DNA from: Bacteriovoracaceae bacterium
GTDB taxonomy: Bacteria > Bdellovibrionota > Bacteriovoracia > Bacteriovoracales > Bacteriovoracaceae
Direction of reading: 5' to 3'
NCBI GenBank assembly: GCA_025210745.1
Contig: JAOARC010000037.1
Span: forward strand, 447,440 to 511,439
Length of the DNA stretch: 64,000 nucleotides
Below the pieces are notes generated by a model. The model did not search any database and was not told the origin of the DNA. It saw nothing but the letters and a program-made list of their open reading frames with translations. The position numbers and the translations under genes were made by a program. Positions 1 to 64,000 of this stretch are shown here, piece after piece. Numbering within the stretch: position 1 is the stretch's first letter; each line of letters starts with the position of its first letter.

Positions 1-1
1 C

Positions 2-874
2 AAAGAAACAAAAAATGCAATCATTGAATTGGGTTCTAATAAACCAGGAGAAATAAAACTATTATGTGAAATTTGCAATCCTAATATTGGTGTTACAACA
101 AATATTGGCTATACCCATTTAGAGTTTTTTGATTCTTTAGAAAATGTTTATAAAGAAGAAGGATATTTAGCTGAGTATATTTCTAATGAAGATAAGTTTT
201 TTGTTAATATGGATGATTCATTTTTAAAAGAACTTGTTAAAAAACATAAAAATTATGATTTTGGTTTTAATGGAAAAAATTATCAGTTTACATATGATAA
301 TTCTCAGCTGAAAATTAACATTAATGAGCAAACATATAACATTAGCAATCAGTTTATTACTGGGAAGCATAACTTTTTTAATCTTGGTGTTGCTTTTATC
401 ATATCAAGTGAAATTTATCCGCAGTCTAAAAAAGACTTGGCTCATTGGTGCTCAAGTTTTAAACCAACTGAAAACCGTTCCGAATGGAAATCTATTGGCC
501 AAAGTCTAGTTTATTTAGATGCCTATAATTCAAACCCTTCTTCAGTTCATTCATCAGTATTAGGATTCTTGGAAAAAAATGCTGCAGATGAAACTCTTTT
601 TATTATTGGGGATATGAATGAGCTTGGGAGTTCCTCAAAAGAAATGCACTGCAAAATCGGTGAGTTCTTAAAAAATAATAATATCAATAATACTGTTTTC
701 ATAGGTAGGCATGCTGACGATTTATATAAAGGATGTGGCCGTGGTAGGACCTATAGAACCGCAAAAGAATACTCGGTGGAGTTTCTAGCTGATTTAAAAA
801 AATTTAAGAAAGTTTTTATTAAGGGAAGTCGCTCTTTACAACTTGAGTCAATAATAGATATAACCTTAGATTAA
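2..874 (+). CDS. murF: UDP-N-acetylmuramoyl-tripeptide--D-alanyl-D-alanine ligase MurF, C-terminal ~290 aa (5' end outside window)
   Basis: Frame is open from the window edge (KETKNAIIE precedes the TTG the track used). Motifs ELGSNKPGEI, TNIGYTHLEFF and GDMNELG. Lies directly upstream of mraY as in dcw clusters. Confidence 0.85.
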   Translation, partial: KETKNAIIELGSNKPGEIKLLCEICNPNIGVTTNIGYTHLEFFDSLENVYKEEGYLAEYISNEDKFFVNMDDSFLKELVKKHKNYDFGFNGKNYQFTYDNSQLKININEQTYNISNQFITGKHNFFNLGVAFIISSEIYPQSKKDLAHWCSSFKPTENRSEWKSIGQSLVYLDAYNSNPSSVHSSVLGFLEKNAADETLFIIGDMNELGSSSKEMHCKIGEFLKNNNINNTVFIGRHADDLYKGCGRGRTYRTAKEYSVEFLADLKKFKKVFIKGSRSLQLESIIDITLD

Positions 875-893
875 ATAAATTTTAAGGTTTTAT

Positions 894-1970
894 ATGCTAT
901 TTCATTTTTTATATCCATTAAGTTCAGATGCTTTTATATTTAATGTATTTAAATATATTACATTTAGAACTTTTATAGCATTTATCTTAGCTACAGCTTT
1001 TTCTATTATTTTAGGAAAGAAATTTATTAAATTTATGCAAAAGAAGCAGTTTGGACAATTTATACGCGATGATGGGCCCAGCTCTCACCTTAAAAAACAG
1101 GGAACTCCTACTATGGGAGGTATCTTTATAATTGGATCAATTATCTTAACAATGCTTATTACTGGAAACTTTAATTCATATCCTATTCTTATTAGTTTAT
1201 TTGTTATGCTTTCTTACTTTTTTTTAGGTTTCAGAGATGATTACCTAAAAGTAATTTACAAGAATTCTAAAGGTGTTTCTGCAAAAGGAAAGTTAGTATG
1301 GCAAATACTAACAGCTGCAGTAGCAGGTTTTCTACTTATCAAACTTAATGTTATAGACACAACACTTAGAATTCCATTTTTAAAAGAACCACTTATTGAT
1401 TTAGGAAGTTTTTATATTCTATTTATAGTTTTAGTTATTGTTGGCTCTAGTAATGCTGTTAATTTAACAGATGGCTTAGATGGACTTGTAAGTGGACCTG
1501 TGATTACATCTAGTGCAACTTTAGGTATTTTAGCATATATAACAGGACACTATGTTATTGCCAACTATCTTTATATTCCTCATATCCAAGGAGCGTCTGA
1601 GCTTGCAGTGCTTGCGATGGCAACAGTAGGAGCAACAGTTGGTTTTCTATGGTATAATACATACCCAGCTCAAATATTTATGGGAGATGTAGGTTCCCTA
1701 TCTTTAGGTGGATTACTAGGAACAATTGCTGTTGTAACAAAAAATGAAATTTTATTTGTGGTTATTGGAGGAGTTTTTGTAATGGAAGCTATTTCCGTAA
1801 TTTTACAGGTAGGATCATATAAATTAAGAAAAAAGAGAATATTTAAAATGGCTCCAATACATCATCATTTTGAGTTAAAGGGTTGGGCCGAGCCTAAAGT
1901 AATAGTAAGATTTTGGGTTATAAGTATTATTTTAGCAATTTTATCATTAGCAACATTAAAATTAAGGTAA
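894..1970 (+). CDS. mraY: phospho-N-acetylmuramoyl-pentapeptide transferase MraY
   Basis: Motifs GTPTMGG, NAVNLTDGLDGL, MGDVGSLSLGG, APIHHHFE. Polytopic membrane protein of 358 aa. Confidence 0.95.
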   Translation: MLFHFLYPLSSDAFIFNVFKYITFRTFIAFILATAFSIILGKKFIKFMQKKQFGQFIRDDGPSSHLKKQGTPTMGGIFIIGSIILTMLITGNFNSYPILISLFVMLSYFFLGFRDDYLKVIYKNSKGVSAKGKLVWQILTAAVAGFLLIKLNVIDTTLRIPFLKEPLIDLGSFYILFIVLVIVGSSNAVNLTDGLDGLVSGPVITSSATLGILAYITGHYVIANYLYIPHIQGASELAVLAMATVGATVGFLWYNTYPAQIFMGDVGSLSLGGLLGTIAVVTKNEILFVVIGGVFVMEAISVILQVGSYKLRKKRIFKMAPIHHHFELKGWAEPKVIVRFWVISIILAILSLATLKLR

Positions 1971-1983
1971 GTGGAGATATATT

Positions 1984-3363
1984 ATGGAAAATTATAAGGG
2001 AAAGAAAGTTCTTATTGTAGGTCTTGGTAAAACAGGATTTGCTTTAATAAATTTGTTTAATCATTTTCAGGCAGATATAAAGGTTACAGATATAAAGCCT
2101 ATTTTTGATCTCAATAAAGCAGTTAAAAGATTAAAGAAAATTAAACCAATGCCTCAGATGACATTAGGTGAACATAGAGATCAAGACTTCATAGAAGCTG
2201 ATATTATTGTTTATAGTAGTGCTGTAAATCCTCATTTACCACAATTACAAAGAGCAAAAGAAGCTGGACGCGAAGTTTATAGTGAGTTCGACTTTGCATA
2301 TAGAAATTGTAATAAACCAGTTATAGCTGTTTGTGGGAGTTTAGGCAGAACTACAATTGCTCATATGATTGGTTTTGCTTTAAAACTTGATAAGAAAAAT
2401 GTTTTTGTTGGTGGAACAAGTTCTGAGCCATTTAGTAATTATTTACTATTACCAGATAAAGATTTCGTTGATTATGTTGTCGTTGAAGTGTCACCAAAGC
2501 AACTTCAAACATTAGATAATTTCAGCCCAATTTTAGCTGTTTATCCAAATATTGATGAAAAGATGGCCGATGGAAGATTTAAGACAGCTGGAGAATATAT
2601 TGAAACTTCTTTGAAGGTATTAAGGAATTTAGGACCAGAAAATAATTTGATTGTTAATTTTGATAAATTATCAAGTAATTCAATGTTAAGGAGTTGCCCT
2701 GCTCAAACATATTGGTATTCAAGAAGATCATTTGTAAAAATGGGAGTTATTACAGAAATTCAAGGAACTCATTTTCATGATAGAAGAATACATTCAAATA
2801 TAAACTATCACTCAGAATTTAAAGTTAATAATATGAGAATTGTTGGACAAAATAATAGGGAGAATTTACTGGCTTCTATTACAGCTCTTAAAGCGTTAAA
2901 AGTTAGTGATAAGTCTATTCAAGAATGTATTGAAAAGTTCCCTGGAATTCCGCACCGAATGGAATTCGTTATTGAGAGAAATGGGGTAAAATTTTATAAT
3001 GATGCTAAGTCTGAAACTATGGCGCAAATGGCAGAGAGTCTAAATAATCTTAAAGGTCCAATAATTCTTATTGCAGGTGGTAAAGATACTGAGCAAATGT
3101 ATGAAGGCTATGCCGATGTAATTAGAGAAAAAGTACGTTTAATGGTGCTTGTAGGTGAATGTAAAGAAAGTATGAATAGAATTATTGGTGATTCTACTCA
3201 AACATTTCTTGTTGGATCATTTGATGAGTCTATACTTCTTGCATTTCAAAAATCGAGAACTGGGGATACTATTATTCTTTGTCCTGGTAATGATTCCACA
3301 GATACTTTTAGAGATTATGATGAAAAAGGTAGTTATTATAAAAAACTAATTTTTCAACTATAA
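1984..3363 (+). CDS. murD: UDP-N-acetylmuramoylalanine--D-glutamate ligase MurD homologue (catalytic motifs diverged)
   Basis: N-terminal Rossmann KVLIVGLGKTG, GIPHRMEF, NDAKSET, and mraY-murD-ftsW position. P-loop reads GSLGRTT (see finding). Confidence 0.8.
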   Translation: MENYKGKKVLIVGLGKTGFALINLFNHFQADIKVTDIKPIFDLNKAVKRLKKIKPMPQMTLGEHRDQDFIEADIIVYSSAVNPHLPQLQRAKEAGREVYSEFDFAYRNCNKPVIAVCGSLGRTTIAHMIGFALKLDKKNVFVGGTSSEPFSNYLLLPDKDFVDYVVVEVSPKQLQTLDNFSPILAVYPNIDEKMADGRFKTAGEYIETSLKVLRNLGPENNLIVNFDKLSSNSMLRSCPAQTYWYSRRSFVKMGVITEIQGTHFHDRRIHSNINYHSEFKVNNMRIVGQNNRENLLASITALKALKVSDKSIQECIEKFPGIPHRMEFVIERNGVKFYNDAKSETMAQMAESLNNLKGPIILIAGGKDTEQMYEGYADVIREKVRLMVLVGECKESMNRIIGDSTQTFLVGSFDESILLAFQKSRTGDTIILCPGNDSTDTFRDYDEKGSYYKKLIFQL

Positions 3364-3405
3364 GAATAATTGATGATTTGATGCATATACTGTTAGAATA
3401 TAACT

Positions 3406-4530
3406 ATGGAAAGTAAGTTAAAACAGTATATGCTTGTAGATTTATTTCTGATTATAATTGTCGGAATAATAATGGTCTACTCCTCTAGCTATATTTATGC
3501 TAAAGAGGTTATTGGAAGTTCTACATACTTTTTGTTTAAGCAACTAATTTTTTTAATTCTTGGTGGTATTGTAGCTTACGTTATTTCAAAAACAAAATTT
3601 TCATTTTGGTATCGTAACTCTTATAAGCTTAATACCATTGCAACTTTTTTATTACTTTTTACTTTGACTCCATTAGGAGTTTCTATAAAGGGTTCTAATA
3701 GATGGCTTAATATATTGGGTTTAAATTTACAGCCTGGAGAATTTGTTAAATATACAATTGTTTTTAGTGCAATATACTTTTTTAATAATTATAAAAAATA
3801 CAGTAGAAATGATTTAATTTTATATTCAATGCAGCTATTAGTTCCGTTAACTATATTAATTGTACAACCAGACTTTGGAACATTTACTATTAGCGCTATT
3901 TTAATTGCGTTTGCTTGTTTTTTAAGTGATTTTTCAAGAAAGTATTTTTATTCTGCTATATGTGTGGGAGCAATTGCTATTTCTGGGATTTTAGTTTCTG
4001 CACCATATAGAGTAAAAAGATTGCTAACCTTTTTAGATCCTTGGGGGGATCCGCAAAATAGTGGTTTTCAAATTATTCAATCATATCTTGCTTTTGCAAA
4101 TGGACATATATTTGGTCAGGGAATTGGCAATAGTAATGAAAAATTATTCTATTTGCCCGAGGCATATAATGATTTTATATTTAGTGTTTTAGGCGAAGAA
4201 ATTGGTTTGATTGGTGTTATTTGCGTTGTTGCTTTATATACAGTTTTTGTATTTTTAGGGTTTAAGTTAGCTCTAACGGTTAAGAGTAAAATAAATGCAA
4301 GTTTTATAGCAACGATTATATTTGCTATTGGATTTCAAGCTTTTTTAAATATGGGAGTTGTCTTGGGACTTTTACCGACTAAAGGTTTAAACCTTCCATT
4401 TATTTCTTATGGAGGCTCTTCGTTATTTGCTAACTTAGTTGGTATTGGTTTTGTCTTTAGTGCTTTAGCAGTGAAGTCGCAAATAATGCATGAAAGTGAC
4501 TCTATACATAAGTCTTATACAATAAGGTAA
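3406..4530 (+). CDS. ftsW: SEDS-family peptidoglycan glycosyltransferase / cell-division protein FtsW
   Basis: About 10 TM segments, GFQIIQS, NLPFISYGGSS. Lies between murD and murG. Confidence 0.85.
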   Translation: MESKLKQYMLVDLFLIIIVGIIMVYSSSYIYAKEVIGSSTYFLFKQLIFLILGGIVAYVISKTKFSFWYRNSYKLNTIATFLLLFTLTPLGVSIKGSNRWLNILGLNLQPGEFVKYTIVFSAIYFFNNYKKYSRNDLILYSMQLLVPLTILIVQPDFGTFTISAILIAFACFLSDFSRKYFYSAICVGAIAISGILVSAPYRVKRLLTFLDPWGDPQNSGFQIIQSYLAFANGHIFGQGIGNSNEKLFYLPEAYNDFIFSVLGEEIGLIGVICVVALYTVFVFLGFKLALTVKSKINASFIATIIFAIGFQAFLNMGVVLGLLPTKGLNLPFISYGGSSLFANLVGIGFVFSALAVKSQIMHESDSIHKSYTIR

Positions 4531-4535
4531 TTTGC

Positions 4536-5552
4536 GTGAAAAAAGTTTATATAGTAGCTGGAGGAACTGGCGGGCATATTAATGCAGCCTTAAGTCTTGG
4601 AGATAGCTTTAGCAAGGAATTTGAAGTTATTTATTATTCTGGTACTAGACCTTTAGATTATAAATTATTTAAAGGGCAAAATGTTGTTCATTTAAATGGA
4701 GCAGGAATGTTGGGAAAGTCTGCTCTTTATATTTTAAAATCAATTTCTTTAAATACAATATTATTATTTAAGTTACTTTTAATTTTTCTTTTTAAAAGAC
4801 CATCATTTATTGTTGGGACAGGTGGTTATATTTGTGGTCCAACATTATTAAGTGCGTGGATGTTAGGGATAAAAGTTTATATTTTGGAACAAAATGCGGT
4901 AGCAGGATTTACAAATAGAATTCTTTCAAAAATTGCGTCTAAAGTTTTTGTAAACTTTAAAGAGACTATTGGATTAACTGGAAAAAAAGTAATTGTTACA
5001 GGAAACCCTATTCGCTCTGAGATTCAATTTTATGAAAACACAATAAACGGTAAAATAAACATTCTTATTTTTGGTGGAAGCTTAGGAGCAAAACAATTTG
5101 ATCCACTAGTTAGATCTTTAATTGATGAAAATAAATATTCTATTAAACATCAAGTTGGAAATACAAATAAAGATATTTTAGAGGGAAATGATTATGAAAG
5201 ATTCACTTATATTGATAATATGAGTGAAGCTTATAAATGGGCCAATATTATAATCTGTAGGAGTGGAGCTTCAACTGTTTCCGAACTTGAAGTTGTCAAA
5301 AAACCAGCTCTAATTATTCCATTCAAATTTGCAACACATGATCATCAAACATTAAATGCTAAAAGTTATAAAGATAAAAAGTTAGCTTATACATATATTT
5401 TTAATAAAGATGTAACTCAAGAAGAGCTTATTGATAAAGCAAAAGAAGTTATTTTCGATATAATAGAAAATAGAAAATTTGAATCTAATAAAGAATATAC
5501 CTCTATTGATTCAGTAAACTTAATTAAAAAAGAGATATTAGGTGATTCATAA
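4536..5552 (+). CDS. murG: UDP-N-acetylglucosamine--lipid I N-acetylglucosamine transferase MurG
   Basis: GGTGGHI G-loop, RSGASTVSEL, GTG start, dcw position. Confidence 0.85.
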   Translation: MKKVYIVAGGTGGHINAALSLGDSFSKEFEVIYYSGTRPLDYKLFKGQNVVHLNGAGMLGKSALYILKSISLNTILLFKLLLIFLFKRPSFIVGTGGYICGPTLLSAWMLGIKVYILEQNAVAGFTNRILSKIASKVFVNFKETIGLTGKKVIVTGNPIRSEIQFYENTINGKINILIFGGSLGAKQFDPLVRSLIDENKYSIKHQVGNTNKDILEGNDYERFTYIDNMSEAYKWANIIICRSGASTVSELEVVKKPALIIPFKFATHDHQTLNAKSYKDKKLAYTYIFNKDVTQEELIDKAKEVIFDIIENRKFESNKEYTSIDSVNLIKKEILGDS

Positions 5553-6903
5553 TAAAAAGATACATTTTATTGGTATTGGTGGCATTGGAATGAGTGCCAT
5601 AGCTAAGGTATTAATTAAAATGGGAAATACAATTAGTGGATCGGATAGAGTCTTAAATGCTAATACTGATGAACTTAAAGCTCTTGGTGCTAATATTTTT
5701 GAAAACCATTGTGAATCTCATCTAGGTGATGACGTTGATTATCTTGTTTATAATTCTGCCATTCGAGATAATAATCCTGAGTTTATAAAGGCAAAAAAGC
5801 TTAATATTGAAATACTCAAAAGAGCTCAAATGCTTTCTAGGATAATACCTCAAAATAAAGGTATTGCAGTCGCTGGATCCCATGGAAAAACAACAACGGC
5901 ATGTTATTTAAGTGAATTATTGTATAAATTAGATGAATCCCCTTCTTTTATTGTTGGAGGAATTGTTAAAGAGGTTAAAACAAATGGTCATAAAGGTTCT
6001 AGTGAACATTTTGTTATTGAAGCAGATGAGTCTGATGCATCTTTTTTGTTTTTTAATACTCTGTATTCTATTGTAACTAATATTGATAATGATCATCTTG
6101 ATAATTATGGTGGTAGAGAAAAGCTAGAACAAACATTTATTAAGTATATAAATGAAAATAGCATAATAACTATTTTAAATATGGATGATCCTGGAATTCA
6201 AAAAATTAACGATGATATTAATAAAAAGAATATTATTAGATATTCTTCTCATAAGGATAAGTACGACGTTTTTTTTGAAATAAAGTCAATGTATGAAGGG
6301 GTTTCAGATTTTTCATTATCTTATAAAAATAATAAATATAATTTTGTAACAAATGTACTTGGTGAACACAATATAAATAATTTAATTAGTGCAGTAATTT
6401 ATCTCTTAGAAAATGGTATTTGTGAAAAAAAGATTCAAACTGTAATTAAAAATATTACGGGTATAAGAAGACGTTTTGATAAATTAGTTGAAACAAAAGA
6501 CTTTTTGGTTATTGATGATTATGCACATCATCCAACTGAAATTAAATGTGTTATAGATTCAATTAAAAAAAGCTATCCAAATAAGAAGCTAATAGCTTTT
6601 TTTGAACCTCACCGATTTACAAGAACTAAAAACTTTTGGGATGAGTTTTCATATTGTTTTGAAGGAACTGATAATTTCTATCTCTTGCCAATTTATGATG
6701 CAAGTGAAGATCCGATTGAGGGTATTACTTCTAAAAGATTATTTGAAGATATCACAAATACAAATAAGGAGTACTTGGCTTCACTAAGTGCGATAAAAGA
6801 AAATCTAACTAAGTATGAAAAAAATGGAAATATCATTTTAAGCTTAGGGGCTGGGCCTATAAGTAAAGAGTTTAGGACAATATATAATGCATCCGCTATT
6901 TGA
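5542..6903 (+). CDS. murC: UDP-N-acetylmuramate--L-alanine ligase MurC
   Basis: GIGGIGMSAIA, P-loop GSHGKTTT, NIDNDHLDNY, DDYAHHPTE. Overlaps the murG stop. Confidence 0.9.
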   Translation: MIHNKKIHFIGIGGIGMSAIAKVLIKMGNTISGSDRVLNANTDELKALGANIFENHCESHLGDDVDYLVYNSAIRDNNPEFIKAKKLNIEILKRAQMLSRIIPQNKGIAVAGSHGKTTTACYLSELLYKLDESPSFIVGGIVKEVKTNGHKGSSEHFVIEADESDASFLFFNTLYSIVTNIDNDHLDNYGGREKLEQTFIKYINENSIITILNMDDPGIQKINDDINKKNIIRYSSHKDKYDVFFEIKSMYEGVSDFSLSYKNNKYNFVTNVLGEHNINNLISAVIYLLENGICEKKIQTVIKNITGIRRRFDKLVETKDFLVIDDYAHHPTEIKCVIDSIKKSYPNKKLIAFFEPHRFTRTKNFWDEFSYCFEGTDNFYLLPIYDASEDPIEGITSKRLFEDITNTNKEYLASLSAIKENLTKYEKNGNIILSLGAGPISKEFRTIYNASAI

Positions 6904-7774
6904 AAAAGTTAAAAGCATTGATGGTATAAAACTTAAGCTTCAAGTTGATGTTGGAAGCTATACGACGATGAAGCTTACTGCTATTGGAGACATTGTTGAA
7001 GTTGATGACTCTAAAAACTTAGAGTTATTAATAAGTATTTTAAAAGAACATCAGTATAAATATCATCTGATCGGTCTTGGGGCTAATCAAGTTATATTAA
7101 ATACTAAGGATACATTATTTATTAGATTAAAGTTTGAAAATAGTGGCGTATTAAAACTTTATCAAGATAAGTATGAACTTTTAGCTGGTGTAACTTTAAA
7201 TAAACTAACATCAGCAGCGATTAAGCATGGCCTTAGTGGTTGGGAGTGTTTAACGGGAATACCAGCTACAGTTGGTGGCGCGATTTTTATGAATGCAGGA
7301 ACTAAATTTGGAGAGATTTGTAGCTTTGTAGAGTCTGTTAAGATTTTAAGAAAAAGTGGAAAGCTAGAAAATTATAAAGTTAATGAAGAATCCTTTTCAT
7401 ATAGAAAGAATAACTTTGTGAGCAAAGGTGATATTATAGTCAGTGCTATCTTAACTCATAATGGAAAGTCTGAGTCTGTAAAAGAAACTATTAAAGAGTA
7501 TTTAGAGTATAGAAATAATACTCAACCTCTTGGTACCCAAAACTGTGGGTGCGTATTTAAAAACAATGAGAGGCTCAAAGCTGGAGCCTCAATAGATAAA
7601 GCCGGACTAAAAGGTTTTGGTTTTAATGGTATTAAAGTAAGTCAAAAGCATGGAAACTTCTTTGAAAACACTGACGGTAGTGCTAAAGACTTTGTTAGAC
7701 TTGTTGAAACTGTAAATGAGAAACTTTTTGAACAATTTGATGAAAAATTTGAATTAGAAGTTAAAATTTATTAA
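6887..7774 (+). CDS. murB: UDP-N-acetylenolpyruvoylglucosamine reductase MurB
   Basis: GLGANQV, GWECLTGIPATVGGAIFMNAG, FSYRKN, GCVFKN. Overlaps the murC stop. Confidence 0.85.
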   Translation: MHPLFEKVKSIDGIKLKLQVDVGSYTTMKLTAIGDIVEVDDSKNLELLISILKEHQYKYHLIGLGANQVILNTKDTLFIRLKFENSGVLKLYQDKYELLAGVTLNKLTSAAIKHGLSGWECLTGIPATVGGAIFMNAGTKFGEICSFVESVKILRKSGKLENYKVNEESFSYRKNNFVSKGDIIVSAILTHNGKSESVKETIKEYLEYRNNTQPLGTQNCGCVFKNNERLKAGASIDKAGLKGFGFNGIKVSQKHGNFFENTDGSAKDFVRLVETVNEKLFEQFDEKFELEVKIY

Positions 7775-7783
7775 GATTTATTT

Positions 7784-8512
7784 ATGATAAAACTTTTAAG
7801 TTCTTTATTAATTCTTATATCAGCTTCTTCTTTTGGAAGTAATAGATTAAAAAAACCTATTGATTATAAGACCTATTTTGGCAGCTGTCCTTCTAGAGTA
7901 GCTGGTAAACTTACTTTAAGACTTGCAAAAGTTTTTGAACAAAAAAGATCTTTAAAAGCTGTTAAGGAAGAAATCACTGAAAATAAGCTAAAAGAAAAGT
8001 TCTTTTTATCTGACTATAGCATTACTCATGATCCTGTAACTGATAAGTTAAAGTTTAAGTTTGATTGTCCAGCTCCTGTTATGAAAGTTCAAATCTATAA
8101 AAACAATGGAGATGAGTTTTATACAGCAATTTTAGTTGATAATGGTGAGCTATTTGATCCTACTTATGAAGTAATGCTTAGGTCTGAAAAAATACTTAGA
8201 TCAAAGTTACCAAATTTAGCTATGCCAGTTAAAGTTTTGGATCAAAAATTGCACTTAGATATAACGAGGCTAATTGTAGACCTTGATTTAAGTGTTAGGA
8301 AGATTATATCGGAAGTAATTATTAGTGAAAACAATCAGTTAACGATGATTCTATCGGTTCGAAAAAGACCCACTAGTGTCTTTTTGGGATCAGATTATTG
8401 GAGTGAAAAAGTTGACAAGCTTACTAGGGTAATTGCTCATATGAAGAAGAAAAAGTCTATTCCAAGCGTAATTAATTTAACAAACTCAAAAAAAGTTGTT
8501 GTCAAGTTCTAA
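7784..8512 (+). CDS. ftsQ: cell-division protein FtsQ-like (single N-terminal anchor plus POTRA-like region)
   Basis: Position between murB and ftsA. N-terminal hydrophobic anchor; segment KLKFKFDCPAPVMKVQ...ILVDNGELFD fits the FtsQ POTRA/beta-domain pattern by eye. Confidence 0.5.
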   Translation: MIKLLSSLLILISASSFGSNRLKKPIDYKTYFGSCPSRVAGKLTLRLAKVFEQKRSLKAVKEEITENKLKEKFFLSDYSITHDPVTDKLKFKFDCPAPVMKVQIYKNNGDEFYTAILVDNGELFDPTYEVMLRSEKILRSKLPNLAMPVKVLDQKLHLDITRLIVDLDLSVRKIISEVIISENNQLTMILSVRKRPTSVFLGSDYWSEKVDKLTRVIAHMKKKKSIPSVINLTNSKKVVVKF

Positions 8513-8611
8513 CCAGACCTCTACGATTATAATAGGGTGCAATATTTTCCCTATAGTTTGCAGAATGATTCTGTATATATCAATTGATATGAAATGAGGA
8601 AGGAATCTCAA

Positions 8612-9844
8612 ATGAATGAAAAAAAATTGGTAATGTCTTTAGATGTTGGAACAACTAAAGTTTGTACTATCATTGGTGAAAAGAAAAAGTCTGGACTCGA
8701 AATCATTGGTGTTGGTTCTCACCCAAGCTATGGTTTAAAAAAGGGTTCAGTTGTAAATATAGATAAAACTGTAAGATCAATCAGCTGTTCAGTTGAAGAT
8801 GCAAAACAAATGTCAGGTGTTAGCGATATAAATGAAGCAATTATTGGTATTGCTGGAAATCATATTTATTGTTTTAATAGTTCAGGTGTAGTTCCTATAA
8901 AAGGAAAGGAAATTACTGAAGCTGATTTAGATAGAGTAATCGAAGCTGCTAAAGCTGTTCTTATACCATCTGATAGAGAAGTTTTACATGTTATTCCTCA
9001 AGAGTTTAGAGTAGATAATACATCTGGAATTAAAGATCCTGTTGGAATGTGTGGAACAAGATTAGAAGCCCATGTTCATATTGTTACAGGTAAGACTCCT
9101 CTTATTCAAAATTTAATCAAATGTGTAGAAGCTTCTGGAATTCATCCAGATAATATAGTGTTACAACCAATTGCTTCATCTAGATCTGTTCTTACAACTG
9201 AAGAAAAAGAACTTGGTGTTGTTTTAATTGATATCGGTGGAGGAACAACTGACATTGCAGTTTGGAAAGATAGTTCTTTAATTCACTCTCAAATTGTTCC
9301 TGTTGGTGGAAATCATTTTACAAATGACTTAGCTGTAGCTCTTAAGATTCCTCATAGTGAAGCTGAAAGAATTAAAATTAATCATGGTTCTGTTCTTCCC
9401 GAGCAGGTAAATCAATCAGCTCATATTTCGGTTCAAGGTTTATCTGGAACAAAGCCAAGAGAAGTTAGACTTGGTAGAGTTGCAGAAGTTTTAGGGGCAA
9501 GAAGTGAAGAACTATTTACTATTGTAGATAACATTATTAGAGAAAAGAATCTTCAAGATATGATTAGTGGTGGCTATGTTATCACTGGTGGAGGCTCTTT
9601 AATAAAAGGGTTACAAAGTCTAGCTGAGTATGTTTTGGAAAAACCAGCAAAAATTGGCTATCCTACACCATTTGGTGGAATGACAAGTGTAATGCAAAAT
9701 CCTAAGTTTTCTACTGTATTAGGGTTGATGCTTGAAGCCTCTTCATCTGTAGAGGTTAAAGAAGTAAAAAATAAAAGAATAAGTAATGATGCTTTTGGTA
9801 AATTTAGTAATTCACTAAAAAGTGTCTTTAAGGAAATTTTCTAA
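8612..9844 (+). CDS. ftsA: cell-division protein FtsA
   Basis: Actin-fold motifs LDVGTTKV and [20 protein letters not shown] lies 7 nt before ATG 8612; the track start 8594 is probably too far upstream. Confidence 0.9.
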
Positions 9845-9854
9845 GGAGAATACT

Positions 9855-11294
9855 ATGTTTGAAGTAGCTCAAAATGAAGAACAAGTTTTAGGTGCAAAGA
9901 TAAAGGTTATCGGTGTTGGAGGCGGTGGATGTAATGCCGTCAATACAATGATTAGATCTGGTTTATCAGGTGTAGACTTTATTGTTGCTAATACAGATTC
10001 ACAAGCCCTAGCAGCTAACTTAGCTCCTACTAAGATTCAACTAGGCAATGATTTAACTAAAGGTCTAGGTGCCGGTGCAAATCCAGAGGTGGGAAGAAAA
10101 GCAGCATTAGATGATTATGAAAAGTTAAGTGATGTTATAAGTGGTTCTGATATGGTTTTTGTTACTGCTGGAATGGGTGGTGGAACAGGAACAGGAGCAG
10201 CTCCTGTTATTGCAAAACTAGCTAAAGAGTTAGGAGCATTAACAGTTGGTGTTGTAACAAAGCCTTTTATGTTTGAAGGTCGAAAAAGAATGAAACAAGC
10301 TAACTTAGGTGTAGAATCTTTGGAAGATAGTGTTGATTCATTAATTACAATTCCGAATCAAAGATTACTTCAACTAGCTGGTGAGAGCTTATCTTTAATT
10401 GATACATTTAAAAAAGCAGATGAAGTTTTACTACATGCTGTTCAGGGTATTTCAGACTTAATTAATAATACTGGCTTTATCAATGCTGACTTTGCTGATG
10501 TTAGCACTGTAATGGCAAACAAAGGTCTTGCTCTTATGGGAACAGGTATTGCTACTGGTGAAAATAGAGCTGTTAAAGCGGCTAATGAAGCTATTAGCTC
10601 TCCATTATTAGAAGATATTACAATTGATGGTGCGACTGGAATTATCGTTAATATTACAGGTAATAGTACTTTATCTATGCATGAAGCAAATGAGGCTATG
10701 ACATTAATTATGGAAGCTGCTGATGAAGAAGCTGAAATTATTTTTGGAACAGTGATTGATGATAATCTAGGTGAAGATATTAAAGTTACTGTGATAGCAA
10801 CAGGACTTGGCGGAGCAACTGAGTTTGTGAAAACATCTCAGGTTGTAAAAGCAGTAGCAAGTACTAATGTTCAGCCAGAAACAATTATTGCGCAAAATAC
10901 AATTTCTGAAGAGGCATCTGTTTCGATATCACAAGATACTTCAACTTTAGAAAACTTTCTAGAGGACAATTCTGTAAATGAAGTGACTGAAAACCAAGTG
11001 CGTATGGAACAAGAGTCTGTAGAAAGTCTATCTCACGAGGTAGCTTCGAGGGGCAATCTTGCAAAAAATATTCAAGATGCTGCTGCTCAATATGAAAGTA
11101 TGAAAGCTGATGTTGAGCAACCTTCTGAATCAAAACTTGTAGAGCCATCTTACTTAAATGAAGAAGCTAGCAAAGTTTCTAAGGCAAAAACAATTGCTGA
11201 AAAATTAGGTTTTATGAACTTTGACGATGATGAATTTGATACACCTTCATTTTTAAGAAAAGAATCTTCTGAAAATAGACCATCTGTAAATTAA
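9855..11294 (+). CDS. ftsZ: cell-division GTPase FtsZ with long acidic C-terminal linker
   Basis: [10 protein letters not shown], tubulin signature [14 protein letters not shown]-terminal DTPSFLRK peptide. AAGGAGA precedes ATG 9855; the track start 9822 lies inside ftsA. Confidence 0.95.
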
Positions 11295-11319
11295 AAAAAG
11301 GGCCCTTGGGCCCTTTTTT
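11293..11319. terminator. bidirectional intrinsic terminator between convergent ftsZ and the RCC1 gene
   Basis: AAAAAAA-GGGCCC-TT-GGGCCC-TTTTTT: GC palindrome flanked by an A-run on one side and a T-run on the other. Confidence 0.7.
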
Positions 11320-13894
11320 ATTTAACATAAATTGAAATAAAACTACTTTCTCCTTTTTGTCCATCATTATTAATTCCAGTAACTTCAATGGTATATACGC
11401 CTACTGAATCAAAATTAAAGATTGTATCTGCATTTGTTTGATTTTGTATGACACCATTTATTTTCCATTCAAAAGAGTTAATTGATTGTCCATAATCTTG
11501 AGTGATACTAGCATTAAAGTTAACATCTGAATTAATATCAACAATAGAGTTATTGGTTGTTATTTGAATTTGAGAGGCAATAGTTTGATCTGTAACACTA
11601 ATAGCACTTTTAGATTCAATCTCAAAGCCATTCTGATCTATAGCCTTAACTGAAACAATATAAGTACCTTTTTGATTATAAATATAATTAAAAGCATTAT
11701 CATTTGTTCTAATTTGCGTATTACCGTCCCCAAAGTTCCAGTGGTATGTGAAGACTGAGCTTGTATTATCTACTACTAACTGTGTATTAAATTCTACAGT
11801 TAATGGAACTTCTCCTAATTGTGGTAGTGGAGTTACTTTTAACGATAGTGAGATACCAGTAAAAGTATCATCAACATTAACAGGACCAACGCTTAATGGA
11901 AGTTCATCATCTCCAATATTATTACTATTACCATATCCAAGTTTTCCAAGTGCTCCATTTCCAAAGCAGTAGACTTTAGAAGATATTGTTATTGCACAAG
12001 CATGATTTCCTGAGGCAGCTATAGATATAATTTTCTCACCTAATTCAATATAAGGTGAGTTTAAAGGTGTTTCGTTATCACCAATATTATTTGTAGAGCC
12101 AATTCCTAATTGTCCACTTGTATTACTTCCAAAACATTTTGCTTTATTTGAATCTGTAATAATACAAGTTATTCCTTTACTTACTTGAATATCTTTTACA
12201 GCCTCTCCTATTTGTATTGGTGTCTCTTGGAATAATGAATTTGCTGTATTTGCATAACCAAGCTGTCCAGAATCATTTTTCCCAAAGCAACTAATAGTTT
12301 TATCATTAAATAGTAAGCATGTATGATCTCCACCTGCTGCAACTTTAGTAACTATCTTTGTTGTTGGAAGATAAGGAGTATCTTCAATATTTGTAAGCAC
12401 ATCAGAATAACCTAGCCCTGTTTGACCAAAAGTACTTCTTCCAAAACACTTAACTTTACCTTGATTGTTTAATAGACACGAATGCGAAATACCAAGTGAA
12501 ACTTGAATAATATCGCTTCCATCACTTAATCCAATTGGAGCTATATTTGAAGCTAATTCATTGTCACCAATCGTATCTGAACTACCATTTCCAAGCCTAC
12601 CAAAAGATCCAAGCCCCCAACATAAAACTTTATTGTCATTTGTTATCCCGCAAGTGTGAAAACTTCCAGCGCTGATTGATTTGAAACCATGTGCAGTAGT
12701 AATAGAGGTTGCATTTATTAATGTTTCATCATCTCCAATTTTGTCTGTATTTCCAATTCCTAAAGTTCCAAAGAAATTAGCTCCCCAGCACTTTACAGAA
12801 TTATCTATAAGTAATGCACATGAATGGGAATCACCATCAACCACTTGAATTGCTGGCTTTCCAAGCTCTACATACCCAACATTATTTGGAGTTTCATTAT
12901 CACCAATTGTTGTTGTTGATCCATATCCTAAATATCCAAGAGCCCCATATCCCCAGCATTTAACCTTTCCACCTTCTAGTAGCTTACAAGTATGAACATT
13001 ACCAATGTCACTTCCAGTTTGGTCAACTCCATTATAAGAAACAGATTCATTTGAATCTTGCCTGTTATCAATAATAAGATTTGTTGTCGCTTGATTGTTT
13101 AGTGAATCTCTTGCAATAATTTGAATATTATTAAAGCTATTTGCTACTAATTTATCAGATAGATTGATTGAGATTTTATTTTCTATAAGAGTAAATGAAT
13201 TACTTGTATAGTTTATTCCATTTATAGAGATAACAGTATCATTAAATAATACATCCGATTCATCATAAAGATAAATATCTAGTAGAGTATTTTCTTTATT
13301 ATATTGAAAGTTAGCTAGTGGACCTACTGTATCTGTTAAGTTGTTATTAAAGATAATATACTTAGCTAGATATGATGTATTTCCAAATTCATCTTGTAAT
13401 TTTACACCAAGGCTAAAGCTTTGCGTTTGTGTAGATGTAATTGTTAGTGATTTATCGTTTGTATTATATAAGAAAGTACTTATAGGATTATTATTAATTA
13501 ACACTTCAATTGAGCTTGTATCAATAGCAGATTCATCATCAATATTAATAATGATATTATTATTAACTGCATCGATAGTATCATTTAATAAAACCAAATT
13601 GGGAGAAACAGTATCCGTGGGAAGTTGGTTACAGTATTTTTTAAAGAAATATTTTTTGTAGAATGGAACCTTTTTATTTTTACTTAATCTTTTTTCTATT
13701 CTTTTGCATATCTTATTAATTCTTTTTTCTTTTTTATCTTCTTCTAGTTTATTTATTTTATGAATTTTTCTTACAAACTTTATAAACCTAGATTTCTTTT
13801 GATAAAACTTGTTGTAGTTTTTTTTCTTTGAACTGTGTGCGAACCCAATATTTGTACAAAGATATACAAACATAAAGACAAAAAATATTCTCAT
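11318..13894 (-). CDS. secreted RCC1-repeat (7-blade propeller) protein with two Ig-like repeats and two C-terminal PKD domains
   Basis: Signal peptide MRIFFVFMFVYLCTNIGFA. Seven repeats of the type KVKCWGYGALGYLGYG / KVLCWGLGSFGRLGNG / KAKCFGSNTSGQLGIG. PKD signature YHWNFGDGNT. Confidence 0.75.
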   Translation of the reverse strand: MRIFFVFMFVYLCTNIGFAHSSKKKNYNKFYQKKSRFIKFVRKIHKINKLEEDKKEKRINKICKRIEKRLSKNKKVPFYKKYFFKKYCNQLPTDTVSPNLVLLNDTIDAVNNNIIINIDDESAIDTSSIEVLINNNPISTFLYNTNDKSLTITSTQTQSFSLGVKLQDEFGNTSYLAKYIIFNNNLTDTVGPLANFQYNKENTLLDIYLYDESDVLFNDTVISINGINYTSNSFTLIENKISINLSDKLVANSFNNIQIIARDSLNNQATTNLIIDNRQDSNESVSYNGVDQTGSDIGNVHTCKLLEGGKVKCWGYGALGYLGYGSTTTIGDNETPNNVGYVELGKPAIQVVDGDSHSCALLIDNSVKCWGANFFGTLGIGNTDKIGDDETLINATSITTAHGFKSISAGSFHTCGITNDNKVLCWGLGSFGRLGNGSSDTIGDNELASNIAPIGLSDGSDIIQVSLGISHSCLLNNQGKVKCFGRSTFGQTGLGYSDVLTNIEDTPYLPTTKIVTKVAAGGDHTCLLFNDKTISCFGKNDSGQLGYANTANSLFQETPIQIGEAVKDIQVSKGITCIITDSNKAKCFGSNTSGQLGIGSTNNIGDNETPLNSPYIELGEKIISIAASGNHACAITISSKVYCFGNGALGKLGYGNSNNIGDDELPLSVGPVNVDDTFTGISLSLKVTPLPQLGEVPLTVEFNTQLVVDNTSSVFTYHWNFGDGNTQIRTNDNAFNYIYNQKGTYIVSVKAIDQNGFEIESKSAISVTDQTIASQIQITTNNSIVDINSDVNFNASITQDYGQSINSFEWKINGVIQNQTNADTIFNFDSVGVYTIEVTGINNDGQKGESSFISIYVK

Positions 13895-14058
13895 TAAACG
13901 TGCTCCTTTTAATACATTTTGTTCTTAATTCTATATTAATTCCTTGTCGAATATAAATGGGGGGCTTTTGAAATATATATTGTTTATTTTATGCTGGTAA
14001 GTGACTTTAATTTATGTCAAAAAGAATTCTTAATAATATTATCTTAATATTTAAGATT

Positions 14059-14373
14059 TTATTTAATATTTGAGTTACTTGTTGAGTAAAGATTCATTAT
14101 AGTTATAAGTTGCTCATTAGAGTGCTCATACTCCATCATATAAAAGCAAATTTCTCCCGATTGATATCTTTTTATTTGATCTTCATGGGCATTAACGCTT
14201 GTATCAGGGTCTTGTGGATTTGTTCTAATTGATTTTATAAGAAATAATTCTTTAGAACTTACTATATTATAGTGCTTCTTACAAAAGGGATACTGTTTAA
14301 AGTTCTTAACTTGAAAAGAATAAAAGAGTTTGTGGCATACACAACAAGTATTATTCTTTTTAAAAAAGATCAT
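14059..14373 (-). CDS. hypothetical Cys/His-containing small protein (possible zinc ribbon)
   Basis: ATGA start/stop overlap with the upstream RNase J gene. CCVCHK...FCKKHY pairs. No family recognised. Confidence 0.4.
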   Translation of the reverse strand: MIFFKKNNTCCVCHKLFYSFQVKNFKQYPFCKKHYNIVSSKELFLIKSIRTNPQDPDTSVNAHEDQIKRYQSGEICFYMMEYEHSNEQLITIMNLYSTSNSNIK

Positions 14374-15980
14374 TTTGAATGTACCATTGCAATTGGTCTA
14401 TAGCCTAAGTGTTGTTTAAAAACTTGCCTTGTTTTAACTCTAACACCTTCAGCTCTATCTTGTGGCTTCGACTTTCTATGTTCTGAAAAAGCAACTCTTA
14501 AAAGAACTTCATAGATTTTATCTAGGTTTTCTTTAATACTATCAGGAAGGCCTTCATAAGATATCTTTAGGCTTTTATCTTTTTCATCAATTGATATAAA
14601 GACAACTCCTTGAGAAGCAATTTTTCTTCTTTTTGAGATGTTTTCTCTTTCAATAATAAGATCATCACCATGTATGAGTAGTGGCTCTTTAGGTTCGTTA
14701 TTTTGTATTTTAATTTCAAGATCTTTATTTATTAAAATTGAATCAAAGTTTCTCATAAAGATTGTATTAGATGAATACTCTTTATTGATAAACTCCTTAT
14801 GCTTTTTTAAAAAGTAAGTTTCACCATGTATTGGAATATAATGAGTTGGATTGATTTCATTCATTAAGATCTTTAAATCTTCTTGTCCTGGATGGCCAGA
14901 TGCATGTACTAAGTAATCTTTATCAGTGTAAATTGTCGTTCCAAAGCTTGTTATCTTATTATAAATCTTTGAAATCTTCTTTCCATTTCCAGGAATTGGC
15001 TTTGAAGAAAATATAATTTGGTCGTTCTCATTAAATTTAAATGACTTGTGTTCATTATTAGATAATCTATTTAGAGCACCCATAAAATCCCCCTGACAAC
15101 CTGTTAAAAGAACAACAAGATTATCTGAGTTGGGATTATTTATTGATTTTTCCGAGATAAAGTTAAAGTCTTCATAATTAAGTAACTTACATTCTTTAGC
15201 AGCTTCAAGGTAGTTATAAATAGATCTACCAACAGCGGTTATTTTTTTATTATGATTTTTAGCTATTTCAAAAATAGTTCTGAGTCTATGAATATTTGAT
15301 GAAAATAAAGTAATAAAGGTTCTTTGTTTTTTTGAAATTAAGTGGTCTAAATCATCTAAAAGATCTCTTTCGGAAGGAGTTTTGCCAGGATTTAGAATAT
15401 TTGTACTATCTAAAAAGCACAGTCTAAGATCGCTGGTGTTAAAAAGTTCTTTAATTTTTTTTATATCAAATGGCTTTTCATATAATGGATTTAAATCAAC
15501 TTTAAAATCAGAGATAAACAGGGCACTTATGCCCTTACCTTTTACGATTAATCCATATGTATGTGGTATGGAGTGAGTAACGTGTATAGGGTGTATTTTA
15601 AAACCATCAAAATTAATCTGATCATCAGCTTTATATATTTTAATAGGGCAGATAAGTTTTCTTTGTAATAACTTTTTTCTAATTAAGGCAGCAGCAAATT
15701 CAGGTGCATACACTTTAAAATTATCAAAGTAGTTAACGATATGGCTTACAGCACCGATATGATCTTCATGGCCATGTGTTATAAAAAGAGTTGTTTTCTT
15801 TTTTGGATTAAGGTCTGAGTAATCAACAATAAGATAGTTAAGTTCAAAAACTTCATCCATAGGAAACAAAATTCCATAATCAATGATGAGGTATTCTTTT
15901 TCAGTTTCAAACACAGTCATATTTGAACCAATCTCGTCAACTCCTCCCATTAGATGAATGGAAAGTATACTTTTAGACAT
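14370..15980 (-). CDS. rnj: ribonuclease J (metallo-beta-lactamase / beta-CASP family)
   Basis: THGHEDHIGAV motif, SDFK, HASGH and IPIHGE motifs. 536 aa, typical RNase J length. Confidence 0.8.
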   Translation of the reverse strand: MSKSILSIHLMGGVDEIGSNMTVFETEKEYLIIDYGILFPMDEVFELNYLIVDYSDLNPKKKTTLFITHGHEDHIGAVSHIVNYFDNFKVYAPEFAAALIRKKLLQRKLICPIKIYKADDQINFDGFKIHPIHVTHSIPHTYGLIVKGKGISALFISDFKVDLNPLYEKPFDIKKIKELFNTSDLRLCFLDSTNILNPGKTPSERDLLDDLDHLISKKQRTFITLFSSNIHRLRTIFEIAKNHNKKITAVGRSIYNYLEAAKECKLLNYEDFNFISEKSINNPNSDNLVVLLTGCQGDFMGALNRLSNNEHKSFKFNENDQIIFSSKPIPGNGKKISKIYNKITSFGTTIYTDKDYLVHASGHPGQEDLKILMNEINPTHYIPIHGETYFLKKHKEFINKEYSSNTIFMRNFDSILINKDLEIKIQNNEPKEPLLIHGDDLIIERENISKRRKIASQGVVFISIDEKDKSLKISYEGLPDSIKENLDKIYEVLLRVAFSEHRKSKPQDRAEGVRVKTRQVFKQHLGYRPIAMVHSK

Positions 15981-16594
15981 TATGATTCCTTTTCTAAAAG
16001 GTGTTGTAATCTTGAGCTTAGTATTTGTGCTGCAACATCTGTTTCTTCACCAACAATAAAGTCAGCAAACTGTCGTTGAGGATCTAGAAACTTCTGATAC
16101 ATTGGTCTTACAGTATCATAGTACTGAGCAATTACCGACTCTAGAGATCTTGCTCTTTCATTAACATCTCTGTGAAGTCTTCTAGTAAAACGTATATCTG
16201 AATCTACATGCAAAAAGCACTTTATATCTAACATCTTTCTAATTTCTTTATCAAAAAGGGTAAAGATACCTTCAAAAAGAATCATTTTAACTGGTTCAAT
16301 AACAGTTGTAAGTTCTAGTCTTGAGTTAGTTGTAAAGTCATAGTTAGGAGCTTGAACTGTCTTTCCTTCTTTTAAATCACTAATATGTTGTCTTAGAAGA
16401 TCCCAATCAAAGGCTCCAGGGTGATCAAAGTTTGGTTTTCCAGCAGTTGTATGAGTTTCTTTTGGCTGCTCATTCAAGTAGTATGAATCCATATGAAGTA
16501 CAGCTACTTGTGACTGATCAAGTTCTTTTAATACCTTGTTAGCGAAAGTTGTTTTGCCTGAACCACTTCCTCCTGCTATTCCAATAATATGCAC
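15980..16594 (-). CDS. udk: uridine kinase
   Basis: P-loop IIGIAGGSGSGKTT, PNFDHP, ILFEGI, RRLHRD. Confidence 0.85.
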   Translation of the reverse strand: MHIIGIAGGSGSGKTTFANKVLKELDQSQVAVLHMDSYYLNEQPKETHTTAGKPNFDHPGAFDWDLLRQHISDLKEGKTVQAPNYDFTTNSRLELTTVIEPVKMILFEGIFTLFDKEIRKMLDIKCFLHVDSDIRFTRRLHRDVNERARSLESVIAQYYDTVRPMYQKFLDPQRQFADFIVGEETDVAAQILSSRLQHLLEKES

Positions 16595-16721
16595 ATATAC
16601 TCCTAATGATTTTAACTATATAGAAGTATCATAAAATAATTAAGAACTAAAATATAAAGTAAATTTTATAGGAATTTAGCATACTTATACTCAATATGTT
16701 GGATCCATTATAATAAAGATT

Positions 16722-17669
16722 ATGTCGAAATATTACTATACAAACATTAGCTATGATGCTGACTTTGATCAGATTGATATAATTGAGGTAGAGGCTTTAA
16801 ATAATTATTCTTCAACAGGTGTGGTGGACTTTAGTTTAGATGAAGCTCAAGTAGATGATATTTTAGGTGAGCGTTCATATTCTGGAGCAGATATTCCTTT
16901 AGAGGTTATTGAGGAAGTTCGGCAAACAGTTCAGGCATCTAAGATTTCAAAAACATATTATTTTTCTTGTAAAGAAGACATTAATGGATTTAAAAGTTTT
17001 TTAGGGGATAACTATAATATAGATATTATTGTTAAGTCCGATGAAAATAAAGATTGGAATGAATCTTGGAAAAGTAGTTTCTCCCCTATTAAAGTTTTAG
17101 AAAAATTTGAGATAATACCTTCATGGGATGAAAACTACAAAAGTGATTGTCGATATACTATGAAGTTATATCCTGGGATGGGATTTGGTACTGGTAATCA
17201 TGAAACAACGTACCTTTGTATGGAACATACTCTTGAAATAAAAAAAGAAATTAGTTCTTGTTTAGATTTTGGTTGTGGATCGGGAATTCTTGGAATTGCT
17301 TTAAAGATCCTAAACCCAAAGGCCCATGTAGATCTTTATGATATTGATGAAGATGCAATCTTAAATTGTAAGCAAAATATTTCTTTAAATAATTTAGATG
17401 GTAAGTTTGGACTTTATTTACCTGAAGGCAGATCTCATATTGAGCGTAAATATGACTTAGTCTTTGCTAATATTTTAGAAAATGTTCTTATTTTAGAAAA
17501 AGATAATTTAATAAAATCTGTTAATAAGGGTGGATTATTAATTTTATCAGGTCTTTTAAAAGAGCAATTAGATGGAATTATAGAGCTATATACAAAAGAT
17601 GAGCAGTTAAAATTAGTATCAAGTAAGATTAAGGGTGATTGGTCTAGTATTTGTTTTGAGGCCCTATGA
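16722..17669 (+). CDS. prmA: ribosomal protein L11 methyltransferase PrmA
   Basis: GMGFGTGNHETT and SAM motif LDFGCGSGILGIA. Confidence 0.85.
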   Translation: MSKYYYTNISYDADFDQIDIIEVEALNNYSSTGVVDFSLDEAQVDDILGERSYSGADIPLEVIEEVRQTVQASKISKTYYFSCKEDINGFKSFLGDNYNIDIIVKSDENKDWNESWKSSFSPIKVLEKFEIIPSWDENYKSDCRYTMKLYPGMGFGTGNHETTYLCMEHTLEIKKEISSCLDFGCGSGILGIALKILNPKAHVDLYDIDEDAILNCKQNISLNNLDGKFGLYLPEGRSHIERKYDLVFANILENVLILEKDNLIKSVNKGGLLILSGLLKEQLDGIIELYTKDEQLKLVSSKIKGDWSSICFEAL

Positions 17670-18340
17670 GAGCTTTATATGTTAATAATATTAATCAATT
17701 AATCATTAGAGATAAGGATCAAATACATCATATAAAAAATGTTTTAAGAACTAAAATAGGTGAAGAGCTTCTACTTTTAGATGGTAAGGGAAGTAGTCAA
17801 AAGACAAAGGTCCATCAAATATCTAAAAAAGAGATTGAGTTATCCCCTACTGATAAGAGCATTTTTCATGAAAGGACACATCATCTAAAGGTTGCTATTG
17901 GGCAACTTAAAAAAGATGCAATGGAAATAGTTTTAAAACAAGCTGTTGAGCTTGGTATTGAAGAATTAGTTATCTTAGAAACGAAGTATTCTCAAAGATA
18001 TGAGTTAAACTTTTCTAGAATAGATAAATTTTTAAAGTTAGCATTAGAACAATCAAATGCACCTTATATACCCAAGATCAATGTGGAAAAGTTTGAAAAA
18101 TATATTAAAGAGGCAGATAACCTTGTATACATGAGCCTTCATAGTGAAAGTAAAAATGCTCTTAAGTCCCCTACTAATGCAACTTTAGTTGTTGGTCCCG
18201 AGGGTGGATTTAGTGAAGACGAGAATCTATTACTGTGTCAAAAAAATGATACTTCTATTATAAAATTACCTTCAAATATTTTAAGAGCACAAACCGCCAT
18301 GTCTTGTGGATGTGGTTATATACTGGGTTCTTTAAGTTGA
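17666..18340 (+). CDS. rsmE: 16S rRNA (uracil1498-N3)-methyltransferase RsmE
   Basis: Follows prmA with a 4-nt overlap. HHIKNVLR N-terminus, VVGPEGGFSEDE, LRAQTA: SPOUT/RsmE pattern. Confidence 0.75.
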   Translation: MRALYVNNINQLIIRDKDQIHHIKNVLRTKIGEELLLLDGKGSSQKTKVHQISKKEIELSPTDKSIFHERTHHLKVAIGQLKKDAMEIVLKQAVELGIEELVILETKYSQRYELNFSRIDKFLKLALEQSNAPYIPKINVEKFEKYIKEADNLVYMSLHSESKNALKSPTNATLVVGPEGGFSEDENLLLCQKNDTSIIKLPSNILRAQTAMSCGCGYILGSLS

Positions 18341-18371
18341 TGCATTGTGATTAATATGAGATTCTAAATAC

Positions 18372-19076
18372 ATGGAAAACTTTGATATTGATGATATTTT
18401 AAACCAAGATGAACTTTTTAAACCTATTACAAAGGGCCTTGGGTTTCATCATTCTTTAAAAGAAAAAAGTAAAGTGGTTACTAGCTTAAAAGAAAAGTCT
18501 GAAGACTTAAGGGCTGATCTTGCACTGAAAGCAAGAAGTATTGAGCTAGAAAAGATGAAAAAAACTCCTAAGTTAGATATCGAACAAAAGTTTGATATGG
18601 GAGAACTAAATCCATTTTATGAATCTAATGATGAAGTTAAATCAGAAGTTAAAATTGAAGAGTTTAAAGAAGAAACTTTAGAAGCAGATATTACTAGAAA
18701 GTTTTTATGTTCAATTGTAGATACATCTTTGTTTTCTATTATGTTAGCTGCTTGTATATTTGTAAGTAGCTTAATAATGGATATATCTTTTGAGCAATTA
18801 AAGTTTTTAACAACAGACCCATTTAATAACATTTTATTATTTACTTTAGTTGGTATGATCTATTCACTTTCTTTTTCATTTTTAGAAAGAGCTAATATTG
18901 ATACTGTTGGAAAGAATCTATTTAACTTATCTGTTGTTAGTACAAATGATAAATTATCTTTTAAGAACCTGATTGTTAGAAATGCGTTAGGGTACTTATC
19001 AGTCTTTACTTTAGGTTTAATATCATTATTAAAGATAAACTCTAAACTTTCTATGACAAAGCTAGTACACAAATGA
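18372..19076 (+). CDS. RDD-family-like membrane protein with charged N-terminal region
   Basis: C-terminal half [13 protein letters not shown]...[32 protein letters not shown] fits the RDD pattern by eye. 3-4 TM segments. Confidence 0.5.
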
Positions 19077-19531
19077 GCTTTTCTGAAAATTTAAAAAATT
19101 TTATTAAAGAAAATAAAGATAAGACCATTGTTTTTACTAATGGATGTTTTGATATTTTGCATAGGGGACATGTAGCTTATCTAAATGAGGCTAAATCACT
19201 TGGACAGGCTTTAGTTGTAGGATTAAATAGTGATGCAAGTGTTAAGCGTTTAAAAGGTGAAACTAGACCTATTAATAGTGAACTTGATAGAAAGTTTGTT
19301 TTAGAAAATTTATCTAGTGTAGATTTTGTAGAAATTTTTGAAGATGATACACCGTTATCATTAATTAAAGAGGTTACTCCAAATATCCTTGTTAAAGGAG
19401 GGGATTGGGAGATTGATCAAATTGTTGGCGCAGATTTTGTATTAGAAAATAATGGCCAAGTCTTCTCATTAAACTTTGTAGATGGTTATTCTACAACAAA
19501 TATTATTGAAAAATCTAAATTACATTCTTAA
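19073..19531 (+). CDS. D-glycero-beta-D-manno-heptose-1-phosphate adenylyltransferase-like (RfaE domain II / HldC-type cytidylyltransferase fold), stand-alone
   Basis: [17 protein letters not shown] nucleotidyltransferase motif, [12 protein letters not shown]. 152 aa, no kinase domain. Confidence 0.8.
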
Positions 19532-19653
19532 AATTCGCCAATAAATTGTGTTTATTTAACTTAATTTTACTTCAGTTAATTTAAAAAAAGCATATTTATA
19601 AAAGCATAAGCTACTGAAATCACTTTAAAAACAAAAAAAGTCAAGTTTTCTAT

Positions 19654-19681
19654 TAAAGATAAAACCGACTACTCCGATATG
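19654..19681 (+). promoter_or_regulatory. sigma-28 (FliA)-type promoter of fliC
   Basis: TAAA(19654-57)-N16-CCGATAT(19674-80), exact consensus spacing to TAAA-N16-CCGATAA. About 60 nt upstream of the fliC ATG. Confidence 0.6.
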
Positions 19682-19741
19682 ATATATAACTGATCTAACC
19701 CGTCAGTTGATTGTTGTACGTTTTTTAATAAGGAGAAAAAA

Positions 19742-20578
19742 ATGGGCTTAAGAATTAGAACAAATGTAGCTGCTCAAGCAGTACAAAAAAACTTAAGAAA
19801 TGTTGATAGGCAATCCAGTGAGAGCTTTCAAAAGCTAGCTTCTGGTAAAAGAATTGTTAAAGCAGCAGATGATGCAGCTGGTTTAGCGATATCTTCTAAG
19901 ATGGAAGCTGAAATTAGAGGTAATAGAATGGCCTTGAAAAATACTGGTGATGCTATTTCAGTTGTTCAAATCGCTGAGGGTGGGTTGACTGAAACATCAA
20001 ATATTATGACTCGTTTAAGAGAACTTTCTATTCAAGCGGCATCTGATACGGTTGGAGATAAAGAAAGAGAGTTCTTAGACTTAGAATATCAGCAACTTGT
20101 TCAAGAAGTTGATAGGATCTCTAAAACGACTAAGTTTGGAGATGTAGAGTTATTATCAGGTGAAAATGAGACGGGAGAGATGGAATTTCATGTAGGTGCA
20201 TATGGAGATGAATTAAATAAAATTAAATTCGATTCAGAGTATACTGATGCGACGGCATCAAATCTAGGAGTTGAGGGAACAGGAATTTCTTCAAAGTCAG
20301 ATGCTATTGATAACTTAGAGGCAATTGATAATGCTATTCAAAAAGTTTCTGGATTTAGGGCCAACTTTGGTGCGATTCAATCAAGATTACAGACAACTGC
20401 TGTTAATTTAGATTCACAAATTACTAATACAGAGGCGGCGAAGTCACAAATTCAAGACGTTGATGTAGCGGCAGAATCATCTAAAATTGCTAGTAATAAT
20501 GTATTTAAGCAAGCAGCAACTTCAGTTCTTGCTCAAGCTAATAATATACCTAATACAGCACTGAGATTGATTGGGTAA
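19742..20578 (+). CDS. fliC: flagellin (short, 278 aa)
   Basis: N-terminal MGLRIRTNVAAQAVQKNL...LASGKRI..AADDAAGLAIS, C-terminal QANNIPNTALRLIG. SD AAGGAGA. Confidence 0.9.
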   Translation: MGLRIRTNVAAQAVQKNLRNVDRQSSESFQKLASGKRIVKAADDAAGLAISSKMEAEIRGNRMALKNTGDAISVVQIAEGGLTETSNIMTRLRELSIQAASDTVGDKEREFLDLEYQQLVQEVDRISKTTKFGDVELLSGENETGEMEFHVGAYGDELNKIKFDSEYTDATASNLGVEGTGISSKSDAIDNLEAIDNAIQKVSGFRANFGAIQSRLQTTAVNLDSQITNTEAAKSQIQDVDVAAESSKIASNNVFKQAATSVLAQANNIPNTALRLIG

Positions 20579-20654
20579 TTAAATATAAGTATAATAACAA
20601 TCTTAAGCCTCCTTCCCCCTTAGGCATAGACCTTTGGGGGAAATAAAAGGCAAA

Positions 20655-21413
20655 ATGAAAATTATGAAACCAAGTAATAAATTACAGCAAACTACAGATA
20701 GAGCAATGATAGAAAGCTTTATCTGTAACACGAAGCAAGATCAAAGATCTGTTTTGGCATGGAAATTTGTTGATGGAAAAAAAGTTACGGTAAAGGTTTA
20801 TATAAGAGTTATTAGATTATTTAAAAGTGAATTTGTTATTAAAGCAAAATCCTCTAATGATCAGCAGTTATTTGATGACTTAACTGTTGGTTCTCAAGAA
20901 ATTAATATTTTTTTTCCTGATGATGTTGTTATTTTTAGGACAAAAATAAAGTCTAGAGATAATTACTTAAAAGATATTACTTTAGGTATTCCAAGTTCAA
21001 TAGCATTAATAAACAGAAGAAAATCTCTTCGTTATGTTATAGGGGATGACAAGGATGTTTCAATACATTTTTTCAAGGAAAAAAGTGTATTATTTGATTC
21101 ATTTCAAAGGTTTGAAAAGCCAAGCTTTGATATTAGTACTGGAGGAATTTCATTTATAGTATCTAGGACAGAAAAAAAGATGTTTAGTGGTGATGATATT
21201 ATTGGAAACTTAGAAGTTGAAATTGCTGATAAACGAATAAATGTGATGGCACAAGTCGTAAATGTTTATGAGATTAACCCAGATGAAAGAAATGATTTTA
21301 TGTATAAAAGCTATAAAGTTTCTTTGAAGTTTTTATCTTTGTTGGAAGAAGACAAAGATATTATTGATAGTTATATTCTAGAGAAAATTTCATTAAATAA
21401 AGATGTTTCATAA
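20655..21413 (+). CDS. PilZ-domain (c-di-GMP-binding) protein
   Basis: RRKSLRY (RxxxR) followed by DISTGGISF (DxSxxG). First ATG is 20655; the track start 20634 is TTG. Confidence 0.7.
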   Translation: MKIMKPSNKLQQTTDRAMIESFICNTKQDQRSVLAWKFVDGKKVTVKVYIRVIRLFKSEFVIKAKSSNDQQLFDDLTVGSQEINIFFPDDVVIFRTKIKSRDNYLKDITLGIPSSIALINRRKSLRYVIGDDKDVSIHFFKEKSVLFDSFQRFEKPSFDISTGGISFIVSRTEKKMFSGDDIIGNLEVEIADKRINVMAQVVNVYEINPDERNDFMYKSYKVSLKFLSLLEEDKDIIDSYILEKISLNKDVS

Positions 21414-21434
21414 AAAGTTTGTTATAATTGCATT

Positions 21435-22154
21435 ATGCAGATAAGCTCTATATCAGACATACACATTAAGCTTAAAGATGATATTGGCTATAGAATACTA
21501 TGTCGATTTTTAAGCTCTCAAACGGTCATAGGTTCAGATTATATTGTATTAGCTGGTGATATTTTCGATTTAATGGTTGGTGATAAAAAACAGTATCTTC
21601 AAGAATACTCGGTTATATTTGATATGTTAAAAAATATATTATTTGAAGGGAAAAAAATAATATACATTGAAGGTAATCATGATTTTCATATAAGTAAGAT
21701 GCTTAGAAGTTTTTTTAATTCGAAAAACTTCATTCCTGTAAAAGGATATATTGTTTTAAGAGATGGAGAAAGAAAAATTTATGTTTCTCATGGAGATGAA
21801 GTCGATTATACGGATCTTGCTTATCTAAGATGGAAAAAAATATATTCTTTGAAATGCTTTTCTTTTTTTGTAAATACTTTTCTTCCATACCATTTTATAA
21901 AATGGGTCGGGGATAGAGCTTCAAAGAACTCTCGTAAAAGAGGTAAGAAAAAATTTAATTATGAAAAAGCAAAAAAGAAATATTTAAGGCTTCTTTGCGA
22001 ATTTCAGAATATAAAAGGGTATGATTATTATATTTTAGGTCATACACATATTAAAGTTTTAACTGATAATGTTATAAATAATGGTTTTCCCATTGAGCAT
22101 GGATTATATTCATTCTATGATAATGGTGTGCTAGAGCTAAAAGAAATTATTTAA
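21435..22154 (+). CDS. lpxH: UDP-2,3-diacylglucosamine hydrolase LpxH (calcineurin-like metallophosphoesterase)
   Basis: ISDIHI, AGDIFDLMVGD, GNHD, HGD, GHTH. About 240 aa. Confidence 0.7.
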   Translation: MQISSISDIHIKLKDDIGYRILCRFLSSQTVIGSDYIVLAGDIFDLMVGDKKQYLQEYSVIFDMLKNILFEGKKIIYIEGNHDFHISKMLRSFFNSKNFIPVKGYIVLRDGERKIYVSHGDEVDYTDLAYLRWKKIYSLKCFSFFVNTFLPYHFIKWVGDRASKNSRKRGKKKFNYEKAKKKYLRLLCEFQNIKGYDYYILGHTHIKVLTDNVINNGFPIEHGLYSFYDNGVLELKEII

Positions 22155-23032
22155 TTTCTGCCGTGAACTAGCTTTTCTTTTAAGATATTAAAATATTCTC
22201 TTTCTTTATTTTTGATAAAACGGATTGTTTTATTTGAATCTTTAAAGACTGTTATATCTGAACTTTTAGAAATCTTTATTGCCACTTGGCCATCAATAGT
22301 TGCGATTGCATCTTCTGTATTATCTAGAATACTAACTTTGAGTTCTAAATAGTCGGGTAGGACAAGAGGTCTGTGTGTAAGTGAATGAGGACAAACAGGA
22401 GTTACAATAAAAGCATTTAGTCCTGGATGAACAAGAGGTCCTCCAGCGGCTAGAGAATATGCAGTTGATCCTGTTGGAGAACTTATGATTAGTCCATCAC
22501 CAGATAAATTATAAATATGTTCTTGCGAACTTTCTATCGATAGATTTAGCATTCTAGCAATATTATTTTTATTAAAAACAACATCGTTTAAAAATGAATA
22601 TGTTTGACCATTAATTTTTAAGGTATAAAGTTGATGGCTTTCAAAAACAAAGTGACCTGCAAATACTGCATTCAGTTCTTCATAAAATTCTGTTTTTTGA
22701 AATTCCGTAATAAAACCTAGTCGACCCATATTGATACCAAAAACAGGTATTGAAGAAGGTATGTCACGGGTTAAGCCTAGTAGTGTACCATCACCCCCCA
22801 TAGAAATAGCAAGATCAATACTTGAAAAAAATTGATCTTTTTCTAAAAAGTGAACTTTATCAAGTGTTTTATTTGTTGTAATAGAAAGAAGTCTTTTTTG
22901 CTCGGAGGATAATAAAAAAATATTTTTATCTCTTTTTGAAAGCCAACGAACCAAATTTGTAACAATATTACCAAGATCATCAAATGTCGTTGGCTTGAGA
23001 ATAATTCCTATATTATTGAAAGTACTATTCAT
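22151..23032 (-). CDS. nadK: NAD(+) kinase
   Basis: GGDGTLLG, NDVV, SPTGSTAYSLAAGGP. Confidence 0.85.
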   Translation of the reverse strand: MNSTFNNIGIILKPTTFDDLGNIVTNLVRWLSKRDKNIFLLSSEQKRLLSITTNKTLDKVHFLEKDQFFSSIDLAISMGGDGTLLGLTRDIPSSIPVFGINMGRLGFITEFQKTEFYEELNAVFAGHFVFESHQLYTLKINGQTYSFLNDVVFNKNNIARMLNLSIESSQEHIYNLSGDGLIISSPTGSTAYSLAAGGPLVHPGLNAFIVTPVCPHSLTHRPLVLPDYLELKVSILDNTEDAIATIDGQVAIKISKSSDITVFKDSNKTIRFIKNKEREYFNILKEKLVHGRN

Positions 23033-23396
23033 CTTTTTTACCTTCTATAATTGTATTTATTGCTGATCTTATATCTTCGAATGGCTTATTTAGTATGAGA
23101 CAGTTATATTTTTTAGCTTTTTCAATAACTTGTTCAGAAGAATATGCAGTTATAATTATAAAAATGTTGCTAATTTGATTATTTGTAAATATAGATTTCA
23201 TTTCTTCTATGATATCAAAGCCAGTGATATCTTTTAACATCAGATCGCAAACAACTCTTTCATACTTGTTAGTTTTAAGTAAATTAATTGCTTCCTTTCC
23301 TTGAGTTGCAGTATCCACATTAATATCAAATTTTTCTAAAAGTTTTTTTAGAGATTGTTGTATTAAAATTTCATCTTCTATAATTAAAACATTCAT
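23025..23396 (-). CDS. single-domain response regulator (CheY-like receiver)
   Basis: LIIEDE, phospho-acceptor context VVCDLMLKD, LNKPF. 123 aa, no output domain. Confidence 0.8.
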   Translation of the reverse strand: MNVLIIEDEILIQQSLKKLLEKFDINVDTATQGKEAINLLKTNKYERVVCDLMLKDITGFDIIEEMKSIFTNNQISNIFIIITAYSSEQVIEKAKKYNCLILNKPFEDIRSAINTIIEGKKDE

Positions 23397-25003
23397 GTTT
23401 TTAGCTCTAATCTAAAGTGAGCTCCATTTTTGTGAGGTAAAACAAACAAATTACCTCCGAGCTTTTTTGCAAGACTTTTTGATATAGACAAGCCTAAGCC
23501 AGTCCCACTATTTTTAGTTGTAAAAAAACTATCGAAAATATTTTGCATTTGATTTTGATCTATACCTGGGCCATTGTCAATGAAGTCAATAGTGATTTTA
23601 CTTTTATCATCACAAAAGGTTATGTTTAATGTTGGACTTTTTATTGACTCACAAGCTTGAGTCGTATTAAGAATAAGATTGAAGAAAATCTGAGCCAACC
23701 ACGTTTGATTAGTACTAATTTTAAGATTGTCTTTATCGTATTTACTAAGATTAAAAGTATATATTTTTTTTATTCTTTTTGATTCACTTTTTGTTAGGGT
23801 AAAGACTTCTTCTAGTATGCTTAATAAGTTACATTCTTCAAAAGTTGTTTTGTCATTAAATAGAGCTTGGAAATTATTAATAATCTTTTGACATCTTTTA
23901 GTATTAATATTGATTTCTCTTAAAAATGTTATTTGATCTTCTTCAAGGTTTTCTAATAAAAGAAGTTCGCTAGATAATTGCAATCCAAAAAGAGGGTTAC
24001 TAAGTTCATGTTTTAATGTATTGAGCAGGTCGCCAAGTAAACTTACTCTTTCTTTATGGTGAAGTTCTGTTTGATTAATAAGTTTTTGAGGACTTAAATT
24101 AACTTCAAATATTTTGTTATCAATCTCAATTTCTTTTGTATTTGCTTCATATTCTGTGTAAGAATCCTTCTTCCTTATAGGAAAAATTGAATTTGAAATT
24201 ATATTTTTAAAGAAGTCTTGATTGTTTTTCTTGTAATCTTGTTTGAGATAGAAGTGTATGAATAATGGTATAAAATGAATAAGTATTTTAAAGGAGTCTT
24301 TTTCTTCTGGCGCTTGAGGTAGAAAGTCATTTCGACTCAAGAGGATTATAAAGCTATAGTGCTTATAGCTAAATTCATGTGCCAAAAAAGTTCCTAGTAT
24401 ATTAAATACATCACCCTTGATCTCTTTTTCACCATAAGAGCGATTTTTTGATTTTTTTACAGAGTTAAACAAATCAGTATAATTTTTTATAGGAATTTCT
24501 GAAGCTCTGATAATTTGTCTTCCAAACTCTTGATGTAGAGATCTTAACTTTCCCTTTTCATGAGAGATTAAATGAAAACTTGTAAATTGTTTGAATTGTT
24601 TGATTTTTAATATAAGCTTACAAAAATCTTCTAGAGAGTCACTTATACTAAAGGCATTATAAATATCACTTATGAGGACATATTGATTAGACCACTCTTT
24701 GTAATCTGTTATGAGTTTTTTAAATGAATGTATTTTTTTCTTCTTCTGTCTGTTGCTTTTATTAATTAGCATAAGAGAAGACCTTAAAATATTATTTAAG
24801 CTAATATTTTGGGGAACTTTTATTGTTGATTCTGAGTATGTTAAGGAAATTACATTATTAGTTTTTTGAATATGAATAGTATTTTTTCCATTACAAAAAT
24901 CTTTTAAATAGTTATAAAAAGTTTCTTTGTGTATAGAGTTGTCTATTTCAAATCTTAAAGACTGTTTATATTTTTGATAAATGGAATTGCTTGTATTTTC
25001 CAT
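23393..25003 (-). CDS. sensor histidine kinase, apparently cytoplasmic, with uncharacterised ~310-aa N-terminal region
   Basis: H-box LKHELSNPL, N-box FFNLILNTTQA, DNGPGI, GTGLGLSISK. No convincing TM segment. Confidence 0.8.
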   Translation of the reverse strand: MENTSNSIYQKYKQSLRFEIDNSIHKETFYNYLKDFCNGKNTIHIQKTNNVISLTYSESTIKVPQNISLNNILRSSLMLINKSNRQKKKKIHSFKKLITDYKEWSNQYVLISDIYNAFSISDSLEDFCKLILKIKQFKQFTSFHLISHEKGKLRSLHQEFGRQIIRASEIPIKNYTDLFNSVKKSKNRSYGEKEIKGDVFNILGTFLAHEFSYKHYSFIILLSRNDFLPQAPEEKDSFKILIHFIPLFIHFYLKQDYKKNNQDFFKNIISNSIFPIRKKDSYTEYEANTKEIEIDNKIFEVNLSPQKLINQTELHHKERVSLLGDLLNTLKHELSNPLFGLQLSSELLLLENLEEDQITFLREININTKRCQKIINNFQALFNDKTTFEECNLLSILEEVFTLTKSESKRIKKIYTFNLSKYDKDNLKISTNQTWLAQIFFNLILNTTQACESIKSPTLNITFCDDKSKITIDFIDNGPGIDQNQMQNIFDSFFTTKNSGTGLGLSISKSLAKKLGGNLFVLPHKNGAHFRLELKT

Positions 25004-25575
25004 TGTGTTAGATTATCTTTAAGCTCATATTCTAGCAAGTCAGTAAGCATAATATTGTCATGGTTTTTATTGGCAATATTAATACCCTTAACAATTGATA
25101 GTAAGTGTATTTCTAATTCTTTTATACTAAAACCATTGGCCTGCTTTATATCATTGTTTATACTTAGAGCTTTATGAAGCTGTCCAATGAGTTGTATTGT
25201 AAGATCAATATTTTCAATGATATTTGCAAGAATAATTTTTGCATTATGAAACTTTTGTTTATTTATAGATAGACAACATTTATTAATATTATTTAGAATT
25301 TTGTCTAGATGTTGCGGGATGAAGTCTAAGCTTTCTTGAACAATACTACTGCGCTTAGAGTATATAATATTAATATTAGAATTATTATCAATTTTCTGTT
25401 CTAAAAAATCTTTATTTTCTTTGAAAGTGATCACTTTTTGATCAAAAATAATTTTTGAAATAAATTCATCTTTTTTTAAGTAAAGATCCTTAATTGTGGG
25501 AATTAGCTCTGAAATAGTTCTATAGTTAGAAATATTGATATCTTTATCAATATGATTAAGTTGTATTTGTGGCAT
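24955..25575 (-). CDS. hypothetical protein (206 aa) of the fliD-operon accessory module
   Basis: GGGGG SD precedes ATG 25575 (MPQIQL...); the track start 25611 overlaps the upstream gene. No family recognised. 49-nt overlap with the kinase start. Confidence 0.5.
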   Translation of the reverse strand: MPQIQLNHIDKDINISNYRTISELIPTIKDLYLKKDEFISKIIFDQKVITFKENKDFLEQKIDNNSNINIIYSKRSSIVQESLDFIPQHLDKILNNINKCCLSINKQKFHNAKIILANIIENIDLTIQLIGQLHKALSINNDIKQANGFSIKELEIHLLSIVKGINIANKNHDNIMLTDLLEYELKDNLTQWKIQAIPFIKNINSL

Positions 25576-25588
25576 CTTGCCCCCTAAG

Positions 25589-27238
25589 TTAAACATCCTT
25601 GTTAGCACCACTTATTATTTTGGGCCCTAAAGTCGAATTAGTCAAATCTTCAATAAGAGCAATAAAATTTTGAGCTTCATAGAATGAAATAAGGTTGTTT
25701 TGAGTTATTTCAAATATATTAGATCCTTTAGAGTTTAGACGATTGACATAAAAGAAATCAGCAAAGGGTTTTAATAGTTTATAATTGCTTGTAGTAATAT
25801 CAATTAACTTATCAATTTCATCAAGTTTTTTTACGTTTTCTTTTATTAGAGTTTTATCTTTTCGTTTATGATCAATTTGTTCTAAAATTGTATTGCAAGT
25901 ATTAATACCATGTAGATAGAGCTCTGTGAGATATGTATAACCATCTGTAAGAATAGAAAGAGTATTAATTGCTTCTTGAGATAACTTTGGCGGATTTATA
26001 TTAAGTTCTATTTTTGATAGATGATAAGCCCAAGCAAGTCGAGAGAAGGTTTTTATTGTTGCTTGCGAGCTAAGCTTTGTACCACATAAGTTCTCATTGA
26101 AAATACCAAATTGATCGAATGATGATTTTAAAATATTAACATTGGTTAATAGAAACATATTAACATTTTCAGAAATATTTTTTGAATTAATGGTATGTTC
26201 TTTAAGATATATATTTGTTAGGGAACAAATAAGTGCTGGTGTAATGTCTTTTTTACATGGAAGCTCAGAGCATTTACTCTTTGAATTACAGGGAGCGCAT
26301 ACTCTATTAGAAACAAGAGTAATTACTTTGTCACTATATGCAGTTGTCTGATCTGGTTTTACTGGACCTAAAGAAACAATAATAGAATTTAATTCAGCTA
26401 TTGCTGCTAGATGAGAAACCATAGAGTCATGGCCGAGAAAAATTTTAGATCTTAAAAGTAAATCAAAAGTATCTTGTATACTGTTTTTACCTAAGCAATT
26501 AATAATTCTGTCTTTATATTTATTTATAAGAGGACGAGATGTCATCATTTTGTTATAAGATGTTAACTCACTAGATGTTCCAACCACAGCGACTTTATAA
26601 GTGGGAAAATCTTGTAATAATCGAATAATTGTCTCAGCCCAATCTTCACTTTTCCACATCTTTTTTTGATGAGAAGCAAAAGGATGTATAGTAATGATAT
26701 TTTCTTTTATAACTTCTTCGTGATATCTAAAGCCGTGTGCTAGTTTGGCACCTAGTGTATGTTTGAAAATATCAACGAGATTAAATGGACTATAATCAAC
26801 ATCTAGAACATTTGAATAGACGAATTGACTCCACTTATCATCAATTGCGATTTGACCATGACTATTGATATAAGGCCCCATTTTTACTTTAGCATCAATT
26901 AGAGAAAGAATATGAGCTGATGAACGACTAAAAGAAAAGTTTACGGCGAGATTAAATTTTTTATGATTTACTTCTTGAAAAAATGACGACATGATATCAA
27001 GTGATTGATGGACGGTTAAGTTTTTAACTCTTGGAACAAAGTCTTGCGTGTCAAAAAGAATAATGTCGTCAAAAACATTTTCTAATAAAAAAAGTAAGCC
27101 TGAAGCCATTTTTCTACGTGCAACTAGAGTTAAAGAGATATTTTTGTTTTCTAACTTGAGCTGTCTTGCAGCTTGGTAAGTTTGAAGTATGTCTCCAATT
27201 CTAGTTGTTTGAATAATACAAATATTTAATTTATTCAC
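25589..27238 (-). CDS. glycosyltransferase family 9 (heptosyltransferase-like) protein with ~200-aa C-terminal helical extension
   Basis: ICIIQTTRIGDILQTYQAARQLK, HQKKMWKSEDWAETI, GHDSMVSHLAAIA, Cys cluster VCAPCNSKSKCSELPC. GTG start preceded by AAGGAAG. Confidence 0.7.
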   Translation of the reverse strand: MNKLNICIIQTTRIGDILQTYQAARQLKLENKNISLTLVARRKMASGLLFLLENVFDDIILFDTQDFVPRVKNLTVHQSLDIMSSFFQEVNHKKFNLAVNFSFSRSSAHILSLIDAKVKMGPYINSHGQIAIDDKWSQFVYSNVLDVDYSPFNLVDIFKHTLGAKLAHGFRYHEEVIKENIITIHPFASHQKKMWKSEDWAETIIRLLQDFPTYKVAVVGTSSELTSYNKMMTSRPLINKYKDRIINCLGKNSIQDTFDLLLRSKIFLGHDSMVSHLAAIAELNSIIVSLGPVKPDQTTAYSDKVITLVSNRVCAPCNSKSKCSELPCKKDITPALICSLTNIYLKEHTINSKNISENVNMFLLTNVNILKSSFDQFGIFNENLCGTKLSSQATIKTFSRLAWAYHLSKIELNINPPKLSQEAINTLSILTDGYTYLTELYLHGINTCNTILEQIDHKRKDKTLIKENVKKLDEIDKLIDITTSNYKLLKPFADFFYVNRLNSKGSNIFEITQNNLISFYEAQNFIALIEDLTNSTLGPKIISGANKDV

Positions 27239-27368
27239 TTCTTCCTTCTTCTTGAATTAGCTCCGACAGCAAAAGTAGTTGAATGTCTTTAGAGTCCAGC
27301 ATTTTATTGAGAGATAGTTTTTCATTTATTTCTTTTAGTTTATTTTCAATTTCAGTTTTATAACTCAT
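27231..27368 (-). CDS. unannotated 45-codon ORF bridging the two GT9-like genes (MSYKTEIENKLKEINEKLSLNKMLDSKDIQLLLLSELIQEEGRSE)
   Basis: Hand-translated. Its ATG lies 8 nt before the upstream stop and its TAA overlaps the downstream GTG start (AGTGAATAA). It fills the only >100-nt gap in an otherwise tightly coupled operon. Confidence 0.45.
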   Translation of the reverse strand: MSYKTEIENKLKEINEKLSLNKMLDSKDIQLLLLSELIQEEGRSE

Positions 27369-28929
27369 GTTTAACACCTGTATTTAATTTTAGAATAGGC
27401 GAAGAGAGCTGATCAAGTACCGTCGTTAGTTTTTGTAAATCACTTTTTAGGTTGAATATTTCATTTTCTATAAAGCTTAAATTTTCTTCTTCTTGCTCAC
27501 TTGGTATATTTTCTAGTCTACCTTCAAAAAGATTGTGACAAGCAGCTGTAACAGAGTTTGTCGAGCCAATAAAGATTAAATTGTCTAAATGTCCAATGAA
27601 ATTTTGCAAGTTCGTATCGCTACTATTTGCAACGTTTAATGAACGTATAGCGTTAAGTAATATTCTTATAGAAGAAGAAACTTCTTTTCTAGATTCCATA
27701 AGATATTCTTCTATCTGAGAGTAAGATAAATTCTTTTTAAGATGAGTGATCAAATCTGGGTTACTTTGTTTTCCACAAATTAAATTGTGATAGTATCTCG
27801 TTACTATATAACCAAGTTCTGTTTTTAGATCTATTGGACCATTAATTTGTGTTCTTGTGATACCAAAATCATCTTCGATTGTTTGAAAAGATTTGTTGAG
27901 AAACTCTAATTTATTAATAGATATTTCTAAGTCAAGTTCTTGGTTTAATATGAAAAAGATATCGTTGTGCAAAGTCTCTGGGGTAAGAGACTCTACTATA
28001 AAGTTATCTTCTTTGATAATATTACTTTTTGTGTTATTTTCGATAACCTCAATCACTTTACAATCAAGATTATCTGCAATCATTAGAGTTGCGTTTGATT
28101 GAGATATTAAAAAATCAATATTAATTAAAACACTTGGTAGTGCATCAAGAGTATAGTTTATACTTAATAGATTATTACTAAAATATGAATTAAGTTTATT
28201 AATTGTATCAATTTCAGTGGTTTTTCCCGATGTTAAAAGTACAACTTTAGTGTTTTCACATAATTCTAGCTCTTCTATAGTTGACTTTAAAACGTTGATA
28301 TTCCATTTTTGACCAGAGAAAGAATGAGAAAGGTCTATTCCAATGACTTTCAATCCACTAGTTTTTAAAGGTGCAAATTTCTTAGCTGCAATTAAAGAGA
28401 GTTTTTCGTTTATTTTTATTCCACTTTTTTCATTTGTGTTTTTTAGATTGCAAATATTCATCTTAATTTGATGTTTTCCAATAAAATGTTCTTTAGACTT
28501 TGGAAGATGAAAGTTTTGGTAGTTTGCCCATGAATTATTAGTTAGAGGGTTCCCTTTTTGACTAATAGTCGTTCCAATTTTTTCATTAGCATTTAAGTAG
28601 GAACATATATAGGAACTTGTTAGATCATTTGAATAATTTATTACTTGATCCCATTGGATATCTTTAATTTGTGAAATGACATCAAAAAAAGAATTAAGAG
28701 CAAAAGCGTTACTGTAAAGAGGGTTTTCTAAGTCAGACTTAATACTTTGTTCATTTAAAAGATAAATATTGTTAACATCTTTTATTAAATGAGAATATTT
28801 CTCATTTCTTTCATAACAAAGAAGGTGTATTTGACTGTGAGGCTCGTTTTGTTTTAGTGCGCTAATAAAATTTGCACATCCAATAATATCGCTTGAACCA
28901 CTTAATACCGTAAGTAATATTTTTTTCAT
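27358..28929 (-). CDS. GT9-like paralogue, probably degenerate, with C-terminal helical extension
   Basis: KILLTVLSGSSDIIGCANFISALK N-terminus and SGQKWNINVLKSTI resemble GT9. Same size and architecture as 25589..27238, but lacks the Cys cluster and the DS..H motif. Confidence 0.5.
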   Translation of the reverse strand: MKKILLTVLSGSSDIIGCANFISALKQNEPHSQIHLLCYERNEKYSHLIKDVNNIYLLNEQSIKSDLENPLYSNAFALNSFFDVISQIKDIQWDQVINYSNDLTSSYICSYLNANEKIGTTISQKGNPLTNNSWANYQNFHLPKSKEHFIGKHQIKMNICNLKNTNEKSGIKINEKLSLIAAKKFAPLKTSGLKVIGIDLSHSFSGQKWNINVLKSTIEELELCENTKVVLLTSGKTTEIDTINKLNSYFSNNLLSINYTLDALPSVLINIDFLISQSNATLMIADNLDCKVIEVIENNTKSNIIKEDNFIVESLTPETLHNDIFFILNQELDLEISINKLEFLNKSFQTIEDDFGITRTQINGPIDLKTELGYIVTRYYHNLICGKQSNPDLITHLKKNLSYSQIEEYLMESRKEVSSSIRILLNAIRSLNVANSSDTNLQNFIGHLDNLIFIGSTNSVTAACHNLFEGRLENIPSEQEEENLSFIENEIFNLKSDLQKLTTVLDQLSSPILKLNTGVKHEL

Positions 28930-29567
28930 ATAATAACCTGCTTATTTCGGATAGAGTCGATTGCTAAAAGTGCAAATTCGAAGTTGTTAGTAACTCCTGT
29001 TTGAGTTGTTATTTTTTCTATGACATCGTCAAAACTTTGATTCTGGTACATCTTGAGATGTTGTTTAACATCGATATTATGTACAAGACGAGAAAAGTCT
29101 TGGATTAGCTGTGGTGCTTGATATTTTAAAATGCCTTGGAAAAAGTCATGATATAAAGAGTACGAATTTTCGTGTTTGATAATAGCAGGTTTTGTCTTTA
29201 AGAATTTAACAAATTCAATATTTTCAAAAAGCTCTGAAGTATTCTTTGGGTTAAGAATTTTAATGTCTGATCTCAATCCTTTGAGCCTTTTAAAGTCATT
29301 AATAACTTGTGAGTTTGGTTCAATCACAATGATACTAATTTTTTTATCACCAGCAATTTTAATTATTTCATCGATATGATAGGCAAAGCCTAGCCCTAAA
29401 ATTAAGAAAGAGTTGTTTTCAATAATTGCATTTTGATATTGATTAATTTGTGACTTTGCTTCGATTACAGGGTTGTATATTGAATGAAGATGGACTCCCG
29501 ATATAATAGGAACAAGGTCTCCATTTCTTGCTTTTTTTAACTCATATGTAAGCTCATTTAAATTCAT
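28926..29567 (-). CDS. hypothetical protein, resembles the N-terminal domain of Maf/DUF115-type flagellin glycosyltransferases
   Basis: VHLHSIYNPVIEAKSQ and FLILGLGFAYHI recalled as the Maf N-domain pattern (memory only). ATGA overlap with the next gene. Confidence 0.4.
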   Translation of the reverse strand: MNLNELTYELKKARNGDLVPIISGVHLHSIYNPVIEAKSQINQYQNAIIENNSFLILGLGFAYHIDEIIKIAGDKKISIIVIEPNSQVINDFKRLKGLRSDIKILNPKNTSELFENIEFVKFLKTKPAIIKHENSYSLYHDFFQGILKYQAPQLIQDFSRLVHNIDVKQHLKMYQNQSFDDVIEKITTQTGVTNNFEFALLAIDSIRNKQVII

Positions 29568-29578
29568 ATATCCTTCTT

Positions 29579-29971
29579 TTACTTTGTATTATTGAGATTA
29601 TAACCTTTAAAGCTTTCTTTATTCTTATGCATTTTTGCAATTTCAATTTTAGCATTTAACTTTTCTTTACTAAGATAATTTAGAATATCGTTATCAAACC
29701 TTTTGATCTTATTAAGAAAATTATAAATTTCATCTTTTAAATTATCTGTACAAATATTTTTGTCTTCAAATGACAGTTGGAGCGATTTGAAAATATTTAT
29801 TAGTTGGGATCTTTTTTCAAGCTCAATAAGTAGATCTGTTAATTTTTCCTCATAAATAAACTGCTTGCATATAGCCGTACTTTCTACGATCTTTTCAATG
29901 ACTTGATAGTAAAGTTCAAATATTTTTTCTTTGTTATTTATTTGGTTGCGCTTTAAGACTTTTGATTGCAT
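29579..29971 (-). CDS. small helical protein in the fliT position (possible flagellar chaperone)
   Basis: 130 aa, follows fliS with a 38-nt overlap. Call is by position and predicted helical character only. Confidence 0.35.
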   Translation of the reverse strand: MQSKVLKRNQINNKEKIFELYYQVIEKIVESTAICKQFIYEEKLTDLLIELEKRSQLINIFKSLQLSFEDKNICTDNLKDEIYNFLNKIKRFDNDILNYLSKEKLNAKIEIAKMHKNKESFKGYNLNNTK

Positions 29972-30320
29972 CCGTCCATCCTTGATATAGTGTATTTAAA
30001 ACTCCTAGACATCCTTCTAGAGGCTCTTTTTCAATTTTAATATTTGCCTGTGTGCTTGCATGTAAAATATAGTCGTATAAAGAAGAAAGTTCTTTGGCTA
30101 CTTCTCCACCAACTTCATAGTCTAGGCTATTATGTAATTCAATGATGATATCTTGAAATTTACCAACATATTCACCTTTTTTGGCTATATCATTGTTTTC
30201 AATTGCTTCAATTGCTTTTTTACAATTCTTAATAGCAGCTTGATAAAGCATGATAAGAATTTGTTCTTTACTCGCTGTTTGTACAGATGTTTTTTTGTAG
30301 GCACCTAATCCGTAACTCAT
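29934..30320 (-). CDS. fliS: flagellin-specific chaperone FliS
   Basis: AYKKTSVQTASKEQILIMLYQAAIK...LSSLYDYI, typical FliS four-helix pattern. 128 aa, directly after fliD. Confidence 0.85.
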   Translation of the reverse strand: MSYGLGAYKKTSVQTASKEQILIMLYQAAIKNCKKAIEAIENNDIAKKGEYVGKFQDIIIELHNSLDYEVGGEVAKELSSLYDYILHASTQANIKIEKEPLEGCLGVLNTLYQGWTDAIKSLKAQPNK

Positions 30321-30336
30321 TTATAACTCCTTTTTA

Positions 30337-31713
30337 CTATAGTGCAGGGCCAGCTGGAACGCCTCCTAGCCCTGCTCCTTGTCCTTTTATTCTTGTTATT
30401 GTTTCTTCAAGTCTTGCAAACTTTTGCTTTAGCATTTCTTCTTTTCGATCAATTTGTCTTTGTTTACTTTCGATTCTTCTATCTATTTGATCAATTTGGC
30501 TTTTTAAACCTCTATCTCTTGATTTGAGAATACCGCCATTAGAACTAAGAGCGGCATTGATAACATCTTCCATGTTATCCATAAACCCTTTAAGTTTTCC
30601 ATCCTCTTTGGTATATTTTCCTGCTATAATTTGAGCAACGACTTCATAGTTTTTCTTTAGGGCGCTTTCAAACTTTTCACTATCAAGCTTTAACAAACCA
30701 CTTCTTTGAAAAGTTAATCCAAGATCTCCGATCCTTTTATTTCCAAAGTCTGTTTTGATATTTTTAAATATTGCACCTCTTATTCTACTTTCTAATGTTT
30801 GTAGAGTAAGATCCCCACCAAGTGTTTGTGATGTATCGACCGTTTCATCTAGCGTATTTTGTTCTTTAATAAACTTTAGAACCTCATTAACATTTTTTAC
30901 GAGGTCATCAATTTTTCCAGCAATTTTTCCATTATCTTCAGCAACTTCTATAGCTATTTCTTCACCGGGCTTTGCCTTTTTAAAATCCAAAGAAACACCT
31001 GGAATAAGATCAGTTGTTTCATTTTTGGGAAGTTCAATTTCAAATCCATCTAATTTAATTTTAGCATCTTGAGCATCTCTATGTCCTTCAAACCATATAT
31101 CTTCCATACCATCAACGAGATAAAGATCTGGAAACTTTGCTTTTTTATCATCACCTGTTTCAGAAAGAGTAATAAGAAGTTTCCAGGGTGTATCTGAGCC
31201 ATCACCTGAATTAACAACAGTAGCATTCATTCCATTAGAAGAATCTTTATTAATTAATTTTGCAATACCAGATAGAGACGAGTTTTCTGAATCAATATAA
31301 ACTTCTTTAGTTTCTCCATTTGGTAATTCATATTGTAAATACCCAACACCAAGATATGTTTCATCTTTATCCTCAACACCATTTGATATTGCAGATGATT
31401 TTTGTGCCAATTGAACAACTTCCACTTGGTAATTTCCAGGGTTTGCTAAATTTTTATCGACAGAAGCACCTATTGTTCCAGTGTCACTAACGTTTATTTT
31501 AAGTTCTCTAAAGCTTCGAGAAGATTTATTAGCAAAGATATTTCCTCTAATGGCTTCAACTTTTTGAGTTAAATCGGATAGGAGCTTTTTTTTATTTCCA
31601 ATTTTTGCTTTTCTAGTTTCCATTTGTTGCAATGGGATCTTTTCAGCAGCAATAATCTGCTCGACAATATTTTTAGGTAAGCCTGAATTTATTGGTCCAA
31701 ACGCAATTGCCAA
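30337..31713 (-). CDS. fliD: flagellar filament cap protein FliD
   Basis: N-terminal (M)AIAFGPINSGLPKNIVEQIIAAEKIPL and C-terminal coiled coil. AGGAGG lies 3-4 nt before TTG 31713; the track GTG 31749 lacks an SD. Confidence 0.85.
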   Translation of the reverse strand: MAIAFGPINSGLPKNIVEQIIAAEKIPLQQMETRKAKIGNKKKLLSDLTQKVEAIRGNIFANKSSRSFRELKINVSDTGTIGASVDKNLANPGNYQVEVVQLAQKSSAISNGVEDKDETYLGVGYLQYELPNGETKEVYIDSENSSLSGIAKLINKDSSNGMNATVVNSGDGSDTPWKLLITLSETGDDKKAKFPDLYLVDGMEDIWFEGHRDAQDAKIKLDGFEIELPKNETTDLIPGVSLDFKKAKPGEEIAIEVAEDNGKIAGKIDDLVKNVNEVLKFIKEQNTLDETVDTSQTLGGDLTLQTLESRIRGAIFKNIKTDFGNKRIGDLGLTFQRSGLLKLDSEKFESALKKNYEVVAQIIAGKYTKEDGKLKGFMDNMEDVINAALSSNGGILKSRDRGLKSQIDQIDRRIESKQRQIDRKEEMLKQKFARLEETITRIKGQGAGLGGVPAGPAL

Positions 31714-31834
31714 TTGTCCTCCTGACAAGCTAAGTAGAGCATCTTGCACTACTGGGGCATTCTAATTATAGAATATCATAGGAAGAATTTGATGCAATAG
31801 GGAACAATTTGGGTTAAGATTAGGAACTAACATT

Positions 31835-31862
31835 AAAAAAAATGGCCCTTGGGGAGGGCCAT
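31835..31862 (-). terminator. orphan intrinsic terminator on the minus strand, in the divergent fliD / membrane-protein intergenic region
   Basis: Minus strand reads ATGGCCCT-CCCCA-AGGGCCAT-TTTTTTTT: perfect 8-bp stem, 5-nt loop, 8 U. No minus-strand CDS lies upstream of it. Confidence 0.55.
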
Positions 31863-31913
31863 TAATGGATTAGGATAATAGGATTTAAGAGTATTGCAAA
31901 ACTCTTACTAAAC

Positions 31914-33461
31914 TTGTCGGGTATTGTGGTGGAAACTTTAGTAAAAAGATCAGATATTATAAGAGAAAAGTATAAATTCTTTATAAATCGAATAGTTACG
32001 TACCTTATTTTTTTATTCATACCAATATATATTGAAAAGATAAGTGAATGGAATATCTTGAATCAGTCAATAATAGTTATTGTCTATATGTTTTTTATGG
32101 GCGGCCAATGGTACTTGTTAGGTAAAGAAGTAGATCATCGACTTAAAATATATTATAAGGCAAATTCTTCCATCGAAAGAGTGTTATACCGACTAATTTT
32201 AGGAAATATACTTACAATACTTTTATTTAATATCTTTTCTATTTTTACTCCTAATATATACGAGTATCTTTTTTGGGGATTCTTTTTTGTCGTAGCTTTG
32301 TTTTATTCATGGCCAACAAGAGGAAAAATAATTGAAGAGTCTATAAGTGGTCAATTTGGTGAATATAGGTTTTTGGATTCTTTTGAAAGAACAGTTTTAC
32401 TTTTAAGTACTGCAATGGTTCTTTTTTCTATTCCTGAAATTCCTCTTTTTGAAAATAGTGAGGGGCTAAAGTTATACCTAGATTCGGAAGAAAAAATTCA
32501 TTTTTATTTATGGAACTTTTTAAGTGTTAATTATGTTCCATTTGCATCTTATCCAAAACTTTTTAATCTAGCGTGGAACTTTCATTTTTATATATGGGGA
32601 GTAGGTTTTTTCCTTACAGCTTTTTATGCTTTATTAAGATACTTTTTTTCTCGTCGACTTTCTATAATGGGAGTTTTTGCTATTGTATCAACTTGGACTT
32701 TTTCATTATTATTAAATGAAAATATTCTCTATGCTATAAATAGTAGCTATGTTGTTATCTGGATTTGGAGTACAATTTGGTCTATAAAAAGTTCTACTTA
32801 TAGAACAGGGCTTTTTACCGGTTTAGTTCTAGCTTATGGGGTTATGATAAATTATAATTATATATGGCTAATGCCATTAACTCTTATTTTTTCTTATTTT
32901 TATTTACTAAAAGACAAAACAAATTGGTATAAAAAGCAATGGGTGAAATACAACTCGTTTGGAATTATTTTGTCTGTACTTTTGTATATTGTTCACAACT
33001 CTTATTCCGTAATTTTATTTGATATTAGAATAGAAGGTCTTTTAAAAACATTTGAGCAATATATTGAAAGAAAAGCTTTCTTTAGTTTATTTACTGTTGG
33101 TGTATTAATGAGCTGTGCTTTATTTTTTAAACCACTTAATAAAAAGTTAAGCTCAATTAACTTTGATTTGAGAAGTTATAAGAATATACTCTCATTATTT
33201 TTTATTAACCTTCTAGTTGGGCTTATAGTAGAACCAAGTTTATATTTTGGTTTTAATAGTATTTGGTTTATAGCATTTTTATGTCTTATACCTCTAGAGT
33301 GGATTTTTCAGTCTATTTCGAGGCAACGCTCGAAAAGAAATATCATTTTTGTAATTTATATATTGGTTTGCTTATTAGATTCTCATTTTGAAGAAAGAGT
33401 AAAGTTAGCAGCTAAAATGTTTTTCAAAGAATCAATAACAAAGTATATCGATCAGATGTAA
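31914..33461 (+). CDS. polytopic integral membrane protein of unknown function (>=12 predicted TM segments)
   Basis: Long aromatic-rich hydrophobic segments throughout. TTG start uncertain. No catalytic motif recognised. Confidence 0.55.
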   Translation: MSGIVVETLVKRSDIIREKYKFFINRIVTYLIFLFIPIYIEKISEWNILNQSIIVIVYMFFMGGQWYLLGKEVDHRLKIYYKANSSIERVLYRLILGNILTILLFNIFSIFTPNIYEYLFWGFFFVVALFYSWPTRGKIIEESISGQFGEYRFLDSFERTVLLLSTAMVLFSIPEIPLFENSEGLKLYLDSEEKIHFYLWNFLSVNYVPFASYPKLFNLAWNFHFYIWGVGFFLTAFYALLRYFFSRRLSIMGVFAIVSTWTFSLLLNENILYAINSSYVVIWIWSTIWSIKSSTYRTGLFTGLVLAYGVMINYNYIWLMPLTLIFSYFYLLKDKTNWYKKQWVKYNSFGIILSVLLYIVHNSYSVILFDIRIEGLLKTFEQYIERKAFFSLFTVGVLMSCALFFKPLNKKLSSINFDLRSYKNILSLFFINLLVGLIVEPSLYFGFNSIWFIAFLCLIPLEWIFQSISRQRSKRNIIFVIYILVCLLDSHFEERVKLAAKMFFKESITKYIDQM

Positions 33462-33465
33462 GCAC

Positions 33466-33777
33466 TTGAAATTAAAGAAAAAAAGTATAAACTTCTTGTT
33501 CTGCCCTATTAATAAAGATACAATTAAAAAAGATATTCTAAAGCATAATGGCAGGGAGGTCATCTTGTTAAAGTTTAAAGTATCTTCATCAATCTTCTCT
33601 AGTTTTAAGTCAGCTTACCAATCTTATCATCACAATCAAAACCCATTTGTCTATGTTGATCAGGAAGGCAATATTAAGTTGCTTACTGATGTTGTATCTG
33701 ATGATGGAAAGGATGATGGTATTTTTGCTGTAGGTGTTGCTGAAGACGGCTGGATGGAGTTTTTAGCTTTAGATTAG
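33466..33777 (+). CDS. hypothetical small protein (start uncertain; alternative TTG 33565 preceded by GGGAGG)
   Basis: ORF only, acidic C-terminus DDGKDDGIFAVGVAEDGWMEF. No family recognised. Confidence 0.35.
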   Translation: MKLKKKSINFLFCPINKDTIKKDILKHNGREVILLKFKVSSSIFSSFKSAYQSYHHNQNPFVYVDQEGNIKLLTDVVSDDGKDDGIFAVGVAEDGWMEFLALD

Positions 33778-33957
33778 CTTTTTGTGGGGATAACTTTGCG
33801 TCATAGTTATTTTTTTTCTATGCGTCGTTTAGTGTGGTTAGTTTCTGTAAGAATTTAAAACCTGTAACTATTTGTTTTTTATGGTTTTTTCAATTTTTTG
33901 ACTATTTTTCTCTTGCATTTGTTAAGTTAATAAAAAATGTTGATAACTATATAAATA

Positions 33958-34677
33958 ATGTGGATAGAACTAGTGAATAAAGAGATTTTACCTAAAGATA
34001 TAGCTGATTCCTTAGAAAAACTTAAAATTCTTGTACAAGAAAAGTTAAACTTAATTAAAAGTAGTAAAGATATCAACATCACTTATAAGTTAGATAAGAC
34101 TATCGTTACAGATGTTGACGTATACATTTCAAAAATATTTAAAGAAGAGTTCTTGGGTAAGTATCCATTTTTAAACTTTTACTCTGAAGAAGATCAAGAA
34201 AGTTTTAAATACCCAATGATCATCATAGATCCAATAGATGGAACAAAAGAATTTTCGCAATTAAAAGATGAATGTTCCATTTCATTTGGAATTTACTATT
34301 CTCCAAATCTAGACGATATTAGAAACTTTTCTTGGATATATAATCCGTTTAATAATTTTGAGATCTCAAGTATAAAGATAGTTAAGGAGTCTTCACATCA
34401 GTACTTAGATAAAGGCCTTGTGTCTAATACTGAGTTTGAGATGGGCTTGTTTAAAAAGGATGTTAATATTGTTCCCATAGGTAGTATTGCTTATAAGCTA
34501 GGTCTATTAGCAGCAGGTCATTGTTTGTTTGTTGAGACTAGAAGAGCAAAAAATATCTGGGATATTATGGCCGGTTCACATATTTCTTATCTTAGAGGCA
34601 AAAAACTATTACAAAACGGTATAGAGCTCACAAAGCTTGATAAGATGTTTTTTGAGCCAGCAATGAGATGGGAATAA
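33958..34677 (+). CDS. inositol monophosphatase / CysQ-family phosphatase
   Basis: SEED, IIDPIDGTKEF and WDIMAG motifs. Confidence 0.7.
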   Translation: MWIELVNKEILPKDIADSLEKLKILVQEKLNLIKSSKDINITYKLDKTIVTDVDVYISKIFKEEFLGKYPFLNFYSEEDQESFKYPMIIIDPIDGTKEFSQLKDECSISFGIYYSPNLDDIRNFSWIYNPFNNFEISSIKIVKESSHQYLDKGLVSNTEFEMGLFKKDVNIVPIGSIAYKLGLLAAGHCLFVETRRAKNIWDIMAGSHISYLRGKKLLQNGIELTKLDKMFFEPAMRWE

Positions 34678-34771
34678 TTCAAAAATGAAATAAATATAAA
34701 TTTAAGGTTTAAAAAGTACAAATATTAAACCACTAAGTTTAAAAACACTTCTACCAAATTAAGGAGTGTAT

Positions 34772-35680
34772 ATGCTTAAAAGACATCAATTAAATCAAAT
34801 AAACTCATCTCTTTTACTTTTAGGAAAGCCTGGTGCTGGAAAAAGTTATCTTGCAAAAATTGTTCATGAAGAATCTAGTCGAAAAGATCATCCTTTTGTT
34901 CATGTAAATATTTGTGCCTTAAATAAAGAAACCTTTGAAAGTGAATTGTTTGGTCATGTTAAGGGAAGTTTTACTGGAGCTATTAATGATAATGAAGGTT
35001 ATTTAGGACGAGTAAATAAAGGAACACTATTTTTAGACGAAATTGGCGATTTAAGTTTAGAGCTTCAGTCAAAAGTATTAATGTTGCTTGAAGAAAAGAT
35101 ATATTACAGAGTTGGTAGTTCAAGACCTATTAAGTTTGAAGGATCAATTATCTTAGCAACAAATAAAAACTTAGAGCAGATGGTAAAAGAAAATCAATTT
35201 AGAGATGATCTTCATAGTAGAATTTCTTTTTTTAATTATAAAGTTCCAACATTTAGTTCTAATAAAAATAAAAAACAAATAATTAATAGAATAATTTGTG
35301 ACTTAAAGAATAAAAGTTCTTCTGACTTTTTCTTCGAAAAAGAAGCATTAGAATTCATTTATAATTTAGAGCTGGGTGGAAATATAAGAGAGTTAAAAAA
35401 TATATTAGAGTATCTTGTATTATTTAATAAGCATATAAGGATATGTGATGTAAAAGCTATCTTAGAGGCCAAAGATAAATCATTGATAGACTATGATGAC
35501 TATTACGAGCATTTAGGTGTATTTGAAAAAGAATTTTTAATGAAAAAGTTGCAAAAGTACGATTATGGGATAAATCTCACTGCAAAAAAAACTAATATTA
35601 GTAAGGTAACTTTAATTTCAAAGATAAAAAAGTATGGTATTAATATAAAGGAGTTAAAAGAAAATAGATTAGTGAGTTAA
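34772..35680 (+). CDS. sigma-54-dependent transcriptional activator, AAA+ plus HTH only (no sensory or receiver domain)
   Basis: Walker A GKPGAGKS, GAFTGA-loop variant GSFTGA, Walker B LFLDEIGDL, C-terminal HTH NISKVTLISKIKKYGI. AAGGAG precedes ATG 34772. Confidence 0.8.
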   Translation: MLKRHQLNQINSSLLLLGKPGAGKSYLAKIVHEESSRKDHPFVHVNICALNKETFESELFGHVKGSFTGAINDNEGYLGRVNKGTLFLDEIGDLSLELQSKVLMLLEEKIYYRVGSSRPIKFEGSIILATNKNLEQMVKENQFRDDLHSRISFFNYKVPTFSSNKNKKQIINRIICDLKNKSSSDFFFEKEALEFIYNLELGGNIRELKNILEYLVLFNKHIRICDVKAILEAKDKSLIDYDDYYEHLGVFEKEFLMKKLQKYDYGINLTAKKTNISKVTLISKIKKYGINIKELKENRLVS

Positions 35681-35681
35681 A

Positions 35682-36275
35682 ATGGGCTTTAAAGTCAGAG
35701 ATCATTATTTTGAAAAAGCAAAAAAAGATAATTACTTCGCTAGAAGTGCTTATAAACTTGAGGAAATTAATAAGAAATACAAAATTCTTAATAAGGGAAT
35801 GAATGTATTAGATCTAGGGTATTATCCTGGAAGCTGGACACAGTATACTGCTAAAGTTATTGGACAAGAAGGCCTAATTGTTGGGATCGATATACAGGAA
35901 GTTAATAAGAAACTAGAAGTTATTCCAAATGTACGAGTGTATCAAAAAGATATTAATGATGTTCAAGATTTAAGTGATCTTGGTGTTGATGATAAATTTG
36001 ATGCTGTTATTTCTGATATGGCACCGAGTACTACTGGGATTAAATCTGTAGACCAAGCAAGAAGTTTACAGTTGGTTGAAATGGTTTTTTATCATTTACC
36101 AAACTTTTTAAGAAAAAATGGTAACTTTACCATTAAAGTTTTTGATAGCAATGATGCTCAGCAATTCTTAAGAGAACAAAAAAAGAGATTTAAAGAGTTT
36201 CATTTTTTAAAGCCAAAGTCGACAAGAAGTGTAAGTAAAGAGTTTTTTGCAATTGGAAAAGGATTTAAAGAATGA
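35682..36275 (+). CDS. rlmE: 23S rRNA (uridine2552-2'-O)-methyltransferase RlmE/FtsJ
   Basis: RSAYKLEEI, DLGYYPGSWTQY, VISDMAP, KVF. Confidence 0.85.
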   Translation: MGFKVRDHYFEKAKKDNYFARSAYKLEEINKKYKILNKGMNVLDLGYYPGSWTQYTAKVIGQEGLIVGIDIQEVNKKLEVIPNVRVYQKDINDVQDLSDLGVDDKFDAVISDMAPSTTGIKSVDQARSLQLVEMVFYHLPNFLRKNGNFTIKVFDSNDAQQFLREQKKRFKEFHFLKPKSTRSVSKEFFAIGKGFKE

Positions 36276-37459
36276 TGTATTTTTTTAGTCTTTTTATTAC
36301 AACATATGCCTTGGCTGGTTTTAACTTTAGTAAAGATCTAAGTTTTTCTCCTATTAATAAAACTAAAGTTTCAAAAAAAATATCAAAAAATATATTTAAA
36401 GATAATAAGCTTCCAAGTGAAGTTGTAATTGATAAAAATAAGTTTGCTATTGAATATTCTATTGATAAAAAACTAAATAAAAAAATAAATAAAATTCTTC
36501 GTAAGTATCGTTCGGATCATTGTGCTGTTGCTGTTATTGATAATAACTCAGGAGAGGTAATATCAATAAATGGCTATCAAAGAAAGACTAAGAGATATAT
36601 TCCATCTTTGGCCATGTCTGCAACTCATCCTGCTGCAAGTATATTTAAGATCGTTACTGCTGCAGATTTAATTGAAAATACAGATGTCGATGCGAAAACT
36701 AAATATGTATATTCTGGTAAAGGAGTAACTTTATATAAGTCGCAGCTAAAAAATAAAAAGAACCGTTGGTCTCGAAAGATTACATTAAAAGATGCTTTTG
36801 GTTATTCAAATAATGTTGTTTTTGCAAAGGCAGCAATAAAAGATTCTAATTTTACAAAGCTACAAAATACAGCCAAGAAATTTGGTTTTAATACCAACAT
36901 ATGTGCGTTTGTTGATACACCAAAATCATTAGTTAAATCAGACTTTAAGGATAAGTTTTCAATTGCAGAGTTAGCATCAGGTTTTAATAGAGAAACATCT
37001 TTATCTGCAATTCATGGTGCGGCTATAGCGTCAGTTGTTGCAAATGATGGAAAGTTAAAAAGACCAAAACTAGTAAAAAGCATTTATAATAAAACATTAA
37101 AAAGATCTTATTCTTTAGAGAAAGATAAGAGTATTAGTGTTGTTAAAAAACAGACAGCAAAAGAGTTAAGAAAATTATTTATTCAAACAGTTAAAAGAGG
37201 TACAGCAAAGTCTGTTTTTGTACCGTGGAAAAATAGAACCTTAAAAAACATTGAAATTGGTGGTAAAACGGGAAGTATTTCTGGTGGTATTCCTTACGGA
37301 AAAAGAGATTGGTTTGTTTCCTATGCAAAACCAAAAAATAGCAATGATAAAGGGATTTCAGTTGCTGTAATGATAGTAAATGAGAAGAAGTGGTATGTAA
37401 GAGCTCCAAAGGTTGCTAACGAGATTATGAAGTACTATTTTAAAAGGAAAAGAATATGA
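36272..37459 (+). CDS. penicillin-binding protein (transpeptidase domain, short class-B-like)
   Basis: SxxK ASIFK, SxN YSNN, KTG GKTGS. N-terminal anchor. Confidence 0.7.
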   Translation: MMYFFSLFITTYALAGFNFSKDLSFSPINKTKVSKKISKNIFKDNKLPSEVVIDKNKFAIEYSIDKKLNKKINKILRKYRSDHCAVAVIDNNSGEVISINGYQRKTKRYIPSLAMSATHPAASIFKIVTAADLIENTDVDAKTKYVYSGKGVTLYKSQLKNKKNRWSRKITLKDAFGYSNNVVFAKAAIKDSNFTKLQNTAKKFGFNTNICAFVDTPKSLVKSDFKDKFSIAELASGFNRETSLSAIHGAAIASVVANDGKLKRPKLVKSIYNKTLKRSYSLEKDKSISVVKKQTAKELRKLFIQTVKRGTAKSVFVPWKNRTLKNIEIGGKTGSISGGIPYGKRDWFVSYAKPKNSNDKGISVAVMIVNEKKWYVRAPKVANEIMKYYFKRKRI

Positions 37460-38205
37460 GTGATGATATTAGTTTAGATAAAAAGCCTAAGAAGAACTGG
37501 TTTAAAGAAGGAAAGTCTATATTCTTAATAATAACGGCTGTCTTAGCTTTTAGATCGATGTTATTTGAACCATTTAAAATCCCAACAGGCTCAATGATTC
37601 CAACTTTATCAATTGGTGACTTCATTCTAGTAAATAAGTTTTCATACGGATTCAAAGTTCCTTTTTCGGATTGGTTTTCTGACCCTATATATATAACAAA
37701 CCCAACAGCTCCACAAAGAGGAGATGTTATTGTTTTTAAGTATCCAAATGATGAAAGCTTAAACTATATCAAAAGAGTTGTTGGTGTACCAGGTGATACA
37801 TTAATGATGGTTGATAAGGTTCTATACATTAACAATAAAAAAGTTGAAGTAAGTAAAGTTGATGGAAAACCTTATTTAGATTCAATGGTTGATATGTATA
37901 AGAACAGAAAATTTGACTTCTTAAAAACTCAAACTGGTGAAGCATCCCATATAACTCAGCATGAAGTTGGAAACGATTATGCTGCTAACTTTGGGCCAAT
38001 CACAGTTCCCGAAAATAAGTTTTTTGTGATGGGAGATAACAGAGATAACTCTGCAGACTCTAGGTTTTGGGGATTTGTACCTTTTAATAACGTTAAAGGC
38101 AAAGCTATCTTAGTATGGTTTTCTTTAAATGTGCCTCTACCAAGTTCTCCTCCTGGCGATAATTGGAAGCTAAGACTTTGGAAAATAGGAACATTAATTG
38201 ATTAA
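37456..38205 (+). CDS. lepB: signal peptidase I
   Basis: PTGSMIPTL, GDVIVFKYP, YIKRVVGVPGD, GDNRDNSADSR. Confidence 0.9.
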   Translation: MSDDISLDKKPKKNWFKEGKSIFLIITAVLAFRSMLFEPFKIPTGSMIPTLSIGDFILVNKFSYGFKVPFSDWFSDPIYITNPTAPQRGDVIVFKYPNDESLNYIKRVVGVPGDTLMMVDKVLYINNKKVEVSKVDGKPYLDSMVDMYKNRKFDFLKTQTGEASHITQHEVGNDYAANFGPITVPENKFFVMGDNRDNSADSRFWGFVPFNNVKGKAILVWFSLNVPLPSSPPGDNWKLRLWKIGTLID

Positions 38206-40535
38206 GATTTAAGCTCAATTGTAGTTTGACCATCGTTACCGGTTTCATTAGATTGAATTTTTAGATCAGAAGTTCTTTTTATGAACTTTCTTAACCAGTT
38301 TTTTAGAACGCCGGTTCCATGTCCATGAATATAGTTTATAAAAGGAACTTCTCCAGAAATTATTGAACTACTTGTTCTTTCAACTAAGTCTCTAAATTCT
38401 TCTAATCTCATTCCTCTGCAATCATATTCAAGTTTAGTATTTGAGTTAAAATTAACTTGGTATCCTTGATTCTCATTCTTAGAAGAATTGTTTGTTATTC
38501 TTAAGCTATCTATAGGGCACTTTATTTGAATAGCACCTTTTTTACCAATAACAACTTTTTTTCTTTCATCGATACTTAATACATGTATGCTTGATTTTAA
38601 AAATGTAGAGAAGTATTGAGATCCTATGATAATACTTTTAGGTTTTTTTAAGTCTTTGTATGAGTTTTCTTCTTTAGTTTGTTTATTCTCTATTAAAGTA
38701 TTTGATTCTCTTTTTAAATGATCAATATCTTTTAAACTTATATCTTCTTTGTTTTTAATTTTTTTCTTTAATGAGTATAGCTTTTCAATTTGTGAATTAA
38801 GTTTTTGAGTATAGCTTTTAAGTTCATTATCCATTTTAAGTTTTAATACACCTTGCATAGAGCTTTCTTGGTTTTTAAGTCTTGCAGTTGTCATTCTTTG
38901 TTCTTTTAGCTCTATTGATAATTCGTGTTCTTTTTTATTAATTTTCTCTAGAATTGCTTCATAATGAACATGTTTTTTATCCATTAACTCTTTTGCTCTT
39001 TTAGTAATCGTTTCAACTTGAGGAACATCCTTTGTATATCTCTCAAATGTAGAAATCGCATAGCTAGAACCAGGAGTACCTGTATGAAGTATATAGGTAG
39101 GTCTATCATTATCAAAGCCTACATGAGCACTTAAAAAATTATTTTTTTGGTGAATAAAACTTTTTAGCATTTGATGATGTGTCGATGCTAAAATGGTAAT
39201 GTTTTGCTTAAGTAATAGTTGCTCAAAAATAGCAATAGCAAGAGCTGATGCCTCCTCTGAAGATGTTGTATTGAAAATTTCATCAATAATGACTAATGAG
39301 TTTTCTTCAATATTTTTAACCATATTGGAATATTTTGTTACTTCAGCAGCAAAGGAGCTTAAACCTTCATCTAGGTTTTGTCCGTCACTTCCAAAGTAGT
39401 ATATTTTTTTGTAAAAACCCATTTTCGCAAAACGAGCAGGAGTTCCAAGGGCATAATGATTAAAAATAGCACTTAAGGCGACTGTTTTTAATATGGCTGT
39501 TTTTCCACCTGCATTTGGACCAGAAATAAGAAGGCCATTGTAACCTTCTAGGTTTAAAGAATTTTTAACAGGCTTTTCAATTAGAGGATGAAAAAAATTA
39601 TCAAAGAAAAACTCAGAAGTATCCTCTCGTAAAGTAGGTATACTAAGTTTGTAATGAGAGCAAAAATCAGCTCGAGTTTTATATTCATCAATGAAAAATA
39701 CAAAATGTGACAAGACATTAAGCTCATGAGTATATTCTCGAATTTTCTTGCTATACTCTCTTTGAAGTTTTTCTATTGCTTGAGCTAGTTCTATAACAAT
39801 TTCTAATCTTCTATAGTTTGAATTCTTTATATTTATAGGCTCTACAAATAGGGTCTGGCCAGATTCTGATCTAGAAATAATATGGCCATGTTTTTTTGTA
39901 TAGTGATCGCTTTTTATCGGTATGACGTAGCGATCATTTATAATATCAATATTTGAATACTGAATACTATTTGAGTTCTCTGTAAGAGTAACTTGTAGAC
40001 TTTTTCTAATTTGAGACTCAAGTTCAAGTTGTTCCTTGTATAGGTTTCTAAGTTTGGGGTGCTTAAGATAATCATAAGAGTTATCTTCATTATAAAAGGA
40101 TCGAAATTCTTTTGTTAGAAAACTTGAAAATTTTTGAATTCTTTGTTTGAAGCTATTTTCATCTTCAAATTCAAATCCTGTTTTTGAGAAGATATCTTTA
40201 TAATAAACTTCAGTTAACAGTACTATTTCATTAACTTGTTTTAAATCAAGTACGATGTCTTTTTTTAGCAGGCCAATTAGTTTGTAGAATATTTCATCTT
40301 CATCAAGCTTTCTTATATGAGCTAAAAGTTCATAGAAAAACTCTTCAGTATAGATTGAAACAATTTCTTGTTGTCTCTTAAAGCTATAATTAATTTTCTC
40401 AAGGGAGTTAAGAGGTTTTAAGACTCTTTTTTCTGGTGTATTGATAAAATGAGCAAATTGTTTTAAGCTCAAAGTTATGTGATTCCATTCAAGGAGTTCT
40501 AAAGAATCAAGGTCGCAAATTGGTGTTTTATCCAT
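38202..40535 (-). CDS. mutS2: MutS2 (MutS-family ATPase with C-terminal Smr domain)
   Basis: Walker A ISGPNAGGKT, IIDEIFNTTSSEEASALA, STHH, Smr IHGHGTGVLKNWLRKFI. 777 aa. Confidence 0.85.
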   Translation of the reverse strand: MDKTPICDLDSLELLEWNHITLSLKQFAHFINTPEKRVLKPLNSLEKINYSFKRQQEIVSIYTEEFFYELLAHIRKLDEDEIFYKLIGLLKKDIVLDLKQVNEIVLLTEVYYKDIFSKTGFEFEDENSFKQRIQKFSSFLTKEFRSFYNEDNSYDYLKHPKLRNLYKEQLELESQIRKSLQVTLTENSNSIQYSNIDIINDRYVIPIKSDHYTKKHGHIISRSESGQTLFVEPINIKNSNYRRLEIVIELAQAIEKLQREYSKKIREYTHELNVLSHFVFFIDEYKTRADFCSHYKLSIPTLREDTSEFFFDNFFHPLIEKPVKNSLNLEGYNGLLISGPNAGGKTAILKTVALSAIFNHYALGTPARFAKMGFYKKIYYFGSDGQNLDEGLSSFAAEVTKYSNMVKNIEENSLVIIDEIFNTTSSEEASALAIAIFEQLLLKQNITILASTHHQMLKSFIHQKNNFLSAHVGFDNDRPTYILHTGTPGSSYAISTFERYTKDVPQVETITKRAKELMDKKHVHYEAILEKINKKEHELSIELKEQRMTTARLKNQESSMQGVLKLKMDNELKSYTQKLNSQIEKLYSLKKKIKNKEDISLKDIDHLKRESNTLIENKQTKEENSYKDLKKPKSIIIGSQYFSTFLKSSIHVLSIDERKKVVIGKKGAIQIKCPIDSLRITNNSSKNENQGYQVNFNSNTKLEYDCRGMRLEEFRDLVERTSSSIISGEVPFINYIHGHGTGVLKNWLRKFIKRTSDLKIQSNETGNDGQTTIELKS

Positions 40536-41811
40536 GATAAGTACTTATAAAAATCTATTTAATCATATTCAAAATATCGAATCTGATATTGTCGGAACTC
40601 CTCAAATACAAAAGATATTTAGTTCTGCATATTATATTGCATTTCAAATAAGATTACCAGGTCAAACCAAGTATATATATGTTGGCAGAGGTAAGGGCGC
40701 TGAAGATTTATTTCTAAAAGATGAGAATATACCGAGTGAGTTTAGAAAAAGAGATCGTTTACTAGAATATTTAAGAAAGTATGTAGCTGGAAAATCCTAT
40801 CTTGGTTTTGAACTGGATAAAAAAGATAGATGCTTTTCACTAAAATATCAATCTTATGCAAAAGAGTGTAAGGTTTTATTTTTTTACAAAGCAAGAGCAT
40901 TATATTTTGCATCAAAAAAATGGAATGTAAAAAATAATACTTTTGAATATTTCACTTCATGGAAGGGAAAAGTTGATTTTTCAGGAGAGGACTTTGAGAT
41001 CTTTGACGAGGTTGGAAGAGTTCAAATTTCTAATACTGAAATTGAGAGCAAGATTCCTGAAGATTTCGGCTTTAGCTTTGAAGAAAAACAAGTTCATCTA
41101 AAAAAGACATCTTCAAAAAAAATGAAGTTTCTTAAAAGAAAGATTAAAAATATAAAGTTTGATTTAGAGAAGATTGATAATGTTGAAAAGTGCCTTGAGA
41201 AGGTAAATGAACTTGACTTTGAAATCTTACCTAAAAAGTTCATCCTTCATGATATCGTTTTTAAATTTAAAGAGATAGATTTTTATAAAAGGCGAGATGA
41301 ATTCTATAAGAGAACGAAGTCTCTTAAAGGGGCAAAGAGTTTATTAGATAAAAGATTAGAAGATACAAACCTTCTTTTAGAAAATACATCAAGTGGAAAA
41401 ATTAAACTAGAGTCTGATCTTAATATTGTAGAGCCTGTATGGAAATCTCATGGGATCATCTCAGTTATCAAAGAAGTTGTAGACGAGTTTAAAATAGTTC
41501 ATGATGGAGATTTTCATTATGGTATAGGTCTTAGTGCTAGAGGAAATGATCAGTTAAGGAGTAAGTTTTCTTCAAAAGAAGATTGGTGGTTTCATGCTAA
41601 AGGTGATACTTCGGCTCATATTATTATGAAGAAACCAACGATAATTAATGAGCAAGTATTCGATTTTATTGGAAAGGTTATGGCAGATTCACTTAACACC
41701 TCTGAGGTTGATATAATATATACTAAAGTTAAGTACCTGAAATCACTTAAAGGTACACCAGGTTCGGTTACTTATAAAAAAGAAAAAGTTTTTAGATATA
41801 GATCAATATAA
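40534..41811 (+). CDS. NFACT-family protein (RqcH/FbpA-like, shortened; NFACT-N-like plus NFACT-R/DUF814)
   Basis: LEYLRKYVAGKSYLGFELDKKDRCFSL (NFACT-N pattern) and GNDQLRSKFSSKEDWWFHAKGDTSAHIIM (DUF814 pattern), matched by eye. Confidence 0.6.
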   Translation: MISTYKNLFNHIQNIESDIVGTPQIQKIFSSAYYIAFQIRLPGQTKYIYVGRGKGAEDLFLKDENIPSEFRKRDRLLEYLRKYVAGKSYLGFELDKKDRCFSLKYQSYAKECKVLFFYKARALYFASKKWNVKNNTFEYFTSWKGKVDFSGEDFEIFDEVGRVQISNTEIESKIPEDFGFSFEEKQVHLKKTSSKKMKFLKRKIKNIKFDLEKIDNVEKCLEKVNELDFEILPKKFILHDIVFKFKEIDFYKRRDEFYKRTKSLKGAKSLLDKRLEDTNLLLENTSSGKIKLESDLNIVEPVWKSHGIISVIKEVVDEFKIVHDGDFHYGIGLSARGNDQLRSKFSSKEDWWFHAKGDTSAHIIMKKPTIINEQVFDFIGKVMADSLNTSEVDIIYTKVKYLKSLKGTPGSVTYKKEKVFRYRSI

Positions 41812-41861
41812 AAATTTCAATTGAATTATTGCAGCGCACCCTTCGGTGTTATATTAGCTTT

Positions 41862-44800
41862 GTGAAAATACATTATGTTTTAATATTTTTTATTGCATTG
41901 CTATCGTGCTCAAAAGAGGCTGTTTATAAAGGAAGGAACCTTTCTGGTAAATATTTTATTAGAAAGAGTGTTAAATCCTGCAAGGGTGTTTCTTTTGGTA
42001 GTGATTCTTATAAAAGAGATAATGTTTTAAACTTTTTTGATTGTATTGGCTACGATAAGGCTTTTTCAGGTATTCATAAATATATTAAAAATTTAGATGA
42101 TAAGTCTTATTCATCTTTTGAAAAGTTATTTTCTAGTATGTATCCAACATTGAATAACTTTTTAGATATAACAATCAATAAACTTGATAAAGAATCGACA
42201 AAACATTTAAGTCATATCATTTCAATCATTTTAGATAATCCAGATCTGATAAAAAAACAAATTGCTATTTTTCAAAATAGATCAAAAAGTGAATATAAAG
42301 ATATTTCACAAATTGTTTTTGAGGCAATTACATTTTTGTCCGGATTTAGTGAAGAACAAGATGAGTATAGGATTAATATGATTAGCTCTTTAAATCCGGA
42401 CTTATTAAAAAGGCTTATTGGGGAGACGATTAAAAGTCTTTTTTCAAATAAGATGATATCAAAAAAGTCATCATTATTTATTTCGGAAAAGGGGTGGATT
42501 AATGATACCTTAAATCGAATAGAGGTATCTTCTTTGAAAAAAATAGTTGAGTTTAACTTACTTAATCCAACATTTATCAAGCATGTTGGCTATTATGAAG
42601 AGTCGATATTAACTCCAAAGTATAATTGCTATGACTACTCAAAAACTTATATTGTTGATCATAGTGTTGAGTACCAATGGCAATTATCAAATTTAGTTAG
42701 CAAAGCATCAGATGACTTTTATCTAGATATTGTTGAGCTTATCACTAGATTTAATTTGTATAGGCAAATCTGTCCAAGTGATATTTTTATACCTAAGACG
42801 ACAGAACTTTTAAGGCAGGTTATTAGTTTTCTTGATATTGATGGTGGTTTTAGCTTGTTGAGGCAATTTGCCAGAATCTCTATGTCTGAAGATGAAAAAT
42901 TTGATTTGTCTATTATTAACTTCTTTAAATCGAATGTTTTTAAAACCTTTGTAGAGTTAGTTCAGCTTATTGAAAATGATAAGGTCTATGATGATATTTA
43001 TTTATTTTTAAAGTCTATATCCTCAAAGGATTATGCTCGTTTGGCAAGTTTGTTGAATACACTGTCAAAAAACGAGTCTTTTCTAGATTTTTTAGATTCG
43101 AAATATCAAAGTGATAACTTAGATGCGCTTGTTGATCTGATTTATAATATAATCTCTACGGAAAAAGAGTATTTATCGTCTTTTAGGTTTTTGTTTTCAT
43201 TAGTCGATAATGCTAGTGATATTAATTTAGACAAAGAAGACTATATTAACTTGTTAGGTGTTTTTGTTGAAGTACTTACAGATAATAATCTGGTTAATGA
43301 GTTAAAGAAAATGTTCGATAATAGTCATTTATTGTATGTTCTAGGTTTAATACAAAAAAATGAAACAGTTAGCACAGCTAAGAGCTTGAATAATTTTTTA
43401 TTAGAGAATATTGAGAAATCTTCAGTATCATCATATACATATAAAGAATGTGTTAGACAGATAATGATTCATTTGAATGGTCATGATTCTCTTGGCGATA
43501 TAATTTCGAATTATCCTGAAGTCTGTAGAGATATAGAGGAAGAGAAGAAAAACTTTGCGTTAAAAATATATGAATGGTCACAGAATATTAATGCCGGATT
43601 TTTTGATGAGCATGGTTTTGAGTTTGCTGGTCAAGATGGATTATTAAACCCTAGAACAATGCATTTTATGCATCAGATGATTCATGTAACTACAAAATAT
43701 ATAAAATCAGATAATGATTTTTCAAAAGATACTGTTAACAAAGTAAAAAAATATTTATTAGAAGATAATAATATTAAATACATTGAAAGTTTTTTAGAAA
43801 ATGCTCTTTTAAATAATAAAAAAAACCTTGTCGAGTTGTTTGATTTATTGTCTTCAAGTCCAAGTTCGAATGTGAATAATGATCTGAAACTTTTATTTGG
43901 CTTTTTTGAAAGTGTTTCTGAAAAAAAGTCAGAGCTGAAGTTTAGTATTGAAAAAGCTGATGTTGAGTATTTAAGAAACTTAAACTTAAATACAAGAAAA
44001 TTTCAAAGTTTGCTAAAATGTTTTGAAAAAAATAAACTAAGCATTTCACAGTTAGGGCATATACTAAATTTTTTGGGGCAAAAAAGAATAATTAAGAAGT
44101 TAACGTTTATATTAAATGAACTAGAGTTTAAAAACTATCATTATGTCGCATTTTTTATTAATCAATTAGCTAAAGCAAAATCATATCAAAAGGCGATTAC
44201 TAAGCTAAAAAGGCAGTTTAAGTTAGCCTTAAGTACAAATAAGGCTCTTATAAAGCTGGGATACCTTCCTGCTGATGGTAAAAGAAGGCTGTTAATAGTT
44301 AATGAAAACCTAGGTGTTCTAGATTTGTTTTTACAAAAAATGCCAGGCTCTAAGAAGTCTTATGGGGACATATTGAAAATAATAGCGGAAGGTTTATATG
44401 AGATATCTAGTAAAGAAGCTAAAGATATAAGTTTGTTTACAAAAGGGTCAAGGGGAAAAAGTAAGAAGCACTTTGGAACTTTGTTGGGATTTTTATCTCG
44501 TAAAGGTTTATTAAATAAAGTTCTTTTTACGATGAAAGGTGTTTCTAGTGAACTTATGGGCAATCATGTTATACCATGGAAGCTTTTTGAGGATATAGAC
44601 ATTGGGAATGTTGATATTGGAAAATTAGAAGAAAAAAATTACAGTGTAGAAATACCAAGTCTAGATAATGTTGAATTAGGTTTAAAAAAATATCGTTATA
44701 ATGACTTTAAAAGATTGATGAGCTATCTAAAAATACTATTCAAATTTGATATGAAGTTTAAGGGAAAAAGTATTAAAAATTTATATAGATTAAATGTTTT

Positions 44801-45041
44801 CTTTAAAGTTATGTCTGATTCAACAATAAATTATATTCCATTTGTTGAAACCTTGCAGCGTTTACATAGTAATGATGAAAACTATCTTTTATCTTTACTA
44901 GAATACTCTGTTAAAAAAGATGAGAGTAACGTTACAAGGCTAAGAGCTGGTTTTAGTTCTATGTTTATTAAAAGTAATCTTAGTTTAATAAACTTTTTTA
45001 AGGATATTCTGGCACATTTTAAATATAAGCCTACTATTTAA
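41862..45041 (+). CDS. large (~1060 aa) predicted lipoprotein of unknown function
   Basis: From GTG 41862 the N-terminus is (M)KIHYVLIFFIALLSC with lipobox LLSC. The rest is Leu/Lys/Asn/Phe-rich and probably helical. No motif recognised. Confidence 0.55.
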   Translation: MKIHYVLIFFIALLSCSKEAVYKGRNLSGKYFIRKSVKSCKGVSFGSDSYKRDNVLNFFDCIGYDKAFSGIHKYIKNLDDKSYSSFEKLFSSMYPTLNNFLDITINKLDKESTKHLSHIISIILDNPDLIKKQIAIFQNRSKSEYKDISQIVFEAITFLSGFSEEQDEYRINMISSLNPDLLKRLIGETIKSLFSNKMISKKSSLFISEKGWINDTLNRIEVSSLKKIVEFNLLNPTFIKHVGYYEESILTPKYNCYDYSKTYIVDHSVEYQWQLSNLVSKASDDFYLDIVELITRFNLYRQICPSDIFIPKTTELLRQVISFLDIDGGFSLLRQFARISMSEDEKFDLSIINFFKSNVFKTFVELVQLIENDKVYDDIYLFLKSISSKDYARLASLLNTLSKNESFLDFLDSKYQSDNLDALVDLIYNIISTEKEYLSSFRFLFSLVDNASDINLDKEDYINLLGVFVEVLTDNNLVNELKKMFDNSHLLYVLGLIQKNETVSTAKSLNNFLLENIEKSSVSSYTYKECVRQIMIHLNGHDSLGDIISNYPEVCRDIEEEKKNFALKIYEWSQNINAGFFDEHGFEFAGQDGLLNPRTMHFMHQMIHVTTKYIKSDNDFSKDTVNKVKKYLLEDNNIKYIESFLENALLNNKKNLVELFDLLSSSPSSNVNNDLKLLFGFFESVSEKKSELKFSIEKADVEYLRNLNLNTRKFQSLLKCFEKNKLSISQLGHILNFLGQKRIIKKLTFILNELEFKNYHYVAFFINQLAKAKSYQKAITKLKRQFKLALSTNKALIKLGYLPADGKRRLLIVNENLGVLDLFLQKMPGSKKSYGDILKIIAEGLYEISSKEAKDISLFTKGSRGKSKKHFGTLLGFLSRKGLLNKVLFTMKGVSSELMGNHVIPWKLFEDIDIGNVDIGKLEEKNYSVEIPSLDNVELGLKKYRYNDFKRLMSYLKILFKFDMKFKGKSIKNLYRLNVFFKVMSDSTINYIPFVETLQRLHSNDENYLLSLLEYSVKKDESNVTRLRAGFSSMFIKSNLSLINFFKDILAHFKYKPTI

Positions 45042-45095
45042 CTCAAGCTTTTAAAACTTAATAATATTAGTACTTTGTAGTATAATCTTGGATCT

Positions 45096-46292
45096 ATGAA
45101 GAAAAAGGACTTACTGCAAATTGAGTTAAGCAAATCTGGTGCTATAAAAGCATTAAAGGGTGAGTTTCAATTATATTTTGCAGATCTTGATTCTTCAATA
45201 AAGTCTTGTACACCCGGAAAATGGGTTAGTTTTGTAGATAAAAAAAAGAATTTGTCTTATTTAGGCTTTATTAATCCACTAGTTATGAATAGTTCACCTT
45301 GTGCACATATTGTAGAAAAAATTTGTGATAATAGTTTTTTTGATTTTGGTAAACTTTTAAGGAGTGCAATTAATTATAGAAGAAGCTTTGGAGAGCAGTA
45401 CAAGAGTTGTGCAAGAATGGTATATGGAGGCTCAGATAGCCTGCCAGGTCTTATTGTAGACTCTTTCGAAAATATTATTCTTGTGCAAATTAACTTAGCG
45501 GGAATTGAAATTTACAGAAAAGAAATTAAAGAAATTCTTGAATTAGAATTTGAAGATAAAAAAATTTATTTTTTAGATAATGAAAAATATAGGGAAGCTG
45601 AGTTTTTACCAAAGCACGAAAAAGAACAAATTAGCGAAGATATATTTCTTAATGAAAATGGTTTGAAGTATAGAGTTTCAAAAGATGTCATGCAAAAAAT
45701 TGGTTTTTATTATGATCATAGAGAAAATAGAAAAAAATTATCGTGTTTTTTAAATAATTATTCTCAACAATTAGATTCGGGAATAGATCTTTTCTCATAT
45801 GTTGGTGCTTGGGGAATGACGTTATTAAAGGCCGGTGTAAAAAATGTTTCTTTTGTTGATCAGGGAGATTTCTCTTGCGATATTTCTTATCAAGCCAAAG
45901 AGAACGGCTTTTTTGATCAAATTAACTTTATTAGAGATGATGTATTTAATTATTTAAAAAGCTCTTCAGAGACTTTTGATATTGTATGTTGTGATCCACC
46001 TGCTTTTTGTAAGAGTAAGAAAGAGGCTAAAAAGGCCTATGAAGGCTACTCTAAATTACACCGCTTAGCATTGAGTAAAGTCAATGATGGAGGTTTTTTT
46101 GTTGCATGTTCGTGTACACAATATATATCTCATGAGGAATTTAATAAAAATATCATTGATGCTTCTTATAAGGAAAATTTAAAACTAAGATTACTAGAGC
46201 TTGGTATTCAGGGTTTTGATCATCCTATAGAAAGCTATAAAAGTAAGAATAGTTATTTGAAATATTTTATATTTAAAGTGGAGAAAAAATGA
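45096..46292 (+). CDS. class I SAM-dependent RNA methyltransferase, RlmI-like (PUA-like N-domain plus MTase)
   Basis: SLPGLIVDSFENIILVQ, GFYYDHRENR, DLFSYVGAWG, CDPPAF. Confidence 0.7.
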   Translation: MKKKDLLQIELSKSGAIKALKGEFQLYFADLDSSIKSCTPGKWVSFVDKKKNLSYLGFINPLVMNSSPCAHIVEKICDNSFFDFGKLLRSAINYRRSFGEQYKSCARMVYGGSDSLPGLIVDSFENIILVQINLAGIEIYRKEIKEILELEFEDKKIYFLDNEKYREAEFLPKHEKEQISEDIFLNENGLKYRVSKDVMQKIGFYYDHRENRKKLSCFLNNYSQQLDSGIDLFSYVGAWGMTLLKAGVKNVSFVDQGDFSCDISYQAKENGFFDQINFIRDDVFNYLKSSSETFDIVCCDPPAFCKSKKEAKKAYEGYSKLHRLALSKVNDGGFFVACSCTQYISHEEFNKNIIDASYKENLKLRLLELGIQGFDHPIESYKSKNSYLKYFIFKVEKK

Positions 46293-47239
46293 GTGAATTA
46301 AGAACTAAGATTAATGATGTATTAGGTGAGGCTAAAACACTAGTTTTTGGTCAAGATGATATGTTAGAAGCAATAATGGCAGCCCTTGTTTGTGAGGGAC
46401 ATTTGTTAATTGAAGGTTTGCCTGGTCTTGGAAAAACACTAAGTGTTTCTATTATGAGTAAACTTTGTGATCTCGAGTTTAATAGGGTTCAATTTACGCC
46501 AGATCTTTTACCATCAGATTTAATTGGAACAATGATCTATAATCAACAAAAAGAAGAATTTTCAACAAAATTTGGTCCCATTTTTACACAGCTTATTCTT
46601 GCTGATGAGATTAATCGTTCTCCTGCAAAAGTACAGGCAGCGCTATTAGAAGCGATGGCGGAAAAACAGGTAACCATTGGAGATAAAACCTATAAGTTGA
46701 AATCACCATTCGTTGTACTCGCTACACAAAACCCTATCGAGCAAGAGGGGACATATAATTTACCAGAAGCACAGCTTGATAGATTTATGATGAAAATAAG
46801 TGTCGACTATCCTAACTTTGATGCTGAAAAATCTATTTTAGATATGAAACTGAGTAAGATCTCAGATTTAATAGCAAAAATTACTTCTGATGATCTTATT
46901 ACTTTGAAGTCAGAAGTTGAAAAGGTTCATGTTGATGAGAAAATTAAAGACATGATTATTAGAATTATTCATGCGACAAGACCTGGGTCGGAATACTTTA
47001 ATTCTAGTTATGTAGATGTTGTTTTAGCTGGAGCTTCACCGAGAGCTTCAATTTGGTTGTATAAAATTGCAAAGTTTAAAGCTTTTATGAGTGGGAGCGA
47101 TCACGTAACTCCCGAGCATGTTTTATCTATTGTGAAAGGTGTTCTGGGTCATAGGGTACTACTTACTTATGAAGCTGTTATTGATAAAGTAGATGTGAAA
47201 AACTTAGTCTTAGATATTGCTAAAGAGCAGGTGGGATGA
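46289..47239 (+). CDS. moxR: MoxR-family AAA+ ATPase
   Basis: GLPGLGKT, LILADEINRSPAKVQAALLEAM, ATQNPIEQEGTYNLPEAQLDRF. Confidence 0.85.
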   Translation: MSELRTKINDVLGEAKTLVFGQDDMLEAIMAALVCEGHLLIEGLPGLGKTLSVSIMSKLCDLEFNRVQFTPDLLPSDLIGTMIYNQQKEEFSTKFGPIFTQLILADEINRSPAKVQAALLEAMAEKQVTIGDKTYKLKSPFVVLATQNPIEQEGTYNLPEAQLDRFMMKISVDYPNFDAEKSILDMKLSKISDLIAKITSDDLITLKSEVEKVHVDEKIKDMIIRIIHATRPGSEYFNSSYVDVVLAGASPRASIWLYKIAKFKAFMSGSDHVTPEHVLSIVKGVLGHRVLLTYEAVIDKVDVKNLVLDIAKEQVG

Positions 47240-48057
47240 ATTTAAAAGAGATAGAAAGAGTTGTTGCTGGTATACAGACACATCTTTTTAGAAATTCTAA
47301 TTCGTTTTCAATTGGTATGCTAAAGTCTAATTTTAAAGGAGCAGGACTTCAGTTTAAAGAGCATCAGGTTTATACACCTGGTGATGATGTGCGTTTTATT
47401 GACTGGAAGTTAAGTGCAAAATCTTCAAATACGTATGTAAAAACATTTGAAGAAGAAAGAAATATTGAAATTATACCTTTTCTTGATATTACAAATACAA
47501 TGTTTATGGGATATAAAGGTGTTTCTAAGCTTCAAGCTGCGATTGAAATAGTATGTCTGTTATATTTATTAGCTGAAAAGACAAAAGATAAGATAAAGCC
47601 TATAATTTATACTGGCAAATCTCAGATATTGCCACCACAGGCCGGAAAAGAAGGCATAACATTTTTTATTTCAATTTTAGAAAAGAAAAATATTTTATTA
47701 GATAGTGGTAAAGTAAATCTAGAGTACTCCTTAGATGTGAAAGATAGTAAAAGAGAAGGGCTCTTAAAGTCACTTGTGGCAAGAGGTAAAGAGGTTGTTT
47801 ATCTTTCTGATTTTAGCGATTTTGATAATATTGAACTTATAAATAAGCTTTTATATAGAAGAAATATGCATTGTTTTAAGGTTATGTCTCCTATCGATAA
47901 TATGAAAAAGATGCCTTATTCTATTTTTACAAATATTAATAATAAGAACATTACAGTAAGAGCAAATACAAGTGGAGAAAAAGAGTTAAAGGGAAGGTTT
48001 AAAAAACTTGATGTATCACAAAGATATTTGGAGACGTTTATTCGTGAAATGCTTTAG
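47236..48057 (+). CDS. DUF58-family protein (MoxR-associated, VWA-like)
   Basis: FKEHQVYTPGDDVRFIDWKLSAK signature. 4-nt overlap with moxR. Confidence 0.7.
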   Translation: MNLKEIERVVAGIQTHLFRNSNSFSIGMLKSNFKGAGLQFKEHQVYTPGDDVRFIDWKLSAKSSNTYVKTFEEERNIEIIPFLDITNTMFMGYKGVSKLQAAIEIVCLLYLLAEKTKDKIKPIIYTGKSQILPPQAGKEGITFFISILEKKNILLDSGKVNLEYSLDVKDSKREGLLKSLVARGKEVVYLSDFSDFDNIELINKLLYRRNMHCFKVMSPIDNMKKMPYSIFTNINNKNITVRANTSGEKELKGRFKKLDVSQRYLETFIREML

Positions 48058-48754
48058 TTTATTGTTAATATTAATGTCTTTTAATTGTTACCCTGTAGAA
48101 TTTTTATTAAGTTCAACATCACAGGATGTGGTTACAATTGGTGATATTGTTAGACTTGAGGTAACTCCTCAAGACGAAAAAATTCTTGATTATAAAAACA
48201 CAAGAATATCTCCATTACTATATGTAATTGATGTTGAAAAAAATGATGATAATTATTTTGTAAATGCAGTAATTAGTGAACAAGTTAAAAATGAAGAAAT
48301 AAAAGTTTCAGATGCTTTTAAAGTTCGTGGTATTAATTTTGATTCTTCTAAAAAAGTTGATTTAAGTGGACCAATGAAGCTTTATCTTAAAAAATATCAG
48401 GTAACTGATACAAAAGCGATTATATTATTATCTTTTTTGTTTGTAGTATTACTTAGTGTTTTTTACAAATTTATTTATCCTAAAGTTAAAGAGATAAGAA
48501 AGAAAAAGATTAAACAGAAAAAACTAGAACTCTTACTTAATAGAACAAGTGATAGAGAAAAGTTTGAAGCGATTTACCGAGCAAAAAAAGAGTTTGAAAA
48601 TAATTTTACTTATGAGTTTAAAGTTTTTGATGAGTTTTTTAATCATATAAATGAAGTTCAGTACAAAAAAAATATAATGGAAGAAACAATAAGTGAGTTA
48701 GAAACTCTATGCAATCGTTTTAAAAAATCAATGAGGAGAAAGCGTGGAGTATAG
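48044..48754 (+). CDS. Bat-operon membrane protein of unknown function (start uncertain, 48008-48044)
   Basis: N-terminal hydrophobic segment, central TM (AIILLSFLFVVLLSVF), charged helical C-terminus. Sits between DUF58 and batA. Confidence 0.45.
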   Translation: MKCFSLLLILMSFNCYPVEFLLSSTSQDVVTIGDIVRLEVTPQDEKILDYKNTRISPLLYVIDVEKNDDNYFVNAVISEQVKNEEIKVSDAFKVRGINFDSSKKVDLSGPMKLYLKKYQVTDTKAIILLSFLFVVLLSVFYKFIYPKVKEIRKKKIKQKKLELLLNRTSDREKFEAIYRAKKEFENNFTYEFKVFDEFFNHINEVQYKKNIMEETISELETLCNRFKKSMRRKRGV

Positions 48755-49715
48755 ATCAATACTAGCAGGACTAATTGGTGTGATATCTTTAATCTTTTGG
48801 TCACTAGAATACTTTAAAATACTTAAAAAACCACAGCTAACAGCACCTGTTGGTGCACAAAAAATCTCCTTTCTTAGTTCAAAGTATATGTTGGGAGCAG
48901 TCGGTATCATTGCATGGTTATTTATATCATATGCTTTAATGGGCCCTCGAAAGCCACTTAAATATTCTCCAAGTAACATCGAAGTTAATGATATTTATAT
49001 GGTGGTTGATGTTTCTCGTTCAATGCTTGCTACAGATCTTGAGCCTAATCGTTTAGAGGTTGCCAAAGAACAATTACGAAAGTTTGCGGCATTAAGACCT
49101 ACTGATAGACTAGGGGTTATTATTTTTTCAGAAAAAGTATTTACTATGTTACCTCTTACAACGGACCCAAGTTTAATAGATAAAGTACTATCTGATATTA
49201 AGATTGGGTTTTTGGGTAGTGGAACAAATATTGGAGATGCCTTAGCTCTAGCCGTTGCTAGAGGTCAGGCAAGTGAAACTAAAAATAAAGTGATTATTTT
49301 ATTAACGGATGGAGTATCCAATGTTGGTAATATGCCACCTTTAGAAGCTGCTAAGATAGCAAAAGAATATAATATGAAAGTTTATACTATTGGTTTAGGT
49401 GCAAATATGGATGCAAAAATACCAATGGGATCTTCTAGTGGGAGAAGTCAATATAGAAAAATTCCTGGTGGTTCTATTGATGTTAAGACATTACAAGAGA
49501 TTTCTGATTTGACTGGAGGTAAAATGTATCTTGCTGGATCTGAAAACTCTTTACAAGAGATCTTAAGGGAAATTCAATCGTTAGAGAAAACGAAGATTAA
49601 ATCTAATAAACAAGTTGTTTATAAAGAGCTTTTTTATCAATATCTTCTTGTGGGAATATGTTTATTAGTATTTGTTGAATTCTTTAGAATTTTTGTTAAT
49701 AAGGAGGTGGCATGA
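48744..49715 (+). CDS. batA: BatA-like membrane-anchored von Willebrand factor A protein
   Basis: N-terminal TMs, MIDAS VVDVSRSM, LLTDG, C-terminal TM. Confidence 0.75.
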   Translation: MEYRSILAGLIGVISLIFWSLEYFKILKKPQLTAPVGAQKISFLSSKYMLGAVGIIAWLFISYALMGPRKPLKYSPSNIEVNDIYMVVDVSRSMLATDLEPNRLEVAKEQLRKFAALRPTDRLGVIIFSEKVFTMLPLTTDPSLIDKVLSDIKIGFLGSGTNIGDALALAVARGQASETKNKVIILLTDGVSNVGNMPPLEAAKIAKEYNMKVYTIGLGANMDAKIPMGSSSGRSQYRKIPGGSIDVKTLQEISDLTGGKMYLAGSENSLQEILREIQSLEKTKIKSNKQVVYKELFYQYLLVGICLLVFVEFFRIFVNKEVA

Positions 49716-51499
49716 GTTTTAGTTATTCTGTATGGCTTATTCCTCTTCTTTTTATTATCGTCTTTTTTATTTTTCTTCATAACAAAAGAGAGAGACATTT
49801 TTTTAGCTGGGTCGAAAAATATTGGTTTTTTAAAAGAGCGAAGAAGAATAAATTAGCATCTATATTTTATTATATAGGAATGTCTTTATTATTCTTGGCT
49901 ATTTTAGACTTAAGAGGACCAGAAATAAATATAAATGCAAAGGTTAGTAAAGAAAGAACTACAATTCTTATCGATAGTTCATCGAGTATGTTAGCAGAAG
50001 ATGTTAGACCTAATAGATTTGAAAAGGCTATACTTCTAGCAAAACACTATGTAAAAAGATCAGCGGGGCAACATATCAGTGTTGTTGTCTTTTCAGATGC
50101 TAGAAAAAAACTTATCCCTTTTACAAATGATATTGATTTGATTGAAGCGAGGTTATCTTCATTAGAAGGTCTTGATCTAAATCATGGTGGTACAAGCTTA
50201 AAACTAGCAATATCTGAGACTGTTCAAGAGATCGGAGCATTAGGACAGGAAAAAGGTAATATACTTGTTTTTACTGATGCTGAAAATACGGAGGAATTAA
50301 ATGATTTTAAAGTTCCTGAGAGTATTAAACTTGCTATTGTTGGGGTTGGAACTTTAAAAGGCTCAGTTATACCGATAAGAAATAAAAGAGGTGTATTTAA
50401 AGGTAATAAAAAGTTTAATGGAAAAGAAGTTATTACAAAACTTGATGAAGACTTTTTAAGATCAATTGGAAAATATGTCACATACTATCAATATTGGAGC
50501 GCATCATCGTATTCACTTCCAACTGATGAAATTTTAAGTTTCTTCAAACAAAGTAGTGTTTTACAAGAACAAAAAGAAAATATTCGAATTAGGCCCGTAC
50601 TTGCAAACTATATAATGATTCCTGCTGTGTTTTCATTAATAATTTCTTATTTATTAAGAATGTCTAGTAGTTTTGTTATGTTATCATTGTCGCTTTTATT
50701 CATCTTGCCACTTAACTTGTCGGCTCAAGTTAAGAAGGAGAAAATCGTTATCCCAAAAACAGACTTGGCTTTAAAACTTGAAGAAAGATATAAAGAAAAT
50801 GGCTTGAAAAAGAAAGAAAAAAGAGCTCTTGTAACGGAGTATTTAAAGTCAAAGCACTTTAAAGAAGCAAAGGGAATGTATGATGAATTCGATGGAGAGC
50901 TTAATGATCAAGATAAGATGAATAAAGCCGTTGCAGATTTTAATACAGGCTCTTTAGCTAGTGCACTCGATGAGCTAAAAAAACTGTATGAAAAACATAA
51001 AGACAATAAAAATTCCCCTTTAATGGATGATATAAAGAAAAATATGCTTAAGGCTTTAATGAAGCAAGCTCAGCAAAAACAGCAAAAAAAACAAGATCAA
51101 AACAAAGATAAGAAAAAAGATAGTAAGGATCCAAAAAATAAAAATGGACAAAAGGGTGATGATAAAAAAGATGATAAGAAGGGAAAACAAGAGAATAATA
51201 AAGGTAAAGATGAAAAAAATAATAAAAAGAAAAATCAAAGAGAAGATAAAAAACAAAATGAAAAAGATGGGCAAGATAAGAAAAAAGATAAAGGTGATAA
51301 TAAAGATCAAGATGAAAAAAATAATAAAAAGAAGCAACAAAATAAAACAGCAGATCCTAAGGATGGTAAAGGTAGAAAAAAGAAAAAGAAACTGCCTGCT
51401 TTGTTGAAACAGTTAATGTCGGATGATAATAATTTACAAAAAAAAGTTATTGATAGAGAAACACGTAAATCTAAGAGTTCAGATAAAAAGGATTGGTAG
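49712..51499 (+). CDS. batB: BatB-like VWA protein fused to a TPR-like (BatC-like) region and a Lys/Asp/Asn/Gln-rich tail
   Basis: MIDAS LIDSSSSM, VFTDAE, TM segments, then EYLKSKHFKEAKGMYDEF TPR-like helices and a ~110-aa charged low-complexity tail. Confidence 0.7.
   Translation: MSFSYSVWLIPLLFIIVFFIFLHNKRERHFFSWVEKYWFFKRAKKNKLASIFYYIGMSLLFLAILDLRGPEININAKVSKERTTILIDSSSSMLAEDVRPNRFEKAILLAKHYVKRSAGQHISVVVFSDARKKLIPFTNDIDLIEARLSSLEGLDLNHGGTSLKLAISETVQEIGALGQEKGNILVFTDAENTEELNDFKVPESIKLAIVGVGTLKGSVIPIRNKRGVFKGNKKFNGKEVITKLDEDFLRSIGKYVTYYQYWSASSYSLPTDEILSFFKQSSVLQEQKENIRIRPVLANYIMIPAVFSLIISYLLRMSSSFVMLSLSLLFILPLNLSAQVKKEKIVIPKTDLALKLEERYKENGLKKKEKRALVTEYLKSKHFKEAKGMYDEFDGELNDQDKMNKAVADFNTGSLASALDELKKLYEKHKDNKNSPLMDDIKKNMLKALMKQAQQKQQKKQDQNKDKKKDSKDPKNKNGQKGDDKKDDKKGKQENNKGKDEKNNKKKNQREDKKQNEKDGQDKKKDKGDNKDQDEKNNKKKQQNKTADPKDGKGRKKKKKLPALLKQLMSDDNNLQKKVIDRETRKSKSSDKKDW
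51209..51333 (+). repeat. in-frame 23-nt direct repeat (gatgaaaaaaataataaaaagaa at 51209-51231 and 51311-51333) within the batB low-complexity tail
   Basis: Both copies were read directly from the sequence. They lie 102 nt apart and each encodes DEKNNKKK. Confidence 0.8.
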
Positions 51500-53112
51500 T
51501 GAGATATATAATATTATTTTTACTTAGCTTTAGTATATTTGCAAAGATTACTGTTGATATTGAGACAGTTCCACAAAATCCAGTGATGGGAGAAACGTTC
51601 AATATTATATTTAAGATTAATACTAAAGATGGTGATGAACCTCAAATAGACTTCAACCCCCGTGGGCTTGAAGTTTTATCAAAAGAACAAACGGGTATTT
51701 CTACAAGAACGACATATATAAATGGAAACTTAAGTGTACAAAGAACAATAAGTGTAACTTACGAAATGATTGGATCAAGAAGTGGAACAGCTTATTTGAG
51801 AGATATACTTGTAAGCGTAGGTGGGAAAAGTGTTAGACATTCAAATTATAAAATTAAAATACATAGAGAGTTAAAGAAGGAAAAAGATATATTTGTAAGA
51901 GCTGAGGTTGATAAGACGGAAGCTTTTGTTGGTGAGTCGATTATCGTTAGATATTTCTTATATAATAAAGTACGTGTTGCAGCTATGGATATTAAAAAAT
52001 TTCCAAGTCTTGATAAATTTATGAAAAGGTTTCATCAAGAGTCGATGGCGACACAAAGAGTACAATTAGCCGGAGGTATTTATGAGAGGAGAATTGTTTA
52101 TACAGCACAGCTATTTTCTAATGATACAGGAAAGAAGAAAGTTGATAGCATTCAACTAGCAGTTCAATATCCTTATGGAAGATCTAGAAATAATTTATTT
52201 TCAGGGTTTGGGCTTGGTAGTCATAATATGAGAAAAAGAACTTTATCAAGCAAGCCTGTAGAGATTAATATAAAAGCTTTACCTAATAATCCTCCTGCTG
52301 GTTTTACTGGCCTAGTTGGTGATCATACTTTTGATTTTAAAATTAATAAAACAAAGTTCTTGGTAAATGAACCAATAGAAATTGATTTTGTTGTAAATGG
52401 ACAAGGAGCCTTAGAGTTATATGAAAAACCTGATGTTTTTAGTTCTGATCTTGTTGAAGAGTTTGATGATAGTGCTGATTTGGTAGTTAACAAAGATTTT
52501 ACAGCTCAAAAGACATTTAAAATAACATATCTTGCTAGAAAAAATGGACTGATACAGTCTAAAAAAATTCCAGTTGTTTATTTTGATTCAAAAAAGTTAG
52601 AGTTTAAAACTTTTTATATTGATTTGAGTGAGATTAAAATTGCAGGGGGTAATTTTTCAGTTCCAGCTAAAATGAATAATCAAAATAAAGACGTTTCAGT
52701 AAAACCAAGTGTTATTTATCAAAAAGAAAAAATAAACCCTATCGTAAAATTAAAAAATACCTTTTTATATAATCAATATCTCATATATGGAATAACAGTA
52801 TTTATCTTTATTCTCATTTTTAGGGTTGAAACTATGACACTACTAAAAAATCTTAAACCAGAACCAAAAGATGAGTTTATTTATAAGTTATCAAAGGTTG
52901 GTATGAATTATGGTGATTTTTATGAGCTTGTTCGAAAACTTGGTTCTGGAAATGATAATTATACAATTATTGAAAAAAGCTCGTTGTCAAAAGGGTCAAA
53001 GTTAGAACTTTTGAAGTTACAAAAACTATTTGATGATAATTATTTAAGTGGGAAGAAGAATGTTTTAAAAATAACAAAAAAGACTTCGAAAGACTTAAAA
53101 CAAGTGCTATAA
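51499..53112 (+). CDS. batD: BatD-like protein (signal peptide, beta-rich body, C-terminal TM)
   Basis: Position after batB. (M)RYIILFLLSFSIFA signal, TM YGITVFIFILIF near the C-terminus. AAGGA lies 6 nt before GTG 51499. Confidence 0.6.
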   Translation: MRYIILFLLSFSIFAKITVDIETVPQNPVMGETFNIIFKINTKDGDEPQIDFNPRGLEVLSKEQTGISTRTTYINGNLSVQRTISVTYEMIGSRSGTAYLRDILVSVGGKSVRHSNYKIKIHRELKKEKDIFVRAEVDKTEAFVGESIIVRYFLYNKVRVAAMDIKKFPSLDKFMKRFHQESMATQRVQLAGGIYERRIVYTAQLFSNDTGKKKVDSIQLAVQYPYGRSRNNLFSGFGLGSHNMRKRTLSSKPVEINIKALPNNPPAGFTGLVGDHTFDFKINKTKFLVNEPIEIDFVVNGQGALELYEKPDVFSSDLVEEFDDSADLVVNKDFTAQKTFKITYLARKNGLIQSKKIPVVYFDSKKLEFKTFYIDLSEIKIAGGNFSVPAKMNNQNKDVSVKPSVIYQKEKINPIVKLKNTFLYNQYLIYGITVFIFILIFRVETMTLLKNLKPEPKDEFIYKLSKVGMNYGDFYELVRKLGSGNDNYTIIEKSSLSKGSKLELLKLQKLFDDNYLSGKKNVLKITKKTSKDLKQVL

Positions 53113-53119
53113 AGCAGAC

Positions 53120-53980
53120 ATGAGTAAAAGTATAATAATTGGAAATTTTGATGGAGGGCATTTAGGACATCGATATTTATTGAGTCAATATATAGAAATG
53201 TCACGTGCTTTTGAATTAGATCCTATTATATTGACTTATGATATGCATCCTAAGGAATACTTTAATGGCGATCTTGAAAACTTTTTTCTTTTTTCATATA
53301 AATCAAAAATAGAGTTTTTAAAAGAAATAGCTCATGTAGATATTTTAAAATTTAAAGAGATTGCTTCTTTATCAGCTTTAGATTTCTTTAAGAGAATGAA
53401 AAATACATATCCAACACTTACTATGGTTTTTACCGGATATGACACAAAGTTTGGAAAAGATAAAGTAAGTGACTTTAATTTTCTGAGTAAAGAAACAGGA
53501 CTTGTTTTTAAAGTCCTTAAAAAATATGAGCCTAATGCAATATCCAGTACATATATAAGAGACGCCGTTAAAAGTGGAAAGTTTGAAGATGTTGAAAAAA
53601 TGTTGGGACGTGTTTTTAGTTTAAAGGGGATGGTTGTAAAAGGAAAACAAATTGGTAGAACAATTGGTTTTGCTACCGCAAATATTTTTTTGGATATAAA
53701 GTTATGTCGTCCAAATAATGGTGTGTACTGTGGGTATGTAACAATTGGTGAAGTTGAATATATTTTTGTAGCAAATCTGGGTAGAAGACCAAGTATTGAT
53801 GATGATGAATCAATAATCTTGGAGGCACATATTGTAGGATTTAATGGTGATATATATAACCAAAATATAGAGCTTAACTTTAAACATAAAATAAGAAATG
53901 TTGTGAAGTTTGAAACTTTAGATGCTCTTAAGGCCCAAATTGCTGTGGATATAGAAAAAGCAAAGACTCTTTTATGTTAA
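53120..53980 (+). CDS. ribF: bifunctional riboflavin kinase / FMN adenylyltransferase
   Basis: IIGNFDGGHLGHRYL, GKQIGRTIGFATANI. Confidence 0.85.
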   Translation: MSKSIIIGNFDGGHLGHRYLLSQYIEMSRAFELDPIILTYDMHPKEYFNGDLENFFLFSYKSKIEFLKEIAHVDILKFKEIASLSALDFFKRMKNTYPTLTMVFTGYDTKFGKDKVSDFNFLSKETGLVFKVLKKYEPNAISSTYIRDAVKSGKFEDVEKMLGRVFSLKGMVVKGKQIGRTIGFATANIFLDIKLCRPNNGVYCGYVTIGEVEYIFVANLGRRPSIDDDESIILEAHIVGFNGDIYNQNIELNFKHKIRNVVKFETLDALKAQIAVDIEKAKTLLC

Positions 53981-54648
53981 AACTTGGATTGTTGGGAAAA
54001 AATATCACTCATTCAAAGTCTAAAGAAATATATCAGAGAATTTTGAAACATAAATTTACTTATTCTTATTTTGATATTGCAGATGAAAAACAAATAGATT
54101 TGAACTCAATCTTTGATGATGTTAGTTTTTTAAGTGTAACATCTCCATATAAAAAATATTGCTCAAAAAAGGTTTGTGTTGAAGAGCAAATAAAAGATTT
54201 AAATGCGATAAACTGTATTAAAAAAGTTGAAAATAAACTTTTTGGCACTAATACTGATTATGAAGCAAGCGTTGAAATTATTCAAAAATATGCAAGTCAA
54301 AATATTATCAATGTTATAGTCCTGGGGGATGGCGCTATGGCAACTGTAATTTCAAAGATACTATTAGATATGAGAATAAATTTTGAGGTTCTTTCTAGAA
54401 AAAAGTCAAACCTGAGTACTATTGCTGATTATATTAATCATAAAGTATTAATAATTAACTGTTGCGGTAGGGAATTTAATTTATATGAAAGTCTAAAAGG
54501 GCTAAGTCCTTATAAAATATGGGACTTAAACTATTCGCAAATTTATGAAAAACAGATAAGTGATGAATTTGGTAAAGATTATACCAATGGATTAGAACTA
54601 TTGTTTTTACAGGCGAAAAAAGCTTTATCTTATTGGAACATTTTGTAA
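53974..54648 (+). CDS. aroE: shikimate dehydrogenase (short form)
   Basis: GLLGKNITHSKSKEIY, SVTSPYK, GTNTDYEA, VLGDGAMA. Confidence 0.65.
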   Translation: MLKLGLLGKNITHSKSKEIYQRILKHKFTYSYFDIADEKQIDLNSIFDDVSFLSVTSPYKKYCSKKVCVEEQIKDLNAINCIKKVENKLFGTNTDYEASVEIIQKYASQNIINVIVLGDGAMATVISKILLDMRINFEVLSRKKSNLSTIADYINHKVLIINCCGREFNLYESLKGLSPYKIWDLNYSQIYEKQISDEFGKDYTNGLELLFLQAKKALSYWNIL

Positions 54649-54701
54649 TATTGCCCTAAGTATCTATTTTTGCGTTATAATAATATATATGCGGAGAATA
54701 G

Positions 54702-56372
54702 ATGATAAGAAAGCAATTCGTTGATATTTTATCAAATACAGGTCTAGTAACATTAAAAGAAATTAGACGTTTAATGATGAATAAAGATCGTACAGAAGTA
54801 ACGGAATTAGAGTTACTTGATCTTGTGCACTTTGATCAAAATAAATTAGCAAAAATTTTAGCTGAAAAATTCTCAATGACTTATGTTGACTTAGAAAAAG
54901 CGAGAGTTGCTAAAAGTACAGTAAAGCTATTACCGAAAAAAAATATAATAAAATATAGAGCAATTCCTATTCAGGCCACAGGTGAAAAAGTTGTTTTGGC
55001 TACTTTTGATCCAAGTACAAAGAATTCTATCGCTCAATTAGGACAAGATTTAAGAAAGCCAGTTGATTTAATCTTAACTAATTTATCATCTTGGAAAAAA
55101 ATCTTTGAGCTAGCAGAAGATTCGGTTGAAGATTTGATAGGAACAATTGTTGAAGTAAAAGCTAAGTCGGATCAAGACGAAGAGATAAAAGCGGAAGATA
55201 TTGGAAATGATGTTGTAACTTATGTAAATAAAATTTTGTCTGAAGCATTTATTAAAAAAGTTTCAGACATCCATATTGAACCGTATGAAAAAATTTTTAG
55301 AGTTAGATTTCGTATAGATGGATCTTTGGTTGAGGTGGATAGACCTCCAAGATCATTAATGTTGCCGATGATATCTCGTTTGAAAATTATGGCAGAGCTA
55401 GATATATCGGAAAAAAGAAAGCCTCAAGATGGTAGAATAAAACTACAAATTGGTGGAAAGCCTATTGATTATAGAGTTTCTTCTTTGCCAACACTCTTTG
55501 GTGAAAAAGTTGTCCTAAGACTTTTAGACCAATCAAGTTTAGAACTTGATATGACTAAACTTGGTTTTGAAAAAAAACAACTTGAGGTTTTTAAAGAAGG
55601 AATACATCAACCTTATGGTATGGTACTTGTTACTGGTCCTACTGGTTCAGGGAAAACCACGACACTTTATTCTGCTCTTTCGGAGCTAAATACAATTGAT
55701 ACAAATATATCTACTGCAGAAGATCCATGTGAGTTTAATTTAGAAGGTATTAATCAGGTTAATGTTAGAAAAGAGGTCGGCTTAACTTTTGCATCATGTT
55801 TAAAGTCTTTTCTAAGGCAGGACCCAGACATAATTATGGTTGGTGAGATTAGAGATCTTGAGGTTGGAGAAATTGCAGTAGAAGCTTCTCTTACGGGACA
55901 TATGGTTCTTTCAACTTTACATACAAATGATGCACCTTCGGCGATTACAAGACTACTAAATATGGGAATAGAAGGTTTTTTAGTTGTCGCATCTTTGAGG
56001 GTTGTTGTGGCCCAAAGACTTTTAAGAAGAATATGTACAAACTGTAGAGTTGAAGATCAAGTAGACAAAGCTCAACTTATAGCATGTGGCTTTGCTCCTA
56101 GCAGCGCTGATAGAATAAAAATCTATAGAGGAAAGGGATGTGAAAACTGTAATGGTACTGGTTATAAAGGTCGGGTTGCAATTTATGAGGTTCTAGAATT
56201 AAATTCTAGAATCAGAGAGCTTGTTTTAGAAAATGCAAGTGTTGATGATATAAAAAGAAGAGCGATAAAAAGTGGAATGAAAACTTTAAGAATGTGTGCA
56301 TTAACTAAAGTAGCACAGGGAATTACAACTTTAGATGAGGCCATTGCAAATTCGGCTTCTGATAATTTATAG
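54702..56372 (+). CDS. pilB: type IV pilus assembly ATPase PilB (GspE family)
   Basis: Walker A GPTGSGKTTT, GEIRD, tetracysteine CTNC...CENCNGTGYKGR, N-terminal T2SSE_N-like domain. Confidence 0.9.
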   Translation: MIRKQFVDILSNTGLVTLKEIRRLMMNKDRTEVTELELLDLVHFDQNKLAKILAEKFSMTYVDLEKARVAKSTVKLLPKKNIIKYRAIPIQATGEKVVLATFDPSTKNSIAQLGQDLRKPVDLILTNLSSWKKIFELAEDSVEDLIGTIVEVKAKSDQDEEIKAEDIGNDVVTYVNKILSEAFIKKVSDIHIEPYEKIFRVRFRIDGSLVEVDRPPRSLMLPMISRLKIMAELDISEKRKPQDGRIKLQIGGKPIDYRVSSLPTLFGEKVVLRLLDQSSLELDMTKLGFEKKQLEVFKEGIHQPYGMVLVTGPTGSGKTTTLYSALSELNTIDTNISTAEDPCEFNLEGINQVNVRKEVGLTFASCLKSFLRQDPDIIMVGEIRDLEVGEIAVEASLTGHMVLSTLHTNDAPSAITRLLNMGIEGFLVVASLRVVVAQRLLRRICTNCRVEDQVDKAQLIACGFAPSSADRIKIYRGKGCENCNGTGYKGRVAIYEVLELNSRIRELVLENASVDDIKRRAIKSGMKTLRMCALTKVAQGITTLDEAIANSASDNL

Positions 56373-56389
56373 AAAATAGGTTTTTTATT

Positions 56390-57502
56390 ATGAGTGATGC
56401 GACAAGAACAAAAACACATGTTTCAGAAGGTATTGGAAACTTACAAATTCAACAGCTTTTTAAGGTGATGGTTGATAATGGTGCCAGTGATTTACATTTA
56501 AGTGTCGGAACGCAACCTGCAATGAGAGTTTCAGGTGGAATAGTTCGAGTAAAAGTAGGTAAGCTGACAGCCGATGATGCTAAAAGATTAGTGTACCAGA
56601 TTTTGACAGAAGCGCAGAAGTCGGACTTAGAAAAAAACTTAGAATTAGATTTTTCTTTTGGAATAAAGGGGCTTGCAAGGTTTAGAGCAAATTGTTTTTA
56701 TTCAAAAGGAAACATATCAGCTGTATTTAGACAAATACCAACCCAGATCCCAGACTTTGATTCTCTTGGGTTGCCTAAGATATTAATGGAGTTAACGGAT
56801 AGATCTAATGGTCTTATTTTAGTTACTGGTCCAACAGGATCTGGTAAATCAACAACACTAGCATCTATTATTGATAGATTAAATACAACGGAGTCGGCGC
56901 ATATTATTACATTAGAAGATCCGATTGAGTTTGTTCATCCACATAAATCTTGTGTTGTCTCCCAAAGAGAGGTTGGAGCCGATACTCTACATTTTGAAAA
57001 TGGAATAAGAAGTTTGCTAAGGCAAGATCCTGACATTGTTCTTGTTGGAGAGCTTCGAGATATTGAAACAATAGAAGCTTCTTTGGAAATTGCGGAAACA
57101 GGCCACCTCGTTTTTGGAACTCTGCATACTAATTCAACCGTTCAGACAATCTCTAGGATTGTAAATGTATTTCCGGGAGATCAACAAGATAAAATAAGAA
57201 TACTTCTGTCTTTTGTCTTACAGGGAATAGCAGCCCAGCAGTTATTACCTAAGATTGGAGGTGGAAGAGTTTTATGTCAAGAAATACTTGTTATGACACC
57301 TGCAATTAGAAATTTAATTAGAGAAGACAAGCTTCATCAAGTGTATTCTCAGATGCAGATTAATCAAGAAAAAACATCTATGGTTACAATGAATCAGAGT
57401 ATTAAAAAAGCTCTTGATGGAGGGTTGATAACTAAGGAAACTGCAATGAGTTATTCTAATAACCCTGAAGAGATGAAAAAGATCTTAGGGATTAGTGAGT
57501 AA
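56390..57502 (+). CDS. pilT: twitching-motility retraction ATPase PilT
   Basis: ASDLHLSVG, GPTGSGKSTT, GELRD, GHLVFGTLHTNS, AIRNLIRE. Confidence 0.9.
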   Translation: MSDATRTKTHVSEGIGNLQIQQLFKVMVDNGASDLHLSVGTQPAMRVSGGIVRVKVGKLTADDAKRLVYQILTEAQKSDLEKNLELDFSFGIKGLARFRANCFYSKGNISAVFRQIPTQIPDFDSLGLPKILMELTDRSNGLILVTGPTGSGKSTTLASIIDRLNTTESAHIITLEDPIEFVHPHKSCVVSQREVGADTLHFENGIRSLLRQDPDIVLVGELRDIETIEASLEIAETGHLVFGTLHTNSTVQTISRIVNVFPGDQQDKIRILLSFVLQGIAAQQLLPKIGGGRVLCQEILVMTPAIRNLIREDKLHQVYSQMQINQEKTSMVTMNQSIKKALDGGLITKETAMSYSNNPEEMKKILGISE

Positions 57503-57504
57503 AG

Positions 57505-58722
57505 ATGGCTTTAAAAAAATTTCAATATATTGGAAAAAGCTCTGATGGTAGAAAGGCTCAAGGTGAAATTGAGGCAAAGAATATTCAACAAGTAAAGAGA
57601 TTGCTTAGAAGAAAAGGTATTAGACCAAGTAAGATTATTGCTCCAAATCCATTAGATATTGATCTTGGTGTTTTTTTAGTCGAAAAGGGATTGTTGAGTC
57701 CATTTGGTGCAAAAGAACTTAATAAATTTACAAGACAGCTTGCAATTTTAATAAATGCAGGAGTTCCGATTCTTGAGGGATTAGAGATTCTTGCCAAGCA
57801 AGAAAAAAACCCTTCTTTAAAAAAATGTATTAATGAAATTGTAGAAGAGGTTGGTAAAGGAAAGTCTCTTCATGAATCAATGTCTATGCAAAAAGGATTT
57901 AGTAAATTGTATTGTTCTTTAGTAAAAGCAGGTGAAGCAGCAGGTATATTAGATACAATTTTAAATAAGTTAGCTGAGTTTTTAGATGGGCAAGAGAAGA
58001 TTAAAAAACAAATTAAAAGTGCAATGACTTATCCTTCTATTGTTGCAGTATTAGGTCTTGGTATAACTTGGGGGCTAATGGTTTTTGTTGTTCCTCAATT
58101 CGTTTCAATGTTAGAAGATAATAAAAAAGAGGTACCTTGGGTGACTCAGACAGTTATTGATGTTTCTGACTTTATACAAGAATATACTATATTAATGATT
58201 CCAAGTTTTTTTGTTTTTGGAATCATACTTTTAAATTATATTAAAACGAAACAAGGAAAAATGGCCTTTGATAGAGCAATGATGAAAGTTCCTGTTATTG
58301 GAGATATTGTCATTAAGGGATCTTTAGCTTCATTTACTCGAACTCTTGCTACTATGTTAGGAGCAGGAGTCCCAATTATTGATTCTTTGGATATATGCAT
58401 GGACACCCTTGACAATTCTCAAATGCAAAAAGATTTAAAAAATGTAAAAGAAGCGGTTGTTAGAGGTAAATCTATTACTGAACCTTTGGGCAGAATAAAG
58501 TATTTTCCTGATTTAGTTAATCAAATGGTTAAGGTCGGTGAGTCTACTGGTAATTTAGATCAAATGTTAATTAAGGTCGCGGATGTTTTTGAAGAAGAAA
58601 CATCAGAGTCTGTTGCTACTATGACAAAATTGATAGAACCATTCATTCTAGTCGTTTTAGGTGGAATTATTGGTTTTGTACTTATTGCAATGTATCTTCC
58701 AATGTTTACGGCTGCTGGCTGA
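57505..58722 (+). CDS. pilC: type IV pilus inner-membrane platform protein PilC
   Basis: Duplicated GspF-type domain (FTRQLAILINAGVPI / FTRTLATMLGAGVPI), 3 TM segments. Confidence 0.9.
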   Translation: MALKKFQYIGKSSDGRKAQGEIEAKNIQQVKRLLRRKGIRPSKIIAPNPLDIDLGVFLVEKGLLSPFGAKELNKFTRQLAILINAGVPILEGLEILAKQEKNPSLKKCINEIVEEVGKGKSLHESMSMQKGFSKLYCSLVKAGEAAGILDTILNKLAEFLDGQEKIKKQIKSAMTYPSIVAVLGLGITWGLMVFVVPQFVSMLEDNKKEVPWVTQTVIDVSDFIQEYTILMIPSFFVFGIILLNYIKTKQGKMAFDRAMMKVPVIGDIVIKGSLASFTRTLATMLGAGVPIIDSLDICMDTLDNSQMQKDLKNVKEAVVRGKSITEPLGRIKYFPDLVNQMVKVGESTGNLDQMLIKVADVFEEETSESVATMTKLIEPFILVVLGGIIGFVLIAMYLPMFTAAG

Positions 58723-58769
58723 TTAAATATTAAACAGAAAAACCTTACTCGTTGACTATGTTTTTGACA

Positions 58770-58797
58770 TAAAAAAAATAACAAATTTTACCGATAT
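58770..58797 (+). promoter_or_regulatory. candidate sigma-28-like promoter upstream of pilA
   Basis: TAAA(58770-73)-N17-CCGATAT(58791-97). The -10 heptamer plus the following G is identical to the fliC promoter. Spacing is 1 nt longer than consensus. Confidence 0.35.
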
Positions 58798-58896
58798 GTA
58801 TTATAATATAAGTATGAGGCATAATACTTCTTATGTACTCAATAATTATTTTTAGGTTATTTACTTACTCTTAACGTTAAGTAAAAGGAGATGAAC

Positions 58897-59556
58897 ATGA
58901 AGACTAACTTCAAAAATGAACAAGGCTTTACCCTTGTTGAATTAATGGTTGTTGTTGCTATTATTGGTATTTTATCAGCGGTTGCAATTCCAAATTTTCA
59001 AAAGTATCAGGCAAAGTCAAAAACCAGTGAAGCAAAGCTACAGTTAACCTCAGCTTATACAGCTCAAGAAGCTTTTTATGCTGATTATGGGATGTATTCA
59101 AATTGTTTGGCTTATATGGGTTATGATCCAAGTAATGAGGCGGCTCAAAGGTATTATGCTGTTGGAATTAATGTAACGGCAGCAGTTGATGCAACTCCTT
59201 ATGCTGATGCAACTTCTGCTGGATTAACTGGTTCTGGGGACTGTGCTCAAGCTATGGCTTCGGCTGATGGAGATACTTTCTTTGTAGCAGGTAAAGGTGT
59301 TGGTGGTGTTTTAATTAATACGGCTGCTTTAGTTGGTACGGCATTTGGTACTGGAAATACAACATGTACGGAAGCAAATGTTGATGCTGCAGGGGCTAAT
59401 GGTGTAGCATGTATTGGAACTCAAGTTACTGGAAACCAAGCGTTTAAAATTGTTGCAGCTGGAATTATTTCAAATGATGGTAATACAGCGGCAACCTCTT
59501 CGAAGTTCACGATTAGTTCAAATAAAATAATTTCAAACTTTAGGACTGGTTATTAA
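58897..59556 (+). CDS. pilA: type IVa major pilin PilA
   Basis: Leader [10 protein letters not shown] / [28 protein letters not shown] lies about 7 nt before ATG 58897; the track ATG 58891 is too close to the SD. Confidence 0.85.
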
Positions 59557-60368
59557 TTTTTTAAATTTAATTTATATTGATTAAATTTTATAGGGGCTTT
59601 ATAAAGAGCCCCTTTTTTTATATAAAAATTTCCAAAATAGTCTTTGTAAGAGCAGTTCTTTTTTTGTTTGTTTAGACATTCAAGATCTATTTGAGCTTTA
59701 ATAGCATAAAGTTCTTTTGTTATTTTTTCTTTTAAAAAAGAGCTCTTTTCTCGTTTGAGCATTTCCTGAAGGTTGCTGAAGATCAGTTGTGGTTTTGCTC
59801 CTGCTTGATATTGGATTTTAGGAAGAAGAGTCTTTAATAATTTGGGGGCTTTGGGAAAGTGAGAGACTTTTTCGTATAGTTTATATCCCATTTTAAAATC
59901 ATTAAGCTCAAAAGCGTAGAGAAAAGCAGCATTAATTAAGAGGTCGTAGTCACGAGGGTATTGCTTTAACCCACTATCAAATATTTCTTTAGCTCCTAGG
60001 AGATCATCTTTTACAATAGATAGGTATTTTCCACCAAGTTGATAGTTTTCTAAAAAAAATGGATCAAGAGATATAATTGTTTTAAATCTAAGATATAGCC
60101 ACGAGTTTAAGTCTTGTCGACTATAGTGATCAGTATCACTTTCTAATAAGGTTGTTATCCAAAATAGATCGCATAAAAGCCTTTGTTGTCCGGCTGAAGT
60201 TATTTGCATGAATTTATCATTTATATTAAGAGCTGATTGTTGTTTGCTAATATCAATTTTTGGAAGCTTAATATTTTTATTAATTAAACCTGAAATAAAA
60301 AAAAGCATTACTGTAAGGATGATAAAAATAATGTCTTTTTTCTTTTTTAAAATCATTTTATTTGCCAA
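59553..60368 (-). CDS. membrane-anchored TPR-like protein (occupies the slot between pilA and the pil ABC transporter)
   Basis: N-terminal [18 protein letters not shown], helical repeat-like body. The last ~25 codons run through the pilA terminator, so the 3' end is uncertain. Confidence 0.45.
59593..59619 (+). terminator. intrinsic terminator after pilA
   Basis: GGGGCT-TTATAAAG-AGCCCC followed by TTTTTTT, 37 nt after the pilA stop. Confidence 0.6.
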
Positions 60369-60398
60369 ATGAATGAATTAACTTTTAAATAATTCTAT

Positions 60399-61256
60399 AT
60401 GATTAATTTTGAAAACGTCACAAAAATTTTTAATACTGAGCTTTTTACTAAGCCTTTTGTTGCTGTGAATGATCTATCATTTAATGTTACCAGTGGAAAA
60501 ATCGTTGGCTTTTTGGGAGCTAATGGTGCTGGCAAGACAACATCTTTAAAAATGCTTATGGGGTTTATAAAAAGTAGTGCCGGAACAATAGATTTTTCGC
60601 ATGAGATGGGAAGTACGAAAAAAGAAATTTTTCAAAATATTGGTTTTTTACCTGAAAGACCTTACTTTTATCCTCATTTAAGTGGAAGAGAACTTTGTTA
60701 TTTTATGGGAGAACTTACTAATCTTAAAAAGAATGAAATTGAAAAAAGTATTAACTATTGGGCCCCTAAGTTTAAAATTGATTTTGCTTTAGATAGAAAG
60801 GTAAGGAAGTATTCAAAAGGAATGTTGCAAAGAATCGGGTTTTTAGTGACTCTACTGCATGATCCGAAGTTAATTATTTTAGATGAGCCTTTGTCTGGGC
60901 TTGATCCAATTGGAAGAAAAGAGTTAAAAGATATTATTCGATCTGTTAATGCAGATGGAAAAACTGTTTTTTTTAGTTCTCATATTTTATCTGATGTTGA
61001 GGAAGTATGTGACGAAGTGATTTTTATCAAGGAAGGAAAACTAATATATCAGGGAAGTGTAGAAGAAATTATAAGAAGTAATTCTAAAGATCTTAGTGAA
61101 GTTGTTTACTTAGATAATAATGGTAGTAAAAAAGTGCTAATGTTAGATTCGGACTCATTAAAAAGTGAAGTCGAAGGAATTCTTAATAAAGATTTCGAAT
61201 TAGTGAGTATAAAAAAGATACGACCTTCTTTGGAGGAAATTTTTTATAAAGTATGA
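60399..61256 (+). CDS. ABC transporter ATP-binding protein (Myxococcus PilH-like position)
   Basis: Walker A GANGAGKTT, signature SKGMLQR, Walker B LIILDEP, H-loop SSH. Confidence 0.85.
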   Translation: MINFENVTKIFNTELFTKPFVAVNDLSFNVTSGKIVGFLGANGAGKTTSLKMLMGFIKSSAGTIDFSHEMGSTKKEIFQNIGFLPERPYFYPHLSGRELCYFMGELTNLKKNEIEKSINYWAPKFKIDFALDRKVRKYSKGMLQRIGFLVTLLHDPKLIILDEPLSGLDPIGRKELKDIIRSVNADGKTVFFSSHILSDVEEVCDEVIFIKEGKLIYQGSVEEIIRSNSKDLSEVVYLDNNGSKKVLMLDSDSLKSEVEGILNKDFELVSIKKIRPSLEEIFYKV

Positions 61257-62029
61257 TTGATTTAAAAAAGAGTCTCATTGTAGCAAAATTTACTGTTAGA
61301 GAAGTCTTGCAAAGTAAGATATTAATAAATGTTCTTTTTTTAGGCTTGTGTTTATTAGCTTTAACTTTTGTTGCATTTAGTTTTACGTACGGAACTCCCC
61401 ATAGAGTTGCTTTAGACTTTGGACTTGGAACTCTTTCACTAAGTGCAGTGGGTATTTCAATTTTTATCGGAATATCTCTTATTTCAAATGAAATAGAATC
61501 TCGGACATTATATATGGTTTTATCAAGGCCAATTAGTAGACAAAGTTTCTTTGTTGGAAAAACTTTAGGTTTAGCAGCAGTGATTGTTATAAATACATTA
61601 ATACTAGCTTGTATTACAATGAGTATTTTTGTGCTAACAGGTGGTCAGATAACTTCTTTAATAATAAATACGATTGCTTTTATTATTATTGAAGCAATTC
61701 TTATGCTATCTATTGTCGTTTTATTGTCCTTGTTAACAAATAAGGTTTTAACTGTAATTATAGCACTGTCATTATATATTGTTGGTCATTCTATTTCTAC
61801 GACACAGCTAACATCAATGGTTCAAAATTCTGACTTTTTGCAAAGTGTTTTAGAAATCTATCACTTTATTTTACCTGGTTTTTATAAGTTAAATCTTAAA
61901 AACTATGTACTCTATTCAGATAAGGTTGATTTAAGCTTTATACCTTATAGTTATATTTATGGAGCTATGTATATTTTAAGTATAAACTTCTTATCAATAT
62001 ATATTTTCAGGAGAAAAAATTTTGACTAA
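61253..62029 (+). CDS. ABC-2-type permease (Myxococcus PilI-like position)
   Basis: Six hydrophobic segments. 4-nt overlap with the ATPase gene. Confidence 0.65.
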   Translation: MIDLKKSLIVAKFTVREVLQSKILINVLFLGLCLLALTFVAFSFTYGTPHRVALDFGLGTLSLSAVGISIFIGISLISNEIESRTLYMVLSRPISRQSFFVGKTLGLAAVIVINTLILACITMSIFVLTGGQITSLIINTIAFIIIEAILMLSIVVLLSLLTNKVLTVIIALSLYIVGHSISTTQLTSMVQNSDFLQSVLEIYHFILPGFYKLNLKNYVLYSDKVDLSFIPYSYIYGAMYILSINFLSIYIFRRKNFD

Positions 62030-62801
62030 AACTCCTTTAGAGCTTTACCCTATATTTATTATATTTGGAGCATTAGTAGGTAGCTTTTTAAACGTAGTTA
62101 TATATAGAGTTCCAAGAAACTTAAGTGTTGTTACTCCAAGATCGTCTTGTGTTTTTTGTGGTTATAAGATCAAATGGTATGAAAATATTCCAATTTTAAG
62201 TTATATTCTTTTAAGGGGAAAGTGTAAAAAATGTCATTCGCCTATACCAATTAGATATTTACTCGTAGAAATACTTTGTGCTTTTTTTGCTTATTTTCTT
62301 ATTCCAAGTTTTTTAGATTTTGAGTCTATATATTTATTTATTTTTTTATTTACTATTGCATCTTGTTTTTTAGCTCATTTTCTTATTGATATGGAACATC
62401 AAATATTACCGGATAAAATTAATCTAGTTTTATTTGTGGTATCTTTAACTTATATGGTAACTAAGACTACTTTTACACACTGGTTAATAGGTGGTTTGGT
62501 TGGGTTTATCATTCCATATATTGTGACTTGGAGTTTTTATAAGCTAAGAGGGGTTATTGGTCTTGGTGGAGGGGATATCAAGTTGTTTGGAATTTTAGGT
62601 ATAGTACTTGGTCCTGTCGCAATTGTTCAAAACTTATTTATGAGTTGTTTACTAGGTTCTATTGTTGGAATTGTATTAATACTAACAAAGCGAATGAGTC
62701 GAAGTACTGCACTTGCTTTTGGCCCATATATTATTATCATCGCTTCTTTGCAGATATTCTTTCCTTCTTTATTTAGAATTATTAATCCATTTTCAATTTA
62801 A
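62022..62801 (+). CDS. pilD: prepilin peptidase / N-methyltransferase PilD
   Basis: GSFLNVVIYRVP, CVFCGYKIKWYENIP...CKKC, GGGDIKL, FGPY. Confidence 0.9.
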   Translation: MTKTPLELYPIFIIFGALVGSFLNVVIYRVPRNLSVVTPRSSCVFCGYKIKWYENIPILSYILLRGKCKKCHSPIPIRYLLVEILCAFFAYFLIPSFLDFESIYLFIFLFTIASCFLAHFLIDMEHQILPDKINLVLFVVSLTYMVTKTTFTHWLIGGLVGFIIPYIVTWSFYKLRGVIGLGGGDIKLFGILGIVLGPVAIVQNLFMSCLLGSIVGIVLILTKRMSRSTALAFGPYIIIIASLQIFFPSLFRIINPFSI

Positions 62802-62883
62802 TAACATTTTGCACTAAAACCTTGATATTACGTTTTAAAAATATATATAATAGTAATTATATTGGTTTTCGAAGGATTGAAAA

Positions 62884-63975
62884 TTGTCAGGTTTAAAAGA
62901 TACATTGTCGGGGTTGCTTGCAAACTTTGATAAAGGACAGCTCGTTGGTATTGATATCGGATTAAGTTCCGTTAAGATGGCAATGATGTCTAAGTATAAA
63001 AAAACATATAAATTAGAATCTTATGCGGCTGTAGATTTAAGTGAAGCGGCTATTATTGAAGATGAAATACAAAAACCAGATGAAATCATTGATGCTATAA
63101 GTAGAGCATTTACCCAAATAAAGTCTAAGCAAAGAATTTGTTGTATTGGTGTTGATGGTCCAAATACTATGACTAAGAGAATGCAAGTATCTGATGGAAC
63201 AGCTGAAGAGGTTGAAGATAACGTTCTGTGGGAGTCTGAACAGTATATTCCTTTTGGGGTAGAAGACTCTGAGATTGATTACTTTGTTATTCGTGATATT
63301 AAAGATCAAGATGTAAAAGATGTTTTAGTCGTCGCAGCTAGAAATGATATAAGTGAAAAACTAATTTCTTATACTAAAGAAGCAGGACTTATTCCTAAGG
63401 TTGTTGATTTAAAATCTATTGCAATATCAAATGTATTTGAGCAGGCTTATCCTGATCGACTTGATGAATTAAGTGAAAACGGAACTATTATTGTTGATTT
63501 TGGAGCCCAAACCACCACTGTAATTGTGTATAAGAATAATGGTCCTGTCCTTACAAGAGAAATTCCTTATGGAGGAGTTTTAATTACTGAAGAAATTCAA
63601 AGACAAATGGGATTAAGCTATGAAGAGGCTGAGGACTTAAAAAAATCTGGTGATGAAAATGGTAATTTACCTGAAGAAATCATGGGTATTATTGATGATA
63701 AAGTAGTCAGTTTAATGGAAGAACTTAGAAAAATATTAAATTTTTATATTGCAGCCGGTTCTTCTGAACAAGCACGTTTTTGCTTTGCTACTGGGGGAGG
63801 AGCTTTACTTCCTGGTATTGTAGAGACTCTGTCTGAGTTAGTGGGAGTTGAAGTTGAGTATTTAAATCCTTTTGAAACAATTGAGTTTAATCAAAAAAAC
63901 TTTAGTGAAGATGAGATATCTTATATTGCATCTTCTGGTGTTGTTGCAATGGGATTGGGATTGAGAAAGGTATAA
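62884..63975 (+). CDS. pilM: type IV pilus assembly protein PilM (actin-like ATPase fold)
   Basis: VGIDIGLSSVKMA, IVDFGAQTTTVIV. Followed by a pilN-like start. Confidence 0.85.
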   Translation: MSGLKDTLSGLLANFDKGQLVGIDIGLSSVKMAMMSKYKKTYKLESYAAVDLSEAAIIEDEIQKPDEIIDAISRAFTQIKSKQRICCIGVDGPNTMTKRMQVSDGTAEEVEDNVLWESEQYIPFGVEDSEIDYFVIRDIKDQDVKDVLVVAARNDISEKLISYTKEAGLIPKVVDLKSIAISNVFEQAYPDRLDELSENGTIIVDFGAQTTTVIVYKNNGPVLTREIPYGGVLITEEIQRQMGLSYEEAEDLKKSGDENGNLPEEIMGIIDDKVVSLMEELRKILNFYIAAGSSEQARFCFATGGGALLPGIVETLSELVGVEVEYLNPFETIEFNQKNFSEDEISYIASSGVVAMGLGLRKV

Positions 63976-63978
63976 GAA

Positions 63979-64000
63979 ATGATAGAAATAAACCTTTCCC
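63979..64000 (+). CDS. pilN: first 7 codons of a probable PilN (3' end outside window)
   Basis: MIEINLS resembles the usual PilN N-terminus (M..INLLP). Position after pilM. Only 22 nt visible. Confidence 0.35.

Follow-up and report, generated by a model that had tools for sequence, protein, structure and literature searches.

A four-gene module is inserted in the late flagellar operon fliD-fliS-fliT of a Bacteriovoracaceae bacterium, and we give it an even chance of encoding a cytoplasmic glycosyltransferase complex for flagellar filament proteins. This complex would probably be a heptosyltransferase, with a layout like that of Maf proteins and a GT9 catalytic core. The module comprises the genes for a Maf-N-like protein (O5), a GT9-type protein (GT9-B), a micro-protein, and a second GT9-type protein (GT9-A), and is followed by a further gene, O1. 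What the analysis shows is the identity of the genes, their predicted folds, the conservation of residues, synteny, and a packing like that of an operon. The array lies in the stretch of 64,000 nucleotides that was analysed (the window) and contains the following genes:

30337..31749, minus strand, fliD, filament cap, first gene of the array (PF07195, 152 bits; PF02465, 59 bits)
29934..30320, minus strand, fliS, flagellin export chaperone (PF02561, 129.8 bits; TIGR00208, 97.8 bits vs cutoff 53.75)
29579..29971, minus strand, O6, FliT-like chaperone, 130 aa
28926..29567, minus strand, O5, Maf-N-like, 213 aa
27358..28929, minus strand, GT9-B, 523 aa
27231..27368 (or 27377), minus strand, micro-protein between the GT9 genes, 45 (or 48) aa
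25589..27238, minus strand, GT9-A, 549 aa
24955..25575, minus strand, O1, TP0873_N + DUF8042, 206 aa (longest ORF start 25611)
23393..25003, minus strand, histidine kinase (HisKA/HATPase_c)
23025..23396, minus strand, receiver-only response regulator (Response_reg)

The six ORFs between fliD-fliS and the kinase/regulator pair are tightly packed, with spacings of -38 to +13 nt. All six had been listed in an earlier, sequence-only reading and are present at the coordinates given there; that reading also named the flanks rightly, with FliD and FliS upstream and a HisKA/HATPase kinase and receiver-only regulator downstream. The O5 stop codon overlaps the GT9-B start by 4 nt, O1 overlaps the kinase gene by 49 nt, and no terminator-like sites are seen on the minus strand from 31841 to 22457.

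A scan for relatives detected 110 at the species level, and 83 Bacteriovoracia loci were examined for gene order. Essentially all of those that extend far enough have the order fliD-fliS-fliT-O5-GT9B-microprotein-GT9A-O1, and the place of the module beside fliDS, whose conservation the sequence-only reading had proposed to check, is kept throughout these 83 loci. Median intergenic gaps within the module are -14 to +19 nt, except before O5, where the median is 122 nt. Because unrelated neighbours (genes for NAD kinase, a PilZ protein, a RecN-like SMC_N/AAA ATPase, and a phosphoesterase) are equally syntenic in the clade, the evidence that synteny offers for the module is diluted. The kinase/regulator pair is syntenic in about 70 loci and is missing from an Oligoflexia MAG locus (L003) in which the module is otherwise intact and O1 is retained. 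The kinase and response regulator are co-transcribed neighbours that probably lie outside the glycosylation core.

GT9-A is a true GT9 enzyme. The GT9 profile search suggested earlier gave a Pfam match to PF01075 with an E-value of 9e-14 (51.8 bits; gathering score 22), which together with the fold and conserved residues bears out the claim of an intact-looking catalytic site. In the AF2 model (pLDDT 89.9, pTM 0.89), approximately residues 1-345 adopt a GT-B fold, with the Cys4 knuckle at 314-328. Next come a beta-hairpin region (367-383) and, at 391-537, an orphan bundle of helices. Foldseek ranks WaaF (1psw, 2.5e-12) first in the PDB, then WaaC, 3tov, and TibC (4.5e-7). In a profile alignment, D16, S189, K193, E/D224, D271, S272, and H276 of GT9-A correspond to D13, T188, K192, E222, D261, T262, and H266 of WaaC, for which residue roles were taken from work on HepI/WaaC (bioRxiv 10.1101/2021.06.16.448588). 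These catalytic and donor positions are kept in 72-77 of 77 orthologues, a conservation that argues for selection on catalysis and makes GT9-A the predicted catalytic glycosyltransferase of the module. Because the general base and all residues that hold ADP-heptose in HepI are kept, ADP-heptose, or an analogue close to it, is the probable donor.

The residues with which HepI binds lipid A (R63, R120, and R189) are unconserved in GT9-A, and its scores against the NCBIfam models of LPS HepI, HepII, and HepIII are 31-40 bits, where the cutoffs are 135-185; TIGR04414, for protein O-heptosyltransferases (BAHT), gives it 17.8 bits (cutoff 200). Net charge of the N-domain (median +4 for GT9-A, +7 for WaaC, +5 for WaaF) shows no clear difference. 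The CX2CX5CX4C cluster noticed in the sequence-only reading is real: it is found in all 77 orthologues from the loci, is missing from 3 of 30 database homologues in which the loop is deleted, and is absent from GT9-B, WaaC, and WaaF.

GT9-B was earlier called a degenerate paralogue, and this holds in part. The profile HMMs of GT9-A and GT9-B cross-match, and the window copy of GT9-B reaches 21.6 bits for PF01075, 0.4 under the gathering score, which four of five scanned orthologues pass (27.8-45.2 bits). The active-site signature of the window copy is eroded to D-Q-S-M, but erosion is not clade-wide: 46 of 74 genomes keep D-K-D-H, and the copies that have lost it, which retain full length, cluster in the subclade nearest the window. 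Loss of the active site with length kept is what a pseudo-enzyme partner would be expected to show. GT9-B has no Cys cluster and ends in its own C-terminal helical bundle; the bundles of GT9-A and GT9-B match neither any family nor each other.

The micro-protein of approximately 45 aa occupies the same position between GT9-B and GT9-A in 79 of 83 loci. It consists of an amphipathic helix, the motif LLLxSLxEEE, and an acidic tail, and is conserved at the protein level (alignment A8). Pfam and NCBIfam scans gave no family match for it.

The resemblance of O5 to the N-terminal part of Maf, as suggested in the sequence-only reading, is seen in most orthologues rather than in the window copy. A Pfam scan found no match to PF20157 (Maf_flag10_N) in the latter, but 20 of 29 orthologues match it (best E-value 4.6e-6). 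One of these reaches 26.7 bits, where the gathering score is 23.5, and aligns to positions 59-146 of the 228 in the profile. The AF2 model of O5 (pLDDT 85.8) starts with a beta-hairpin and otherwise contains four parallel strands and helices, in agreement with the published Maf N-domain, which has four parallel strands, flanking helices, and weak similarity to methyltransferases (PMC11339370). In the PDB, the folds most like it belong to spermidine synthases and class I methyltransferases (E-value about 3e-4); Maf itself (5MU5) does not appear among the 50 best structural matches, nor was it reached by sequence with the O5 profile. Invariant motifs are LHSxYxPxxEA, GLGxxYH, EP, and HPxS, and, as in nucleotide or SAM binders, O5 retains GxG and has an acidic residue following strand 2. 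At the level of gene identity, these data support O5 as a Maf-N-like protein that stands alone: its Rossmann fold is degenerate, and the Maf catalytic domain is missing.

Two genes that had been counted with the glycosylation module are better placed elsewhere. O6 was rejected as a member because 15 of its 28 orthologues match PF05400 (FliT; best E-value 7.2e-5). The window copy has no PF05400 match; the conserved tail of the family is EIAxxFKNKExFKGYNLN. Judged by its orthologues, 29579..29971 completes the canonical fliD-fliS-fliT unit as a FliT-type chaperone of the ordinary kind. O1 is helical, with an invariant C-terminal DLLEYELxDNLTQWK motif (alignment A3), and its orthologues carry PF27299 and PF26154 (TP0873_N and DUF8042) in precomputed annotation. 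Because the namesake of the TP0873 family is a locus tag adjoining fliD in Treponema pallidum, O1 is more likely a general flagellar accessory protein than a glycosylation gene.

A candidate donor-supply gene and a candidate acceptor are encoded elsewhere in the window:

19073..19531, plus strand, hldC / RfaE domain II, heptose 1-phosphate adenylyltransferase (TIGR02199, 203.1 bits vs cutoff 181.5)
19742..20578, plus strand, flagellin, candidate acceptor, 278 aa, D0/D1 only (Flagellin_N, Flagellin_C)

The sequence-only reading had pointed to an ADP-heptose gene beside flagellin; its identity and position stand, with hldC adjoining flagellin in 32 of 32 related loci where this is visible, but its weight as evidence is reduced. 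The gene overlaps the upstream RDD gene by 4 nt, lies 210 nt from fliC, and closes a housekeeping array, prmA-rsmE-RDD-hldC. Because of this position, and because synteny in the clade extends to the entire neighbourhood, including NAD kinase, adjacency to flagellin is weak evidence, and hldC is a possible donor-supply gene, weakly linked to the module. The 88 flagellins of the clade that were analysed are 270-309 aa long, with 71 of them in the 270s, and Ser/Thr residues are conserved in their central loop at positions 168 (85%), 171 (80%), and 180 (70%). Genes of nonulosonic-acid or dedicated flagellar-sugar pathways were not found among the window genes tested.

Maf proteins transfer nonulosonic acids to flagellin in the cytoplasm and are encoded with filament genes in Campylobacter, Helicobacter, Aeromonas, Clostridium, and Magnetospirillum. 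Their degenerate Rossmann domain at the N-terminus is followed by a catalytic domain and then by a bundle of helices. Pfam matches in most orthologues make O5 a homologue of the Rossmann part, and both GT9 proteins carry a helical bundle at the C-terminus, a likeness to Maf in position. Unlike Maf, the module has a GT9 GT-B domain in place of the MAF_flag10/DUF115 catalytic domain, its N-domain is a separate polypeptide, and it includes two paralogous catalytic-type subunits and a micro-protein. FlmG, a flagellin glycosyltransferase of Caulobacter, is also modular, with a separate protein-binding TPR domain that recruits flagellin to a GT-B catalytic domain, but no TPR repeats are found in the module.

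Among GT9 proteins, the BAHT protein O-heptosyltransferases TibC and AAH transfer heptose from ADP-heptose to protein Ser and have a four-Cys metal finger in the C-lobe. TibC represents the next-best structural group after the LPS enzymes. Its iron finger, with which it dimerises and recognises its protein substrate (PMC4358343), is in a position comparable to that of the GT9-A knuckle. However, the TibC cysteines (C339/C342/C358/C370) are spaced differently, TibC lacks the 200-aa helical extension, and GT9-A has neither the N-terminal beta-barrel of BAHT enzymes nor an autotransporter substrate nearby. WaaC (HepI) and WaaF (HepII) are the best fold matches (E-value about 1e-12), are also encoded as a tandem pair, and share with GT9-A the catalytic Asp and the ADP-heptose-binding Lys, Glu, Asp, and His. 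GT9-A differs from them in its scores under the equivalog cutoffs, its unconserved lipid-A-binding positions, its additional knuckle and bundle, its flagellar operon, and its degenerate paralogue. GT9 genes have already been noted in enterobacterial flag-2 flagellin glycosylation islands, as bioinformatic predictions only and with no mention of Maf (PMC6993521). A published description of this module was not found in the literature, in agreement with the earlier suggestion of an undescribed system.

From these observations we infer complex formation, donor sugar, acceptor, and timing. O5, GT9-B, the micro-protein, and GT9-A would form a cytoplasmic protein O-glycosyltransferase complex that modifies filament proteins before their FliS/FliT-assisted export, the likely acceptor being the short flagellins and possibly also FliD. 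GT9-A would be the catalytic subunit, and its Cys4 knuckle would occupy the C-lobe site used by a TibC-type iron finger in dimerisation and substrate recognition. Because the catalytic residues of GT9-B are dispensable, having been lost in a whole subclade with full length kept, this paralogous partner is probably a scaffold, or in many species a second transferase. O5, translationally coupled to GT9-B, would supply the degenerate Rossmann domain found at the Maf N-terminus, and the C-terminal bundles of GT9-A and GT9-B would stand where Maf has its own, which together suggest a Maf-like layout with GT9 as the catalytic core. The sequence-only reading had proposed a filament or sheath heptosylation machine with a Maf-N-like adaptor; gene identities and synteny fit this proposal, and heptosylation of flagellin or sheath is suggested by context.

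An unlikely but far from negligible alternative is that the GT9 pair acts on a lipid-linked acceptor of the flagellar membrane sheath, which would be the inner core of LPS or a glycolipid specific to the sheath. Expression with late flagellar genes would then make sheath LPS differ from cell-body LPS, and the roles left to O5, the micro-protein, and O1 would be accessory ones in targeting or regulation. Bacteriovorax flagella are sheathed, which makes such an acceptor plausible, and the LPS of the Bdellovibrio sheath is unlike that of the cell body (PMC7175336). Moreover, LPS heptosyltransferases are the best structural and sequence matches of GT9-A, the tandem genes mimic waaF-waaC, the classic HepI/HepII arrangement, and the N-domain charge is positive. 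The characterised GT9 enzymes named by the searches are, TibC excepted, LPS-core transferases, which counts against protein glycosylation. However, GT9-A is far under the curated HepI, HepII, and HepIII cutoffs and does not conserve the lipid-A-binding arginines, and its knuckle and bundle of approximately 200 aa have no equivalent in WaaC or WaaF, whereas TibC, which modifies protein, has a four-Cys finger in a comparable position. The Maf-N-like partner points to flagellin-type substrates, and a stepwise core pathway would poorly tolerate the subclade-wide loss of GT9-B catalytic residues.

It is improbable that the module is mainly non-catalytic, with the GT9 paralogues acting as chaperone-like or regulatory scaffolds whose bundles bind FliD, flagellin, FliS, or FliT. 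In that case, any binding of nucleotide sugars would signal the state of metabolism, and O5 would be a subunit that senses a ligand or is methyltransferase-like. The tolerance of GT9-B as a pseudo-enzyme, the weak similarity of the Maf C-terminal bundle to FliS and flagellin (PMC11339370), the GxG motif and acidic residue of O5, and co-transcription with the kinase/regulator pair are consistent with such a role. However, the conserved active site of GT9-A speaks for catalysis, the four strands of O5 are too few for an active class I methyltransferase, and the intact module of the Oligoflexia locus occurs without the pair. A flagellar association that is merely an accident of clade-wide synteny, with the GT9 pair serving an unrelated glycoconjugate, for example that of a capsule, of some surface protein, or of an adhesin used in predation, is very improbable. 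The equally syntenic NAD kinase, RecN-like ATPase, and phosphoesterase genes, and the lack of dedicated flagellar-sugar genes among those tested, would fit an accident. In contrast, the module lies inside the array from fliD to the regulator, with reading frames that overlap or nearly abut and no terminator-like site; it is bracketed by flagellar-type proteins, FliT upstream and O1 downstream; and only flagellin glycosyltransferases are known to carry the domain to which O5 is related. Predatory Bacteriovorax-type bacteria carry, in the flagellar cap operon, a conserved uncharacterised gene set that resembles a new kind of flagellum-glycosylation machine.

The six ORFs lie on the minus strand between fliD-fliS and a kinase/regulator pair. 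ORF calls on the window confirm the arrangement described in the sequence-only reading, in which the ORFs are chained by overlaps or gaps of 13 nt or less. From fliD onward, the genes are as follows.

30337..31749, minus strand: fliD, upstream of the six ORFs
29934..30320, minus strand: fliS, upstream of the six ORFs
29579..29971, minus strand: O6, FliT-like
28926..29567, minus strand: O5, Maf-N-like
27358..28929, minus strand: GT9-B, paralogue of GT9-A
27231..27368, minus strand: micro-protein of about 45 aa
25589..27238, minus strand: GT9-A
24955..25575, minus strand: O1
23393..25003, minus strand: HisKA/HATPase kinase, downstream of the six ORFs
23025..23396, minus strand: receiver-only regulator, downstream of the six ORFs

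An NAD kinase gene also lies downstream. Because a terminator scan of the minus strand from 31841 to 22457 found no terminator-like site, and because spacing is tight, the genes from fliD to the NAD kinase gene are read as one packed array of 11 genes and about 9.6 kb. G+C content is about 30%, and a sigma-70 promoter scan gave a chance-level result in such AT-rich sequence. Inspection by eye upstream of fliD revealed no convincing sigma-28 or sigma-54 promoter.

The region upstream of fliD has other features. A strong GC-rich hairpin on the minus strand at 31841..31863 (AATGGCCCT-CCCCA-AGGGCCATT, followed by eight T's) sits in the divergent intergenic region between the fliD start at 31749 and a membrane-protein gene that begins at 31914 on the plus strand. 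The hairpin is terminator-like yet oddly placed in a divergent promoter region; it may form part of a 5' leader or mark where a small RNA ends. The divergent gene (31914..33461, plus strand) encodes a 515-aa polytopic membrane protein whose position is conserved in 65 related loci. It has no Pfam or NCBIfam match, and a GT-C-like or sheath-related role is conceivable. Also near the fliD operon is a gene for a 304-aa sigma-54 activator AAA+ protein without a receiver or sensor domain (34766..35680, plus strand); Halobacteriovorax marinus (locus L001) has the same gene at this place.

The module is conserved beside fliDS across the Bacteriovoracia loci examined. Sampling of one genome per species gave 110 relatives, from which 80 loci were fetched; 83 loci were analysed in all, and gene order was determined on all of them by ORF calling and iterated HMM searches. 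The full order FliD>FliS>FliT>O5>GT9B>micro>GT9A>O1>HK>RR>NADK is present in 57 of the 83 loci (45 by their labels, and a further 12 where the model of the other paralogue gave one GT9 copy its higher score), and most of the others have truncated versions of it. Halobacteriovorax marinus carries the module. Median intergenic distances within the core range from -14 to +19 nt, and the median before O5 is 122 nt. A divergent Oligoflexia metagenome-assembled genome (MAG) keeps FliD-FliS-FliT-O5-GT9B-micro-GT9A-O1 and is missing the kinase/regulator pair, which is therefore placed outside the core. MAG records that carry this Bacteriovoracia-specific module under the titles Flavobacteriaceae, Sulfitobacter, Alphaproteobacteria or Rhizobacter (loci L009 and L075; proteins P0136 and P0144) are probably mis-binned or mislabelled contigs.

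The start of the histidine kinase gene overlaps the end of O1 by 49 nt, a conserved feature (the median over 71 loci is -49 nt). Such an arrangement implies that translation of the two-component system is coupled to that of the late flagellar operon. No Pfam domain matches the first ~320 aa of the kinase.

GT9-A, which had been assigned to the GT9 family from its sequence pattern, scores 51.8 bits on Pfam PF01075, for which the gathering score is 22. An AF2 model built on 30 homologues (pLDDT 89.9, pTM 0.89) has a GT-B fold of two Rossmann-like lobes to about residue 345. Beyond it lie a Cys-rich loop modelled with less confidence, a small beta-hairpin region at 367-383 and, at 391-537, a helical bundle that corresponds to the helical extension noted earlier. 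The nearest structures found with Foldseek are E. coli WaaF (1psw, 2.5e-12), WaaC and a Veillonella GT9 protein (3tov), these three at E values from 2.5e-12 to 5e-10, after which comes TibC at 4.5e-7. GT9-A thus passes for a GT9 protein in general, but it is not placed among the LPS enzymes HepI, HepII and HepIII by the NCBIfam equivalogs TIGR02193, TIGR02195 and TIGR02201, on which it scores 31.3, 39.9 and 21.4 bits, far short of the cutoffs of 185.3, 134.6 and 170.2. The GT9-A homologues found by word-index search are full length (~530-620 aa), three truncated entries excepted. Their source names are Bacteriovoracaceae, Halobacteriovorax, Bacteriovorax, and Bdellovibrionales or Oligoflexia MAGs, with the exception of one database homologue (P0080) labelled only Deltaproteobacteria.

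When E. coli WaaC and WaaF are placed on the GT9-A family profile with hmmalign, residues D16, S189, K193, E/D224, D271, S272 and H276 of GT9-A correspond to D13, T188, K192, E222, D261, T262 and H266 of HepI. In HepI, D13 is the catalytic base, T188 and K192 contact phosphates, E222 contacts ribose, and D261, T262 and H266 contact heptose hydroxyls and phosphate (bioRxiv 10.1101/2021.06.16.448588).

The CX2CX5CX4C cluster reported from the sequence is real, being present in 77 of 77 locus-derived GT9-A orthologues. In the window it comprises C314, C317, C323 and C328, where the C-lobe ends, and the profile alignment shows no counterpart in WaaC or WaaF. The loop is deleted in three closely related sequences among 30 database homologues (P0004, P0009 and P0015; columns ~360-380 of A1, the GT9-A homologue alignment). 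These proteins lose the whole four-Cys loop cleanly and keep all catalytic residues, so the putative metal knuckle is dispensable in at least one lineage. Loss by loop deletion fits a structural metal site.

GT9-B scores 21.6 bits on PF01075 in the window, just under the gathering score of 22, and 4 of 5 scanned orthologues score 27.8-45.2 bits. Because HMMs of the two families find each other, GT9-B is a true paralogue of GT9-A. It scores 18.4 and 32.8 bits on NCBIfam LPS heptosyltransferase models, likewise below their cutoffs, and the Cys cluster is never present in its orthologues. The description of GT9-B as degenerate holds in the window genome, where three of the four signature positions are replaced (D-Q-S-M), but not clade-wide, as the D-K-D-H signature is intact in 46 of 74 genomes. 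Eroded signatures vary (DYSA, QSAV, NAPA and the DQSM of the window) and occur mainly in the subclade nearest the window, with full length always kept. Erosion with retained length is the signature expected of a retained pseudo-enzyme partner. Profile-profile comparison detected no similarity between the C-terminal helical bundles of GT9-B and GT9-A, and the matches from Pfam scans of the two sets of bundles were sporadic and attributable to chance. Single-sequence and profile searches of PDB sequences returned nothing significant for GT9-A, its C-terminal bundle, GT9-B, O6 or O1.

The O5 ORF had been likened to the N-terminal region of Maf proteins. This resemblance is detectable among orthologues, 20 of 29 of which match PF20157 (Maf_flag10_N; best E 4.6e-6), but not in the window copy, which has no Pfam or NCBIfam match. 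One orthologue exceeds the PF20157 gathering score (26.7 versus 23.5 bits, profile positions 59-146 of 228). Weak PRMT5 and methyltransferase matches also recur. The O5 model (pLDDT 85.8) has an N-terminal beta-hairpin and four parallel strands with flanking helices, and the PDB structures that match it best belong to spermidine synthases and class I methyltransferases (E ~3e-4, TM ~0.46). A role as an active relative of these enzymes was rejected, given only four strands and a Rossmann core of ~130 residues. The predicted fold is consistent with what has been published on the Maf N-domain, which is degenerate and Rossmann-like, with four parallel strands, five helices and weak methyltransferase-like motifs (PMC11339370). 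Maf itself (5MU5) is absent from the best 50 fold matches of the model, and a search of PDB sequences with the O5 profile did not reach Maf or anything else significant. O5 is therefore described as Maf-N-like, which is short of a proven Maf N-domain. O5 relatives number 863 at E <= 1e-3 and 186 at E <= 1e-30; an exhaustive O5 profile search and word-index searches with the O5 and O1 alignments gave only in-clade proteins among the matches listed. The MAF_flag10/DUF115 catalytic domain (PF01973), already noted as missing from O5, has no match among the six ORFs, nor do the orthologue sets contain one.

The remaining ORFs indicate that the six do not form a single glycosylation module, as had been proposed. 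O6 directly follows fliS, as in canonical fliDST operons, and 15 of 28 orthologues match PF05400 (FliT; best E 7.2e-5), the window copy being without a match. O6 is thus FliT-like and outside the module, and fliD-fliS-fliT would be an ordinary cap and chaperone unit. O1 probably lies outside as well. According to the precomputed annotation of orthologues, its family combines PF27299 (TP0873_N) and PF26154 (DUF8042); among 120 orthologues listed, nearly all carry PF26154 and most also carry PF27299. Because Tp0872 is FliD in Treponema pallidum (PMC11387709), the family namesake TP0873 has a locus tag adjoining fliD, which suggests that O1 is a general fliD-linked flagellar accessory protein. 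No literature was found on TP0873 or DUF8042. The ORF at 27231..27368, between the GT9-B and GT9-A genes, recurs at this position in 79 of 83 loci and has an LLLxSLxEEE motif and an acidic tail; it encodes a real, conserved micro-protein.

The heptose 1-phosphate adenylyltransferase-like gene noted near the flagellin gene, rfaE-II (19073..19531, plus strand), matches TIGR02199 at 203 bits. It adjoins the flagellin gene (fliC; 19742..20578, plus strand) in 32 of 32 loci. The gene overlaps an upstream RDD gene, closes a prmA-rsmE-RDD array and is 210 nt from fliC. Among the window genes tested, neither gmhA, hldA and gmhB nor linked nonulosonic-acid (Pse/Leg) biosynthesis genes were found. The 88 clade flagellins are 270-309 aa long (71 in the 270s), and their conserved central-loop Ser/Thr residues are compatible with O-glycosylation, without being diagnostic of it. 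Directly downstream of the flagellin gene, and conserved there clade-wide, is a gene for a PilZ-domain protein (20634..21413, plus strand; PF07238, 27.1 bits), possibly a c-di-GMP-responsive brake or regulator.

Elsewhere on the plus strand, 1..11294 holds a complete division and cell-wall cluster (mraY, murD, ftsW, murG, murC, murB, a 242-aa ORF, ftsA and ftsZ), and 58891..59556 is a PilA-like type IV pilin gene. A MoxR/MadB-like AAA ATPase gene followed by genes for BatA/BatB-like VWA-domain proteins (46289..49715) constitutes a Bat-type operon, a type that occurs in Leptospira and Bacteroides.

The reading that needs the fewest assumptions is that the module encodes a cytoplasmic complex that glycosylates filament proteins, a proposal that we consider evenly balanced between right and wrong. 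GT9-A would be its enzyme, and the donor is probably ADP-heptose, because every heptose-contacting HepI residue is kept. GT9-B would serve as a partner or a second transferase. O5, whose stop overlaps the GT9-B start, may be a Maf-type N-domain supplied in trans, and the helical bundles might bind substrates or chaperones. More tentatively, and with the balance leaning against it, the module might represent an unrecognised class of flagellin (or FliD) glycosyltransferase in Bacteriovoracia, heteromeric and with a Maf ground plan and a GT9 heptosyltransferase core, in which GT9-A acts with its paralogue (a pseudo-enzyme in some lineages) and the 45-aa acidic micro-protein.

The main rival, which we regard as improbable, is that the GT9 pair glycosylates LPS or a sheath lipid. 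The flagella of these bacteria are sheathed, and the LPS of the Bdellovibrio sheath differs from that of the cell (PMC7175336); moreover, the characterised GT9 enzymes named by the searches are LPS-core transferases, TibC excepted. Bearing on the acceptor, the basic residues of HepI that bind Kdo2-lipid A (R60, R63, K98, R120 and R189) were compared with GT9-A orthologues. The equivalents of R63, R120 and R189 are neither basic nor conserved. In 43 of 77 sequences Lys stands at the position of R60, Lys is also common at neighbouring position 105, and the N-domain net charge of about +4 is not decisive on the acceptor. It is less likely that the module is mainly non-catalytic. The erosion of GT9-B copies in part of the clade would fit such a role; the donor-side residues of GT9-A, conserved in 72-77 of 77 orthologues, speak against it. 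Accidental synteny as the source of the flagellar association is likewise less likely. Neighbouring housekeeping genes are equally syntenic in the clade, so the fact that the wider neighbourhood is conserved, rfaE-II/flagellin adjacency included, says little alone.

Flagellin glycosylation is known to be carried out by Maf, FlmG, GT2-type enzymes and a few others. The proposed complex resembles Maf in its layout of adaptor, catalytic core and helical bundle, but its catalytic fold is GT9 and it has no DUF115 domain, so it is not a Maf family member. The C-terminal domain of Maf is a helical bundle with weak resemblance to FliS and flagellin (PMC11339370). The module also echoes FlmG, which uses a separate domain to bring flagellin to its GT-B domain (PMC7591256).

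TibC has a four-Cys iron finger, inserted in the C-lobe, that functions in dimerisation and protein-substrate recognition, as well as an N-terminal beta-barrel and a beta-hairpin thumb (PMC4358343). The GT9-A cluster at the C-lobe end may parallel the iron finger, but its Cys spacing differs. In the GT9-A model, Rossmann strand 1 comes first, at residue 4, with no barrel ahead of it; this absence and a score of 17.8 bits on TIGR04414 (BAHT, TibC/AAH), against a cutoff of 200, set it apart from BAHT enzymes. To our knowledge, TibC is the one protein-modifying GT9 enzyme with a structure.

The claim of novelty stands for the module as a whole, as no account was found in the literature of paired GT9 proteins, with helical extensions and a Cys4 knuckle, encoded within fliDST together with a micro-protein and a separate Maf-N-like protein. 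Literature on such a module in Bacteriovoracia, or on Halobacteriovorax with a heptosyltransferase, was not found either. The claim is narrower for the GT9 component, because GT9 genes are already listed in enterobacterial flag-2 glycosylation islands (PMC6993521), and a GT9 gene near flagellin is thus not unprecedented as a prediction.

If the more tentative reading of an unrecognised glycosyltransferase class is true, no earlier GT9 enzyme would, as far as we know, have been shown to glycosylate flagellar proteins, and no earlier protein heptosylation system would be known outside the autotransporter-specific BAHT family. Such a system would bring a new enzyme class and heptose chemistry into flagellar biology, and would extend protein heptosylation past autotransporter adhesins. 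The split Maf-like layout would be a natural experiment on the roles of the Maf N- and C-terminal domains, and the enzyme/pseudo-enzyme pair, with its lineage-specific erosion, a tidy case in which to follow the conversion of glycosyltransferase paralogues into scaffolds. Predatory bacteria of this class depend on fast swimming to find prey; given this and its class-wide conservation, the module is likely to be important to the biology of these predators.
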